This document shows positions 1 through 64,000 of a DNA stretch of 64,000 nt, piece after piece. The position numbers and the translations under genes are program-made. Source of the DNA: Pseudogymnoascus verrucosus (taxonomy: Eukaryota); assembly GCA_001662655.1 (NCBI GenBank), contig KV460252.1. One strand, given 5' to 3'. The first letter of the stretch is position 1. Every line of letters begins with the position of its first letter. The notes under the pieces are model-generated. The model saw nothing but the letters and a program-made list of their open reading frames with translations, did not search any database and was not told where the DNA came from.

Positions 1-459
1 GATGAGGATGAGGCGGCGTCGATGAAGGCCTTCGGAATGACCCGCGCGAGGAAGAGCGAGGTCCAGAAGTTAGGGTTGAAAATGATGTTCACCGAAGAAA
101 CCAGCGGCGCCAACGCCGAAGCCGTCCTGTGTTCGCAAAAAGGCACACCCGAAGAAGTAAGCTGGGGCGCATGCAATGATTACCGCACCTTTGTCCCCGC
201 GCTATCCGAACAATGGGAGGCGAGGGGGGGGGGGGAGGTGAAGTTGAAGGTTCAGGCGTTCTTTGCGGAGGATGATGCGATGATTGGGGAGGGGGGGAGG
301 AGGTTTTGGGAGGAGTGTTGGGGGGGGAGGGAGGGGGTGGAGTATAGGGGGAGGGTGGTGGGGGGGACGACGCATGATAGTATTGGGGATCCGGAAAATG
401 GGGTGTTGGAGGAGATTTTGAGGGAGGCGAGGAGGGCGTTGGAGGCGGGGGCGGAGTGA
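1..459 (+). CDS. 3' part of an alpha/beta-hydrolase-fold protein (gene starts upstream of the window)
   Basis: Open frame to TGA at 457-459. FFAEDDAMIG and GTTHDSI resemble the catalytic Asp and His segments of fungal alpha/beta hydrolases. Confidence 0.55.
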   Translation, partial: DEDEAASMKAFGMTRARKSEVQKLGLKMMFTEETSGANAEAVLCSQKGTPEEVSWGACNDYRTFVPALSEQWEARGGGEVKLKVQAFFAEDDAMIGEGGRRFWEECWGGREGVEYRGRVVGGTTHDSIGDPENGVLEEILREARRALEAGAE

Positions 460-1181
460 GCTTTTGGAGAGGGGGTTCGGTTGGGGTGGGGGTGGGGGTT
501 AGATTAATCGAGGCTTGAGGAACTGGAAGAACTGGAGTATATAAATTAGCTTTATGCCATTTGATTGGTGTGGTATGCGAGATTTTGGCCATCTGATTCA
601 GCATAAGAACCTTCCTCGACTTCGTAAAGGACGTTATGTGATATACTATGCTAGCGCTGAAACCAACGTGCCATTTTCAAGATGTTCTGCGAGAATTCTC
701 GCCTTGATATGGTGGTGGTGACGAGAAGTGTCGACAGCGGTAGGGGGACGGTGACAGGAAGTGATGACAGGCGGTGGTGACGGGGAGTAACGACAGCAGC
801 AGAAACATGGAAGGGGTAAGTCAGGGCTGTGTTTTGCAGCATCACGCTGTCGATAATTCGTTCACGCTATCGATCTGTACGGTGTGTTGATATTTTTGTC
901 GAACTATTCGCTTTCATCTACCTCCCCATCACTCTTGTACATCTTAAATGCCGCCTGATTCACCGTACCACACCGCAGGCCAAAAAATACAATCCTACAC
1001 CCTCTCATCTATGCCCCCAGATCTCAGAATGCATCGAAAATAAGCAGTACCCCACACAATCCATAGAGATACCAATGGAAATAGACAAAACTTTCATTTA
1101 ACCCCCAATTTGTATACGCCCTTTGCGCCGGGTTTTGGTAGTTATATCAACAATAGAAGCGTCCCACAGACCACCCACCCC

Positions 1182-2306
1182 CTACTTCTTCACCTTCTTC
1201 TCCTTCCCCTTCCCCTTCTCCTTCTTCTCCTTCCTCTCCTTCCTCTCCTTCCTCTCCTTCTTCTCCCTCTCCTTCTCCCCCTCCTCTACCTCCCCCTCAC
1301 CACTCTTCTTATGCTTCTTAAACACCGGCCTCTCCCCCACCACCTCGTCCCCCTCCACCTCCCCAATCTCCCCACACTCCCCTTCTTCGCCAAACCCAAT
1401 CGGCCTGAACCTCATCCTCAACCCCTCCGGCTGCTTCCTCGCCTCCCTCTTCCTCCCCACATACACCTCCCCCCCCACAACATTAACCCTCTGCAAATGC
1501 AACGTCCTCCCCACCGGCGCCTCTAACGCCTTATACCCCCCCCTCCCCGGCAACAGAACACGAGTCGTATCCGCCGTCGCCGCTGCAAGCGCAACGCTAT
1601 ACTCACCCCCCGGCAGCGAGATCGTCGGAGCGTCCTCCTCATCCTCGTCCGCGCCGCTGGAGGCGGGGAGGGTGAGGTTCTTGAGGCTCGCGAGGGAGAG
1701 GGAGGCAGGGGCGGTGATGTGCCAGATTTGCTTGTTGGCTAACGCGGCGGGGGTGAGGAGTTTGTTGGTCGATGAGGAGATGGGGAGGGGGGTGTAGCCT
1801 TTGGGGGGCGCGAAGGGCGTGCGGCGCGTCGAGGTGTGTTGTGCGACGGCGGGTTGGGGGGCGGGGGAGGGGTTTTTGTTGCGTTTTGGGAGGGTGGTTC
1901 TGGGTGTGTGTTAGCTTTGTGCTTTCATTTTTGAGACGGATTGGGGAATTGGGGGATTGGGAGATTTTTTTTTGGGGGGGGGGGGATGGCGGACTTACGT
2001 AGGTGCCGTCACTTTCTCAGGTAATTCCTCATCACTCTCACTCTCACTCCCACTTCCACTTCCACCCTCACTCTCGCTGCTGCCGCTGCTGCTCGTATCC
2101 TCATCCGGCCCAGCTGCCGATCCAGCCTCTCCATTCGAATCGCTCCCCTCCTCGCTGGAAACATCGTCCATGTCAATATCGCTATCAGCGATGCGCTCCG
2201 TGCTCTTCTCCGCCTCTTTCGCCTTCGCAGCAGATTTCGAGACCTTGGCTGGCTTGGCCGCTACGGCCTTCTTAGACTCCTTCTTGGAGGGCTTTGAGGA
2301 CGCCAT
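1182..2306 (-). CDS. RPA34: RNA polymerase I subunit RPA34.5-like protein (2 exons)
   Basis: ATG at 2306 (MASSKPSKKES), acidic/Ser-rich N-terminus, intron ~1998-1900 (GTAAGT...CTAAC...CAG), QIWHITAP segment, QPEGLRMRFRPIGF motif and Lys/Glu-rich tail typical of A34.5. Confidence 0.85.
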
Positions 2307-2532
2307 TGTGTGTGTGGGGGGGTGGAGGGATTGGGACCGATTGAGGTTGAGGCTGGTGGTGGTGACCGAGAGCTTTTTTTTTGGCTGAGGTCGGTAATTT
2401 TTGCGATAAGCCTTGCACTGATCGATTGGCGATAAGAGAATCCGCGATTGGCGGCCTTCCAACAACTCTTTTCAACGACGACGACAACTCGGTCGGGAGA
2501 ATTTGGAATTATTTTCCGACGAGGACGAGAGG
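2307..2532. promoter_or_regulatory. Short bidirectional promoter with PAC-like (GCGATAAG x2) and RRPE-like (AATTTTT) elements
   Basis: GCGATAAG at 2403-2410 and 2429-2436, and AATTTTT at 2396-2402, between two divergent ribosome-biogenesis genes. Confidence 0.6.
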
Positions 2533-4957
2533 ATGTCGTCGAATAAGAGGAGGAAATTGAATACCGAGCCCGAAACGAAGAGTAAACCCCTCCCTTACAC
2601 CCACACCGTGGTAGCTGGCACACAGATATCTAACACCACACACAGGCCTAAGCGCCTTCGCCGCCCGCCAACAGCGCAAACTCGCCACAGCAGCAGGCGC
2701 AGCAGTCGGCGCCGCAGAAGCAGTCCTCGAAGGCCACGGCCCCGATGAGCTGAACGGCGCCTCGTTCGTCGAGGCCGGGAAGACTTCTAAAGTGTTTCGG
2801 CTTGGGATTGACGGGCCGGGAGACGCGAAGGCGGAGGAGGGGGAGTTCTCGGATTCTTCGCCGTATGAGGGGAGGGATGAGGGGAGGGTGTCGGGGTGCG
2901 TTTTTTCTTCCGCGGGGGGGTAAGAGTGCTGTGCTGATCGATTTGATGTGTAGGAAGAAGTCACGTGGGACGAATACGCCGTCTGAGCAGGTGGTGGTGG
3001 AGTTTACGACTGTGAAGGCGAGGGGGGATCGGATTGTGCGGGAGAAAAGGGGAGGGGTGAGCGTTAGGATTGGGCCTGGAGAGGTATGTTTGTGGGATTT
3101 CGTGGTGTGGTGATCAGGGGCTGACTCTTCGTAGCGGGTGGTGGTTCTGGGAGAGTATCGTCTTGCGGTTCGTAAGGGACGGGCTACGCTGTTGGGGGCT
3201 ACGTTGTCGCCTGAGAGCACGAAGGTGTTTGTGGATGTGTATGCCGCTTCTTCGCACTCGTTGCCTGTTATAAGGTATTTGGAGTCGGAGGATAATGAGG
3301 TTATTATCAGTTTGGGTCAGCTTAAGTCTGGGCTGAGACCGCTGAAGAAGCTTTCGCCGCTGTTTTCTAGGTTGTGGAATGAAAGCGCGACGATATTGGA
3401 TGGTGATGTGGGCTCAGATGAAAGGAGTTCTTTTCAAATTGTATGTACTACAACGAATTCTGTGGGTTCAAAGCTAACACTGTGCAGCTGTTCTCTACTG
3501 CAGATGGCCCGCGGAAGATACCCCTTCACAAAGTCTACTCACCACCAGAATGGAACGAAACCTTCGCAGCAGTATCTTCTAGCAAGTGGAACCGCGAAAG
3601 CGTATCAAGCACGATGATCTGCGGCCCAAAATCATCTGGGAAATCTACATTTGCCAAGCTCCTCGTCAACCGCCTATTGACCTTACCACCACCACCCAAG
3701 TCCCGGTCAAAAAGGCCAGCTGGTGTATTACTCCTTGACCTCGACCCAGGACAACCAGAGTACTCGCCTCCAGGACAACTCTCTCTAGTCCACCTCCTAA
3801 AACCGAACTTTGGACCACCATATACACATCCCGACGCCGACAGCGGCGGCTGCACCGTTATACAAGCCCATTCCGTCTGCGCCATATCACCATCAGCCGA
3901 CTCGGATCATTACATGGCGTGCGTGTCCGATCTACTCAGCCATTATCGGCACTACATATCTTCACACGCAGAGTGCCCCCTGATAATCAACACGCCTGGA
4001 TGGATTCTCGGGACAGGCCTCGAACTACTCATCGAGCTTATCAAAAAGGCGAAGCCTACTGTTGTCATATACATGTCCACCGAAGGACCTGTAGATGTTG
4101 TCAAGAGCCTGCGAGAAGAGGCGAGGCAAACTCCAGTTATCGAGTTGCCATCGCAGATCAGCGAGTATACGACTCGGACCGCAGCGCAGCTGAGGATCAT
4201 GCAGACGATGTCGTACTTCCATCTAAATAGGAAGGATACTACGGCGCCGTGGAACTGGAGCCCGTTGACATCAATGCCGCCTTGGATGGTTAAATACTCT
4301 GGGCCTGGTTCGGGAATACTGGGTGTTATGTGTATTGGGGAGCAGCCGGCGCCGCAGTTCCTTCACGATGCTATCAACGGGAGCGTAGTCGCTGTGGTTG
4401 TGATAGACGACGAGCTTGCCCTCCGTAGTCCTCAGGAAGGGGAAGCAGAAAATGGGGATCGCCTCTCATCGGACATCTCTCCAATGGTCACAGCCAACAC
4501 GGCAAATGGACACTTACCCTACCTCGAACCTGGACCTAACGGCTACCCCGACCCCAAGCATAGCCACTCAATCGGCTTCGCCCTAGTTCGCGGCATCTCC
4601 ACCACCTCCAACTCTCTCCAGCTCCTCACAGCCATCCCCCACAGGACCATCAGAGAACTAGCCATCTCCGAGAAATCAATCGTCCTCGTGAGTGGCAAGC
4701 TCGAGACGCCGGGATGGGCGTATACGGAGGAGTTACATCAGAAGGCGGTGGTGGCGCTGAATCGGAGGAAGAAAGAGATTGGTGGGCTGGTGGATGATGG
4801 GGAGTCTGATGAGGAGGTGGAGGGGGATGGGGAGTATATGGGGGAGTTTGAGAATGCGCCGTGGGTTGAGAGGTTGGAGGGGCATAGGGGGAGGGGGGTG
4901 GGGGAGAGGGTGTGGAAGGTTAGGAGGGATTTGGGGAGGGGTGGTGATGGTGGTTGA
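2533..4957 (+). CDS. GRC3: Polynucleotide 5'-hydroxyl kinase Grc3/Nol9 (about 4 exons)
   Basis: P-loop ICGPKSSGKST, LDLDPGQPEY and PLIINTPGW (Clp1/Grc3 family). NLS-like MSSNKRRKL start; GT-AG introns near 2582-2645, 3084-3134 and 3441-3487. Confidence 0.92.
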
Positions 4958-5602
4958 GGAGTCAGGATTTGGGATGGAGTGGTGATGGTGGTTGAACGGC
5001 GGTCAGGATCTAGAGTAGACCACCACATACCATCACACTATGATATATATTGACCGACTACATATATTTTATATCCCTACGAGTGGCCGGAATCTTCAGC
5101 CAAGATAATGAATATGACCCTATCCCAGTAGCGTACCAGCTACAATTCTCACTATACTGAACGCATGTCTTTCGCACCTCGCACGTGACCACCTTCCCCC
5201 TTCAGGAACAATCAACACTAGTCCCCAAACAACCTAGCGTCACGGAAACCTGTCACTCTCCTCCCCAGTGACTAATGTACTCCGCGTCATCGCTGGTAAG
5301 CCCAAAAGTTGCCAAGCCAAGTCCAGCCACACCCAGCCAGTTGTGTCACTCCGCCTTGATTCGCCCTCGCACCCTCACACCCGGCTCGGTTTCGTTGCCT
5401 TGCAGCAACGCCTCCCATCAACGTCGTCCAGTCCCCTCCATCCCTCCTCTTCTTACACCATCCCAATCGTCCTTCTTTCCCAATAACATCATATCATAAC
5501 AACAACAATACTACAAACGACTGTGCGCCATATACATATCTACTGCGAATTGATAACCTCCACCAAACCCGTACCCGTCGATACAGCTTCCTGGTCGCAA
5601 TC

Positions 5603-6919
<1,317 letters not shown>

Positions 6920-7479
6920 ATGGGGCGTAGCATATTGAGAAGCTAGAGGGAGCTGGTGAGGGGAGGAAAGAGGTTGATATAGTGGATTGGATGGGGAGGC
7001 GAGTGAAGGGACAGGAGAGTGCAGTTTTGTGACATTGTGTCGTCTTTACTTGTCTGTTGTTTTCCTTTTCGCATTTCTCTTTCGTCTCTCTTCTTCTCCT
7101 TCTGTGAGAACACAGCATGCTGCTGCCTTTTTTTGTGAAACTTTTTTTTTTGGATCTGAGATTCGAGAAGGGGGGTTAATTCGAGCAAATGCATATTGTC
7201 AACCATCTATCTCCTTTTATATCTGGGTATACGTGAAAGTGACTGTGCTGGTGACTGTGATAAATGATAATGACTTAATAGTGTTACACAAGAAATAGTA
7301 CTACACAAGGATTTGTCCTTTGTAAACATAGCCTCTAGGTCATAACCCAGGGGGTAGGGATACACCCCAACCCCCCCCCCCCCTCCCTCCTAAGGCCCCA
7401 GAGGGTGATAGATATAGGCAGTATCAAGCCATAGCAGCATAGATATCCTTATCTCTAATAGAAGCATCAAAAATAACTC

Positions 7480-8110
7480 TTAATGCTTCTTCTATGACAT
7501 GGAAGCCCCGATATTAAAAGCAATCCCCGATTTACAAATATTAGCCTAGAAATTGCAAGTTATACTATTTGTTTCTTCCGCATAGACCCCAGCAAAGACT
7601 CAGCTCATAACTCGACATGGCGGCTCGAACAGGCTCTCTCCACTTCTGGATGCTTTCAAGTGTTACCAATGGTAATGTCACTTTTACACGGCTTCCAGGC
7701 TTGCTTTATCTCGGGGAGTGAATGTTTCAGACGAACAAGTCTTTAATAGGCATTGAGTCTTTATCTACCAGAAAGCATCCCAGAAAAGGTTGGCACGTCA
7801 ATCCAAAAATACCAGACTTGTCATTGATCCTTCAACACTCCGCTTGACCGTGGACTGCGAGACCAATCAACCTAGACTTGAGAGGGCAGTCTTAGAGCAC
7901 ATCGAGGCTATCGTCTGTACCTGTCTACTCATGTACGACGCTTGTGTTGATGACGACGAAGTGGCGACTGAGATTGCGAGACGATGGGTGTGGTTTAAGG
8001 TGCTTCCTAGCTCCTTGCATCAAGGATAATCGGAATGGTGGAATCAAGTGGCTATGGAAAATAAGAGTTTTCTCGGTCTAGACTCTGCGGGTATTCCTGA
8101 GCTTCGGGGT
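7480..8110 (+). pseudogene. Possible decayed coding relic of unknown family
   Basis: Protein-like segments (..LERAVLEHIEAIVCTCLLMYDAC..ARRWVWFKVLP..) interrupted by TAG/TAA stops and followed by a GTAAGT donor at ~8109. No family recognised. Confidence 0.25.
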
Positions 8111-8301
8111 AAGTTATAGTTATAAGTTAATTCTAGGCCATTCAAGAGTCTAAGCCCAAACCGTTTTAAAAACGTGGTAGTAATTGTACTATTGGGGGTT
8201 TAATTATAATGTCTAATCATATCAAGTGCTGGTTCATAATTTATGAAGTGATATATTGTAAAAACCACACAGTTATTGAGATATTAATTAATTCGTCAAA
8301 T

Positions 8302-9168
8302 TCATATTAAAAATTGGTCTCCTGAACCCCACTCTTGGAAAGCATCTAGCTTATTAGAACCGTCAACAGCCATGATACTATAGTCTATGAACTCCTCCCA
8401 GTAGTTGAACCCCAAGTCTGCAGCCATTCTCTTATCCTCAAGAAGAGACCTGTGATGACCAGGTAAAGGTTTGCTCGGAAACATTGCGCCGTCGTGGGCA
8501 TCAGTGGCCTCGGCCGCCAGAATCCAGGGAAGATGCTCAAATTCATCTGCTGCGGGCGATGGCGTATCCATGGCTATGGAATAGACTGAGCTTGGCTGAC
8601 TTGGCGTTAAACACTCTGACGATATGAGCTCTGGGATGGAAGTCTCTTCGTCGATTAACGTTATGAATGAAGGGGTAAAGGTATTCGTAGACATTGGTGA
8701 TGGTGGCCAATTAGGTGATTGTGAGTCCCCAAACTGATATTGTTGAAGATTGCGAGATGTGGGAGAAAAAATCGTCTCCATCCTCGATAAGCTGCAGGTT
8801 TCTTCAGGCTGTCGTTTAAAAGGAGGCGGTGTTGAAGAAGGTGAGTCCGTCGAGAAAACATATGCATCTATGTTTTTCTCACAGTCCTTGTCCCATTGGC
8901 AGGTGTTGCAACTTAGTGGACTGACACGCGAATGTGCTTTATCACTTTCGTCATCTTTCCAATCCTCAGAAAAGACAGCAGTAAACCCGGAAATTATTTC
9001 CCCGCTGTCAGCGAACCTCCGCCGCCGCGACCGACGATCCTTGGAGTTAAACTGCCATTTCCAATTATCAGAGAAGACCGCCGTGACGTACGGGACTCCT
9101 TGGCGGTCATTGATCCCTGGCGTTGAGGGGGATGTACGTCCCCAGCAAAACTGGCACGCTTTCGGCAT
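8302..9168 (-). CDS. Orphan hypothetical protein (~288 aa from first ATG) with two CxxC motifs and a duplicated TAVFSxxWK motif
   Basis: Uninterrupted ORF (the track start at 9231 is GTG; first ATG is at 9168), with a TATA-like element at ~9269-9278 upstream. Confidence 0.5.
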   Translation of the reverse strand: MPKACQFCWGRTSPSTPGINDRQGVPYVTAVFSDNWKWQFNSKDRRSRRRRFADSGEIISGFTAVFSEDWKDDESDKAHSRVSPLSCNTCQWDKDCEKNIDAYVFSTDSPSSTPPPFKRQPEETCSLSRMETIFSPTSRNLQQYQFGDSQSPNWPPSPMSTNTFTPSFITLIDEETSIPELISSECLTPSQPSSVYSIAMDTPSPAADEFEHLPWILAAEATDAHDGAMFPSKPLPGHHRSLLEDKRMAADLGFNYWEEFIDYSIMAVDGSNKLDAFQEWGSGDQFLI

Positions 9169-9929
9169 ATTTAAACAAATGTGTTCCAGGAGTATCTTTA
9201 TTTTGTGTGAAAGGTAAGAGACAGCAGTCACATTCTATGGCCAGCTTCGTCTCAGGTTCCTCTACTGTTATAAATATACGTTGCGTGTTCTGGGTGACGA
9301 ATAGCCAATCGGATACCGTGTTGATAATATCCCTCTTTCGTGCGCTCGGGGTAGATTTTTAGAATAAGTGAGTCCCATCATGATCCGGAGCAACTGTTCC
9401 CCATCGTAATCCTGAGTAACTGCTCCATGGCTTAAGTAGTTTGGGTTATGTCCACCGGAATCGCTAACTGATATGCAGCTAGTGTTTTTGACAGCTTCCA
9501 CCGGAATTTCTAGCCAATAGGAAATCGGCCACTGTTAACTTGGCAACTTCCACCCGAGCTTCCACCGGAACTGATGGTCGAGTTATTATTCTAAAAGCGG
9601 GGATTTGGAAATGCAAAGAATACCTTCATGTCTCCACGCGGCTTTTTACTTTGAAGCATTCCAGTTGTTTTTGATTTTCCCAAGTAAATAAGAGAGGTGC
9701 GTTCTAACCGGCGGCGGGGTATCTTGTGCTGGTTACCCGAGGGTCGTACGTCGGCCAATTTCCCGGAGAGCGGGCGACAGAGTGGCTTTTTACTTTGTCC
9801 AAGCAACGTCTTGCTACAAAGTTAAAGTTGACTCGGCCTTCGATTAAAGTATACAGGATGTGCACACCTCTGTAAGTAGTTAATTTACCACCGGACAATG
9901 GAAACCAAGCGCAACACTCAAAAATAGTC

Positions 9930-11150
9930 GCAGAAGGATACCATCAGATGCGTCTGTTGTGGATAGACCTCTTCATTCATTGCCGTTAAGCCGTTGACAG
10001 ATCTACTGCAGTGAGATACACAGCTCAACGAGTATACAGAGCTCAACGAGTGGGAAAATTCACTTCCTCCCGAGCTTAAGTTAGTCTCATGGGATAGACA
10101 AGCTATGGAAAAAATACAGAATAGCACATCATATATTTTGCTATGCAAGCTTTAACGCTGCAAATATCCTACGATAATATACAGCTCCTGTTAAATCGCC
10201 CTTTGATGACCTACCAGGGGGCATCTACTAAACTAAACCTAGATACTAGTGAGTTGCTAGTCGATGCGCCTCATTCATCACTTGATGTAGCGCTGAACCT
10301 AGATATCCTCGACCTGGGCCGTTCACAATGCTGGAAATGGGCGTTGCGAACATGAGGTGTTGACAGCTATGCTCCAATACTACGATTGGTCGGGAACACT
10401 CCTGCTGCTACAAACCTGGGAATCCATTGCCTAACATCGGGTGTAATGCTAGGAGTACTAGCATTATCAGACTGATCTGGACCAAGAGTACAGGATTGCA
10501 AGGGTGGGATTGCAAGTCTGATCAAAGTTCCTCGAAACTTCGGGCTCAAAATTGTGGTATGTAATCTATGTTGAGATCTTAATGGATCTGATGCACGTTA
10601 TAGCAGCTGGAGAGGTTAAGGCAATGTTATCACAAGATGGTAATTGTTGTGAATCGGATATTCTAAATACGAGCAGAGCAGCCTTTACATGGAATAGGCC
10701 AAACAGCAACATAGGTGTCAGTAAACAGGTACACGGGATGGGGGCGGACGAGTAGCTCTCGGTCCAGAATGAATACTGGTTACGAACGAGTTCCACCTCT
10801 CCGAGTCTGCCCTCTGTTTCTGAAAATACACAAACGCCACCACAGTCACCAGTTCCTTCACTCACCACATATGCGAGCTATGGCACCGACGCCTTTACTT
10901 CTTAATCCGATTTCTCACGCGACTCCAGGGCCGATATGGATTTCGACATCGACCTTAGTACTATCCCAATGCATCAACAGGGCATGGAGCCCGTTTACAA
11001 TGGGGAAGCACAATTTGGAGTCAGAAGCCTAGAGCAATCTCCATCGATGCGCAACATAGGTGTCTCCGCAGACACATTTCCATCGTTGGACCTTCCGGGG
11101 CAACTCTGGATATTGGGCCCTCCTTTCGCATTCCCTAAGGTCGAGATTAG
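9930..11150 (+). pseudogene. Disrupted fungal-specific transcription factor (middle homology region) fragment
   Basis: EWENSLPPELKL...ALTLQISYDNIQLLLNRPL is typical of the Zn2Cys6 TF MHR. Frameshift near 10135-10143, in-frame TGA at 10012, 10353 and ~10473, an 18-nt duplication at ~10016-10051, and no N-terminal zinc cluster found. Confidence 0.65.
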
Positions 11151-11439
11151 AATCCATGCTATTAAATGTTGTCTCATATACTGTTGCTAGTTCATGACCC
11201 TTTATCCATTATGCTTTCCACTGTCATGGTGACCTCTTCGGGAACAGTTCCCCGCTCATGGACCCTCCATGATGGGCTTCATCATCGGCCGCACCGCTTA
11301 CGGGCGGTCCATGGGCAGTTTTGCACTGCACTACTACGGAGTCCTCGAGTTCCTCACCAAACGCAGCATATCATCAACGCGTTTAGTGCTTTCGGAATCT
11401 CGACAATGGGCCTCTATATGAGCGCTCGCACTGCAAGAA

Positions 11440-11739
11440 GGTGTCGTTGATGCGGCTAATGTTCGATGTCTGCGCGATGCTCGTCTGGGTGCCGCTGGGA
11501 TGCGATGCTAAACCCGAAGGCTGCCACGGAAACAGGGAAGGAAGGATAATCAGAGGACTTGTGGAGAATCGTGGAAAAGATGAGTTAAATCAGGGAGTTT
11601 CGTGTTACCGGGCGCCAATATGAGGGAGAACGGGCTATTTGATGTCAAGCACGAGATCGTTTTGGAGCAGGCGGAGGCGCAGAGGAGGGTGAGGAACAAG
11701 GTTGAGGATGCGATTGAGAGATTGATGATCTTTGAATAG
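11440..11739 (+). pseudogene. Possible 3' gene fragment (..ENGLFDVKHEIVLEQAEAQRRVRNKVEDAIERLMIFE*)
   Basis: G-rich, helical-looking reading frame ending in TAG at 11737-11739; the upstream part needs a stop read-through and a frameshift. Confidence 0.3.
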
Positions 11740-11751
11740 GTCATCAATCTC
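11729..11751 (+). repeat. Left copy of 23-bp direct repeat flanking the tRNA pair
   Basis: TCTTTGAATAGGTCATCAATCTC; 21/23 identical to 12141-12163, with a 16-bp exact core TTGAATAGGTCATCAA. Confidence 0.85.
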
Positions 11752-11761
11752 CCAATAATCA

Positions 11762-11843
11762 TCTTTGATGGTCTAACGGTCATGATTTCCGCTTGTCATA
11801 TGACAAAGCGCGGGAGACCGGGGTTCGACTCCCCGTCAGAGAG
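11762..11843 (+). tRNA. tRNA-Asp(GTC) with 10-nt intron (11799-11808)
   Basis: Acceptor stem TCTTTGA/TCAGAGA plus G discriminator, anticodon arm TCCGC-TT-GTC-A..C-GCGGG, T-arm CGGGG-TTCGACT-CCCCG, and a TTTTT terminator at 11876-11880. Confidence 0.93.
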
Positions 11844-11883
11844 AATTGCCTTTCTGAGCTCATGTTCAGATACACTTTTTCAA

Positions 11884-11954
11884 GCATCAGTGGTTTAGTG
11901 GTAAAATCCATCGTTGCCATCGATGGGCCCCGTGTTCGATTCACGGCTGATGCA
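11884..11954 (+). tRNA. tRNA-Gly(GCC), intronless
   Basis: Acceptor stem GCATCAG/CTGATGC plus A, D-loop TGGTTTAGTGGTAAAAT, anticodon arm CATCG-TT-GCC-AT-CGATG and T-arm CCGTG-TTCGATT-CACGG. Confidence 0.96.
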
Positions 11955-12140
11955 CAATGAACAGTATCCAGTTCGGAGATGTATATATTTTTGTACGTGG
12001 GACTTCGACCCGCGTGCTAATTTTTTTTTATTATAAAAATGGAGAGCGGCAGAAAGGTGGGTCAGCTCCGCCGTCGGAGAAGCTCTCGGTGACAACGCAC
12101 CTCTCCTACCAACATGAAAACCAAAAACAACTATAACTCT

Positions 12141-12163
12141 TCCTTGAATAGGTCATCAACCTC
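12141..12163 (+). repeat. Right copy of 23-bp direct repeat flanking the tRNA pair
   Basis: TCCTTGAATAGGTCATCAACCTC; matches 11729-11751. Confidence 0.85.
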
Positions 12164-12962
12164 ATGGACTCTTGTGAAAATTCAAACTGAGAGCTAAAAC
12201 CGTGCGTTAAAAGGTAAAAAATTACACCAATAGATTTATAGTGGGGGGGTATGATAAGAGATAGGGTTTGCCTTTAGCTCATTGGTATCAACCAGATCAA
12301 ACTTCCCCAACCTCAGAGCTCAGCGGAGTACTAATGCGATTGAACTGAAAGGGCAGCAATTGTATCCAAGAAAGCATCCTCGGATCCAGTAGCTCCTCCT
12401 AAATTACTATACTAAGGGGCTGCTTCGGGATGTCACCTGTCATTAAAATAACGACATAAGGTAACCGTAACGGGGCGAGGTGACCGTGACGGGGACCATC
12501 AAAATAACCAAATGAGGTCTTAGCTTCGGAAACAACGTGGTTAATCTGCAGTACTTCGGCAGTTGGCGCTACTTGTGTCTGGGGAAAGTTGTGATGGTTA
12601 CTGTTCGATTTCCCCGCATGGATTTCCCCGCAGTAATGCCTCGAGCCGATAAAATCCTACGTCTAATACAGCCCTGATGAAGTTAAGCCTGTTCGGCGGA
12701 AACGCGCCCCTATTGCCCCACTCCTCCCGAAGGTGCGCATGGGGAAACCTGGGGAACTTGACAATTATTGCTTCGAGAATTGTATATAAACTTAGCATCC
12801 TTTCACCTGTGGGTGTCTTTATGTTCTGTCTTATATTTACAGTCAACCAATACAGCTATTATCTTATTCTATTTTGGATATAGGCTCAAATTCGCATTTG
12901 ACCTGTCCTCAACCAGAAGTTTTTTCTCTCCCAACCAAAGAATTTACTGCTAGAGTGATATC

Positions 12963-14978
12963 ATGGTTGGAGTCTCAAATGAGGCGAGCAGCTCGCGGAT
13001 GCAGCAGCTTACCCAGGGCCGCAGGTTAGGCTTTCGGGGCCTGCTTGGCGCCAATCGTTACCTCCTTTTCTCCTCCCTCTTTGCCTGCATCGGATCATTC
13101 ATGTACGGCACTGATCAGGGGATTCTTTCCAACCTCTTAACAGGACAAAATTTTGCCTCCAAATTCCCAAGCGTTTATAGTGATCCTGTGCTCAAAGGAT
13201 GGGTTGTGTCTGTTTTGCAGTTAGGAGCATGGCTGGGAGCCTTAGTCAACGGCCCATTAGCCAACGCCATCTCGAGAAAATACAGCTTAACAGTGGCTGC
13301 ATTTGTAAGTTTAGCAATTTTGTCTTTCTCATGCTCAACTAAGAATATTATTTAGCTCTTCACCCTCGGCAGCGCCATATGTGCCGGTGCACAAAACGTC
13401 ACCTACCTCTTTGTGGGTCGTATCATAGCTGGGATTGCTGTAGGACAGATCTCCCACGTCGTACCTTTATACATGGCAGAGATCTCACCTTCTGAGTTCC
13501 GAGGAGCACTTGTTTCTTTACAGCAGCTGGGCATTAGTAAGTACAATATCCCTTCTTATGTCTTTGATACCCAGACTAATGCCCTTTTAGCTGCTGGAAT
13601 TATGGTTTCTTATTGGCTTTGTTATGGCACAAGTTTTGCAGGTGGCCAAGCCTGCGATGCAAACGAATCCGCGCCTTTCGGCGATTCCGGAGCCTGGAGT
13701 CCGTATACTGATGTTCCAGAAGGGGGCTGCACTGGGCAGACTGAACTCGCATGGAGATTGCCTTTAGCGTTGCAAGTGGCTCCTGCTCTGGTTCTGCTCT
13801 TGGGAGCGCCGTTCCTGCCATTCAGCCCGAGATGGCTGATGTCAAAGGGACGCGATGATGCATGCCGCGCTGCTATTAGCGAACTCCGGTCATTACCTCT
13901 GGACGACCCGATCGTCGAGACTGAGTACCTTGAAATAAAAGCTGCGGTTCTCTTTGATGAGCGTACAGCTGCAGAACTACACCCTGGCAAAAGTGGAATT
14001 TCTCTTACTTTCGCCAAAGTTGGTATGCTTTTTACGAACACGGGACTTTTTAAACGTCTGGCAACGGGTTGTATTATCATGTTTTTCCAGCAATTCACTG
14101 GCATCAATGCTATCATATAGTAAGTTCATACCTATCCTTGGGGTTCAAATTTACAGGCTAATCTCGAATTATAGTTATGCACCTACAATCTTCGGCAGTC
14201 TCGGACTCAATGCATCCACAACATCTTTATTAGCTACCGGTGTCCTTGGTGTCGTTGATTTTGTATTCACATTCCCCGCAATCTTTTGGGTTGACCGCTG
14301 GGGCCGCCGTAAATTCTTTATGGCTGGTGCTCTTGGCATGATGGTTTCTCACGTCATTGTCGCTGCCATTGTTGGTCATTACGACGGGAACTTTAATGTC
14401 CCTGGTGGTAAAGTTGCTGGATGGGTTGGAGTTGTTTTCATCTACGTAAGGTTACCCGTTGCAACGTTCAAAGAATATTTCTAACTAGAGTTCAGATGAT
14501 GGGCGCTAACTTCTCTTACTCGTGGGGCCCTGTTGCATGGCTGGTGCCCGCTGAGATCTTCTCCCCAGGCCATCGCAGTCAGGCTGTTAGTATTATTATT
14601 AGCTGCAACTACATGATGAATGTAAGTTCTCATAAGCTTCTCTCACAACATGTTTTATCTAACAAATCATTCTAGTTTGTTGTAGGACAAGTGACGCCCA
14701 ACATGCTCGACAAGCTAAAGTACGGGACTTACATATTATTCGCCAGCTTCTGTCTGCTCATGTTTCTCTGGGTCTTTTTCTTCCTGCCTGAGACCCGCTA
14801 CAAAACGCTCGAGGAGATGGACGAAGTGTTTGGCGACAATTCTGCTACGGTTGATCGTGAGCGAATGCAAGAAATTATGGCAGAGATTGGTCTCGAGCAA
14901 ACTCCACAGCAAATTGCTGAGAGGTTGAGCGATGAAAAAGACAGAGAGGAGTACATGGAGAACACAAAAAATGTATGA
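12963..14978 (+). CDS. MFS sugar porter family transporter (multi-exon)
   Basis: GSFMYGTDQG, VPLYMAEISPSEFRG, PFSPRWL, FFQQFTGINAI, VDRWGRR, SWGPVAW and PETRYKTLEEMD motifs; GT-AG introns link the ORF pieces. Confidence 0.93.
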
Positions 14979-15430
14979 ACATTAGCTATATGATAGACAT
15001 CTTCTTAATATAGAGGGGTCAAATCTATTCGCAGTTCGGCCGTATACTATAGCTTATGCTTAGGTGCTCATGTGAACTGCATTTAGGTGGCAGTGAGGCG
15101 GAAGACAGAGAGCAGACCCCTAAAAATATTACGGGCAGTTGAAAGTTCTCGGAGATAATCTATAAATTAAACTCGCGTACCTAGAGGATACGGCTAGAAA
15201 TGGCCCCTTATGAGACCAACAAGGGCAATTCATCATGCAATACGGGAACCACCCACGTAGAGAATGGGGGCCAGGGGGGACTCATTTTTTGCAGAGAGTA
15301 GATATAATGCCAAAAGCCAAAACAGGCTTCTTACGACAAGCGGACACAGACATAGAATGTATCAAAATGGTTCTGCATAGAATACTAAAGCCGTCTATTG
15401 ATTATAGAAATCTATTGGTTTTTATACAAA

Positions 15431-16592
15431 TTAATGAGTCTTGCCCTCAACAGCGCCTTGCGTTCCCTCCAGATCACTATACAATCTCCATTGATAGTCT
15501 AGGCTGGGATCGTTGAATCTTGCCTTGATGTCCAACTCAGCAATTTTCTCCATGTCTTCAGCTTCCATCTCGAAGTCGGCCTCCAAGTTCTGCTGGATCT
15601 GCCAGTCAATGACACTCTTGGGAATCGCCGAGCGTCCACTGTTCACAGCCCAAGCTAGAACAACCTGCACAGGGCTCCTCCCATATTTCTTTCCAATCTC
15701 TTGTAGAACAGGTTGGTCAGTCACTCGGGTCATGTGCGAGACCTCCTTGCTCCAACCGGTGTTTCGGTAGAAATCGTTCATGTTGCCCAGCGGGCTAAAT
15801 TGGACGACGTGGATTCCCTTGCTTCGAAGCCATGCGTTGAAGTCCTTTTGCTGGAGATATGGGTGAACTTCCATCTGATGGACGGCTGGTACCTTTGAAT
15901 GGAGACTCAGTAAAGTTAAAAATTTTGGGTGATTGACAGTGTTTGTTAGTACTTACTGTATCAGATTGATCGAGTAATTGTTGGATTTCTCCCTTGCTAA
16001 AATTGGACACCCCGATGGCCTTGGTCTTCCCCGTCTTCACAAGCTTCTCCATCGCCTTCCATGTCTCTACAAAACTTGTCTTTCCCAGAATCATCTTTCC
16101 ATCCGCGTCGCGGGGGAAACGATCTTCTCCACGGGCAAATGTGCAAGGATAGTGCATCATCAACAAGTCGACATACGGTGTGTCGAGATCCCGCAGGGAA
16201 TCGTCAAGAGCGCTCTCAACATCGTCGGGATGGAAGTTGTTGCACCACAATTTGGTGCCGACGCAAACCTCCTCGCGAGCAACACCGCTTTCTTTGATTC
16301 CATGTCCCACCTGCTTCTCAACGTCGTAGACGCGCGCTGTGTCGATTAGGCGGCAGCCTGCTTTCAACGCCCGGCTGACAGCATCGACTTGTGCATCGGC
16401 ATCTTGGAATGTACCAAACCCAATGGCTGGGATTTTAGCTCCTGTGTTAAGCGTATGCCGGGTCGACCTCGTTGAAGCAGCACGGCGGGCATTTCGTGAA
16501 TGAAAAGATAGCACTGTTTGCACCTGGGTCCTCTTCAAAAAAGTGTTCAAAGCATTCGATGTCCGCACAGGTAGAACGAATATAGAAGCCAT
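15431..16592 (-). CDS. Aldo-keto reductase with N-terminal mitochondrial-presequence-like extension (2 exons)
   Basis: LNTGAKIPAIGFGT, catalytic tetrad D(TA)/Y/(GT)K/H, KAIGVSNF, QMEVHPY and IPKS; intron ~15956-15893. Confidence 0.92.
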
Positions 16593-16899
16593 AATGCTGC
16601 AAGTCGAAAGGATACGATAGCCGGTAGGACTGCGTTGTACTGTATCACTAGTCGGGCTGTTAGAGTTTCGTTGCCAGCAAAAAACTCCGTGAACTTCGAA
16701 ATCCTTATAGGGGTGCTATTCGTATTATTATTAAGCCCAAGTAAGAGACTCAATGGATGGGATGTAATAATATACACATCGTTGAGACGGCCATCGCTAG
16801 ACTCGGGACATTGCGCACATGTCCTGTAACCCCGCGTTCGTTCCGCGCCGCCATGACAGTGTAGTCCCCGTAACGAGGCACAACGCCAACACGGGAGCT

Positions 16900-17078
16900 T
16901 ACGGAGTACAGTGCTCCATCAACCTCACCAAAGCTAGTGTTGTAGGAATAACCACCACTTTCTCAAGAGTACGCTTCTCCAATTGTCCGTTTACGGAGCA
17001 CAATACTCCATCAGCTTCAGCAAAGCCAGTGTTGTGACAACAATCAGCACCTTTTCGGAGTATGCTCCTCCACCCGTC
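16900..17078 (+). repeat. Two imperfect ~92-bp tandem repeats
   Basis: TACGGAGTACAGTGCTCCATCAACCTCACCAAAGCTAGTGTTGT.. (16900) versus TACGGAGCACAATACTCCATCAGCTTCAGCAAAGCCAGTGTTGT.. (16992). Confidence 0.8.
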
Positions 17079-17333
17079 TATAGAAATAGAAGTGGTGCAG
17101 CAATGTGCAATTATTTCTCGGATTACTTCGTGCTAATTGTAACTTGGCTTAAGATCGCATTGTAATTTGTAGTCGTTGCAAAGAGACTCGACCTCTTGTA
17201 AGATTTAAGAAACTATGAAATATTAGGACAGCAAGAAGAAAGGTATCAAAACTATACTGCTTAAATCAGGTAATGAGGAATAGACTCTATTGTTTTGTTA
17301 CCATTACATATAAACTAGTAGATACGGTCCATT

Positions 17334-18240
17334 TTAAGGAAGTGTAAACCCTCCGTCGATGATAATATTTGACCCTGTCATATAGCAAGCAGCATCGCTG
17401 GCTAGAAAAACGTAGAGCTGCAGAACCTAGTTAGTATCCAGTGCGTGAAACTTTAGACAATCCACTTACGCCCTTCAACTCCTCGGGGTTGCACACACGC
17501 CCTGCGGGAATCATAGACAACCATTTGTCAATGAGTTCTTTTGGTTGTCTTGTCAACACTACCAGAATGAGTCAGTTTCCATGATATCGGATGGTAAGGG
17601 CAAACATACTCTCAGTCATGATGTATCCTGGTGAAACACAATTCACTCTTGCAAAATCGACCCATTCTACAGCAAGACTCTTCCCGAGTTGTAGAGCACC
17701 AGCCTTTGAGGAATTGTATGCAGCCTGAGTCTGTGGGACGTTTACGAGGTTGGCACTGACAGATGCCGTGATAATCAGGTTCCCTCTTCCTTGCTTCTTG
17801 AAGATCCGCCCAGCTGCTACTGCGGTCCACATAACACCATCGTAGTTGACACTATTCATATAATTCCAGGTTTCTTCATCGTACTCCAGAGATGGGACGT
17901 TTTGGCACACCCCTGCGTTCGCGATGACAATGTCGAGGCGGCCACGGCCGAATTCGGTTGCTATCTGCTCAATCGTCTTTGCTATCGTTTCTCGTTTTGT
18001 TACGTCGGATTGAAAGGCCTGAACTCGTACTCCTGTTTTTTCAGCAATCTTGGCTGCGATCTCATGGGCATCGGTTGCTTTATGGTAGATAATTGCAACG
18101 TCGGCTCCAGCCTCGGCGAGACCAGTAACGACTTGACGACCGATACCCCCTGAGCCACCTGTAACCAGTGCTATTTTGCCCTTGAGGGAGAACTGCGATA
18201 ACACAGGCGTATTGAGGTCAGCCGGCTGGTAGAGAGGCAT
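17334..18240 (-). CDS. Short-chain dehydrogenase/reductase, L-xylulose/sorbose reductase (mannitol DH)-like (3 exons)
   Basis: TGGSGGIG, NAG, NVPQTQAAYNSSKA (YxxxK), RVNCVSPG and C-terminal YMTGSNIIIDGGFTLP*. Confidence 0.9.
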
Positions 18241-18938
18241 ATTGAAAGATTGGTCAAAGGACGTTCTGAATTAAAATAAAGGTCGGACAGGACGAACTGA
18301 GCGGGAAATGCGGACAACACTGTTGGAAGGGAACTGCTTCTTTATTACAGGCCATGAGACAATTCTCCCTCTGTTCCTAAGCCAGTCTTTATAACCCACG
18401 CAAGCAGATCTCCCGGCAAGTAAATACACGCTACATGAAGATTATATCAAAAGTCTCCGTCAATCTGTTTTTCATTTGAATTGTAACTACTCTTCCGAAG
18501 CTGGTATTGATGGGCAGTTCCCGGGTTCAGCCACAAAGCGATTAGTACCTCTCGGGACGAGGCCATACTCGTAACGAGGTCCCTCGCTATCATGGTTTAA
18601 TTCACCATCAAAAAAGTCAATTCCCGGATCCGCACATGTCTACAACCCGAAAAGTGGATTTGCCATGCGCCAATTCCCCATGGGGCCCCGCGGATTTGAC
18701 AGGTCTTAGAGCGACTACCATCCCCAGGATCGGGATTGCGTTTATCATTAATGCATCAGCTTATGTCCAATTTCCGGAAAAATATAACTACTTATGACTC
18801 TCTAATTCCTCATAGAAATCCCGTACAATATATATATAGACTAGCTACGATCTATATGCGCTGGCATAGCAAGTGTTTAAGTTACCCAAACTTTTATAGA
18901 ACTTGTTTTACTTTTTGTCATATTCCCTCGCAAGCAGG

Positions 18939-20741
18939 ATGGGGTTCTTCTCCTTGGATCAGCACCAAGGGTGGATGGTACAGTCGAAATTGGAGAAAGG
19001 TCGTCTTTTGTTTGCAGCCAACTGCCTGGCTGGCATGTCCATATTCTTCTTCGGTAAGTGTACTCTAATCGAATTGTGATAGTGAGTAGTGGTGTTAATA
19101 ATATGCAGGTTACGATCAGGGAATGATGGGTGGTGTCAATCAAAGCCCAGACTATATCAACCTCATGAAGTTCGGTTATGTCGACGATGCAGGCGTTCCT
19201 GTTGTCACAGATACCCTTTTACAGGGGGGGATAATGGCGGTTTTCTACCTCGGAACGCTCGTTGGCTGTCTGTTCGGCGGCTACTTCGGTGACAAATACG
19301 GAAGAATCAACACTATCGGTCTAGGTGCTGCCTGGGGAATTTTTGGAGCTGCTCTCCAATGCTCCGCAATGAACTCCAACTGGATGATCGGCGCCAGGCT
19401 TGTCAACGGTATCGGCACAGGTATCTTGAATGGAATTGTTCCGGCTTGGGCATCGGAGCTGTCTGACTATACTACTCGTGGAACATTCATCGCCATGGAG
19501 TTTACTCTCAATATTTTCGGTGTTGTCGTCGCATATTGGTTAGCATATGGAGTTAGTTTCATTGATGGTGGAGAGTCAGCATTCCGTTGGCGTTTTCCGA
19601 TTGCCTTTCAGATAATCCCACTTCTGTGTCTCCTTGCTACTTGCTGGGCATTTCCAGAATCTCCTCGCTGGTTGTCTAAAGTCGGAAGGAACGAAGAGGC
19701 CCTCTACATTCTCCAGAGACTCCGAGGCACGGAGGGGACAGACGCCGGTGTCGCCGAAGCCGAACTTAATTCCATTAAATCCGTCATCGAACTCGAACAA
19801 CACGCCGAAGGTACCACTTATATCCAGATGTTTTTCGGTCTCAAAGATGGCAAGCTACATACAGCCCGTCGCGTTCAGTTGGTCATCTGGCTGCAAATCA
19901 TTCAATGTTGGACTGGTATCGCCGGTGTTACCATGTATGGGCCGACTATCTTCCATATCGCTGGTTTTGGGCCCGAGAAGTCGCAGTGGATATCCGGCCT
20001 GAACAATATATTCTACATGTTCTCAACACTTATCTGTGTTTTCACGATTGACCGCATCGGGCGCCGCTGGACTCTGTATTGGGGCTCCGTGGGACAAGGC
20101 ATTGCTATGTTCCTAGTTGGTGGCCTTTCTAGAGGTGGATTGGACGCAAGAAACGCTGGAAATATCAACAATGCAAACCAGTGGGGTGCTGCAGCGGCGA
20201 CTATGATCTATGTATATACTTTTATTTTTGGAGCAACTTGGCTGACGGTGCCTTGGCTGTATCCTGCCGAAATCTTTCCTCTTCAGGTTCGTGCTAAAGG
20301 AAACGCATGGGGTGTTGTGGGATGGTCGATTGGAAATGGTAAGTAAAGACAAACCCAAACCTCAAGAATTATAACTGACTATTTTTAGCCACACTCACTT
20401 TAGTCCTTCCATATATCGTCAATGCGATTAACGAAAAGATGTTTTACATTTTTGGAGTTGTCAATGCTCTCAGTATTCCTATTGGTATGTCTTCGACTAC
20501 AATTCCGTTTTTTTATGTGGCTGAGACCTAATATGGAACAGTTTGGGCACTATATCCAGAATCAAACCAGCGAACGCTTGAGGAGATGGATCTTTTGTTT
20601 GCTGCTGACGCGCCTTGGACCTGGTCTGCTGAGAAGAAATTCAAAGAGCTTAAGGAGGAGCGTGACGCAGCAGGTCTGGATGGTGATTTTGAGGCGAAAG
20701 CTGCACACCCAGCGAGCCATGTTGAAGATAATAAGGTGTGA
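18939..20741 (+). CDS. MFS sugar porter family transporter (STL1-like polyol/glycerol symporter subtype; 4 exons)
   Basis: FFGYDQG, GDKYGR, WRFPIAFQ, FPESPRWL, IDRIGRR, WLYPAEIFPLQVRAKG and YPESNQRTLEEMD. Confidence 0.92.
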
Positions 20742-21650
20742 GAGGAAGAGGTGTAGCTCTAGGGGAAATATGTTAAAGAATGTTTGATACTTCGTTTCAT
20801 AAGCTTCTCTTTGTTTCTTGTAGTCCCACGACGATAAAGTAGTGGCACAGGAAGAAACAGAGCGAGGCTTGCAGAGGAGAGATCGCTAGTTTTTGGGTTA
20901 AACAGCTTTATCTATTCTACAACAAATACAGTAATTATTCCAATCAACTTTATAAACTTATCTTGGATTGTGCTGTTGTTTGTTATTTATTCAGCCTATT
21001 CTACCTTGCCGAAAAATATTTATTTTAGATAGCTGTCGTATACGGGTCTTATGCCTGTCCAGGGACTCAATCCTGAGTTGCGAACGATGGCCTTTTCGGA
21101 TCACCGCTATACGACCCATGTTAGAGGCCGGGGACCGTCTTATGCCCGCAAATTGGGCTGGACTGTCATACAATCAGCATACGACGACTACCAATTTGTA
21201 TGGTGTACTGATAAGGTAGTCGGAAGTCCGCCGAGTGTGTCTGTAGATCCTGGGCTTGGCGGGGGCCGGGTCCGGGGGTGATGGGTGTAGTGGGATTTGG
21301 GTTCGCCAATGGGAATCCAATGGCGGAGTTGCGGGTGTTGGTTGGTTGTGTGGAGTGCCAGGATTTCCCGGGGACATCGTGCCCCGGACAGCATCCTGGT
21401 ATGTGGCTGCCACATGTGCCGTGGATGGAACCCTGTCGTCCTCGTTACGAGGCAGGTGTGTCGAGACGAGGTGATGGGGATCATCAAGTTATAGGAACGA
21501 CGTGCGACAACGGACAGCTCGAGGGCATATATAAACGATTTCGTCAGCTTTGACCACAAAATATCACTCTTAGAAACCAATACATCGTCATTATCAGCAT
21601 TATCTTCTCCCGAATTTTACTTTTTCGATATACAGAATTCAACCGATATC

Positions 21651-22672
21651 ATGGGTAGCGAAGTAACTGCTGCGGCGGCCTCACACCTCCCCGTCCAGAT
21701 GCAAGTCAATCTTGGAGGAAAAATAATTGCCAGTATGCATTCATTCTTCTATTGCTCTGTCCACCTCAGTATTTTCTAACAAGTTTACCCAACTAGTTAC
21801 TGGCGCAAATCGTGGCATTGGTCTCGGCATCGCTGAGTGCTGTTTGGCCAACGGCGCCTCAAAAGTATACAGCATTGATTACGCAGACGATGTTGGCGAC
21901 GACTTCAAAACCCTCTCAAAAGTGTACCCGGGCCAGCTATTTGCTCTGAAGGCGGATGTGACGAAGGAGCAGAGTATTACGGAAGCTATCGACAAGGTGC
22001 TTGAAGAGGCGGGCGCATTGCACGGTGTGGTGGTCAACGCAGGACGAACAAATCACAAGAGTGCGCTCGAGTTCACGACTGAAGAGATTGAGGCCTTGTT
22101 TGCTGTTAACGTGAGTTCCCATCTCCCCCTCTCTCAATTTTCTTTCATGCTCCCCCCCTCCCTGTTAGAAATGACCCTTGCTAACGCGAAATGCAGCTTT
22201 TCGGAGCCTTCTACACTGCCCGCGTCGCCGCTCGCGCTTTTATCAAACAAAACGTCAAGGGAAGCATCGTATTCACAGCATCGATGGCTAGTTACCGCCC
22301 CAACAAAGTCGTCCCCTCGACACCATACGGTGCCTCGAAGGGTGGAGTCCGCAACATGACACATACGTTAGCCATGGAATGGGCACAGTACGGTATCCGA
22401 GTGAACTCCGTCTCTCCCGGACTTGTGAAGACGGCTATGACTTACTGGGTTGAGAAGCAAGCCGATTGGGAGACGCAATTGAAGTACTACCGGGGCATCC
22501 CGAGGCTCGCAGAGGTGCAGGAGTTGGGTGGAGCATATGTTTATCTGCTGAGTGATTCTGCAAGTTATACAACTAGCATTGATATCCCAGTGAACGGTGT
22601 TATTGGCAGTAAGTATTGATTCTACGTTGTCTAATCTACTCTAATCATACTGACAACTTTCTAGTCTGCTAA
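21651..22672 (+). CDS. Short-chain dehydrogenase/reductase (4 exons)
   Basis: VTGANRGIG, VNAG, SMAS, PYGASKG (YxxxK) and IRVNSVSPG; final micro-exon ends in TAA at 22670-22672. Confidence 0.9.
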
Positions 22673-23021
22673 ACGATTTACATAGAACGTCATGAATTAA
22701 TAGAAATAGAGTATATAAAATGCAGAAGTAAATCATTTCTTATACGCTATGGTACATCATTGTGATTGTTTGATATTTGTGAGATTGTGGGCCGATTAGT
22801 ATTGTCAATGTCTAGTATAACGCTCACGATCTGCGTTGTGAAAAGGTTTCTGTAGTTGTGGTGACAATAGGATCAATCCGCCATGGGGTATATAAGTAGG
22901 TCGCAGGTTCGAGAGCCACAGGGAGTAAAATAAACTAGTCTGGCTGGTGCTGTTGCTGTCAATCGGTGATTGATCTTATATTTCTCGGAGCTAGAAAGAA
23001 GAGAAACTGCCTTTCCTGCTT

Positions 23022-24159
23022 TCACAACCCAAGCAAATCCCCTTTCAGCTCCGGGTTTAACTGTGCCCTCCACATCTTTTTCTCATTCAATAAAAACATC
23101 TCCCCTCCCTTCCCAAAGCAAAAGTTTGCACATCCACCAGGGACATAAACCTTTCCAATCAACATTCCTCCAGGGCTCCAGACGTGCACTCCATCTCCAC
23201 ATCCACTGTATACGTTCCCCTCTGTGTCGCATTTGATACCATCAGGGATACCCACATCAGCAAAGGCGAACAGTCGCTTATTGGCGAGGAATGGACCACC
23301 GTGGCGTGTTATAACGTCAAATGCATATCTGTGAAGAGTTGTCAATTGGACGTATTCGTTTTGCGGACAAATGGTATACTTACATGGAGGCAGCCTTCGC
23401 CGGAGAATAAATCCCAGAAGTATGTGTACAGCCAGCCATACCTGCAGTGTCCGTAATGTACAAAGTCAGCTGGTCAGGAGAGAAACATAGTCCATTTGGT
23501 TTCGTGAGGCTGTCATCCATCGCCCTGATATCTCCGGTTCCGGGATCGTATCGGTATGTCTGTGGGGGCAATTGTGGCAATGGTCGAATGCCCTGTTCAT
23601 GCCCGTATGTTGGGTCCGTAAACCAGATACTCCCGTCCTTGTGAATGACCACATCATTGACCGAATTAAATTGTCGTCCGTGATAATCACTTATGATCAT
23701 TTCAGTCTTATACGGCTCCTCCGGCTTCATGTAGACCAGACCGCCAGGCTCAGTGAGAGAGCCCTGCTCACAGAACAAGATGCCTTCCCGATAATTGACG
23801 CCGCCATTAGCTAAAACAATGTCTGGCTCGATACTATCGACATGATAGCCTTTCCAATCGTTGTAAACTCTCGAAATCTGGACATATTTCTCCCCAGCGC
23901 AGAGTAGATGGTTGCTCGTGATATATACTTCTCCCGTGGCAGGCATATACACACCTGCCTCGTGAGCAAATGGTTCAATTTGTTCTGCGATGACTTTGAT
24001 AGTGGGGTTGCTGCCCAGTATCTGAGAGAAGCGTTCATCGTGAAGGACAAAGCCTCCTTCTGGGAGACAGCCCTCGGCGAATGGTTCTCGGAAGTATTTT
24101 TTACGCATTGAAGCAAGCTCCTTGCGAGGATAGACGATGCATGACTCCGAGACAGACAT
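23022..24159 (-). CDS. SMP-30/gluconolactonase/LRE family lactonase (2 exons)
   Basis: FAHEAGVY, ANGG, FNSVNDV, IWFTDPTYG, KPNGLCFSPD and GIPDGIKCD metal-binding beta-propeller motifs; intron ~23383-23329. Confidence 0.9.
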
Positions 24160-24613
24160 TTTTGCTGTAGACGTCGTTTTAGGCCACAAGTCAAAAAGTT
24201 GGAGGAGCCGGGTTGAAGGTAAAGGTGGGGTGGGTCATGACCGAAATATATATAGTTGTTTTGTTAGGCGCGCGTCTCGTTTATCACGCAACCTCCCGGA
24301 AACAGCCAGAACTTATTACACAAAGCCATGTGTAAAGTGGATAATGGTATATGCGCCTGTTTTCCCCTTTTTGAACCTCTTATCAGTACTCTTTTTAATG
24401 GTTATTAAATATGAGATTTATAGGAGAATGGAAAGTGTTGTCGCCGTTGATAATTATACTATATGAATCTTGTGACCCATGAAATTGTCATTCATTTATG
24501 ACCAATTTATTACATGAATTCAGACAAGAGCCACTGTAATTGCCCAAATTATCATACACAATGTGGACTTTTTGCATTGATATAGTTGTTTCATTATACT
24601 CGTAGAATTGGTA

Positions 24614-25794
24614 TTAACAAACTGTGTATCCACCATCAACCTTTATTTCTTGCCCAGTGATATACCTCGATGCAGCAGAAGATAAGAACGCAACGGTTCC
24701 CATGAGTTCTTCTGGTGCCCCCATCTTGCCTTGGGGGATTTTGGATTCCCACTCTGCCTTTAATCCAGGGTTGTCGACAAGAATTTGAGCGTCCCTAAGG
24801 CGGAGTCAGCATCAGAGAGAATGCAGAATAGTATGATATCGACTCACATGGCAATTTCAGTAAGCATGTACCCTGGGCTTAGACAATTCACGCGGATATC
24901 CTTATTCGCCCACTCGACCGCTAAACTTGCAGCCAAATGCCTGACGGCCGCTTTGCTTGCATTGTACAAGGCCTGTGGCTGGGGCACATTCACAATGCTG
25001 CCAGAGATACTTCCGATAAACACCATGTTTCCGGCTATTTGACGTTCCATCATGTGCTTCGCAACGCCTGTCGCGAAATAGTAGGTACCTTCAACATTTA
25101 CGCCCAACATCCGCTTGATCCGTTCTGGCTGGAAATCGATGGCGTCACAATTCTCACAGAAGCCTGCGCAAGTTACCAGATTTGTGATCTGTGAATGCTG
25201 CGTGAGGATTTCGGCAATGGCAGCGTCGACATCGGATTTCGCGGAGACATCGGCATAGTGAGCTGTTACTTTGGGAGTCCTTTTCGGACACTAGTTAGAG
25301 CATGAGACATTGGGACGAAGGGGAAGGCTCACTTTTGATTGGGGTATGTCTCTGAAAATAATCTCGCAATGGCTACAGCTTGCTTTTTTGCCTCATCTTC
25401 TGTTCATGAATTAGTACAGCTTTATGTATCAATGAAGGGTAGATTGTAACTTGCTGTTTATGTCAACAATTGCTAAATCAGCTCCGCTCATAACGAGCGC
25501 CTTGCTCATCGCGAGGCCAAGTCCTCTCGCTCCGCCAGTAATTACTGCCGTCTTTCCTGTGAGCGAGAAGAAGGGCAATGTTGGATTGAAAGCTGGCGTA
25601 GTAGCGCCTGCATTCTCTCGACTATTCTTTGACATTGTTCCCGCTTTGATTGATCCGTCTACCTGTGATATTTGCTGGAGCTTTGCGTAATTTTGGAAGG
25701 TTCTTATCGGAGTCCGGCTCGTACGCGCAAGGTTTATCGGCGGCCAACAGCGAAGAGCTCTTCTTGCAGTTGACAACGTTCGTAGGGAAGACAT
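24614..25794 (-). CDS. SDR, D-arabinitol 2-dehydrogenase-like, with mitochondrial-presequence-like N-terminus (4 exons)
   Basis: ITGGARGLG, LVTCAGFCEN, NVPQPQALYNASKA, RVNCLSPGYM and YITGQEIKVDGGYTVC*. Confidence 0.88.
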
Positions 25795-26192
25795 GGTGTA
25801 AGAAATATTTGTAGAGGTTCACGGTTCCATAAACATAAGTTAGAGCAGATACATAGCATCACAAAATCTCCATCATACCGTCGAATCGTCAGAAGTTTAT
25901 GGTAATGCGGGGTGAACAAGCAAGACAAAAGTGACCCACAGGGACGACACTAGCTCTGACCCCGAGACGAGGCACAATCTAGGTCGGTACGGGGAAGGCT
26001 AAACTAGATAAGGCCCTGGAAACGAACCCGCAATCGACAAAAGGCGGGGATCGACCATATCTCGGAAGTTAGTCGGCAGCTATCTATTGAACACCACTCC
26101 ATGCAGCATGGACGTAAAAGGGAGTAGAGCACGCCTGCATTTATCCTCGTTCCGACACTTCTTCATTCCGGTGTGGATATCCACGTGGAGCT

Positions 26193-28336
26193 ATGGACAC
26201 AACACGGCGTCTCGCGAGTGAGGCACCGCCTCGAAAGAAACGAAAAACCCGCGGTCGCGGGCTCCGTAAATCCACAGGATGGTAATTCATCTTCCCGCCC
26301 GAGCATCGACAGTTTAGCCCAAGCTGACATGAACGAACTAGTATTACCTGTAAACGACGTCACTTGAAGTGCGATGAAGCTACCCCAGACTGTGGACCTT
26401 GCTCAAAAAGCCGACAAGTCTGTCTATATGCAGCCTCTACTCAGATGCAAGGCTCCCTTCAAACGGGACAAGATAGTGCAGATGCAGATGCTCACAGACC
26501 CTCTACATCGCAATGGCATTCCACATACCCGGATCCTGATCGTGAGCAAGCTGCAAGTGGTTTGCTGCGATTGACCGCCGAGGCTGCAGCTGCCTCATCA
26601 TCATTGCCTGTAGATGCAATATCCCCACCGACCGACACGCCGTACTTAGAATCCTCTGTTCAAGAGCAGTTTGAAGCAGATACGGAAATAGCACTCACTC
26701 CCCCTGATGCTGCTTTCTATAGATGGTTTAACCTGCTCGCTAGTGATCTCACTTCAGAAAAGGCAGGTGGAACACGCCTTTGGACATCTTTGACAGGTGT
26801 ACCAGAGACAAGTGCGCCAGAGACGAGCGCAGTAGATACAATCGATAGTTTACATTTACCGGTATCTTCACATCAAACATCTACAGATAGTCTCTTAGTT
26901 CAGGATGTTTCTCTCCTGGCATCCCCCGCCCCGAATGTGTCCGCGTCTTTCTCATCAAGACCACCGTATACCAAACCCCCAGATCAAGATGCATGGCAAG
27001 GGTCCGAACCAGCAAAGTTATCAGATCAGGAACATGACCTTTTCGAAAATTTCGTGACTAAACTAAGTGCTTGGGTGTGTCTATCTCTGATTTTGCACCC
27101 GTTGCATAGACTAATAATTACTATTCAGATCGATCTTTATGACCCAACAAGGGGTTTTGCTATTTTAGTACCACACCTAGCAGTAAGTGGATGCCTTTGA
27201 GACAGGCTGAGACAAGCCTCTCTATCTCACTCACTAATGAACCTTAGATGCATGACGCCGGCTTAATGAATGCCATCTTGGCACTATCGGCGCGGCAACT
27301 ATCAATAAATATCAATGCCACAGAGGAGCAACGAGACCGCAATATTGGGTTGCAATACTACTACGAGACCCTCCATTACGTACAGCAAGCTATGCATTAC
27401 GATTCTTACACCGTTAGCCGTGAGCTCTTAGCAACAGCACTTATAATTTCTACATATGAAATGCTAGATGACTTTCGAAGTGGCTGGGAGCGACATTTGA
27501 AGGGTGTCTTCTGGATTCAAAGAAGTCAAGTCATCCACGGAGATTCAGGAGGGCTACAACAAGCCATATGGTGGGCGTGGCTGCGCCAGGATATATGGGC
27601 AGCCTTCCGCGAGCGTCGCAAGACCCTGAGTTTCTGGACTCCGGCAAAGCCCTATACTGCTATGACTTCTTATGAAGTGGCTACTCGGATTTTATGGATA
27701 TTCGCAAAGGTTGTCGACTATTGCTCGGAAGAAGCAATCCAAGCTGGCGAAGGAAATCTGCAATTGAGAATAGACAAGGCAGGAAGCATATTTGAAATGC
27801 TAGATGAGTGGCAGAATAATCTCTCGGTTGAGTTTGCCCCTTTAGCTGGAAGGAAGGGCAACCCATCTGATGTTTTTGAACCGATCTGGATACATCCGCC
27901 AGCGTTCGGTAAGCTGCTCAATTTAACCACTGTATATCCGCTGACCTGTAATAAAGGCAATTCTATCCAGGTCCATTGTGCTGGTCGTATTCTTATCCTC
28001 CTCCATAAACCTTCTCTTAAAGGTATGCGGGAATACATGGCAAATCAGAAGCTATTAGCAAAGGCCGCCGAGACTGTCTGTGGGATTGCCATGACTTTGA
28101 CTGATGCTGCCTCGAGCCTGGTGTCGTCTCAATGCTTGTACATTGGTATGTGGAATTTATATCCAGACAGGCTGCATATGCTAAAATTAGTTATAGCTGG
28201 ATTATGTATTCAAGACTCTCGGCAGAGGGAGGCTGTCATATCTCTCATTGATGCCTGCCACCGAAGGACGGGTTGGCCGACTCGGTCTCTAAGTCATGAT
28301 CTCAGAGAAGAATGGCAGCAGTCAGATGTCGAGTGA
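26193..28336 (+). CDS. Zn(II)2Cys6 transcription factor (Fungal_trans_2-type C-terminal domain), likely regulator of cluster 1
   Basis: After intron ~26282-26341: CITCKRRHLKCDEATPDCGPCSKSRQVC; C-terminal LMNAILALSA, W..HLKGVFWI and AIWWAWLRQD. Confidence 0.92.
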
Positions 28337-28797
28337 TTTAACCTCTTCTGGACACTAAAGGTTTACAGTATGTACGCTTATGAATTATGAGTTACGAATT
28401 GTAAAGATGGGCATAATCTATAGCTTATGATGTATAACAAATATGATTTATCTGGATGAAGTAATTCGCCATTCTTTCTTCCTGGGACCAATCCCGAGAT
28501 ACTTAAATGCCTATGGGTCAAAACCAAACCTTATATGCCCCATAGTTATCCGTAGCCATTAATAGCATCAGATCGGAATCTAACCTGCCGAATTACATCG
28601 CGGGGTTAGTGACGCAACAGGTGACCATTACCCGAGGGACGCGTCTCGAGGCTACCACCGATAACCGGACTATAGTAATCCGTCTAGTTCAGCATCAACA
28701 AAACAGTTATGTATGAACTAAAAAAGGCTTCTGCCTTCCTTGTCCCCAAAACAATATTTTCCAGCACATCTTTTATATTCCACTACCTTTAGCAACT

Positions 28798-29745
28798 ATG
28801 GCTCCTCCGCCTGACTGGAAATTATCAAACAAGAGCAATGTAGTGCTCACCGCCGCCGAAAAGGGCAAATATGGCGTTATAGCAGCTATAGCATACAACA
28901 TCGAACATATCATCGGCTTCATAAAAGCGGCGGAGGTCGCCAAATCACCTATCATCATTCAATTTTTCCCCTGGGCGGTGACATATTCTTCTGGATTACT
29001 CATTCGAACCGCTGCAGACGCCATATCTCGCTCGCCCTTACGAGACCATATTGTATTACATATGGACCATGCCCAGGATTACAACTTGATCAAAGAATGC
29101 GCCGACAATTTGCCGTTCGATAGTATAATGGTTGATATGAGCCACTATGAAAAAGAAGAAAATCTGCGCAAAACACGCGAGTTGGTGGCCTATTGTCAGG
29201 AGAAGTGCATAGCGACTGAAGCCGAGCCTGGTCGTATAGAAGGAGGGGAAGACGGCGTCGTGGACACGGAAGGTTTGGAGGGAAGCAAAACTACTCCTGA
29301 GGAGGTCGACGAGTTTGTAGATACAGGAGTTGATGCTCTTGCGCCGGCGTTTGGGAACATGCATGGAGAGTATTGGAGTATTGGGCCACAATTGGATTTC
29401 CTTCGGTAAGTAACAACCGTCCAAGCTGCGTGATTATCTACACTGCTAACGCTTTGGTCCTCCTCTTTCAGCCTTGGCCAGATCCGCAAAAACATTAGTA
29501 GCAGAGTTCGAATTGCTCTGCACGGTACCAATGGCTTCCAGGAAGATCTATTGAAGAAATGTATCGCGGAGGGATGTTCTAAGATTAACGTGAACCGACT
29601 CGTTCTGGATGATTACTACGACCACCTAAAAGCAAATGCGCCTACCATGTCACAGACGCAGCTTATGACCGAGGGGACGCAAAAGGTAGTCGACCTCACA
29701 GTGAAGTGGATGGAAATCTGTGGTAGCGCCGGGAAAGCAGTTTAA
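28798..29745 (+). CDS. Class II (Zn) ketose-bisphosphate aldolase, second non-glycolytic type (2 exons)
   Basis: LHMDH, FDSIMVDMS, EAEPGRIEGGEDG, AFGNMHG, ALHGT and SKINVN; intron ~29406-29471. Confidence 0.92.
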
Positions 29746-30601
29746 TGATACATTATCAGAAGTTATAAAAGCATACATACAATTGAAGCCTTCGAACTTT
29801 TGAATGGCACGAGAACATATCATGTTTTATCACGAGACGAATGAAATTGGTGCCAATCACACCCGAATCTTCTCAGTTTTGGGTCAGTTAGTAACAACCA
29901 TCCGAACCATCCGCTTCCAAATCCACGTTCTATAGCTATAGGTACTTTGCCTACTCGAGTGCCGTGGATTTACGTACGTAACAGGCAAGGTTCAGGCATG
30001 TCCCTCGGGCCCACTTCGGCCGGACCCTCATCCTATCCCCGTGGGCTCTTCTTTCACCTCCACACGGCCCGAAAGAGGCGTTTTAAGCTTCTGGCTCACC
30101 TCTGTACGGTTTCATGCAGATCACGGCGATGAAAAATGTCTTCGGCGCCTTGTTTATAGTTGTTGGTCTGGCATTCTCAGTGTTTATAAGTGATAATTGT
30201 ACTTGTTAACGTACCGGTTAACGGGCCGATTGCCCCAGGTAACTTTGAAACAACCCCGTACCTGTCTCCTTGGCTGGGGTCTAAATACGTGTCTATTATT
30301 GGCTTTTATTAGAGTGGCATTTCACGGAAGGATTCATGCGAATATTTGTCGCGGGGTTATGCTTAATGGGCTTAAGCGCAACTATTCCACTAATTAAGAC
30401 ATCGGCCCTTTGCTGCTTATATTTTTGTAGATCCTTACTACTGTTACTATATCCACAGTTGTCAAATAGCTTAACAAAGAGTTTATATATTTGACGATGG
30501 AGGCGTTTTGAGGGGATGATCCCTCACTCCATTCCGAAGGGGGTGGAAAACTATTGCCACTTGGGTACGATTACACGTCTACTTACGCTAAGAACGTCAA
30601 C

Positions 30602-32105
30602 ATGAAAGCCTCAATAAAGATATGCTTGGCCGCCGTGCTTTCTACATCAAGCTGGTGGTCTCATTCGATGGTAGACGCCAAATCGGTGTTTGCCCACTAC
30701 ATGGTATGCCTCCTTGAAGTCAAAACAATTAGAGCATCCATGTTTGCATTTATGGAGTTAAGTGGCGGCTAACAAGACAGCTTTCAACTCTCGATCCGAA
30801 TACTGATCACGCCAAGCAAGATATTGACCAGGCCATAGCAGTGGGACTCGACGCATTTGCAGTCAATGTTGGAGCTCCAGGGGCAGATTTTTCGAAGAAC
30901 ACCCTGCGGCAGTTGTTTGATTACGCGAGAGACAAGCCATTCAAGCTATTTCTCAGTTTCGATTTTTATGCAGCCGGCGACATAGGAGCACATCAGGAGT
31001 TTTTCAACCTGTGGAGAAACGAGGCTGCGTATTTGAATTATGGGCCTCAAAACCTCCCAGTGGTTTCCTCGTTCAGTGGAGGCTCACTCGGCCCGGATGT
31101 GTGGCGAAACTTCAAGGAAACAAACAATGTCTACTTGCTTCCCAATCTAGAGGGCGACGCGGATTACTACAACAATCCCACAGCATTTTTCCAGAAATGG
31201 GGCAATGCAATTGATGGTGTCTTCTCCTGGGAAACGGCTTGGCCCGACGCTTCGAATACCCCAGTGAATGTGACCTCTGAGAAGGACGTTGCAGTTAAGA
31301 ATGCAGCGGATAGGGCAGGGAAGTCTTACATGATGGGTAAGAAGAGTTGTCTCTAAATTCAGACGAGCAAAACCGATGATGTTCTAACATATGGCAGGAT
31401 TATCTTCACTGCAGTACAAGCACTGCTGTGGCGATTCTTGGTATCGTTCTGGCGAGACCAACCTCCCTGAACGAATGACACAGATCCTCTCCTTAAAACC
31501 TGAACTAACTGAGGTCATGACCTGGGTAAGTAGCTTAACTTTTTCTACATTTATTCAGCTAGTTAACTCAACATTAGAATGATGCCGGTGAAAGCCACTA
31601 TATCGGCCAATGCTGGCCTGAAGGGCTCCCTGAAGAAATCCTCCAATACGGAAACTCGGAGACCTATCCTCATGACGGATGGCAGCCCTTAATCACCTCA
31701 TTCATCAATGCGTTCAAAAACGGCGAAGAAGCCAGCCAGATGAAGCCCAGTGGTGATAGTCCAATTGGCGCCCTGTGGTACCGAGGCGTCATGGCTCCCT
31801 GTGACACCGGACTGCGAGGCTCAGGGGCGGCAATAAATTCCGTCAACTATGCCGTTGTCCTTCCTCCGACAACTCAAGGGGCGCGCATTCAAGTCTCCAG
31901 TGGTGGTCAGGTATTAAGCAATGTTCCGGCCCACGAAGGCTTAAATTACAACGCAATCGGTGGCATGGTGACCGGCCCACAGAAACTCGAGATTTTGGAT
32001 CAGAGTGGCGCTGTTATTGCTTCAGCGTCTAGCAAAGTGGATGTTTCAAATGGTCCACAGGGCGGTTTCTGCAACTTCAATTACTACGTGGCTGGCATTC
32101 AGTAA
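30602..32105 (+). CDS. GH71 alpha-1,3-glucanase (mutanase), secreted (4 exons)
   Basis: Signal peptide, KSVFAHYM, GLDAFAVN, FKLFLSFD, DGVFSWE, TWNDAGESHYIG, YPHDGW and CNFNYYV. Confidence 0.92.
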
Positions 32106-32670
32106 GAATCTGCTTACGACCACGACTTATTCAAGCTGAAGTCCCAAATCGTCAAACCCCGACAGCGACCGGCATGAACAGTCTGAGGAGGTAATTTGTG
32201 TTAGCTCTCCAGTAAAAATTAAAGTGTATCTGCAGAGTAAATATTATGTCTAGGGAGTTACGATAATTTATTGAAACTCCACGCAGTGCTTACTCTCCTA
32301 ACTATCTGAGTTTTTGTTGTGTGGGTGAAGCTGTTTCGAACATAAATATACCACCTTCCTAATATCGATGATCTACCTGTGATAGTTGACGAGGATAGAA
32401 CGCGGGCTCATGATTCGTCAATTTGGACCTGGTCTTGCGTGCTCAACAGTGCATCCCTGGCCGACGCCGTCGTGCTTAGCTAACATGTGGAGAAAAACTA
32501 AAAATGTCACTTTGAAGGATTTGAGTCCATTTTGCTGAAACTGTATAGTAAAAATAAAAAAATTCCCTTGACTGGAGCGATCCGTAAATTCGCACAACCG
32601 TGCTGCCCTGCTTATCCCTCGTTTCGCCTCCGCTGAGCCGTTGTTAGGGGTATTTCCAGTACGGTCCATC

Positions 32671-34159
32671 ATGGAAGCTGGCAAGGAGTTGAGCGAGGAT
32701 ACCACAGAATCAAAGGACACAGAGAGGTGTACGGAGGCTGAATGCAGCCAGGAAACAGATAACGGTCTCGATGGAGGGTTTGCAGCGTGGTCTGTGGTAT
32801 TTGGCGCATGGTGCTGCCTTTTCTGCGCATTTGGTTGGGTTAACGGTATGACTACAGCCTTATTGAAGATCTATGTGTGACGAATCCCTAACAAAATTGG
32901 AATCTCATAGCTAGTGGTAATTTCCAAGAGTATTATGAGACTCATCAGTTACGCGACTATTCTTCTTCTAGTATTTCATGGATCCTTTCACTGGAGCCTT
33001 CTGTTCTCTTCGCCACTGGACTCGTTGTTGGCAAGGTGAGTGTTACGCATCCCTATATATGGCCACACGAATAAGCTGAGACCCAAATAGGTATTTGACA
33101 ATTATGGGCCTCGGTGGCTCCTTATCACGGGAACATTCCTACATGTGTTTGGTCTAATGATGACTTCGGTCTCCTCTGAGTACTATCAATTTGTACTGGC
33201 CCAAGGCATCTGTAGCCCCCTTGGAGCGAGCTTTGTTTTCTACGCCGGGCTCTCTTGCACAGCCACCTGGTTCCAGGAGCGCCGCGCCCTTGCCTTCGGA
33301 ATCGTGGCGAGCGGCTCGTCTCTGGGTGGAATTGTGTTTCCGATCTTGTTAACCCGACTGCTGCCAACGGTGGGATTCGGATGGTCGTTGCGCATCTCAG
33401 GGTTTGTGATTCTGGCTCTGCTTATCATAGCCAACCTGATGGTTCGCTCGAGGATCAAGCCCGTTCCAAGGCCCTTTACCATCAACGACTACACTGACCC
33501 CTTCTCAGAGCCAACATTTGTACTACTCATGTTGTCAGTAACCTGTGGATTCTTTGCCATGTTTATTCCAATCAACTACATCGTGCTTGAGGCAGTGAAG
33601 AATGGTATAGACGCCAACTTGTCGGGCTACTTACTTGCAATTCTAAACGCCGGAAGGTATGATCTACTCGTTCTGATTTTACAATCCGTTCAACGCTGAC
33701 CTGTTGGACAGTTTGCCAGGCCGTATCCTACCAGGATACTACGGAGACAAGCTTGGTCGATTTAACGTTATGATTGCCATGTGCGCCTTTTCAGCACTAA
33801 TATTGCTTGTCATGTGGCTCCCTGGAACTCTGGTTGCTCCCCGCTCCGCAGCCGTGTACGTCGTCACCAGTCTACTATACGGCTTTGCGTCGGGAGCATT
33901 TGTAGGGATGGTGCCGGCGCTACTAGGCCAGATCTCTCCCGACATAACGAAGATCGGTGTGCGGCAGGGGGTCCTCTTCACGTGTATCAGCGTCGCGACA
34001 CTAACAGGAAGTCCTATTGCCGGGGCAATCCTCAGTCAGCAACACGGGGCCTTTTGGGGACTGCAGGTCTTTGCGGGTGTAATGATGGTAGCCTGTGTTC
34101 TGTTTCTGATTCTCGCGCGGATAACGCTAGTCGGCTGTGCTTTGAGGGTCAAGGTGTAG
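32671..34159 (+). CDS. MFS monocarboxylate-transporter-like protein (Mch/Mct family)
   Basis: DGGFAAWSVVFGAWCCLF, FDNYGPR, WFQERRALAFGIVASGSSLGG and GDKLGRFN. Confidence 0.9.
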
Positions 34160-34582
34160 ACCATTAAGCTGGGCTATCAAAGGAGTAAAAATGGCCATAC
34201 GGGAAGAGGCACAGGTCTTAAAGACAAGTGTGCTATAGGTTTAGGCGGTGTCCTCTGTGCATACTGTGTAATATGTATTATGATCCTTGCCTGATCTTAG
34301 CTGAGGATCGATATCAGCCATTTAACCTGATAGACTTTTGAACGGCAGCATAACACATGATGTTTTATTACCAGGCGAATGAAATTGGCGCCAATCGACC
34401 CGAATGTTGGCAAAACTGCCTCCCAAATAACTTCCAGCAATCACAGGATGGGCTAGCTCGCTCAATATGAAACTCATTTCCGCTCTACCGTTCACCAGAC
34501 GTCTATCGCCACGCCTTTTACATCGCAAAGGAAATCTTGTTTAGAACGTCCATCGCTACAAAGCAATGCCAATGAAATACGC

Positions 34583-36379
34583 TCATCGGCCGATGTACTT
34601 AATCTCAACTGTTCTCAGAAGAGGGTAGGATATTAGCACGGAGATCAATGTAAGCTCATCGCCTACGTCTCCGCCATATAGGCCAATCTTCTTCGCAACT
34701 GGAGCGATGTACTAAAATAACATTAGTGGACTAGTATATCAGGAAAAGCAAACGACCAACCCAGGTCTGAGCCATCCCCAGGAAAGAAAATCCAATTCCA
34801 ATGAGGAGGGACCCCGTTCCAGCGAGACCCCAAGGCATACGCTTCTGGTCCTGCCAAGCACTCAAGTCGTAACCCCCAAGACGTGGGCGAAACCAGAAAT
34901 GCTCGATGAACAATATCAAGGCAAATGCAAGGGTCCAATAACCTAGTATGGACAGAAGATTGTTAATAATATCTTCAAGAACGTTACGGCCACCGTACGC
35001 AAGGGCGAAGGTAGCGGCAGACAGGAGTGTACACCAAACGAAACGAGGGACAGCGATAAAGTGCTTCCCAAGCAGTTGCATCGAAAGAGCGCTGGAGTAG
35101 ATGTTGACAATGACGTTGCCCACTGTCTGTGATTAGATCGTGCGTTATCAGGTGCTGTTAGAGGCGCACTCACAGAACGACAGGGCGAAAACTATGCACG
35201 CAAACTTTCCCCATGCCTCTGGAGGTGACATGATTGTGAGGATAAGGGCGCCTACACCGTTCTCGTGATAGATGGCAGCGAGATCGTGGTTTGCGGCAAT
35301 AATGCCTCCAAAGCAATTACCCAAGATCCCGACAAAGATAGTTGGAATCAGTAGGCCAAAGTATGTGAGTCCGAACACCAGCCATTTGCTGGTGTTAACA
35401 GGATAATGGACATAATAATCGCCAACAATAGGGCACCATGAACTGCATACTCCAAAGATGATGGCAAAGTAGGATAAACAGCCCCCGCTGTAGTCCAGTC
35501 CGACGGCTAAGTTAAAGCCGGGGGTTGGGGTAAAGTGTTTAGATGCCTGTCCGTATAGGACGCACATTAATATCGCGGCAAATATCCACGCATATCGCTC
35601 ATAGTTGTGGATAATAGCGATGCCGAAAAACGAGACAACGAAAGAAATGATGACGATGATGACTATCCCGACAGCAAGGGAAAGACTGCCACCAGATACT
35701 GCACGCAATAATTCACCTCCAAGGATGCTGGAAATAGTCGCATAGCCAATGTTAACAATGATGTTGAGTATACTACACAATTTAGCTCCCCAGATACCCA
35801 AAGAGTAACGAGCTACTGCGATTTGGCGCAAACCCGTGGGCGGACAAAGCGTGGCAGTAAACGCCGGGATAGTGGATCCAATCACTGTTGCAAATATAGT
35901 GAGGATGATTGATGTGTTGACCGAGAGGCCAAATATGGGTCCCAACATGCCGATCTGGATAAGAACGGGGCTGCAGAGCAGGGAAAACCAAAACAGCATC
36001 ATCTGCTCGACAGTCAGACACAGTTTCCAAGATAACAGCCCAAGGACTCATCCTGCTTCACTGAAGAGGTTCATCGGAGAGTTCTTGGATACGAGACGAA
36101 TGTGGGATAATTTACATTGAGTTTCTGGGGAGGACTCCGTTTGTCGTCGGGAATGCGCTCCACCCCCATGGCTTCGAATTTCGTGCGCCCATCTATGCGC
36201 TTCTCAACGTTGACGAGGAATCGTAGGATGGCATTTCCCTCGCGAATGGTGCGAACTTGCGCATCGTCTAAATTCTCAGGGGGGGTAATGTTCCTATCGC
36301 TAGATGTGCCGGCAGAGTCATCATCTATTTGCTCGTGGCCGGCCTGGTTCTGCTTCTCAACGTCCATTGAAGTCGCCAT
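34583..36379 (-). CDS. NCS1 purine-cytosine permease family (Fcy2/Tpn1-like), multi-exon
   Basis: EAMGVERIP, TGLRQIAVARYSLG, YERYAW, DYYVHYP, NIYSSALS, LSILGYW and W-YIAPVAKKIG. Confidence 0.9.
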
Positions 36380-37189
36380 GACAGTGAAAGGTTCCGTAAG
36401 GAAAATGGAGACACGATAATCGTACAGGAGATGGTGTTAGTGATGAGAAGGGAGAATGGAACAAAAGGAAAAGAAGGGAAAAGAAACAGCTGAGTCGCCC
36501 ACAAAATTACACCCTGGTGCCAAAGAGAGACAGGGTGACACTAATGCACACACAAATGGTTGACAGTACCGTTTTGGATTCAAATGCATGCCTGCAGCTG
36601 CATTGTAGGATTACAGGCGTTGTTATATCTGACTTTGGTTGATCATTGAATCCGCCTGCTCGCTTCTTCGCCGGCCCCGCTACTCACCGGAATTGTTCGG
36701 GGATAAGCTCGCGGAACACATAATATTATCTACGCCATTTAAACGGCAGATAATGTTCAAATCGTGCTTATAGAGGTGTCGTATTCCGAATCTATGATCG
36801 GCGTAGTTTATCGTGGACATGCGGGTAAGGCGGCGGGGCCGAGTAACGATGTACTTCGTAAGTGGGCGGGTTTTCATACTTATCAGTAGCAAACATCCAC
36901 AGTTACAGTAGGGCCCGAATCTAGCGTTTACCTCCATACACTTAGTTTCAGATAAGTTCGCCGCTCCCAGCTTATCTAGCTTGCACAACTTCATGTTATA
37001 GACTGGGATAATGAGTTTTCGGCCTTGAACTTTCAGGGGCTAGAACCACGGAAGCCCCTCATCCATCCGCACTAGCGCCCGTTTCTACTCCGCTCGTCGC
37101 GCTAGATATAGTGTCAACGACAACAACATCCACAGCTGCGTCGTATTGTCTATTGTTTGAGCGATCAGGACACTAAAACATACAGCACA

Positions 37190-38855
37190 ATGCGTCAGAA
37201 TACGGTTCAACGTTCACACCATGGATGCGCTAGATGTAAAAGGCGGCGACAGAAATGCGACGAGTTACGGCCCGGTTGCGGCCGATGCATGGAGGCAGGC
37301 AGTGAGTGCAGCTATGCTAAGACGTTAAAGTGGTTAGTGGCTCCTCGGAGTGTGGGAAAGAAAAAGAAAGAATTAAACACAGGTAAGCAATGTTGTGGTG
37401 GTATAACGCAATATGGGTCTATTCATAAGTGCTCACTAACAGCTTTACTTTCACCAGAGCACTCAGAGGCTATAGCACCAATTACCCCAGGAGCGACAGA
37501 GACAGGACCATTAATTTGTTTAAACCCTCCAAGGCAAGGGTATGGGGTAGCGCCAATTGGAACGATGCTGAGTAAAGAAATCGATGCACTGTCATGGTTA
37601 CCTTTATCCAGTCGTTCGTTGCTTCACCATTTCGTGAACAAGGCATCTCACATTACAGCTTGTCACGCCCATATTCAGACAAGAATATGCCGTCTTATCG
37701 TTCCCATGGCACTCCAGACACCGTCCTTACTCTATGCCACAATGGCACTGTCTGCATTACACCGTTCAACGCTCATAGATGGCATGCCGATGAATTTCGA
37801 TCTCGATGAACTCGTGTCATCGTTCATGGCATCGAGCCTCCAAAACCTTCGTCACGAACTCCAGGCAAAGGAGGGAGTCTCGAAGTACGCTCTTTTGGCA
37901 ACTATCAGAACACTCTGTGTGTGCGAGATTCATTCTGGCAGAGCAGATGCCAGGTCATGGCGTGTCCATGTTGAAGGTGCGATAGCATTGTTAGGAACAA
38001 CAAGGGCAATATCGGGTGTTGGTCCTGTCGACGATGGCGAGTCACAATGGCTCATAGGCAGCTGGTATGCGTCTATTGAGTCTCTAATGGCGCTTACCAC
38101 CCGTCGTGGCCTACCAGGACCTCAAATAGACCAGCTTGGCCCAAGAGTATTGTTACGCGAGACACAAGCAGAAAATCGATATTTAGATATATACAGCGCT
38201 TACTCAACAGACCTCAATGATACCTTTAAAAGGATTAGAGCAGCCGCCTGGGAACGTCAGCAGCTAAATGCCAATGCGGACATCACCATTGAGCCATCAA
38301 ACCGGGATCTAGACGAAGAAGCAGATAGGCTGGAAAGTTCAATTCGAGCTATGATCGGAAATTCATCCTTCCGACCAAACGATCTACAAGTCCTTTCGCA
38401 GCACGAAGCACAACAGTTCCAGGCATGTAACGAAACCTATTATCACACTGCTCTCATTCATGTTCTACGACGTGTAAGGCAGCTTCCTCGATCGGATTTA
38501 CGTGTCCAGGCATCCGTGAAACGAATCATTGAATGCTGCCTCCAGATCACACCTGCGGATGGACTATCCCCTTGGGTGATGTTGACTACGCCCCTCTTTA
38601 CGGCGGGCTGCGAGGCACTTGGAGAAGACCGTGCTATGGTTCGACAATTACTTCAAAGCATGTATGACTCGCTCAGGATCCGAAACATTCAACGATCACT
38701 TGGGATACTGGAAACGAGCTGGAGTAACACAGAGGATAACGATGACTGGGACAGTCTTCTTGGTGAGAAATTCGTGCACGGTTCTCTGCCACAACTTTAT
38801 ATGATATCTAACTCCATGTGAAGGTCAAGATGATATTGATTTCATCCCTTATTGA
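37190..38855 (+). CDS. Zn(II)2Cys6 transcription factor (Fungal_trans_2-type), likely regulator of cluster 2
   Basis: RSHHGCARCKRRRQKCDELRPGCGRCMEAGSEC, WRVHVEGA and TPLFTAGCE; short last exon DFIPY* after intron 38762-38823. Confidence 0.92.
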
Positions 38856-39459
38856 GCGAAAGCTCTTTTCTAGACTGCCCGTAGAGGGTTAAATTTCAGT
38901 CTCGATTAGTACCGCCCTTATTCGACAATAAAGCAAGCCAACCATCACTAAAACCAAAGTTGGTTGACAAGTCTATCCACACGATAAACGACAAGGTTAT
39001 GGATTGCCTCTTTAGTGAGGCAGTATCGCCAGATATCGCCAGTGAGCGCCATAACATAATAGGAATTCGCCAAGTGATGGGAAGATTGGGGTGGTCAGGT
39101 ATGAGTTCAGTATCTCGGTCTTCGGACAAGTGAGGGGAAGGCGGGGTGATGATGGTGGGTCCCCTGTCCACGCTTGGCGCTATCGTCATCTCTTACAGTT
39201 GCCTATTAGGGACTAGCGTTATAACAGGCGGCTTATCATTATAACCTCACATGAAAATACAAACTTTCTCCAAGGGCTTCCTGATCTTGATTAGTATATA
39301 TAGAACCTTTTGCGCTTGGCTAATCCATTGAGTAACGTGAGCTTTTGCTAAACATTAGACCCCACAGGTAGGGCCCGACTCCACTATTGAGCTGGCAGTA
39401 CAAATATTTCGATTCTTGGAGAATCCCCCGAGAACTGTATTTCCTTGAACACAGCAAAA

Positions 39460-40700
39460 ATGGTTATGGGCAAAGTAGTCAGATGTTTGGCGTTAGGTTT
39501 ATGCCTGGCCACTTTAACCGCCGGCCATGGGCAGCACGCATTTGTTGATCAAGAACAAGAAATCTCCCAAGACCGACTGGCAGAATTACAGAGAAAGTGG
39601 AATGATGAGGTAAACAAGTCGCCATTGTACTGGATTATTCTTTGTAGCTTACATGGACATAGTGGGCATTCTCTGGGATCTCGACATTTGCGCATCTGCC
39701 GCATCAAAAGTGTCTCGTCCATCCAGGGGAGTTATACGACATTGCCATTATTGGATCTCCATTTGACACGGCTGTGAGTTACAGACCAGGGGCACGCTTT
39801 GGACCACGCGCCATTCGTGCAGCATCCGCTCGCCAGACTGCCAATCGTGGTTTCAACCCCCGCGCTGGCTTCAATCCGTACACGTCATGGGCCACCATCA
39901 TGGACTGCGGTGATATCCCAATCAATCCTTTTGATAATGAACTCGCATACCGCCAAATGACGGAAGCCTTCTCTGAACTCGCCCATCGCCCAAGTAAATC
40001 CGGTTCGCAGAAACCTCGTTTAATCACTCTGGGCGGTGACCACAGTCTTGCGCTCCCAGCTCTCCGTGCGCTCAATGAGATTTATGGACCCGTGGCCGTG
40101 CTTCACTTTGACGCACATCTCGATACGTGGCACCCGGCAAAGTATCCGTCTGCGTGGACGTCAGAGCAGTCTCATTTCAATCATGGCAGCATGTACTGGA
40201 TCGCTTCCAACGAGGGTCTCATTGCCAATGGTTCATCGGTCCATGCTGGGTTGAGGACTCGCCTCTCGGGGAGTGGATGGGACGACTACGAAGACGATGA
40301 TCGCCAGGGATTTTTCCGCATCTCAGCTGACGACATTGATGATATTGGCGGTCCAGCTGGAGTTGCCAAGCTTATCGTTGAAAAGATTGGCACTGAGATT
40401 CCGGTGTACCTGAGTGTTGACATTGATGTTGTTGACCCCGGACTCGCTCCCGGAACTGGAACGCCCGAGCCTGGTGGATGGACAAGCAGGGAGTTAATAA
40501 GGATTTTGAGAAATGTCGAGGGGTTGAACGTTGTTGGAGCTGACATTGTAGAGGTCGCCCCAGCGTATGATGGAAGGGGTGAGCAGACGGCACTGGTGGC
40601 TGCACAAGTTGTCTATGAGATATTGACAAGTATGGTCAAGAGGGGTTTGCCTGTTGCGAAGGTTTCAAGCTCGAAGGACAATGTTAAGTCCGAGCTTTAG
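39460..40700 (+). CDS. Ureohydrolase (agmatinase / guanidinobutyrase-like) with N-terminal signal peptide (2 exons)
   Basis: [50 protein letters not shown] and DIVEVAP; hydrophobic N-terminus; intron 39610-39662. Confidence 0.92.
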
Positions 40701-41078
40701 ATATGTTTTATATATACCAAATACACCTGCTTGAATGCCGAACCCGTTATATCCACTTATCCGCGGTGTTCTTAACCAGCGTAGAGAATCCAACTCAAGC
40801 GCAGACATATATCAATGGCTAGTCTTCCCCGCATCTACAGCTAGTAAATAAATCGGGTCTTCCATTCCGGCACAGGGATAACATCCGTCAAGCAAATAAA
40901 GGTCGCATGCTTATGTCGAAGAAGTTATTCTAATATTTGGCCATGCATGGTACGATGTAAGTCTTGTAGCATCACTATAATCAGAGGGGTTACAGTGTGA
41001 AAGCACAAAAATCCTTATCAATGCTCTTTCAATTATATATATCTTTACATTGCCATACAACGACCGCTTCATAAACTT

Positions 41079-42968
41079 CTAGGGCATAACAGACTCTAGC
41101 GAAGTATGCTCTAAACGCATCGGTTTACGAAGACGAGGACCAAACTTCTGCAATACAGCGTATGCGGGGATAACCAGACCCACACAAATAATAGCCTGAG
41201 CAGCGAACGACCAAGTGTATCCTGTAGAAGCCATTGTTAGAAAAGACTGGATTCCAGTTAAGCATGGTGGGATATACCTGTTGCGTCAACCCAAATATTG
41301 ATGAACCAAGGATCAGCGAAAGCCGAGAGCTAGGTGAAAATTAGTGGTGGACGAGTGAATACTGATCGATTGCACATACGTTGAGAACTACCGCATAGAA
41401 TGTAATCACTTCATTCGCGTGTTCGGGGTAGTTGTCGACGAGATATGATGATACCACAGTATTACCAGTTTGGAATCCAAATGCATCTTTTGTTGCAATG
41501 ATCAGTATAATAAACCACAAACTCGCAATCACTGGATAATTGAAAGACTTACATAAGAAGAAGGCAACTTGTCCTACCATCCAGTGCCAGTGATTGTCAA
41601 CAGACAGTCCCCACAGAAGAAGACCAACTGCGGAGATAATAGCCGCTGGATAGCCCAGCCACAATCTCATTTCCGGAACTCTTTGGTTATTATTGCGCTT
41701 GGCTAGGATCGCCATAATCCGATCGCTCAATCGTCCAGAGCAAAGTATTTCAGCTGCAACAACCCCAACCAGTAGACTAATAAATAGTAGACCTTGTACC
41801 TGCAGTGAATAGTTTTCATAGGCGGCAGGTTCCATGGTTAGTAGGGAACAGATCCTTGAATTTCATCAGTAAAATATTATCTTCACGGAACAACTGAACG
41901 TACCACCAGTATTGGCCAAAAAGGTATGCGCAGAGACTTATGACAACTGTGGGATAAGTCCAAAGCTTGCAAAACTGTACGAGCCCATGCCACGGTTTGG
42001 GATGAGGCACGCCAGGAACTTTTTTTAGGCTCTGTGGCAAATGTTAGCAACCGACCATGAACAGTTTCTCTTTTTTGGTTCTCTTACAAAATAACCCAAC
42101 TGAGTCGTCCGCTTAAGACCAGTATCGTCAATTTGAATTTGATTCATCTCAGCTTGGACAACTAATTCGCGAGGATAGAGCGTCTCTGGCAAGAAACAAC
42201 ACTCCAACACCAGTAATACCGCGAACATTATAGCAACATGATATCCGGCCCAGTATTGGTTGATTGTTGCTAAGAACGCACCAACTACATCAAGATTCTG
42301 TCAGTATATGGACTCTTGACCGCGGAATTCCCACACCTACCAATGGCTCCAAGGAAGCCTCCGGCACCTATTGCCATCGTCCAAAGGCCAATACGCTGAC
42401 CCCTTTCGTGCTCCCATGAGATATCGTTGATAATAGAAAGCCCAACATTGGAGGCAGGCGCACACCCCAAACCCTGGAAGAACCTTGCTGTCATGTACCC
42501 ATTCAGGCTGATGGTCTTAATCGAGGTGCATCCAGAAGCCACGAGTGCAATAATGCAACCAAAAATCATGACTGATCGTCTGCCATATGTGTCTCCTAAA
42601 CTACCAGTAAAAAGCGGTCCGACAGCAAGGCCGAGGTTGGATATCGCAAATGTCCAGTTGACCTCCGTATATGTGGCGTCAAATTGCTTCTGCAACAAGG
42701 CAAAGGAAGGGATGGTTATGGTAGAGAAGTATGTGAACATGAAGTATGCCATGCACACTATCAGAATGCAGACATACTTTCGCCACAAGGGCCAGTTCAT
42801 GGGATCCTGAGGATCGCTAGTCAAAGGAGGAACCAGAGGGTTGCCATAGGGGTCGAGTCTGGTCAATGCGATTTGCCCTTGCTCAGAGGCCTCTGCCTTT
42901 ATATCGCTTGACACTGTGGTGTTGATACTGTTGCTGAGTTCGCTGGAATCTTTCCCTTGAGTAGCCAT
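41079..42968 (-). CDS. MFS transporter (DHA1-like / uncharacterised fungal MFS), multi-exon
   Basis: SDPQDPMNWPLWRK, GDTYGRR, ARFFQGLG, FLPETLYPR and VPEMRL. Confidence 0.88.
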
Positions 42969-43752
42969 GATGACAATGCAAGTTAAGACGAAATGGAATA
43001 TATAAATAAAGTAGCAGGCTTGATGAGTGCCAGTGTTGGTGAGATGAGGGATTCAAACACGTCCATTTGGATATATTTGTATTAACTTGATGGTCGTAGG
43101 ATGTTCAGACCTTCTCAGGTGTAACCTCATCACTTATCTTGCACACGATGCTCATCTCTTCAAATTGCCGTGTATAGTATAGCCTGGATTTATATCCCTG
43201 AAATGCGGAGTCCCCGCAATCTCTTTATCGTTCTTGCATCCGAGACAGATAACAGTAAATGCCGATGATGCTTATGGGTACATAGATATCATATCACCAG
43301 CCTAGAAGTTTCGCTGGATCTTAGCGTCATCTCTTCGAGTTGCTTTATCGGGATTAGCTGCCGATCGTTGAGCTTGATTGTGGGTGGGGTTACCAGGGGT
43401 TCCTTGGGAGGAGTCGACTACGATAGGCAATTTTAGCCCAATGTACGTTACTTCGTCTTATCATACTGGTATTCCATTCGACCTCTATATTCTTTTTGCA
43501 CTTACGCTGCGGAGATGTTGTGGTCAAGCGGGGTCTGGTGACAGAATGGAACGATGTGGAACCATTGATAGTGCTCGCAGAGATACAAGGAACTCAAGCA
43601 TGTAGAAGGCAGCAGTGATATCCTATATATATGTCGGTGGTATAATATTTGGTCGTGCTGCAAGACGGCGTAAAGTGCAGCCAGCATCCCCCTCTAGCAC
43701 CCCGAAAACTATCAATCGCCAGAGACTCCACAGGCCATCGCCGTTAACCACA

Positions 43753-45364
43753 ATGTCTGATCTCCATATCGAGTTAACCGCTCCCAATGGCAGGAAATAC
43801 ACCCAACCAACAGGCCTTTTTATCAATAACGAATGGGTCAAGAGCAGCGACGGAAGGAAAATTACCTCTATCAATCCCACGTACGTTTCGCCATTTCCAC
43901 CAGATGATACGTCTAACCCTCTACGAGTGACGAGTCAGAAATAACCTCCGTCTACGCAGCTGGCGCATCGGACATTGACCTAGCGGTGGCTTCCGCTCGA
44001 AATGCATTCAATGATCCTTCATGGCGCGACCTATCCCCGACAGACCGTGGAAACATGATAATTGTGCTCAGTGACCTAGTAGCAAAGCACGCTGCTACAC
44101 TCGCCACTATCGAAACGTGGGATAACGGGAAATCGTATATCGATTCGCTCGGCGATGTGGCTGAGGTACAAGGCGTGCTCAAGTACTATGGTGGATACGC
44201 GGATAAGATTCATGGGCAAGTCATCGATACCGGGCCAAACAAGTTGGCGTATACTATTAAGGAGCCGGTTGGAGTATGTGGTCAGATCATCCCATGGAAT
44301 TTCCCTCTGGCCATGGCGTCGTGGAAGCTGGGTCCGGCACTGGCGTGTGGGAATACCGTGGTCATTAAAGCTGCCGAGCAGACTCCACTAAGTATTCTAT
44401 ATCTGGCACAGCTGGTTAAGGAGGCTGGCTTCCCACCAGGTGTGGTTAATATCGTCAATGGATATGGAAGGGAGGCAGGGGCTGCTATCGCAACACATCC
44501 TGGTATCGACAAAGTGGCATTTACAGGCAGCACGGCAACTGGGAAAGAGATAATGAAGATGGCGGCTGCCAACATGAAAAATATTACGTTGGAAACTGGC
44601 GGCAAGAGCCCATTATTAGTTTTCGAGGATGCGGATGTTGAACAAGCTGTGAAATGGGCACATATTGGTATGGTCTTATAATCCTTTAATAACTGCGTGT
44701 TTCATTTCACTGACGAGTCTCAGGAATCATGTCCAACCAAGGTCAAATTTGCACTGCCACATCTCGCATACTAGTCCAGGATTCAATATACGATAGCTTC
44801 ATCGCCGCCTTCAAGAAGCATGTTCAAAAGGTCTCCGTCGTTGGAGACCCATTCGCCGAGACCACATTCCAGGGCCCACAGGTGACCAAATCTCAGTATG
44901 ATAGTGTGCTGGCCTACATCCAAGCCGGCAAGGATGAAGGAGCCACCCTGGTCTCAGGCGGCGAAGTATTTACCAATGGTCCCACACCAAGCAAAGGCTT
45001 CTTCATCACACCCGCCATCTTCACGGACGTCAAGCCAAACATGAAGATCTACCGTGAGGAGGTCTTCGGGCCTTTCGTCGTGATTGCCACTTTTACAAGT
45101 GAGGAAGAGGCGCTGAAGATGGCCAACGATACCATATACGGCCTAGGCAGCGCTGTCTTCACCAAGGATATCACAAGGGCGCACCGGGTCGCTAGGAGGA
45201 TCGAGGCTGGTATGGTCTGGATCAATAGCAGCAACGACTCGGATTATAGAGTTCCATTTGGGGGAGTCAAGCAGAGTGGTATTGGACGCGAGCTAGGCGA
45301 GGCTGGTATGGCGGGCTATACCCAGACGAAGGCCGTTCATGTTAATATAGGCTTAATGATCTAG
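43753..45364 (+). CDS. NAD(P)-dependent aldehyde dehydrogenase (3 exons)
   Basis: GQIIPWNFP, AFTGSTATG, TLETGGKSP, NQGQICTA (catalytic Cys), EEVFGP and PFGGVKQSGIGRELG. Confidence 0.95.
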
Positions 45365-45692
45365 GTGGTGAGTGATGAAGTCGTGGGTGGATAGAGGGTT
45401 ATCTAGCTAGCTTTAGTTGCTCCCAAAATTTGAACAAGTGTACACTGCGTGCGGGCAAATGGCGTGTGCGTATTGTCGTGGATTAAAGTGTAAGGCGGAA
45501 TGTGATGTCGTCTCGTAGCTACATAATAAGTATGGTATGAGTTAAAGAGGTCTTATGGGGTGGTAGGGAGTATTTGGCGAAACTCGAAAGCTTGGCGTGG
45601 TACGGTGGTTTATAAATTGCCGTTCAGGATCCGTTACATCTTGATCTCTGACATACAAAGTGATATAAACCGTCACCATCAGTATCATAGCC

Positions 45693-47064
45693 ATGAGTGC
45701 TGAAAAATTTCGCGCGAGTGCCGAAAGCGGGGAGGTTCCGGTTGATTGCCATGATCAGGTGTTACAAATAGCATATATCTATTCGGATGAAGGGATGTGG
45801 GATGGCAACGGAATCTTCGATGTCTTGGATAAGCTCCATGCGCGTGGGTGGTCATTTGGTCAGGGAGATCTGAAGTTCAATCGGTACGATTTCGGGGCAG
45901 AAACTAAATGCTTTCCTGAAGTAGACTGATTAACGGTGTCAAAGCACTCTGGATATATCTTACCTGGCTCAAATAGCAGCCGGCTTCTATCGCTCCAACT
46001 TCCAAACCGACGACGACCCCCTCTCAGCAGACGAGTTCGACGCCTTCTACGCCCAGCACCACCAGTTGCTCAACCAGGACGCGTGGAGACAGTACTACTC
46101 GCCAACTTTTCTCGCGCAAGCAACCTCGGCTCGCTTCTACCGCCTCCCGGACTTGCAAGACCTACCAGACTCAAGCGGCCCGCTCGGGGAGCCGCGACAA
46201 AAAGGAATCGGCCACTTTACCAAACTTCCCCGCTGGGCATATAACGCCGCGCGGACCCCTAAGAGATCGCCAACTCTCTCCGTAGCAACCATCACTCAAA
46301 TCGCTCTCTCCACCCTCCAGCAGACTACCTTGCGCCTACAGAAGGACCACCCAAGCGTTCAACCTTACTCAGCGACTCAAGCCAGCTTCTGGCTCAAGCA
46401 CATGAATATAGATTTTCCCGGCCCCTTTACTAAGAAGCAGAAACACAGACTCAACGAATTCGATGTGTTTGCCGCGCAAGGAGGCTACGATATATGGGCG
46501 TGGGAAGCGCACTACTCGCCGAAACTATGGGACTCGATAGAAGCGAGAATCGCGCCCCTCGAGCCAGATTTGGATGGGACACTCAAGAGCGAGGTGATGT
46601 GGTGTGGGATGCCGGATGGTTGTTATGTGGAATGGGCGGCGCGGGGAATAGGGTGGGAACCGGAGGTGGGGGGTGAGGAGGAGATTCAGTTCTTGGCTGA
46701 GATTGCGGTGAAAGAGACGGAGAGTATTGAGGTGGGTAATTGGGACTATGAAATGCGATCGCACTTGCTCCTAGGGGTGATGCATGCTGTGTTTCAGACT
46801 GAGCGGGAAAAGCATGTGGAGGGTCTGAAGCAGAGGATCGTTGAGTCTGGCATTTATGATGAGATTAAGGTCGAGCAGTGGATTCAAGAAGTTCGGGTGG
46901 TCATAGAGCCGTACATGCAGAAGTTGGAGGTTTGGCCTCCCACAGTTGAGGATCGGAGTGGATTATTACGGCATATCCTTACGGAGAATGGGCAGCTTTT
47001 CGCAGGATGGAGGCTTTCAGACACATCCAAAGAGTTTGATTTCCAGCTGAAACCAAAGGAATAA
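45693..47064 (+). CDS. Uncharacterised fungal protein (2 exons)
   Basis: ATG at 45693; intron ~45884-45944 joins in frame to the 332-aa ORF; motifs AWRQYYSP..ARFYRLPDL and AWEAHYSP..APLEPDL. Confidence 0.75.
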
Positions 47065-47481
47065 CATACATCCCACCCAAGTTGGGCATATTCAATCAAA
47101 CTTTCAAAACAAACCTCGAGTGCGACCTCGTCCCAGGTTGGTAGTCATACAGCTGCATAATATCTACGACTGCGTGTACCAACCTACAATTTAATACGTG
47201 ATGTATATCTCTCGTCTATCAATTGCATTAACTTCGTTCATGAAAGTCTTTGGAGACGTATACAGACTTCATTTCAAAACAACAGGCGTGGATAAATAAT
47301 GGTTACTCCCCTTTTTGTCTGCCCCTAACCTCTAACTACTAATCTACATCCGCAATACATCCACCGCCCTCCCTCCATATCATACAAAGCTCTACAATCC
47401 AAACGTACCCGCCAAATTAACAGCCACACACAAATGCGAATATATTTCGTTTTCCCCACCCCACCGTCTTTAACCCTCATA

Positions 47482-48308
47482 TTACAGAAGCAGCATCGCC
47501 GCGCCAACGAAGCCCATCAGCCCGGCGCACACATTCGCAGCCCCCGTCGCAGCGGCCGCGCCGGTGCTACTGCTTTCGCTCACAGTGCTTGACTCAGATG
47601 CCCGGGTGGTGGATGCCGAAGGCTTGGTCGTGGCGCCATTATCTGGGGCAGAGAAAGCAGAGGAGCTCTCGTTCGGGGTGGTGACGGTGGCTAGCGTGGT
47701 GCTGTCGTCTGCGGTGCTGGCATCAGTGGGGCTGGCATCAGCGGTGCTTGTCATGATGTCTGGGGCTGCGCTTTTGGTGATTTCGGTGCTGGTCTTGATA
47801 TCTAGGGCAGTGATTTCTTTGTTGGCGTCATTGGCGGTGGTGGAGGCCACGATAGAGGAGACCACAGAGTCGTTAGCACCAGCAGAGTCGATTGGGAATT
47901 GAAGCGTGTAGTTAACGATAGTAGCGTCAGCATCGTCAACGATCTTAAGGGCGTAGTCAGAGCCCTTTGCGATTGAGGAGTCGGGAGTCCAGTTGAAGGA
48001 GCCGCTGTTGTCGAGGCCACCTAGTTCTAAGTTAGTATATGTTAAAGGGGTGGGAGGCGGATGGTAGAAGGGGGGTGCCAGGTAGCGGACGTACTAGCGA
48101 TGGTAGACACAGTAGTCAGGGCGGCAGGGTTGCCCTTGACAAGTACCAGCGAGACAGCTCCTGTCGTTGTAGGAGACCAGGTGATGGTAAAGGCCTTGCC
48201 TGCGGAGATGGAAGTGTAGTCTGTATTCGTGAATGGGTTTGCTGCTGACGATTGAGCGGCAGCGAGGGCCGTGAAGGCGCTGGCGAAGAAGGCAGTTGTA
48301 AAACGCAT
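47482..48308 (-). CDS. GPI-anchored Ser/Thr-rich cell-wall protein (Kre9/Knh1-like N-terminal domain; 2 exons)
   Basis: Signal peptide, ANPFTN..AGKAFTITW, GSFNWTP, NYTLQF, Ser/Thr/Ala-rich stalk and hydrophobic C-terminal GPI signal. Confidence 0.88.
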
Positions 48309-49287
48309 AGCTGCAAGTTTGTGAATTTAGAAGCTAGGAGTATCTGAATGACGGTAGTCCGTTGCTGTCGCTCCAGATGTGCTTGTGGTGAATGAAAGTG
48401 AGAAGAGAGCCAACAAAACAGTCCGCTTTATTATGCGCAGCAAACAACTGTGAAAGCAACAACAAAGGCTACCGGTAATGAGGATTAAAAATATAAAAAT
48501 CTGCCAATTCGCTTTAATTAAACATTCGATGTCCCTCTTTCTGCGCCAGCTCTCCTGGGAAAGCTTCAATTTAAACCACAAACGACCCCCTCCCTCCAAC
48601 CACTCATCCAGCACCGCCCCTTTGGAAAATTAGTCATTCCCGTAACAACACGGCAGTGCAGCACGAAGAATAGAATTAGAATAACCTTTTTTTAGTACCT
48701 ATCAAAGAAAAATGAGGTTAATTGTGTTTAGGGGTCCACTCTCACCAGATAGCTGGGAAATCCGCGGCGCCTCGGGGTCCGCGGCCTCCGCGCGGGATCC
48801 ACAGAAAAGTATCGCCAAGTGTAAGATATATACACGCCAAGACCATCACTATTCGACGCAACAAATAACCATCACCAATTTCAAACGGCTTTGGTGGACA
48901 GTTGGCGCTCAAACGCTCAAGTTCGTGGCGCATGTTTATTCTGCGCCCCTAATAATCAGCCCATGAGCGGCCATGCCTCGTATTAGGCCCGTTCAATTAG
49001 GTTGTGTTCTGTGTGTTTTGGAACGATTCTGGGATGGTCCATCTCTACTGCGCCAAACTGCGCCAAACCGATGATGGGCCGTACGAAAATGCGGCTCATA
49101 TGTGCCTATTCTAGTCTCTACTCTTGGTAATAAGGTTAGTGGTTTGAGTTAATAAGTAGCCTGTCAGTATGACTCGTTTATATATAAATTTATCTTCCTA
49201 TGCAAGCTGTAGTTATCAGTTCGCATCAACAGCGCCATTGTCATTCTTTTTTCTCACTCTATCCGCTTCTTCATTCCTATTGCCGAC

Positions 49288-51816
49288 ATGGCAAATTCCG
49301 TACAAACGCGAGACCCAATGGAACCAAACAAACGCTCTTCGACATGGTTTGGAAGTCCCATCGGGTTGCGCCCAGACCAAACAACATCCTTAGCCTTGCT
49401 GCTAGAATCTCCTTCCCTATCCTACAATCTGAAAGTAACGGCGGCATCACGGCATCCACAGCAAAATCTAGAGCAAGAATATGACCATTCTGAAACCAGA
49501 ACCGATTCTCCGCTACCTACAGAGTCAAACACGGACAGTAGCAATGGGGCTACAGGGGTGGATGGGGAAGACGTACTAGAAGAGCTCTCAAGGCGGGCAG
49601 CCAATTTGTTCAAACTATTTCGCCTAGCTGCAGAGCGTGAGAGGTGTATGGATCAACCCATCGAACAGTGGCTTCGGGTGGCAACGTGGTGGCTGTTGAA
49701 AACCAGGACGTACCTTAGTATCGTCACATACAACAAGTTACCCCTGAGCGACAGGGTTTGCCAGGATTGCCAGAGATATCTAGCCAAAACCTTATGGGTT
49801 ATTGAGAAAGCGCTGTCACTGTCGAGAGAAACACTAGATACTGAATTCGGTGTTATCAAAGATGGGCTACGGAAACTCGCGAATACCATGAAACAACAAA
49901 ATTTACTGACTCCAATGGAGTCAATCGCTCTAGTAGCACAGGATTTCGACTATTCTATAATGGTCCAATATCCCTCTTTTACACCAGACATTTGGGATGC
50001 TCTCTCTAGAAGCAATCGGGGGACTTCAGTGTTACAAGGCCAACACCTGACATCATCCCACCAACTGTAAGCCGATCAATTTATATATACTCACCCTAAG
50101 TTATTAACATCCAGTACAGACCGACCTCAGATCTCCTTCCACTCTCCGACACATCGGAAACGTTTGTATATGCCACGATGTTTGTTGAAGTTATGCTGTT
50201 CGAGCGTAGCAGGGAAGCTCCGAGTTTTAAGTTCCCCTGTCTTTTATCAGTTCGGCGGCAGAAGACGGAGAAGACTCCCGAGATTTTAATTGCGAGCCAA
50301 AACGCACTTCTAAGTCTGCTCATCCCCCTCGATTCTGACATTAACTGGCACATGCAACCCCATGCACTAGAGATCAAGGTGCGAATGGGCGTCACTGCAC
50401 GTGTTCAGCTTTCATCCTGGGACTTTTATGGTCTACGTCGCGTCTTTAATTATACCAGCCATCTACACTTACGCCTGCAACCCTGGGCCGGGGAAGAACT
50501 CATCTTCGAGGCTACAGCAAAATCAGTGCAGTACACTGCTCCAAAGTCGTCGGAAAGTCAACGGTTTCCAGCTCTACCAACGCCAAATTGTGTCGTTCGT
50601 GTTTTTGAAAACGTAACGACGGAGATGTCAGCGTCGGGAACATGCAATACCCAGCGCGGATTTCGATTGGCAGTTATGACAGACCCAGCTACTAGAGACC
50701 TGAGATATGTTTGCCATAACATGGGCTTTGGTAACTTGATACGATATGCTCTAATTGGAAAAGACGACAACCAAGGGCTGCAGCTTAGCTTTGGCGATGC
50801 TGGTCAGGAGTCTTCAATGACGCTCTATTTTACTTCCAACCAAGAACGACTAGACTTGCTCAGATCTATCACAGGCCAGCCAGACACCAACGAAGTGGCA
50901 TTAACAGATGTTGCACTCAGGTCGGTAATAACGTCGGACGGAGTTCCCACGCCTTCTTCCACATACGAGTCCCCAATAAGTTCACTCGGACTACAACGGA
51001 TCCGAGTTTTCCCCAATTCGATTATTATAGAAGGCAGCCACGGCGTCCTTACAGACCGCATCGATGTTCGATCTACAACGCTGAGAATGCGCCTTCTACA
51101 TAACCTCCCGCAGAGCCCTGATCAACTACACATGCTTCTCGTATACCGTCAAGAGCAAAGCGACCTCACAATGGGCGTTTCCCAAGCCTCGATCCCTATA
51201 TCGACTCAGCAGTCTCTCGCGGAAGCGCTTCGCCTGGCTTCCAAGCCCGAAACTGTGCGGGCATACCAATTCGAGCATCTTCACGAGCTGCACAGATTCC
51301 AGGCCGCCCTAACAGGCTCCACCGTCGGCTACGATGGCTATGCAGCCTCTTTCAGCATTGCGCGTCGGCGCATGTTGGTCCCAGTGTACACGCAGTGGAA
51401 AGCGTCGATCGTGCGTCTCCAGATCGTCTGCTCGGCAAACGGCAAAGTCGTGAAGCTGGCGGCGTTCTTCAAGGATTTTAGGCACGCATCAGCTATGATT
51501 TTCGAGGTGAAGCCGACGGATGTGTTTGAGTCGTTTACGAGCCGACAGGGGCGATTCGGTGTACGACTTGTGGATGCCAAGTTTGCGATGCCTAGGAAGA
51601 CGGCGCTGGCTGATGATGGGAATGAGGGGTTTTTGGATTTCCGTACCCTTGAGTATCCGGGCGAGCATGATGATATTATGATCTCTTTCGATGTTAAAGA
51701 AGGTATGTTTCTTATGAGTTCGTTGATAACGAAGGCACTTATACTAATGACTATTAGAGCGTGATAAATTTGCAGAGTTCTTGCCAGCATTAGTTAACAG
51801 GCTGCATAAAGTGTAG
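49288..51816 (+). CDS. Uncharacterised Pezizomycotina-type protein (3 exons, ~800 aa)
   Basis: Long ORFs joined by introns at ~50067 and ~51703; WLRVATWWLLK and RLVDAKFAMP..EYPGEHDDI look like conserved-family motifs. Function unknown. Confidence 0.72.
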
Positions 51817-51987
51817 GAATTATATAGGCTAGAATTTATGATGTGAAGATTAAGGTTTGTAGTATGGGGCAAGTTCTACTTTAGAAAATCTAGCGTATGT
51901 GCAAATAAATAATGTCAACTATCAAAATAATATTGTACAAGAGTATAATCCGCTGGAACAAAATAACGCCAGCAGTATTGTAAGGGC

Positions 51988-54393
51988 CTACCATCCGCTA
52001 ATCATGGAAAAGTCTTGACCAAATAAGTCATCTACCGGCCAAGATCCCCAATTCTCTATGTTAGGCATCTGATTTGATTGCAAAATCCCGCCATCAGGAC
52101 CATATAGTGGTTGCGTATGCTGAATATTCCAGTTTATCTGTGGTGCGGACTCTAGGTTCAGCTGAGGAAGGCTATCCGTAGATAGAATGCCTTCCCCACT
52201 GGTGCTGGAAGTACTCTGCGATTGTTGAAGGTATGCCTTTAAGACATTATAAAACGTGGAGCAGAGTTGATACAGGCGATCGGTAATTTCAGTGGCGGCG
52301 CTAAAGGGCTCAATGGATGCAACAAAATCGCCTAGAGAGCGGAGGCTGGTAAAGTCCTTCGTTGTAACAGCTTCGCAGAATATAATTAGAAAGGGGGCGA
52401 ATGGGCTGGAATTCAGCGTCCTGTCGAGTATTAGAGATATTGCAGAGACTGCGACTGATTTTTTGAGCAGAATTCGCAGTGACAACTTACCAGTTAGTAT
52501 AACCTCTCCAGACGTCTTTACTGCCTTTATAGCGTGCAGCTGCTATATGGTGGAGTTCTAGCGCTTTCCTGGCAGATGTCACGCATTCAGAGCAAAATAC
52601 CACGGTTTCGGATGTAGGCGGAGGTATAACGCGGTAGGTGACCGTGAGAAGACCGTGATACACAACCTCTGTTGCCTCAAGAGCTGCTTGGAGAACATCG
52701 AAATATATAGCATGATTATGTTGAAACTACGCAACGTTAGTCACGAAATGAGTAAGAAAGGGGGGCGTTGCAACTCACAGAAATCCATCGTTCATGCCAA
52801 GCTTTAATATCTGCGGCTAACTTGTGAGCCTGGCCGATGCGGTATTCTGCTGGCAAAGACATGGCAGCCCCAGAATACAGCTCAGTGAATACTCTCCCTT
52901 GAAATTTCGTTATGTCAACCCAACTTACCCAGACGGCATGCCATGAGTAGAGGCTTACATCTTCGGGATATGACGGAAGTGTTGTCAATATATCGCAGTC
53001 CTGTAAAGTAGGAACATATGCTAATCGGAGGGAGAGAGATCTTTCCAGACAGAAAATGTTCCAGAATGCAAGCTTCTTCGCCTGGATCTCTTTTGTTACA
53101 TAGATTCCGGCCGGTATACGATGGTAACCTAGCGTCTGGCTCATCTGTGCCGCCGCCATTGATAATAGGCGACAGAGATACGGTTTAACGCTCTCTGTTG
53201 CGTGAAAAGCCCCTAAGGCTAACGCTTGGCAAGCTTCCAATGACGGACTTGTAGATAGATGAAAGTTCTCCAACACCACCTCAAAATTCAACTGACACAT
53301 AGATGCAAAGCGGCGAAAGTCAGACGTCTGCTCCTCTGATCTCGACACATCTTGTTCCGCAAACATATAATACAGACCTCCGTTCACCAGAGCAAACAGA
53401 GCAGGAGAAACGTCGGGCGTAGAACTATAAAGGCCTCTGCAAAGACTTGCAAAGTTCGATACATCCATCAGAGGCAATTTTAAGAAAATCCGAGGGATAT
53501 TCTCTACAATTCTGCAATTAGCTACCATACAATCAATGACATCGAATCAAGCACTCACTATTGGCAAAACGCAACACATCTTCAACCACCTCAGCAGGTG
53601 GCAGTTCAAAGTCCGACAAAGATAAAGATGTTATATTCCGCGCAGGCGTGAAGCGTAAGTCATGGAGTGGTGAGCGATCGCTCTGAGTCCTAATAACATT
53701 CTGAAGTGCGGTCAGAGCTTCCAACATGTTCGGATCCCGCCGGAGCGAGGTGCTCGAAGTAAGCATTTCAAACACCGATTTCGCATGGATCGAGTGACCG
53801 AGGAGAGTAGTACGGCCATGCACATCGTTTGCTTCCTGAAGTAAGGGAGATGGAGAGTACTCGGGCAATTTTTGCTGTACTTCGCTCTGGGCAGCCCGCT
53901 GTGAAAATGATGCGCTGGAGACATCCTGGCTCCGCTGAGTGTCCTTGTCCCTGGCCGTCAGCTCTTGAAGCATCTTTTCAATAGAGACTAGACGGCCATC
54001 GATCTGGACCACCTTTTCTTCACTTCTTCAGTTAACAGGATTCAAAAATATAAGGGTCTCTGACTTGACTGCACATACTAGCGGCTTGAAGTTGGGGTCC
54101 TATCCCGCGCCGCTCGCGGCACTGATAGAGAAAAGTGGCACTCAGTGCCGTGGAGCCGGCAATTCGAGCATGGTATTGCACGATCGCACCGAGCCTAGAT
54201 TGTGTTAATTTATGTTGAATTTTCAAGGGGGATGGATAGGGGTAATTGTGTTCTACGAACCTTTCTTGCGCGGCATGCGTCACACTTACTATCTGTCAGT
54301 ACAACATTCTCAATTATGGAATGGGCAGCTTACTGCTCGTGGCTTATTGCTCGGCACAGATGATGGAGCCCCCTCGTATCTTCCTATATCCAT
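51988..54393 (-). CDS. Zn(II)2Cys6 transcription factor with Fungal_trans domain (multi-exon)
   Basis: Spliced CDACRARK/ARCDRAIPCSNCRLHGTEC; AAQMSQTLGYHR, FWNIFCLERSLSLRL and PFAPFLIIFC. Confidence 0.9.
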
Positions 54394-55439
54394 ATCGCTA
54401 TGCTGGATGACAAATTTGCCATTGGGCTGATGAGATTAACAGACGATCGAATAAAAATACGAAGTGCATTTCTATACGATGAAAGCCAAGCATTTACATC
54501 ACACACACGTGAGCGGCACGTGTTTTGCTGTCTCCAAACATAATTTACTTTGCCAAAAAAAAACAATACAAAGAGAGTTAACAAAAGCGTATTAATTAAT
54601 ATATCCTGGGTTAATGTCGCGTTGACACATTTGTCGTTGCATATTGTTTGAGCAACGTAAATAAGCGGAAGGTGGGGTTTGCGCCGTGGTTTCATGGCTT
54701 TATTTTCGCTCGCTTCTCCTATTTTATTGTTTTCAGGTGATATTTATATTGGGTCACATATAGAGGCATTATCAGACAGATTTTATAGACGCAGGATGTA
54801 TTTTAAGACTATCCAGCGCTTTACTTCAGTACAACACGCATCAATACAAGCATCACCGTCCCTCCCTTCTCCCGCCCTTTCCCATTCTCCCTTCCTCACC
54901 CTTCAAATCCTCTCGCCTCCCCTCTCCTCCCTCCACAACGAAAACAACCAAACACAAAAAAACCCCTTCCCATCTCCAAAAAATCCCACCCACAAAAACA
55001 AAAGCCCCTAAGTAACAAGAGAAAAGAAAGTGCAAAACCACAAAGCAAAAAACGAAGACTCCTCCTCCCCCATCCACCCGTTTCCAATGCAAAAAAGAGA
55101 GAAAGACAAAAATACGAAAGTGAAGGCAACAAGACGGAAAAGAAAAACGGAACAACAATTAGCGCCCCCTGGATTGGGCTGGTTATCGTACAGTACAGCC
55201 GGTTGATGATGCGGAAACGGATTGGGCACCGGGTGATGGACGCCATATGAACACAGATACCCTTTTTATATACTTCTCTCCCCCGCAAGCTTCCTCCCAT
55301 CGTCGTGGGTGTGGCGTGTGTGTAGATGTAGAAGTCGACATTCGCAAGGCTTGCACGATTTGTCGTCTCCCTCAGCGCAGCTGGCTCAGTAAAGAACACC
55401 CCCCCCCCACCCCTCCATTGCAAAACCACCACCCCCCAA

Positions 55440-58400
55440 TCACCTCTCAATACTCTCCGGGCTAATCGGCCCAACCGCCCCTCCTTCTTCCTTCCCCCCC
55501 TCCTCCCCCATCTCACTATCCACCCTCTCCATCCCCACCCCCCCGGGCAAAATCCTCTTCTTCCCCCCCTTCTCTGGGCTCCCCCCCCCCGTCTTCCCCA
55601 CAGCAGCAATACCAACAGCCCCATTAACCAGCTGCTCCACCCCTCCCTCAAGCTTCTTCTTCTTCTTCGCATTCCCCGCCTGCTCCTTGAGCGGGCGCTT
55701 GCGCGGACTCGTGATCTTGCCCGTCGGCGGGAGGCGCGGTTTAGGGAACCGCTGCTTCAGCGGTAGATCCTCGTCTTCTACCAGCGGCTCGTCGCTGTTA
55801 GCATGTAGCTTGGCGAGGAAGAAATTCTTCACCAGCCCGATTTGCGATTGTATGTTCTCGCGCGTCACGGGGCGGAGTGTGGGGAGGGTTTCGAAGAGCG
55901 TTGCGGCGGCAGGGCCAGCGGCGGGGTTATTGGCGTTGTGCGCGCTGTGGACCTTGGCCTGAAGCAGATGCAGCGGTACTGAGAGGGACGCGAGCCCGAA
56001 TTCCTTGTCCAGGCCTAGCTCCTTGAAACCGAAGAAATCCTCGTCGATGTCGTCTGCGAAGTCGCCCCCGACGAACTGCTCGCTGCCGTCGTTGAAGGCG
56101 CCTACGCCGTCCGTGCCTGCGTCTACGAGGGCTGGGCGGAGAAGATCGGTTAAGTGCGCCTTCATGCGCTCGTGCATGACGCCTAGCTTGGTACCGAAGC
56201 GTTCATTGTCATCCTTGGCGTAGCTCTCGAGTGTCTCAACGTCTAACCCGCTCTCGCTGAGGGTATGCAGCATGACCTCCTCGTTGGTGAAGCGCTCCTG
56301 CCACTCTGCGCCATTCTGGGCTGCGAGACCCGTGGCGGGTACTTTGGGCGCCTCACGGTAGATGGCGAATGTGCGCGCGATCTTGGTGAAGTAGTCCGCG
56401 GCGATGTCGGTGATGACGTCGAGGGCTGAGGGCTGTAGCTCCTCGAAACCGGCGTGGTAGCAGAGTTTGCCGACGGAGCGGCGGAGGGCGGCTTGGCATA
56501 CCCATTTGGACATTACGGGGCCCTCGTCGGATTGGACGTATGGCTCGATGTCGGCCTCGTAGAAGGGCTGGGGGTTGTACTTTTGGAATTGGTTGTTGTA
56601 CATCTATGATGGGATTAGCATGTTGTAGAACATATGAGACCGACAAATAGCTTACCTGAGTCTGCAACTGCATCTGTTTGACCACTCCAATCTTCGAACA
56701 GATCTTCCTGGTCTCCTGCATTTGCCTCATATTGCTCTCCATCCGTTCCGTCAGCTTGCTCTGCGGCGATCGGAAGTGGCCCGCTGGAATCATGCGCAGG
56801 AACTCGCTTGTCTCGACGAGATTCCCCGATGCATCCTCAATCCACTGCAGCTTCTCCGGCACATCTGGGATGGCTGACAGAGGATCATAGTAATCGGGCA
56901 AGACACGTTCGTCATCGCCTCCCTCCATACCTTCGGCCAGAGTCTCAGATCCTTTGACAGGCTCCTTCCCATCAGCAGCTTTGGAATCAACCGCATCTCC
57001 ACCTTCCGCTACATTATGCTGACGAATCCATCTCCTCATGCCAGCCTTCGTTCTAAGAAGCGCGGGCTCATCAGGGTTGAGCCTGTCGCCTTTGAAAAGC
57101 TTATGTCTCTCCTTCGCAGCGAGCGCACGGTCCTTCTTAGTAACCTGCTTCCAAACTCGGTACTCCTCATCCTCTTGGAGATCCTCTGCGGCAGCGCCTA
57201 GCGCCTGGCCAAGCGCCATCCCATTCATTGACGGTCCGTCAATGTCCATCATATCAGCCTGGCTCCCCGTTCCAGGCATTCCGCCGGGGGTGTTCGAACC
57301 TCCCAGCGTGGGCGAGCCAAAGCCGTTCTGGCTGCCTTCTACCCCGAAATCCGAGCCCTCGTGGATCAGATTTCCGATCACGCTGTTGAGCGGGAGCACG
57401 GGCTTCTGGTCTACGCCGGGAGTGCTCTCAGCCCGACCAGGCGCGACCTTGCGTGCCTTGGAAGAGCCCTTGACACCTGTCTTGCCGGGTGCCTTGCGCC
57501 CTCGTGATGACATAATCGGCTCATCGTCGCTTTCATCACCGGCGTCATCTTCGACGCCATTTTGCTTGCGTCTCTCCTCAGCTTCTACCTCGGCTCTAGG
57601 TCTAACCACGATATCTGGTATTAATGGAACCAGCTTCTCTGCCTCTCTTCGCATGCAATTCGCGTTGCGGCGAAGGGGGTGACTAGGATCGGCGTTGTAT
57701 TTGAGGCAGTTACTCCATATCAGATCGAGGTCTGAAACGAAGTCTGCTTTGGATTTATACAAAAATGTCTTTAGCTTTTTCGTCATCTGTCCTAGATCCA
57801 TTGGTGTTTTGATGACTGAACTGATTAGCCTTGCTCGCAGAGTCATTTTTGTCACTATACTTACTAGCATTGTAGTCTGGCGCATCTCTCTTGTTAACCC
57901 GCGTGAGGAAGGGCGCAGAGTACTCTGTCATCGCCTTAAGCTCGCTCAGCACCTTCTCAGCGGCTTCGTATAATTCTTCCTGGCCAACGTTCTCTTCGCT
58001 GGCCCACTTGCTTCTATTCTTGCGCACTTCGTTCATCAATGATCGTAGCTCGGCATCTGATGCACGCACTTGGTCGCGCTTTAAGTCGATGCGCGCAATG
58101 AGGTGCTTCAGGGTCAAGCTCGACGCGCCCAGGTTCGCACTGGACAGTGTGCCGTGGTGCTCTCCATTGGGGCCTGTCCCGCCATGCGAGTTATTTCCAT
58201 GGTCCATCTCAGCATCAATCTGCTTCTCGGACTCCTCCAGCTTCTGCTGCTCTAGCATGGCCACGCGATCATTTTCCAAGGTGTAAAAGAGGGTGTTGAA
58301 ACTCCTCTTCACCGCGTCCTCTGTAGCTTTCTTATCAGCCTCGAGCTGCTTCCTCGCATCTTCCGACGTCTTTGGTTGTGTTTGTGATGCAGATTCCTTC

Positions 58401-58924
58401 TCTTTATCAGATTGCTTCGATAGTGATTTGTCGCTCTGTTGCGCCGGGGAGCTCCCAGATTTCGAGGGGGAGAGCAGATTTCCGGAATGCTTGCTCGTGA
58501 GTTGTGGTCGAGTGTCGCCCTCCTCCTCCTCATCATCGTACTCATCATAATCCTCATCGTCATCCACAGCGCGACCCCCCCTCTTCGTCGCGACCTCGGG
58601 AACCGCGTCCTCCATCTCGGCATCCATCACCACCGCCCCCTCCCCATCCCCGATCTCCTCCTCCTCCCCCCCTTCCCCCCCAAACAACCTCGCAATCCTC
58701 GCCTCACTCCTCCGATACAACTCCCTAAATAACTCCACCTGTCCTCCCCCATCCTCCTCCCCATTATCCTCCCCGGCTACGGCCGCCATAGCGACCACTC
58801 GCGCACTCTGCGAATCTTCAAAGCCATCCTGCGACGCCCGCCCCGCGTCCGCATATCCAATTCCCTCCTCGCTCAGTCGCGGCGCGTCGGCGACGCCCAG
58901 CGGCGCGGCCCCGATGCCAGGCAT
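55440..58924 (-). CDS. SPT7: SAGA complex bromodomain subunit Spt7 (3 exons)
   Basis: [39 protein letters not shown], bromodomain ([35 protein letters not shown]) and histone-fold region (LCYHAGFEE). Start codon placement is uncertain. Confidence 0.93.
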
Positions 58925-59490
58925 GTTGCGGCGTCGGGCAGAGATGAGTCGCGGCGAGGGAGAGCTCGCAGCATCCGCGCGCGGTCGCGGCGAGCTGTCG
59001 GGGCGCGGCGCGTGCTCAAGTCCGGTGCTGGCGCGCGGCCTGCATTGGGAGATGATGGAGCTGCGATTTGAGGGTGTGGCTGATGCGTGATGTTGAGATA
59101 TTTGATGGATTGTCAAGGCCGGTTTTGGTCCTGGGGTTGGACTGACGTTGGAGCGCGGGCGAGGTTGGGTGCTAGTAACGAGAGCGAGCGGTGGACTGTA
59201 CTGGACGGTGCAGAACACCAAATTTATTTACTAGGCCGAGGGTGAACTACGATTAATTATATCTCGCCCGCGAAGTAAGGTAATGGGAATTATGAAAATC
59301 TAAATATCAATTCAAGCTCATTATCTATAATTTGACCCATATAATGTTCCCCGTCCGATTGCTAAATTGTGGATTTATTGACGCTGTTTTCCCCAGATCC
59401 CCACTGACTTCCCCCAAGGCCCAAGGGTGTCGCTTCGTCAGAACATCAGATGTAATTTACTGTACGGAGGACGGAGCAACTTCTTCCAGA

Positions 59491-59573
59491 TCACGTGGTT
59501 AAACACGACCGCATTCACGTGACAATAAACAAACTCACACACGTGATTAAACACAGACCTATCAACACGTGAC
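59491..59573. promoter_or_regulatory. Array of four RTCACGTG E-boxes in the SPT7/VanZ-like divergent promoter
   Basis: CACGTG at 59492, 59516, 59540 and 59566, each extending to RTCACGTG on one strand. Confidence 0.7.
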
Positions 59574-59769
59574 ATGCACTCATAACGCATACGCAACTTA
59601 CCAAAGTGGATCCCCATACGCCAACACAGCCAGGAATAGATCCAAGCTCCCAACATCAGCACGAAACCTCACCCACCCCAGCCTCGCCTTCCGCAAAAAA
59701 ACCACAACTCACCAAACACAGACAATGCTCTAAACCATCCCAATCACCCAACCAACAAAACTAAATACC

Positions 59770-60487
59770 ATGCGCATCCGACTTCCCTTCGCCGGTAAGC
59801 TCCCTCCTCCCCCCCAATCCCCCCAGGTCCTCCCCACCCTAAGAACAAGGCTGACGTACCCCCCAAGGAGCCTTCCTCATCCTCCTCCTCGGCGCGGCCT
59901 ACCTCGGTCTCTCCTCCCTCCAGCTCGCTCTCCACATCAACGACAAAGCCCTCCACTTCCTCACCTTCTTCCTCCTGACCCTCTGCTTCTACTGGATCCT
60001 CGACACCTCGCGCCGCCGCACCCTCAACCTCACTCTCTCCATCTGCACCGCCTTCCTCGGCGTCGGGAGCGAATTCCTCCAAGCCCTCTTACCAAATGGG
60101 CGCGACTTCGACGCCTACGACATCCTCGCCAATGTCCTGGGGAGTCTCGCGGCGGTGGGATTGAGTACGTGGTATCACAAGCGGATGGTAGAACGAAAAC
60201 GGCTGCGCAAGAATTACTCCGCCGTGCCGGGGGAGGATGGGGATGGCGATATGGATGTTGAACTTGGAGAGGGGGGCGGGGCGCAGGAGAGTGGTGTGGT
60301 GCCGGGACATACGGCGCCGCAGGCGGTGAGTTTGGAGGAGGAGGTTGATGCCTGGGATGAGAATGCGGAGGATACGTGGGAGGAGGATGATGCGGGGGTT
60401 GTGAGTCCGGAGGGGGAGGGGGGGAAGTTGACGCCGAGTGCTAGTAGTGGGGGTGATGAGGGGGAGGGGAAGAAGAGGGCGGATTGA
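59770..60487 (+). CDS. VanZ-like membrane protein (2 exons)
   Basis: Spliced MRIRLPFAGAFLILLL..NDKALHFLTFFLLT..GSEFLQALLPNGRDFDAYDILANVLG; DK..H, E..Q and R.FD..D..AN are VanZ-family motifs; intron 59795-59868. Confidence 0.85.
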
Positions 60488-60898
60488 GTTGATTGAGTTG
60501 GAAGATGGCCAAATTTTGATGATGGATATGATTAGAGGGCGTTTGCTGGGTGTTCGGCGTGTATACCATTCGAAAAGAAAGGGGGATTTTTTATATGGAT
60601 GTGGGAAAGGGTTGTGTATTTCTGTGCTGTAGGATCTATAAACACTCTGCTTTGAATGCACGGCGTTGCTAGATGCTATTTTTAATTAAAGTGCAATTTG
60701 GAAAATATGTATGTAGTTGCATTTATTACTAAACGCCTGTTTGGCAATCTTCGTTTCCATGCCGTCCGAGACATCCGCTCGACGACACAGACGTGCAAAT
60801 ACGATAGCCCGCCGTGTAAATCTAAATTGGTATCACTAATAGCCGCTGCAAGCACCCTCCTCGATTCTCCATGCAATTCCCCGTCCGGAGCCCCAGCT

Positions 60899-62371
60899 CT
60901 AGAAAGTAACCGATCGCCTCGACTCAACAGGCGAATCCGGTGGACTTCCTCCATTAACGTACATATACAGCCGACTCAGATCTTTCACCTTCAACCCCGC
61001 CACCTCCCTCGGCATTTTCCAGACCTCATCCACATCAATCTCCACCGCCAACTCCCCATTCGAAGCCGCCGCCACCGGCATAGACGGCGGATGCAACGAC
61101 GTCTCCCCTTTCTTCCCGTTGATCTCAAAAGAAGTAAACGGATACCTCGCATCCGACACCCTAACAAACTTCTCCTCGTGCCCTCCCCCCTCTCCGCCAT
61201 CATCCCCAAAATGCACATGCATATCCCACACCCCTCCCTCCTCCAACGTCACCTCCCTCAACTTCTTATCCAGCGGAAACAGGCGATCAAGATAATGCTG
61301 GTTCATCAAATGTCCACTCTCCGGAATCTGAAAGACGCGTCCCTGATACCCTCCTCTCGCTTTCCCGGCTTCGATCGCCACTTCTCCCCCTGCGGCAGCG
61401 AGGGCTTCAGTCTTCATAGCTTTCGACTTTGCGACTGCAGGGAGAGGGTTGATACTATGCAATATCCCCCATCTCGACACAAAATCCCGCTCATTAGCGT
61501 AGTGCTCAATATACGATATCGCGCTCGCCGTAGGATGCCTCGCCGTCGGTTTCGCCGAGACTCTCGGGTTATTGAAGTGGTTCGCCGCGCACCCAAAAGT
61601 GTAGATCTCCAGTTTACTCAACTTCTCCTGACTCAACTGTTCCAGCAGCCAATCGACGATAAGACCCCCCTGGATGCCGCCCTGGGAGTGCAGGATCAAC
61701 ACCACTTTGTTGACGGGGCTCAGCATCGCCACGCGCAGGATCTCGTAGCAGATCCGTACGTCGTTCGTGCAGTAGTCGAAGGTCCGCTCGATTAGGCACT
61801 GGATGACATCGAATAAGATGCCGGCTGTGCGGTTGTGTGCGCCACGGACGGGACGCTGGAAGGTGAGGGATAGCCGGTCGATGTTAGCTTGCATCCAGTG
61901 CCTCCCGACTGCTACGCCGTTGATGAATATCCATTCCTCGTCTGCGTGTGCGCCGAGGTGTTTCAGCACCGCGGGGTTGGATTCAAACGTCCCCTGGGAG
62001 CCGTTAAGGCAGTAACAGAAGAGCCTGTTCAGTAACACAAAGACAAAGACGTAGAGCGCCACCATCCACAGGGGGAAAAGCAGCCAGAGCGGCGTGGAAA
62101 GGATGAAGAGCCCCTGTGTGATGAAGAGGATCACGTGGTTGAAGATGGAGAAGATGTTGCCGGGGGAGGGGTAGAGTTCATCGTAGAATCCGGTCGGCCA
62201 GGGGCGCCAGGGCGTGATGATGGAGAAGATGGAGGGGAGTAGGTGGATGAAGGTTATGAAGTCGGAGCGGAGGAGTTGCCAGGGCGAGGATGTGTAGGCT
62301 AGTGGTGCGCTGGGCTTGGAGAGGGGGATGAAGGGCGGGGGGTTCTCATCTGTGGTGGTGATGGCAGGCAT
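60899..62371 (-). CDS. Conserved fungal membrane-associated alpha/beta-hydrolase-like protein
   Basis: 490-aa ORF with an N-terminal TM region, WIFINGV, LILHSQGG nucleophile elbow, EIYTFGCAA, EHYANERDFV and GHLMNQHY. Confidence 0.8.
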   Translation of the reverse strand: MPAITTTDENPPPFIPLSKPSAPLAYTSSPWQLLRSDFITFIHLLPSIFSIITPWRPWPTGFYDELYPSPGNIFSIFNHVILFITQGLFILSTPLWLLFPLWMVALYVFVFVLLNRLFCYCLNGSQGTFESNPAVLKHLGAHADEEWIFINGVAVGRHWMQANIDRLSLTFQRPVRGAHNRTAGILFDVIQCLIERTFDYCTNDVRICYEILRVAMLSPVNKVVLILHSQGGIQGGLIVDWLLEQLSQEKLSKLEIYTFGCAANHFNNPRVSAKPTARHPTASAISYIEHYANERDFVSRWGILHSINPLPAVAKSKAMKTEALAAAGGEVAIEAGKARGGYQGRVFQIPESGHLMNQHYLDRLFPLDKKLREVTLEEGGVWDMHVHFGDDGGEGGGHEEKFVRVSDARYPFTSFEINGKKGETSLHPPSMPVAAASNGELAVEIDVDEVWKMPREVAGLKVKDLSRLYMYVNGGSPPDSPVESRRSVTF

Positions 62372-63679
62372 CTTGAAGTGGTGGGTGTTGGAACTGGCGG
62401 TGTCCCAGCCGCGATATGTTGGTGAAATGAAGTGATACTGCAGTCGTTTTTGTAAGAAGAAGGTTGTAGATCAAGTTGGGATAAAGCAGGAAGGTCCAAA
62501 CCTTATACCGACGCTGTTTGCACTGTTCCGTGAGTTGACAGACAGGCAGCCACAAGGATATGCTTGCACCCCAGAGCCTAAGTACTCATACTCCAGAGAG
62601 AACAGTTTAGCGCTTACCGCAGATGATCCCCTACTTTGGTAATATTCAGTATGATGCTGCAGGTGATTCAGAGCTGAGGAGGAAGTTAACACGAGAAGGA
62701 GGGCATAGGAATGTGGCTGGTGATGATATTATGTCTCAAAGAGGCAGGGGGGAAGTTCATCCTTCGAGGAAAGTACGTAGTAGAGTAGGAAGAAGGCTGA
62801 GACGGGGCGGAATGCTGGACGTATAGAACTCGAATACCATGGAATATATATATTTATTTATGTATATATCTGTATAGATACATATATGCTCAGCTGAACA
62901 GAAGCTGAAGAGCACCTGATTTGAGGTTAAACAAACAAGAACAGGCGATCTGGTCACGAGGCTGGAGACAGGGGTAGGCACCTGCCAAGAGTTCCGGAGA
63001 TGTGGAGGAAGTGAGTGTAACAAGGCCCCAAGAGATTTTTGAATCAGCGACTCCCCAGTCACATGACCTCTATCTCCTCTGTACCTTTAGATAACCTTTA
63101 AATAGATAGTGTTATCTTTGTTTACTTTCTTACAGTGTAGTTTAAAGCATCATCAATCTCTCCCAGCTCATATACCACCGTAAATTAGGAGTTGTTGAGC
63201 TGCACTCACTCATCACCCGCCAAGTGTAAACAAACCCGGCACTTGGCTGATCTCTCCGTTGCCATGCCCCCATCCCGTCCAATCCAAAATCCCAACCCAG
63301 ACGCGTCTATGCACAAACACGGCGCGTCTCACCCAATCGTCCCCATATGCAGGCTCTCATCCCGAACCACCTTTCAAGGCCCTAGTTTGTGTTTACTTCT
63401 TTCCTATTATGGCCAAGAACCCTGATACAGGGCCCATTTATGGACCGCGGTGACTATAATGTTTTGACTTATCTTGCTCTCGTCTCTTCTCTCTCTCTTC
63501 TCTCTCCTCCCATCGCGTCTCTGTTTGTGTATCTGTTTGTGCCTCCTTCTTGTTCATGGTCATTGCCATGAAGCATTTCTTTTCAGCATAATTTACGACA
63601 CTCGACTACTAACAGCAGCAAACTTGTGATATATATTTACCAAGAGACTTATACGACTAGCCTCCACCACCGTCCAACA

Positions 63680-64000
63680 ATGAACGACCTTCCCAGTCCT
63701 GCTCCCTCGAGCTCAACTTTCGATGATGAGCTCCCAATAGCTCTCAGACGGGTCCGGAGAAGCTGCTCAAACCAGAATCTCCTACAAGATTCTCCTTCCA
63801 GAGCTTCCCGCCGAAGCAACCGCGTCTTTGGAATCGAAACTCCACCAGCAACTCCCCAGCGAAGGAAGAAGCGTGTCAGGTTCTCTGACCCAGGCCCTGC
63901 TATTGCAGCAGCTACTGGCCTGACGCCTTTCATCAACCGCCACTTCTCGATTTCCACACCGTCAAGCAATCGAAGACACTCGGCCCCCAGCCAATGGAAT
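63680..64000 (+). CDS. 5' part of a conserved hypothetical fungal protein (runs off the window)
   Basis: ATG at 63680, open to the window end: MNDLPSPAPSSS..LPIALRR..PATPQRRKKRVRFSDPGP..TGLTPFI. Confidence 0.65.
   Translation, partial: MNDLPSPAPSSSTFDDELPIALRRVRRSCSNQNLLQDSPSRASRRSNRVFGIETPPATPQRRKKRVRFSDPGPAIAAATGLTPFINRHFSISTPSSNRRHSAPSQWN

Follow-up and report, generated by a model that had tools for sequence, protein, structure and literature searches.

What does a compact set of genes for sugar uptake, redox chemistry, lactone hydrolysis and C–C bond cleavage do for a soil fungus, a Pseudogymnoascus-like Leotiomycete? The set lies in the 64,000-nucleotide stretch of Pseudogymnoascus verrucosus DNA analyzed here (the window), and the original prediction described it as a self-contained nine-gene catabolic unit with its own regulator and transporters.

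Gene Content and Transcription

Spliced models built from the sequence confirm nine intron-containing genes at the predicted positions, reaching from the MFS1 ATG at 12963 to the aldolase stop at 29745. Pfam searches with unchanged in-frame exon references established the families of all nine. Two genes encode sugar porters, one an AKR, three encode SDRs and one an SMP-30/SGL lactonase; a Zn2Cys6 regulator and a PF01116 enzyme, a short member of the class II FBA family referred to below as the aldolase, complete the set. The intergenic regions in the following list are taken from the gene models.

12963..14978, plus strand: MFS1, sugar porter, 6 exons, 583 aa (Sugar_tr, 77 and 63 bits on two exons)
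15431..16592, minus strand: AKR, 2 exons, 365 aa (Aldo_ket_red, 108 and 46 bits)
17334..18240, minus strand: SDR1, mannitol-dehydrogenase/carbonyl-reductase type, 3 exons, 267 aa (adh_short, 143 bits)
18241..18938, no strand: divergent intergenic region SDR1/MFS2
18939..20741, plus strand: MFS2, sugar porter, 4 exons, 546 aa (Sugar_tr, 250 bits)
21651..22672, plus strand: SDR2, 4 exons, 271 aa (adh_short, 61 and 75 bits; adh_short_C2)
23022..24159, minus strand: SMP-30/gluconolactonase-family (SGL) protein, 2 exons, 360 aa (SGL, 61 and 30 bits)
24614..25794, minus strand: SDR3, 4 exons, 338 aa (adh_short, 103 bits)
25795..26192, no strand: divergent intergenic region SDR3/regulator
26193..28336, plus strand: Zn2Cys6 regulator, about 654 aa (Zn_clus and Fungal_trans_2, 26 and 37 bits)
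28798..29745, plus strand: aldolase, short class II FBA-family Zn enzyme, 2 exons, 293 aa (PF01116, 191 and 57 bits)

The two divergent pairs, SDR1/MFS2 (698 bp between) and SDR3/regulator (398 bp between), are present as anticipated. A search for a shared promoter motif found none, which counts against the sugar-acid reading given below.

Splicing is established by GT..AG joints in contigs of run X1 at predicted introns of seven of the nine genes, indicating that the cluster is transcribed. The joints lie at 14119/14175, 14445/14496 and about 14621/14679 in MFS1, 15892/15957 in the AKR (one contig covers 15736-16623), 17417/17470 and 17558/17610 in SDR1, 20338/20389 in MFS2, and 29405/29472 in the aldolase. 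For SDR2 they fall near 21732/21802, near 22106/22197 and at 22608/22665, the contigs revealing an extra intron (22609-22664) and leading to a revised C-terminus. SDR3 has one joint at 24794/24848; its two remaining introns, one of them a GC-AG intron at 25400-25454, are predicted by reading frame only. The lactonase and the regulator lie outside X1 cover, which counts neither for nor against their models; in the regulator, an intron at 26282-26341 splits the first Cys codon, and the last exon may hold more introns than recognized.

As originally predicted, the window holds no dehydratase, kinase or isomerase: the flanks, scanned as 78 ORFs with a minimum length of 110 aa and, close to the cluster, as 59 ORFs with a minimum of 60 aa, gave no such domain, and tblastn of the window with kinase, isomerase and dehydrogenase queries from related loci gave no match.

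Conservation of the Gene Neighborhood

In 22 of 24 related loci (dereplicated, with at least 3 kb of flank) at least one partner from the window adjoins the aldolase, whereas none was found in 29 loci of other aldolase subfamilies, and the grouping of the genes therefore exceeds chance. Among the 24 loci, the regulator accompanies the aldolase in 15, an SDR2-like gene in 11, SDR1-like and MFS1-like genes in 5 each, the lactonase in 3 and MFS2 in 1. What is conserved at the core is a Zn enzyme of the short class II FBA fold, specific to fungi, together with a Zn2Cys6 regulator and an SDR; an SMP-30-type lactonase and a sugar porter join them in part of the loci. The predicted functional neighborhood with its own regulator and transporters is borne out.

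Across all 80 related loci, a regulator orthologue adjoins the aldolase in 24 (30-69% identity), and SDR2 is the most conserved enzyme partner, adjoining in 14 (47-90% identity). SDR1 relatives adjoin in six loci (51-64%), the MFS1 orthologue in L031/L032 (67-82%) and lactonase counterparts in L010/L015, L020 and L043 (43-68%); L020 also holds an MFS2 counterpart (61-72%). Nine contigs, some only 9-18 kb long, carry matches to both aldolase and lactonase, which by locus tags lie nine genes apart in Coleophoma. The closest named protein to MFS2 is a 99% identical Pseudogymnoascus protein of 546 aa, and in three named genomes the locus tags of MFS2 and the aldolase are three to five genes apart.

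The predicted unit of nine is supported only in part. Its core is co-located across fungi, but the AKR and SDR3 are never syntenic with the aldolase in related loci: tblastn with the AKR matched none of the 80 (threshold E<=1e-10), and for SDR3, whose identities there reach 36% at most, no clear orthologue stands out. Both also look mitochondrial; the AKR carries a presequence-like N-terminal extension of 45 aa (8 R+K and no D+E in the first 46 residues), and the SDR3 N-terminus is similar in kind (8 R+K, no D+E in 45 aa), unlike those of the other enzymes. Being neither conserved beside the aldolase nor apparently cytosolic, the two fit poorly with a single cytosolic pathway. The remaining genes recur in two arrangements, MFS2-SDR2-SGL-TF-ALD (L020 type) and MFS1-SDR1-ALD-TF with a DenD-like gene (L031 type), and the window looks like a union of these variants, which are seen separately elsewhere.

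The locus might be a mosaic, in which a core of MFS2, SDR2, lactonase, regulator and aldolase, perhaps with MFS1 and SDR1, sits beside an unrelated AKR and SDR3 serving other, possibly mitochondrial, functions. The separation of MFS1 and SDR1 (L028, L031) from MFS2, SDR2 and lactonase (L010, L020, L043) agrees with such a mosaic. However, SDR3 shares its 398-bp divergent promoter region with the regulator, the AKR is placed between conserved members, and AKRs of other subfamilies occur near related aldolases in L070 and L078. All nine genes are also collinear on a 249-kb contig of a relative, which carries little weight at a sequence difference of only about 3%. Taken together, we regard a mosaic as rather unlikely.

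The Zn-Dependent Enzyme

The spliced aldolase model aligns end to end with relatives of 293-294 aa. Its closest solved structure is PDB 3pm6, a "putative fructose-bisphosphate aldolase" of Coccidioides immitis (8.7e-62 on exon 1), which is also the sole PDB match of the C-terminal exon. The two share an NVNR motif, but 3pm6 belongs to an HGADP subfamily whose metagenome relatives adjoin L-threonate-dehydrogenase-like genes, and the function of the entry is itself putative.

In the alignment, the window enzyme retains the catalytic Asp-His, the Glu loop and the three His, with HGTNG at the HGGSG position and NVNR at the NxxT position. The positions of the phosphate ligands Ser267 and Thr289 of E. 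coli FbaA are changed to Asn and Arg/Lys. This altered pocket is taken as support for a sugar-acid substrate; the Arg/Lys could nevertheless fit a phosphate ester equally well. Bacterial relatives reach 39% identity at most, and the nearest of them occur in ordinary operons for hexose phosphates or amino sugars that include PfkB and ROK kinases, a context that counts against a sugar acid. As to chemistry, the aldol cleavage proposed originally stands as one of two feasible options, beta-keto aldonate decarboxylation being equally compatible with the evidence.

The intact PF01116 catalytic residues also suit a serious rival, a ketose-phosphate route, which we consider possible but somewhat doubtful. 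Imported polyols or rare ketoses (erythritol, threitol, pentitols, sorbose) would be oxidized by the SDRs to a ketose, phosphorylated by an unlinked kinase encoded elsewhere, and split by a true aldolase into DHAP and an aldehyde, which the AKR would reduce. Characterized relatives in PDB and NCBIfam are all ketose-phosphate aldolases, and phosphate binding by the Arg/Lys at the Thr289 position is still conceivable. SDR1 is of the mannitol-dehydrogenase/ketose-reductase type (PDB matches: Candida parapsilosis carbonyl reductase, 1.5e-52; NADP-mannitol dehydrogenase, 3e-44), and the relatives of MFS2 include proteins named "Sugar transporter STL1", STL1 being a glycerol/polyol symporter. On the other hand, the Ser and Thr ligands are replaced, the window and most related clusters lack a kinase, and a polyol route gives the conserved lactonase no role.

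Kinases and Dehydrogenases in Related Loci

Only L020 of nine long loci scanned by Pfam contains a kinase, an FGGY pentulose kinase (TIGR01315, 310 and 394 bits on two exons), which favors the ketose-phosphate route. So do the Dak, RpiB-like and TIM-like genes of L079, a set that presumably also fits an erythrulose-phosphate route. The dihydroxyacetone kinase of L079/L080 scores 713 bits with TIGR02361 (cut-off 575), with weaker Dak-like matches in L026 and L034. Given these kinases and RpiB-like or TIM-like genes in related clusters, the description "self-contained" is not supported, and the L020 and L079 genes count against a sugar-acid route.

Other neighbors indicate acids rather than polyols. 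Homologues of DenD or LtnD adjoin the fungal aldolase family in 19 of the 80 loci: a D-erythronate-dehydrogenase-like gene in 13 (NF043036, 323.4 bits for L056 against a cut-off of 325), including L028, L031/L032/L052 and L034 of the window's own subfamily, and an L-threonate-dehydrogenase-like gene in 6 (NF043037, 270 bits against a cut-off of 350). Together with the dihydroxyacetone kinase, these genes beside the aldolase family give it a sugar-acid theme, and this family context is established here.

A Putative Sugar-Acid or Lactone Route

Our preferred reading, held tentatively, is a sugar-acid or lactone route ending in Zn-dependent C–C cleavage of a keto-aldonate. The conserved lactonase speaks for it, with NSxND and PNG motifs aligned to the gluconolactonase of PDB 3dr2 (2.4e-16), as does the lack of a kinase in the window. 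Against it, tblastn found no LtnD or DenD homologue in the window, and SDR1, SDR2 and SDR3 do not appear close in sequence to characterized Ltn3D; PDB 4DYV, 57% identical to Ltn3D, is absent among the best 60 PDB matches listed for SDR2 and SDR1.

For substrate class, step order, cofactor preferences and C–C cleavage chemistry, we infer the following scheme. A small sugar acid or lactone would be imported; as a guess, candidates are C4-C6 aldonates (such as L-threonate or D-erythronate) or a hexonate released when ascorbate or uronates are degraded. The lactonase would open the lactone ring, and an NAD-type SDR (SDR2 or SDR3) may oxidize the carboxylate-adjacent hydroxyl to give a 2- or 3-keto-aldonate. 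The Zn enzyme would then form an enediolate and break a C–C bond, either by decarboxylation, turning a beta-keto acid into a ketose or dihydroxyacetone, or by retro-aldol cleavage to a C3 unit and an aldehyde. NADPH-type reductases (SDR1 and the AKR, whose best PDB matches are AKR1A-type aldehyde reductases, 4.5e-40) would reduce the carbonyl products, and the regulator would turn the gene set on. Two papers give precedents: PMC12994016 describes an L-threonate 3-dehydrogenase of the SDR type, decarboxylation of 3-oxo acids to DHAP or DHA, and the origin of threonate from ascorbate, and PMC12337341 describes a Zn-dependent beta-keto-L-gulonate decarboxylase.

Two further uses of the genes are less credible. 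In stress metabolism, the reductases and the Zn enzyme would process small toxic carbonyls such as dihydroxyacetone, glycolaldehyde and methylglyoxal-type compounds instead of serving nutrition, a task to which the AKR and the carbonyl-reductase-type SDR1 are suited. PMC3037901 lists a Magnaporthe "ketose-bisphosphate aldolase class-II" (MGG_00039), possibly orthologous, as up 4- to 9-fold in planta and under all in-vitro stresses. A lactonase, a pair of sugar porters and a Zn2Cys6 regulator of the pathway type are instead what nutrient catabolism typically shows, which the aldonate-dehydrogenase synteny also favors, making a stress role very unlikely. Since class II aldolases are reversible and transporters are present, the enzyme could also run in the aldol direction and build an unusual sugar for export; but the domain scans of the cluster revealed none of the backbone or tailoring genes that secondary metabolism typically has, and both transporters belong to the sugar-porter type used for uptake, so that biosynthesis seems highly improbable.

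Comparison with Known Systems

Full-text literature searches found no paper characterizing this cluster or its aldolase family, in line with the prediction that no described pathway matches. The Yarrowia lipolytica erythritol cluster (EYD1, EYK1, EYI1, EYI2, EUF1) is comparable as a C4 carbohydrate catabolic cluster that has a regulator to itself and starts with an SDR-type step. Unlike the present genes, it depends on a kinase and two isomerases, absent in the window, and has neither aldolase nor lactonase.

Similar in proposed chemistry is the threonate/erythronate (LtnD/DenD/Otn) pathway, although the window lacks LtnD, DenD, OtnI, OtnK and OtnC homologues and adds a lactonase, two sugar porters and a Zn2Cys6 regulator. 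Its C–C enzyme has the PF01116 fold and not that of OtnC, presumably an AraD/FucA-type class II aldolase fold. Shared with that pathway, as described in PMC12994016, would be carboxylate-adjacent aldonate oxidation, for which an SDR suffices, and metal-dependent C–C cleavage to a dihydroxyacetone unit.

The E. coli ydjE-L cluster likewise combines a PF01116 aldolase, YdjI (PDB 6ofu), with an AKR (YdjG), two transporters (YdjE, YdjK) and, by annotation, two dehydrogenases and a regulator. What sets it apart is a dedicated kinase (YdjH), the use of Zn-dependent alcohol dehydrogenases where the window has SDRs, and the lack of a lactonase. In YdjI, a distant relative of the window aldolase (2.2e-18), the phosphate positions still read HGASG and NIHTE.

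The animal glucuronate-xylulose pentose pathway (AKR1A1, SMP30, CRYL1, C11orf54, DCXR), described in PMC4870679 and PMC12337341, also includes an AKR1A-like reductase, an SMP-30-family lactonase, SDR ketose reductases and a Zn-dependent keto-aldonate step, and alternates NAD and NADPH steps, phosphorylation being absent. No CRYL1 or C11orf54 (DUF1907) homologue was seen, and fungi typically lack this gene set, according to PMC12337341; any equivalence would be non-orthologous. Non-phosphorylative fungal D-galacturonate, L-rhamnose and L-fucose routes (PMC6231085, PMC12370193) are clustered or co-regulated and use a dehydrogenase or reductase, lactonase, aldolase, aldehyde-reducing AKR, regulator and transporter. 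Unlike the present locus, they rely on a sugar-acid dehydratase together with an aldolase of the pyruvate type, neither of which the domain scans found here.

The cluster is real, transcribed and evolutionarily conserved, and putatively catabolic, its synteny being established across related loci, and the core of its gene set recurs in many other fungi.

Gene Models and Borders of the Cluster

The original prediction grouped nine genes at 12963-29745 into one cluster, and all nine are confirmed by models built from stop-to-stop ORFs and splice-site scans (n = 9). Pfam bears out the family of every gene, with unchanged in-frame exon references.

Genes of the cluster (each a spliced model with Pfam assignment)
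12963-14978, plus strand: MFS1, sugar porter
15431-16592, minus strand: AKR
17334-18240, minus strand: SDR1
18939-20741, plus strand: MFS2, sugar porter
21651-22672, plus strand: SDR2
23022-24159, minus strand: SMP-30/SGL protein (lactonase)
24614-25794, minus strand: SDR3
26193-28336, plus strand: Zn2Cys6 regulator
28798-29745, plus strand: short class II FBA-family protein (aldolase)

The introns of the region are short (about 50-90 nt), of the GT-AG type and fungal in character. Contigs from X1, a public sequencing run presumed to be RNA, display joints at the predicted introns of MFS1, AKR, SDR1, MFS2, SDR2, SDR3 and the aldolase, so that seven of the nine genes are seen in spliced form, X1 coverage excluding the lactonase and the regulator. 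The same contigs uncovered an extra SDR2 intron at 22609-22664, and contigs of the other two runs compared with the window have no joints at predicted introns. The SDR3 intron at 25400-25454 is predicted to be GC-AG, with GCAAGT as donor, and is the sole splice restoring the reading frame there; none of the contigs compared with the window bears it out. An exon of MFS2 is 99% identical to a 546-aa Pseudogymnoascus sp. protein of the same length as our model, and the closest relatives of the aldolase and the lactonase come from other Leotiomycetes.

AKR and SDR3 are predicted to carry N-terminal extensions of ~45 aa that resemble mitochondrial presequences (8 Arg+Lys, no Asp/Glu, many Ser/Thr) and are absent from the remaining cluster enzymes; the AKR extension is covered by an X1 contig. 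A 249-kb contig from a second public run (X2), representing a related strain, replaces 180 bases at 22818-22999, between the 3' ends of SDR2 and the lactonase, with 225 other letters, and is otherwise collinear with 12500-30500 at about 3% differences.

On the upstream side stand RPA34, a Clp1-like gene and a pepsin-type protease, and then a stretch of about 3.7 kb that is free of Pfam domains. Immediately before the cluster, a 310-aa ORF at 8305-9234 (minus strand) has no Pfam match, and the stretch that follows it, 9235-12962, holds no ORF of 60 aa or more with a domain. Downstream lie a GH71 glucanase and an apparently separate nitrogen-compound cluster. The latter, at about 33000-45400, comprises MFS transporters, a purine/cytosine-type permease, a Zn2Cys6 regulator (37112-38818), an arginase-family enzyme (39663-40697) and an aldehyde dehydrogenase (43917-45361), and may break down a guanidino compound. 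Both ends of the window (1-8000 and 54000-62000), where housekeeping genes lie, have a GC content of 0.52-0.56; in the 46 kb between them (8000-54000), with the metabolic clusters, it is mostly 0.45-0.49, except for a 0.53 bin at 46-48 kb.

Conservation of the Gene Neighborhood

We compared the aldolase exon with 23 aligned relatives and searched 80 metagenome loci encoding relatives locally with the nine spliced models. The subfamily of the window aldolase, defined by the motifs LHGTN[GDS] and NVN[RK], accounts for 51 of these loci, and dereplication at 95% nucleotide identity yields 24 groups with at least 3 kb of flank. Of the 24 groups, 22 keep one or more window partners; such partners occur in none of the 29 loci of other aldolase subfamilies.

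Window partners of the aldolase in the dereplicated groups (number of groups; identity to the window gene)
Regulator: 15 of 24; 30-69%
SDR2-like: 11 of 24; 47-90%
SDR1-like: 5 of 24; 51-64%
MFS1-like: 5 of 24; 33-82%
Lactonase: 3 of 24; 43-68%
MFS2: 1 of 24; 61-72%

Named genomes display the same association. By locus tag, the aldolase lies 3-5 genes from an MFS2 orthologue in Conoideocrella and two Fusarium species and 9 tags from the lactonase in Coleophoma, and nine contigs, some just 9-18 kb long, are common to the aldolase and lactonase matches. The predicted co-location is thus kept across species.

The nine genes may not make up one conserved unit: AKR finds no match in any of the 80 related loci, which likewise hold no clear orthologue of SDR3. 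Whether the cluster runs a sugar-acid/lactone or a ketose-phosphate route, both genes may be passengers, a reading that we consider rather unlikely. The window joins members of two cluster variants that are found separately elsewhere. One (loci L020, L010 and L043) contains MFS2 or another porter, SDR2, the lactonase, the regulator and the aldolase; the other (L028 and L031) contains MFS1, SDR1, the aldolase, the regulator and a gene resembling DenD, the D-erythronate dehydrogenase.

A bacterial origin of the loci L053-L080 was considered and dropped. Their neighbors are eukaryotic (Zn2Cys6 regulators, PHD, SET and WD40 proteins), indicating that these loci represent fungal paralogous subfamilies. 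The promoters of the cluster yield no common motif: no 8-mer is common to at least four of seven promoters, and the best CGG pair, in a search for CGG-spacer-CGG/CCG pairs, occurs in 4 promoters with 4 sites versus 2.5 expected.

An Altered Phosphate Pocket in the Aldolase

Against PF01116, the aldolase scores 191 bits with exon 1 and 57.4 bits with exon 2, the gathering cut-off being 25.5. Alignment with E. coli FbaA, GatY and YdjI reveals that it keeps the Asp-His pair and the Glu of the GGEDG loop, which we take to be catalytic, along with three His that are presumably the metal ligands. In the same alignment, the Ser and Thr of the FbaA HGGSG and NxxT motifs, whose side chains we assume to hold the DHAP phosphate, are missing from the window aldolase. 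These positions read HGTNG and NVN[R/K] in the enzyme and its subfamily, replacing Ser by Asn and Thr by Arg/Lys; in sister fungal subfamilies they read HGADP/NINK, HGAGT/NVND and HGTNE.

The nearest solved structure is 3pm6, a Coccidioides 'putative FBA' (8.7e-62), which is also the sole PDB match of the C-terminal exon; YdjI and AgaY are only distant relatives. At the GatY/KbaY equivalog level (TIGR01858), exon 1, comprising 69% of the protein, reaches 98.6 bits versus a cut-off of 443.55, and Pfam scans of the window detect neither a GatZ-like gene nor the kinase partner expected for GatY/KbaY. The name that databases give to this family, tagatose-/fructose-bisphosphate aldolase, is probably wrong.

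Prokaryotic relatives were examined at 36 loci, with contexts annotated for four (L085, L091, L097 and L104). In 35 of the 36, the aldolase is at most 39% identical to that of the window. Such low identity of the nearest prokaryotic relatives, together with the placement of the four annotated ones in ordinary sugar-phosphate operons, indicates that the aldolase family forms a separate fungal lineage. As a guide to fungal function, the four contexts (PTS, ROK, PfkB or ABC-type sugar-phosphate operons) were uninformative. The remaining locus, L084, is a 2.4-kb contig in a cyanobacterial (Stigonema) MAG whose aldolase is 63% identical to the window's, and is probably fungal (lichen) DNA binned into that MAG.

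Kinases and Aldonate Dehydrogenases near Related Aldolases

A ketose-phosphate route would demand a kinase encoded elsewhere in the genome. Pfam scans of 78 flank ORFs (at least 110 aa) and 59 near-cluster ORFs (at least 60 aa) detect no domain of a kinase, dehydratase or isomerase, and FGGY, Dak, RpiB-like, TIM-like, DenD-like and LtnD-like queries taken from related loci have no tblastn match in the window. Related loci do contain such genes: the L020 cluster includes an FGGY pentulose kinase along with a Zn-dependent alcohol dehydrogenase, and Dak-like or RpiB-like matches occur in L023, L026, L034 and L039. We regard a ketose-phosphate route with an unlinked kinase as rather unlikely, yet as the main rival of a sugar-acid/lactone route.

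The wider aldolase family is recurrently linked to aldonate dehydrogenases and to dihydroxyacetone kinase. A gene resembling DenD or LtnD, the L-threonate dehydrogenase, stands beside related aldolases in 19 of the 80 loci. The DenD-like gene (PF01370) adjoins the aldolase in 13 loci (10 dereplicated groups), some of them from the window's own subfamily (L028, L031/L032/L052, L034); its copy in L056 scores 323.4 bits against NF043036, the equivalog of bacterial D-erythronate dehydrogenase (cut-off 325). The LtnD-like gene, of 446 aa, adjoins the aldolase in 6 loci (5 groups) and reaches 270 bits versus a cut-off of 350 for NF043037. In L079 and L080, a dihydroxyacetone kinase above cut-off (TIGR02361, 713 vs 575 bits) is accompanied by RpiB-like and TIM-like genes.

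At 7965-16111 of L079, and identically in L080, LtnD-like, FBA-like (HGADP subfamily), dihydroxyacetone kinase, RpiB-like and TIM-like genes are adjacent, making this locus a candidate for a non-orthologous L-threonate or C4 pathway of fungi. Members of the HGAGT/NVND FBA-like subfamily (L062, L064 and L068, about 8160-10849) always stand beside a flavocytochrome-b2-type FMN dehydrogenase with a cytochrome b5 domain.

Features of the Lactonase and the SDRs

The SMP-30/SGL protein belongs to its family by the PF08450 profile (61.4 and 30.1 bits, cut-off 26.3), and in alignment with gluconolactonase 3dr2 its NSxND and PNG motifs fall on N134 and N191, presumably metal ligands. Judged by sequence, it is a putative lactonase.

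In SDRs, an acidic residue after the second beta-strand favors NAD, whereas basic residues there favor NADPH. SDR2 and SDR3 have an acidic residue at this place and SDR1 has basic ones, which suggests a split into NAD-type (SDR2, SDR3) and NADPH-type (SDR1) enzymes that would suit two oxidations and two reductions. We dropped the assignment of SDR2 as an orthologue of the characterized SDR-type L-threonate 3-dehydrogenase Ltn3D; the Ltn3D relative 4DYV is not among the 60 PDB matches listed.

Comparison with Known Pathways

A 2026 JBC paper (PMC12994016) describes how bacteria convert L-threonate or D-erythronate to DHAP in four steps, and reports an SDR that oxidizes C4-C6 aldonates at the 3-OH. 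It names dihydroxyacetone as a possible product, with DhaK acting next, and the breakdown of vitamin C as one origin of acids of the L-threonate / D-erythronate type. Compared with the bacterial tetronate pathway (LtnD/DenD-OtnI-OtnK-OtnC), the window lacks the aldonate 2-dehydrogenase of the LtnD/DenD family (tblastn) as well as the DUF1537 kinase and the AraD/FucA-type decarboxylase (Pfam scans). The erythrulose kinase and the TIM-like and RpiB-like isomerases of the Yarrowia-type erythritol cluster are likewise absent (L079 queries; Pfam).

The animal glucuronate-xylulose pathway resembles the window in having an AKR1A-like reductase and an SMP-30-family protein, but its CRYL1-type L-gulonate 3-dehydrogenase and C11orf54 (DUF1907) decarboxylase are absent from the window (Pfam). 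PMC12337341 presents the beta-keto-L-gulonate decarboxylase of animals as Zn-dependent and the animal genes leading from L-gulonate to xylitol as typically absent from fungi; PMC4870679 sets out the animal pathway and brings in another route for A. niger.

As for the aldolase, PMC6231085 mentions the earlier suggestion of a tagatose-bisphosphate-type aldolase in A. nidulans, with none found in A. niger. In PMC3037901, a Magnaporthe 'ketose-bisphosphate aldolase class-II' appears as induced in planta and under stress, which does not imply orthology with the window aldolase. Three other papers proved unrelated to the cluster: one on Trichoderma erythritol, one on a Trichoderma L-fucose regulator (another type of regulator, and a route via a dehydratase) and one with an A. 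flavus table.

We found no functional study of the fungal short PF01116 family or of the cluster in the open-access PMC and bioRxiv literature, in agreement with the original claim that no described pathway matches. Broadly, the earlier interpretation was right, but its details went too far. The cluster is an uncharacterized, conserved variant of a familiar kind, the fungal catabolic cluster, with the aldolase family at its center.

Proposed Route and Its Meaning

For the chemistry, we tentatively favor, as possible rather than probable, a sugar-acid/lactone route ending in C-C cleavage of a keto-aldonate by the Zn enzyme. A sugar acid or lactone would be taken up, the lactone would be opened by the lactonase, and an SDR would oxidize the opened acid to a keto-aldonate. 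The Zn enzyme could then work via an enediolate, either decarboxylating a 3-oxo acid or cleaving a 2-keto acid by retro-aldol reaction, after which SDR1 and AKR would reduce the carbonyl products.

A more far-reaching and rather doubtful proposal is that the cluster belongs to an unrecognized non-phosphorylative fungal sugar-acid pathway. Its Zn enzyme, of the class II FBA fold, would be re-tooled for a carboxylated instead of a phosphorylated substrate and would either decarboxylate a 3-oxo-aldonate or cleave a 2-keto-aldonate to hydroxypyruvate and an aldehyde. Under such re-tooling, the exchange of the Ser/Thr phosphate ligands for Asn and Arg/Lys would point to the carboxylated substrate. 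As a 3-oxo-aldonate decarboxylase, the Zn enzyme would be analogous, though not homologous, to bacterial OtnC and human C11orf54.

Knowledge of fungal routes for the C4-C6 sugar acids that arise as vitamin C and uronates break down is sparse, and the cluster provides a concrete, conserved gene set that merits experimental follow-up. If the re-tooling proposal is true, fungi would possess a route for ascorbate-/uronate-derived acids, e.g., L-threonate, D-erythronate, L-gulonate and their lactones, with the window as a variant starting from the lactone. The enzyme family has a solved structure, 3pm6, whose entry name gives no function, and carries the bisphosphate aldolase labels of the databases despite its differing phosphate pocket, while its context ties it to aldonate dehydrogenases and dihydroxyacetone kinase. 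Should the enzyme act on carboxylates, this would add a new reaction type to a textbook fold and correct the automatic names of its relatives.
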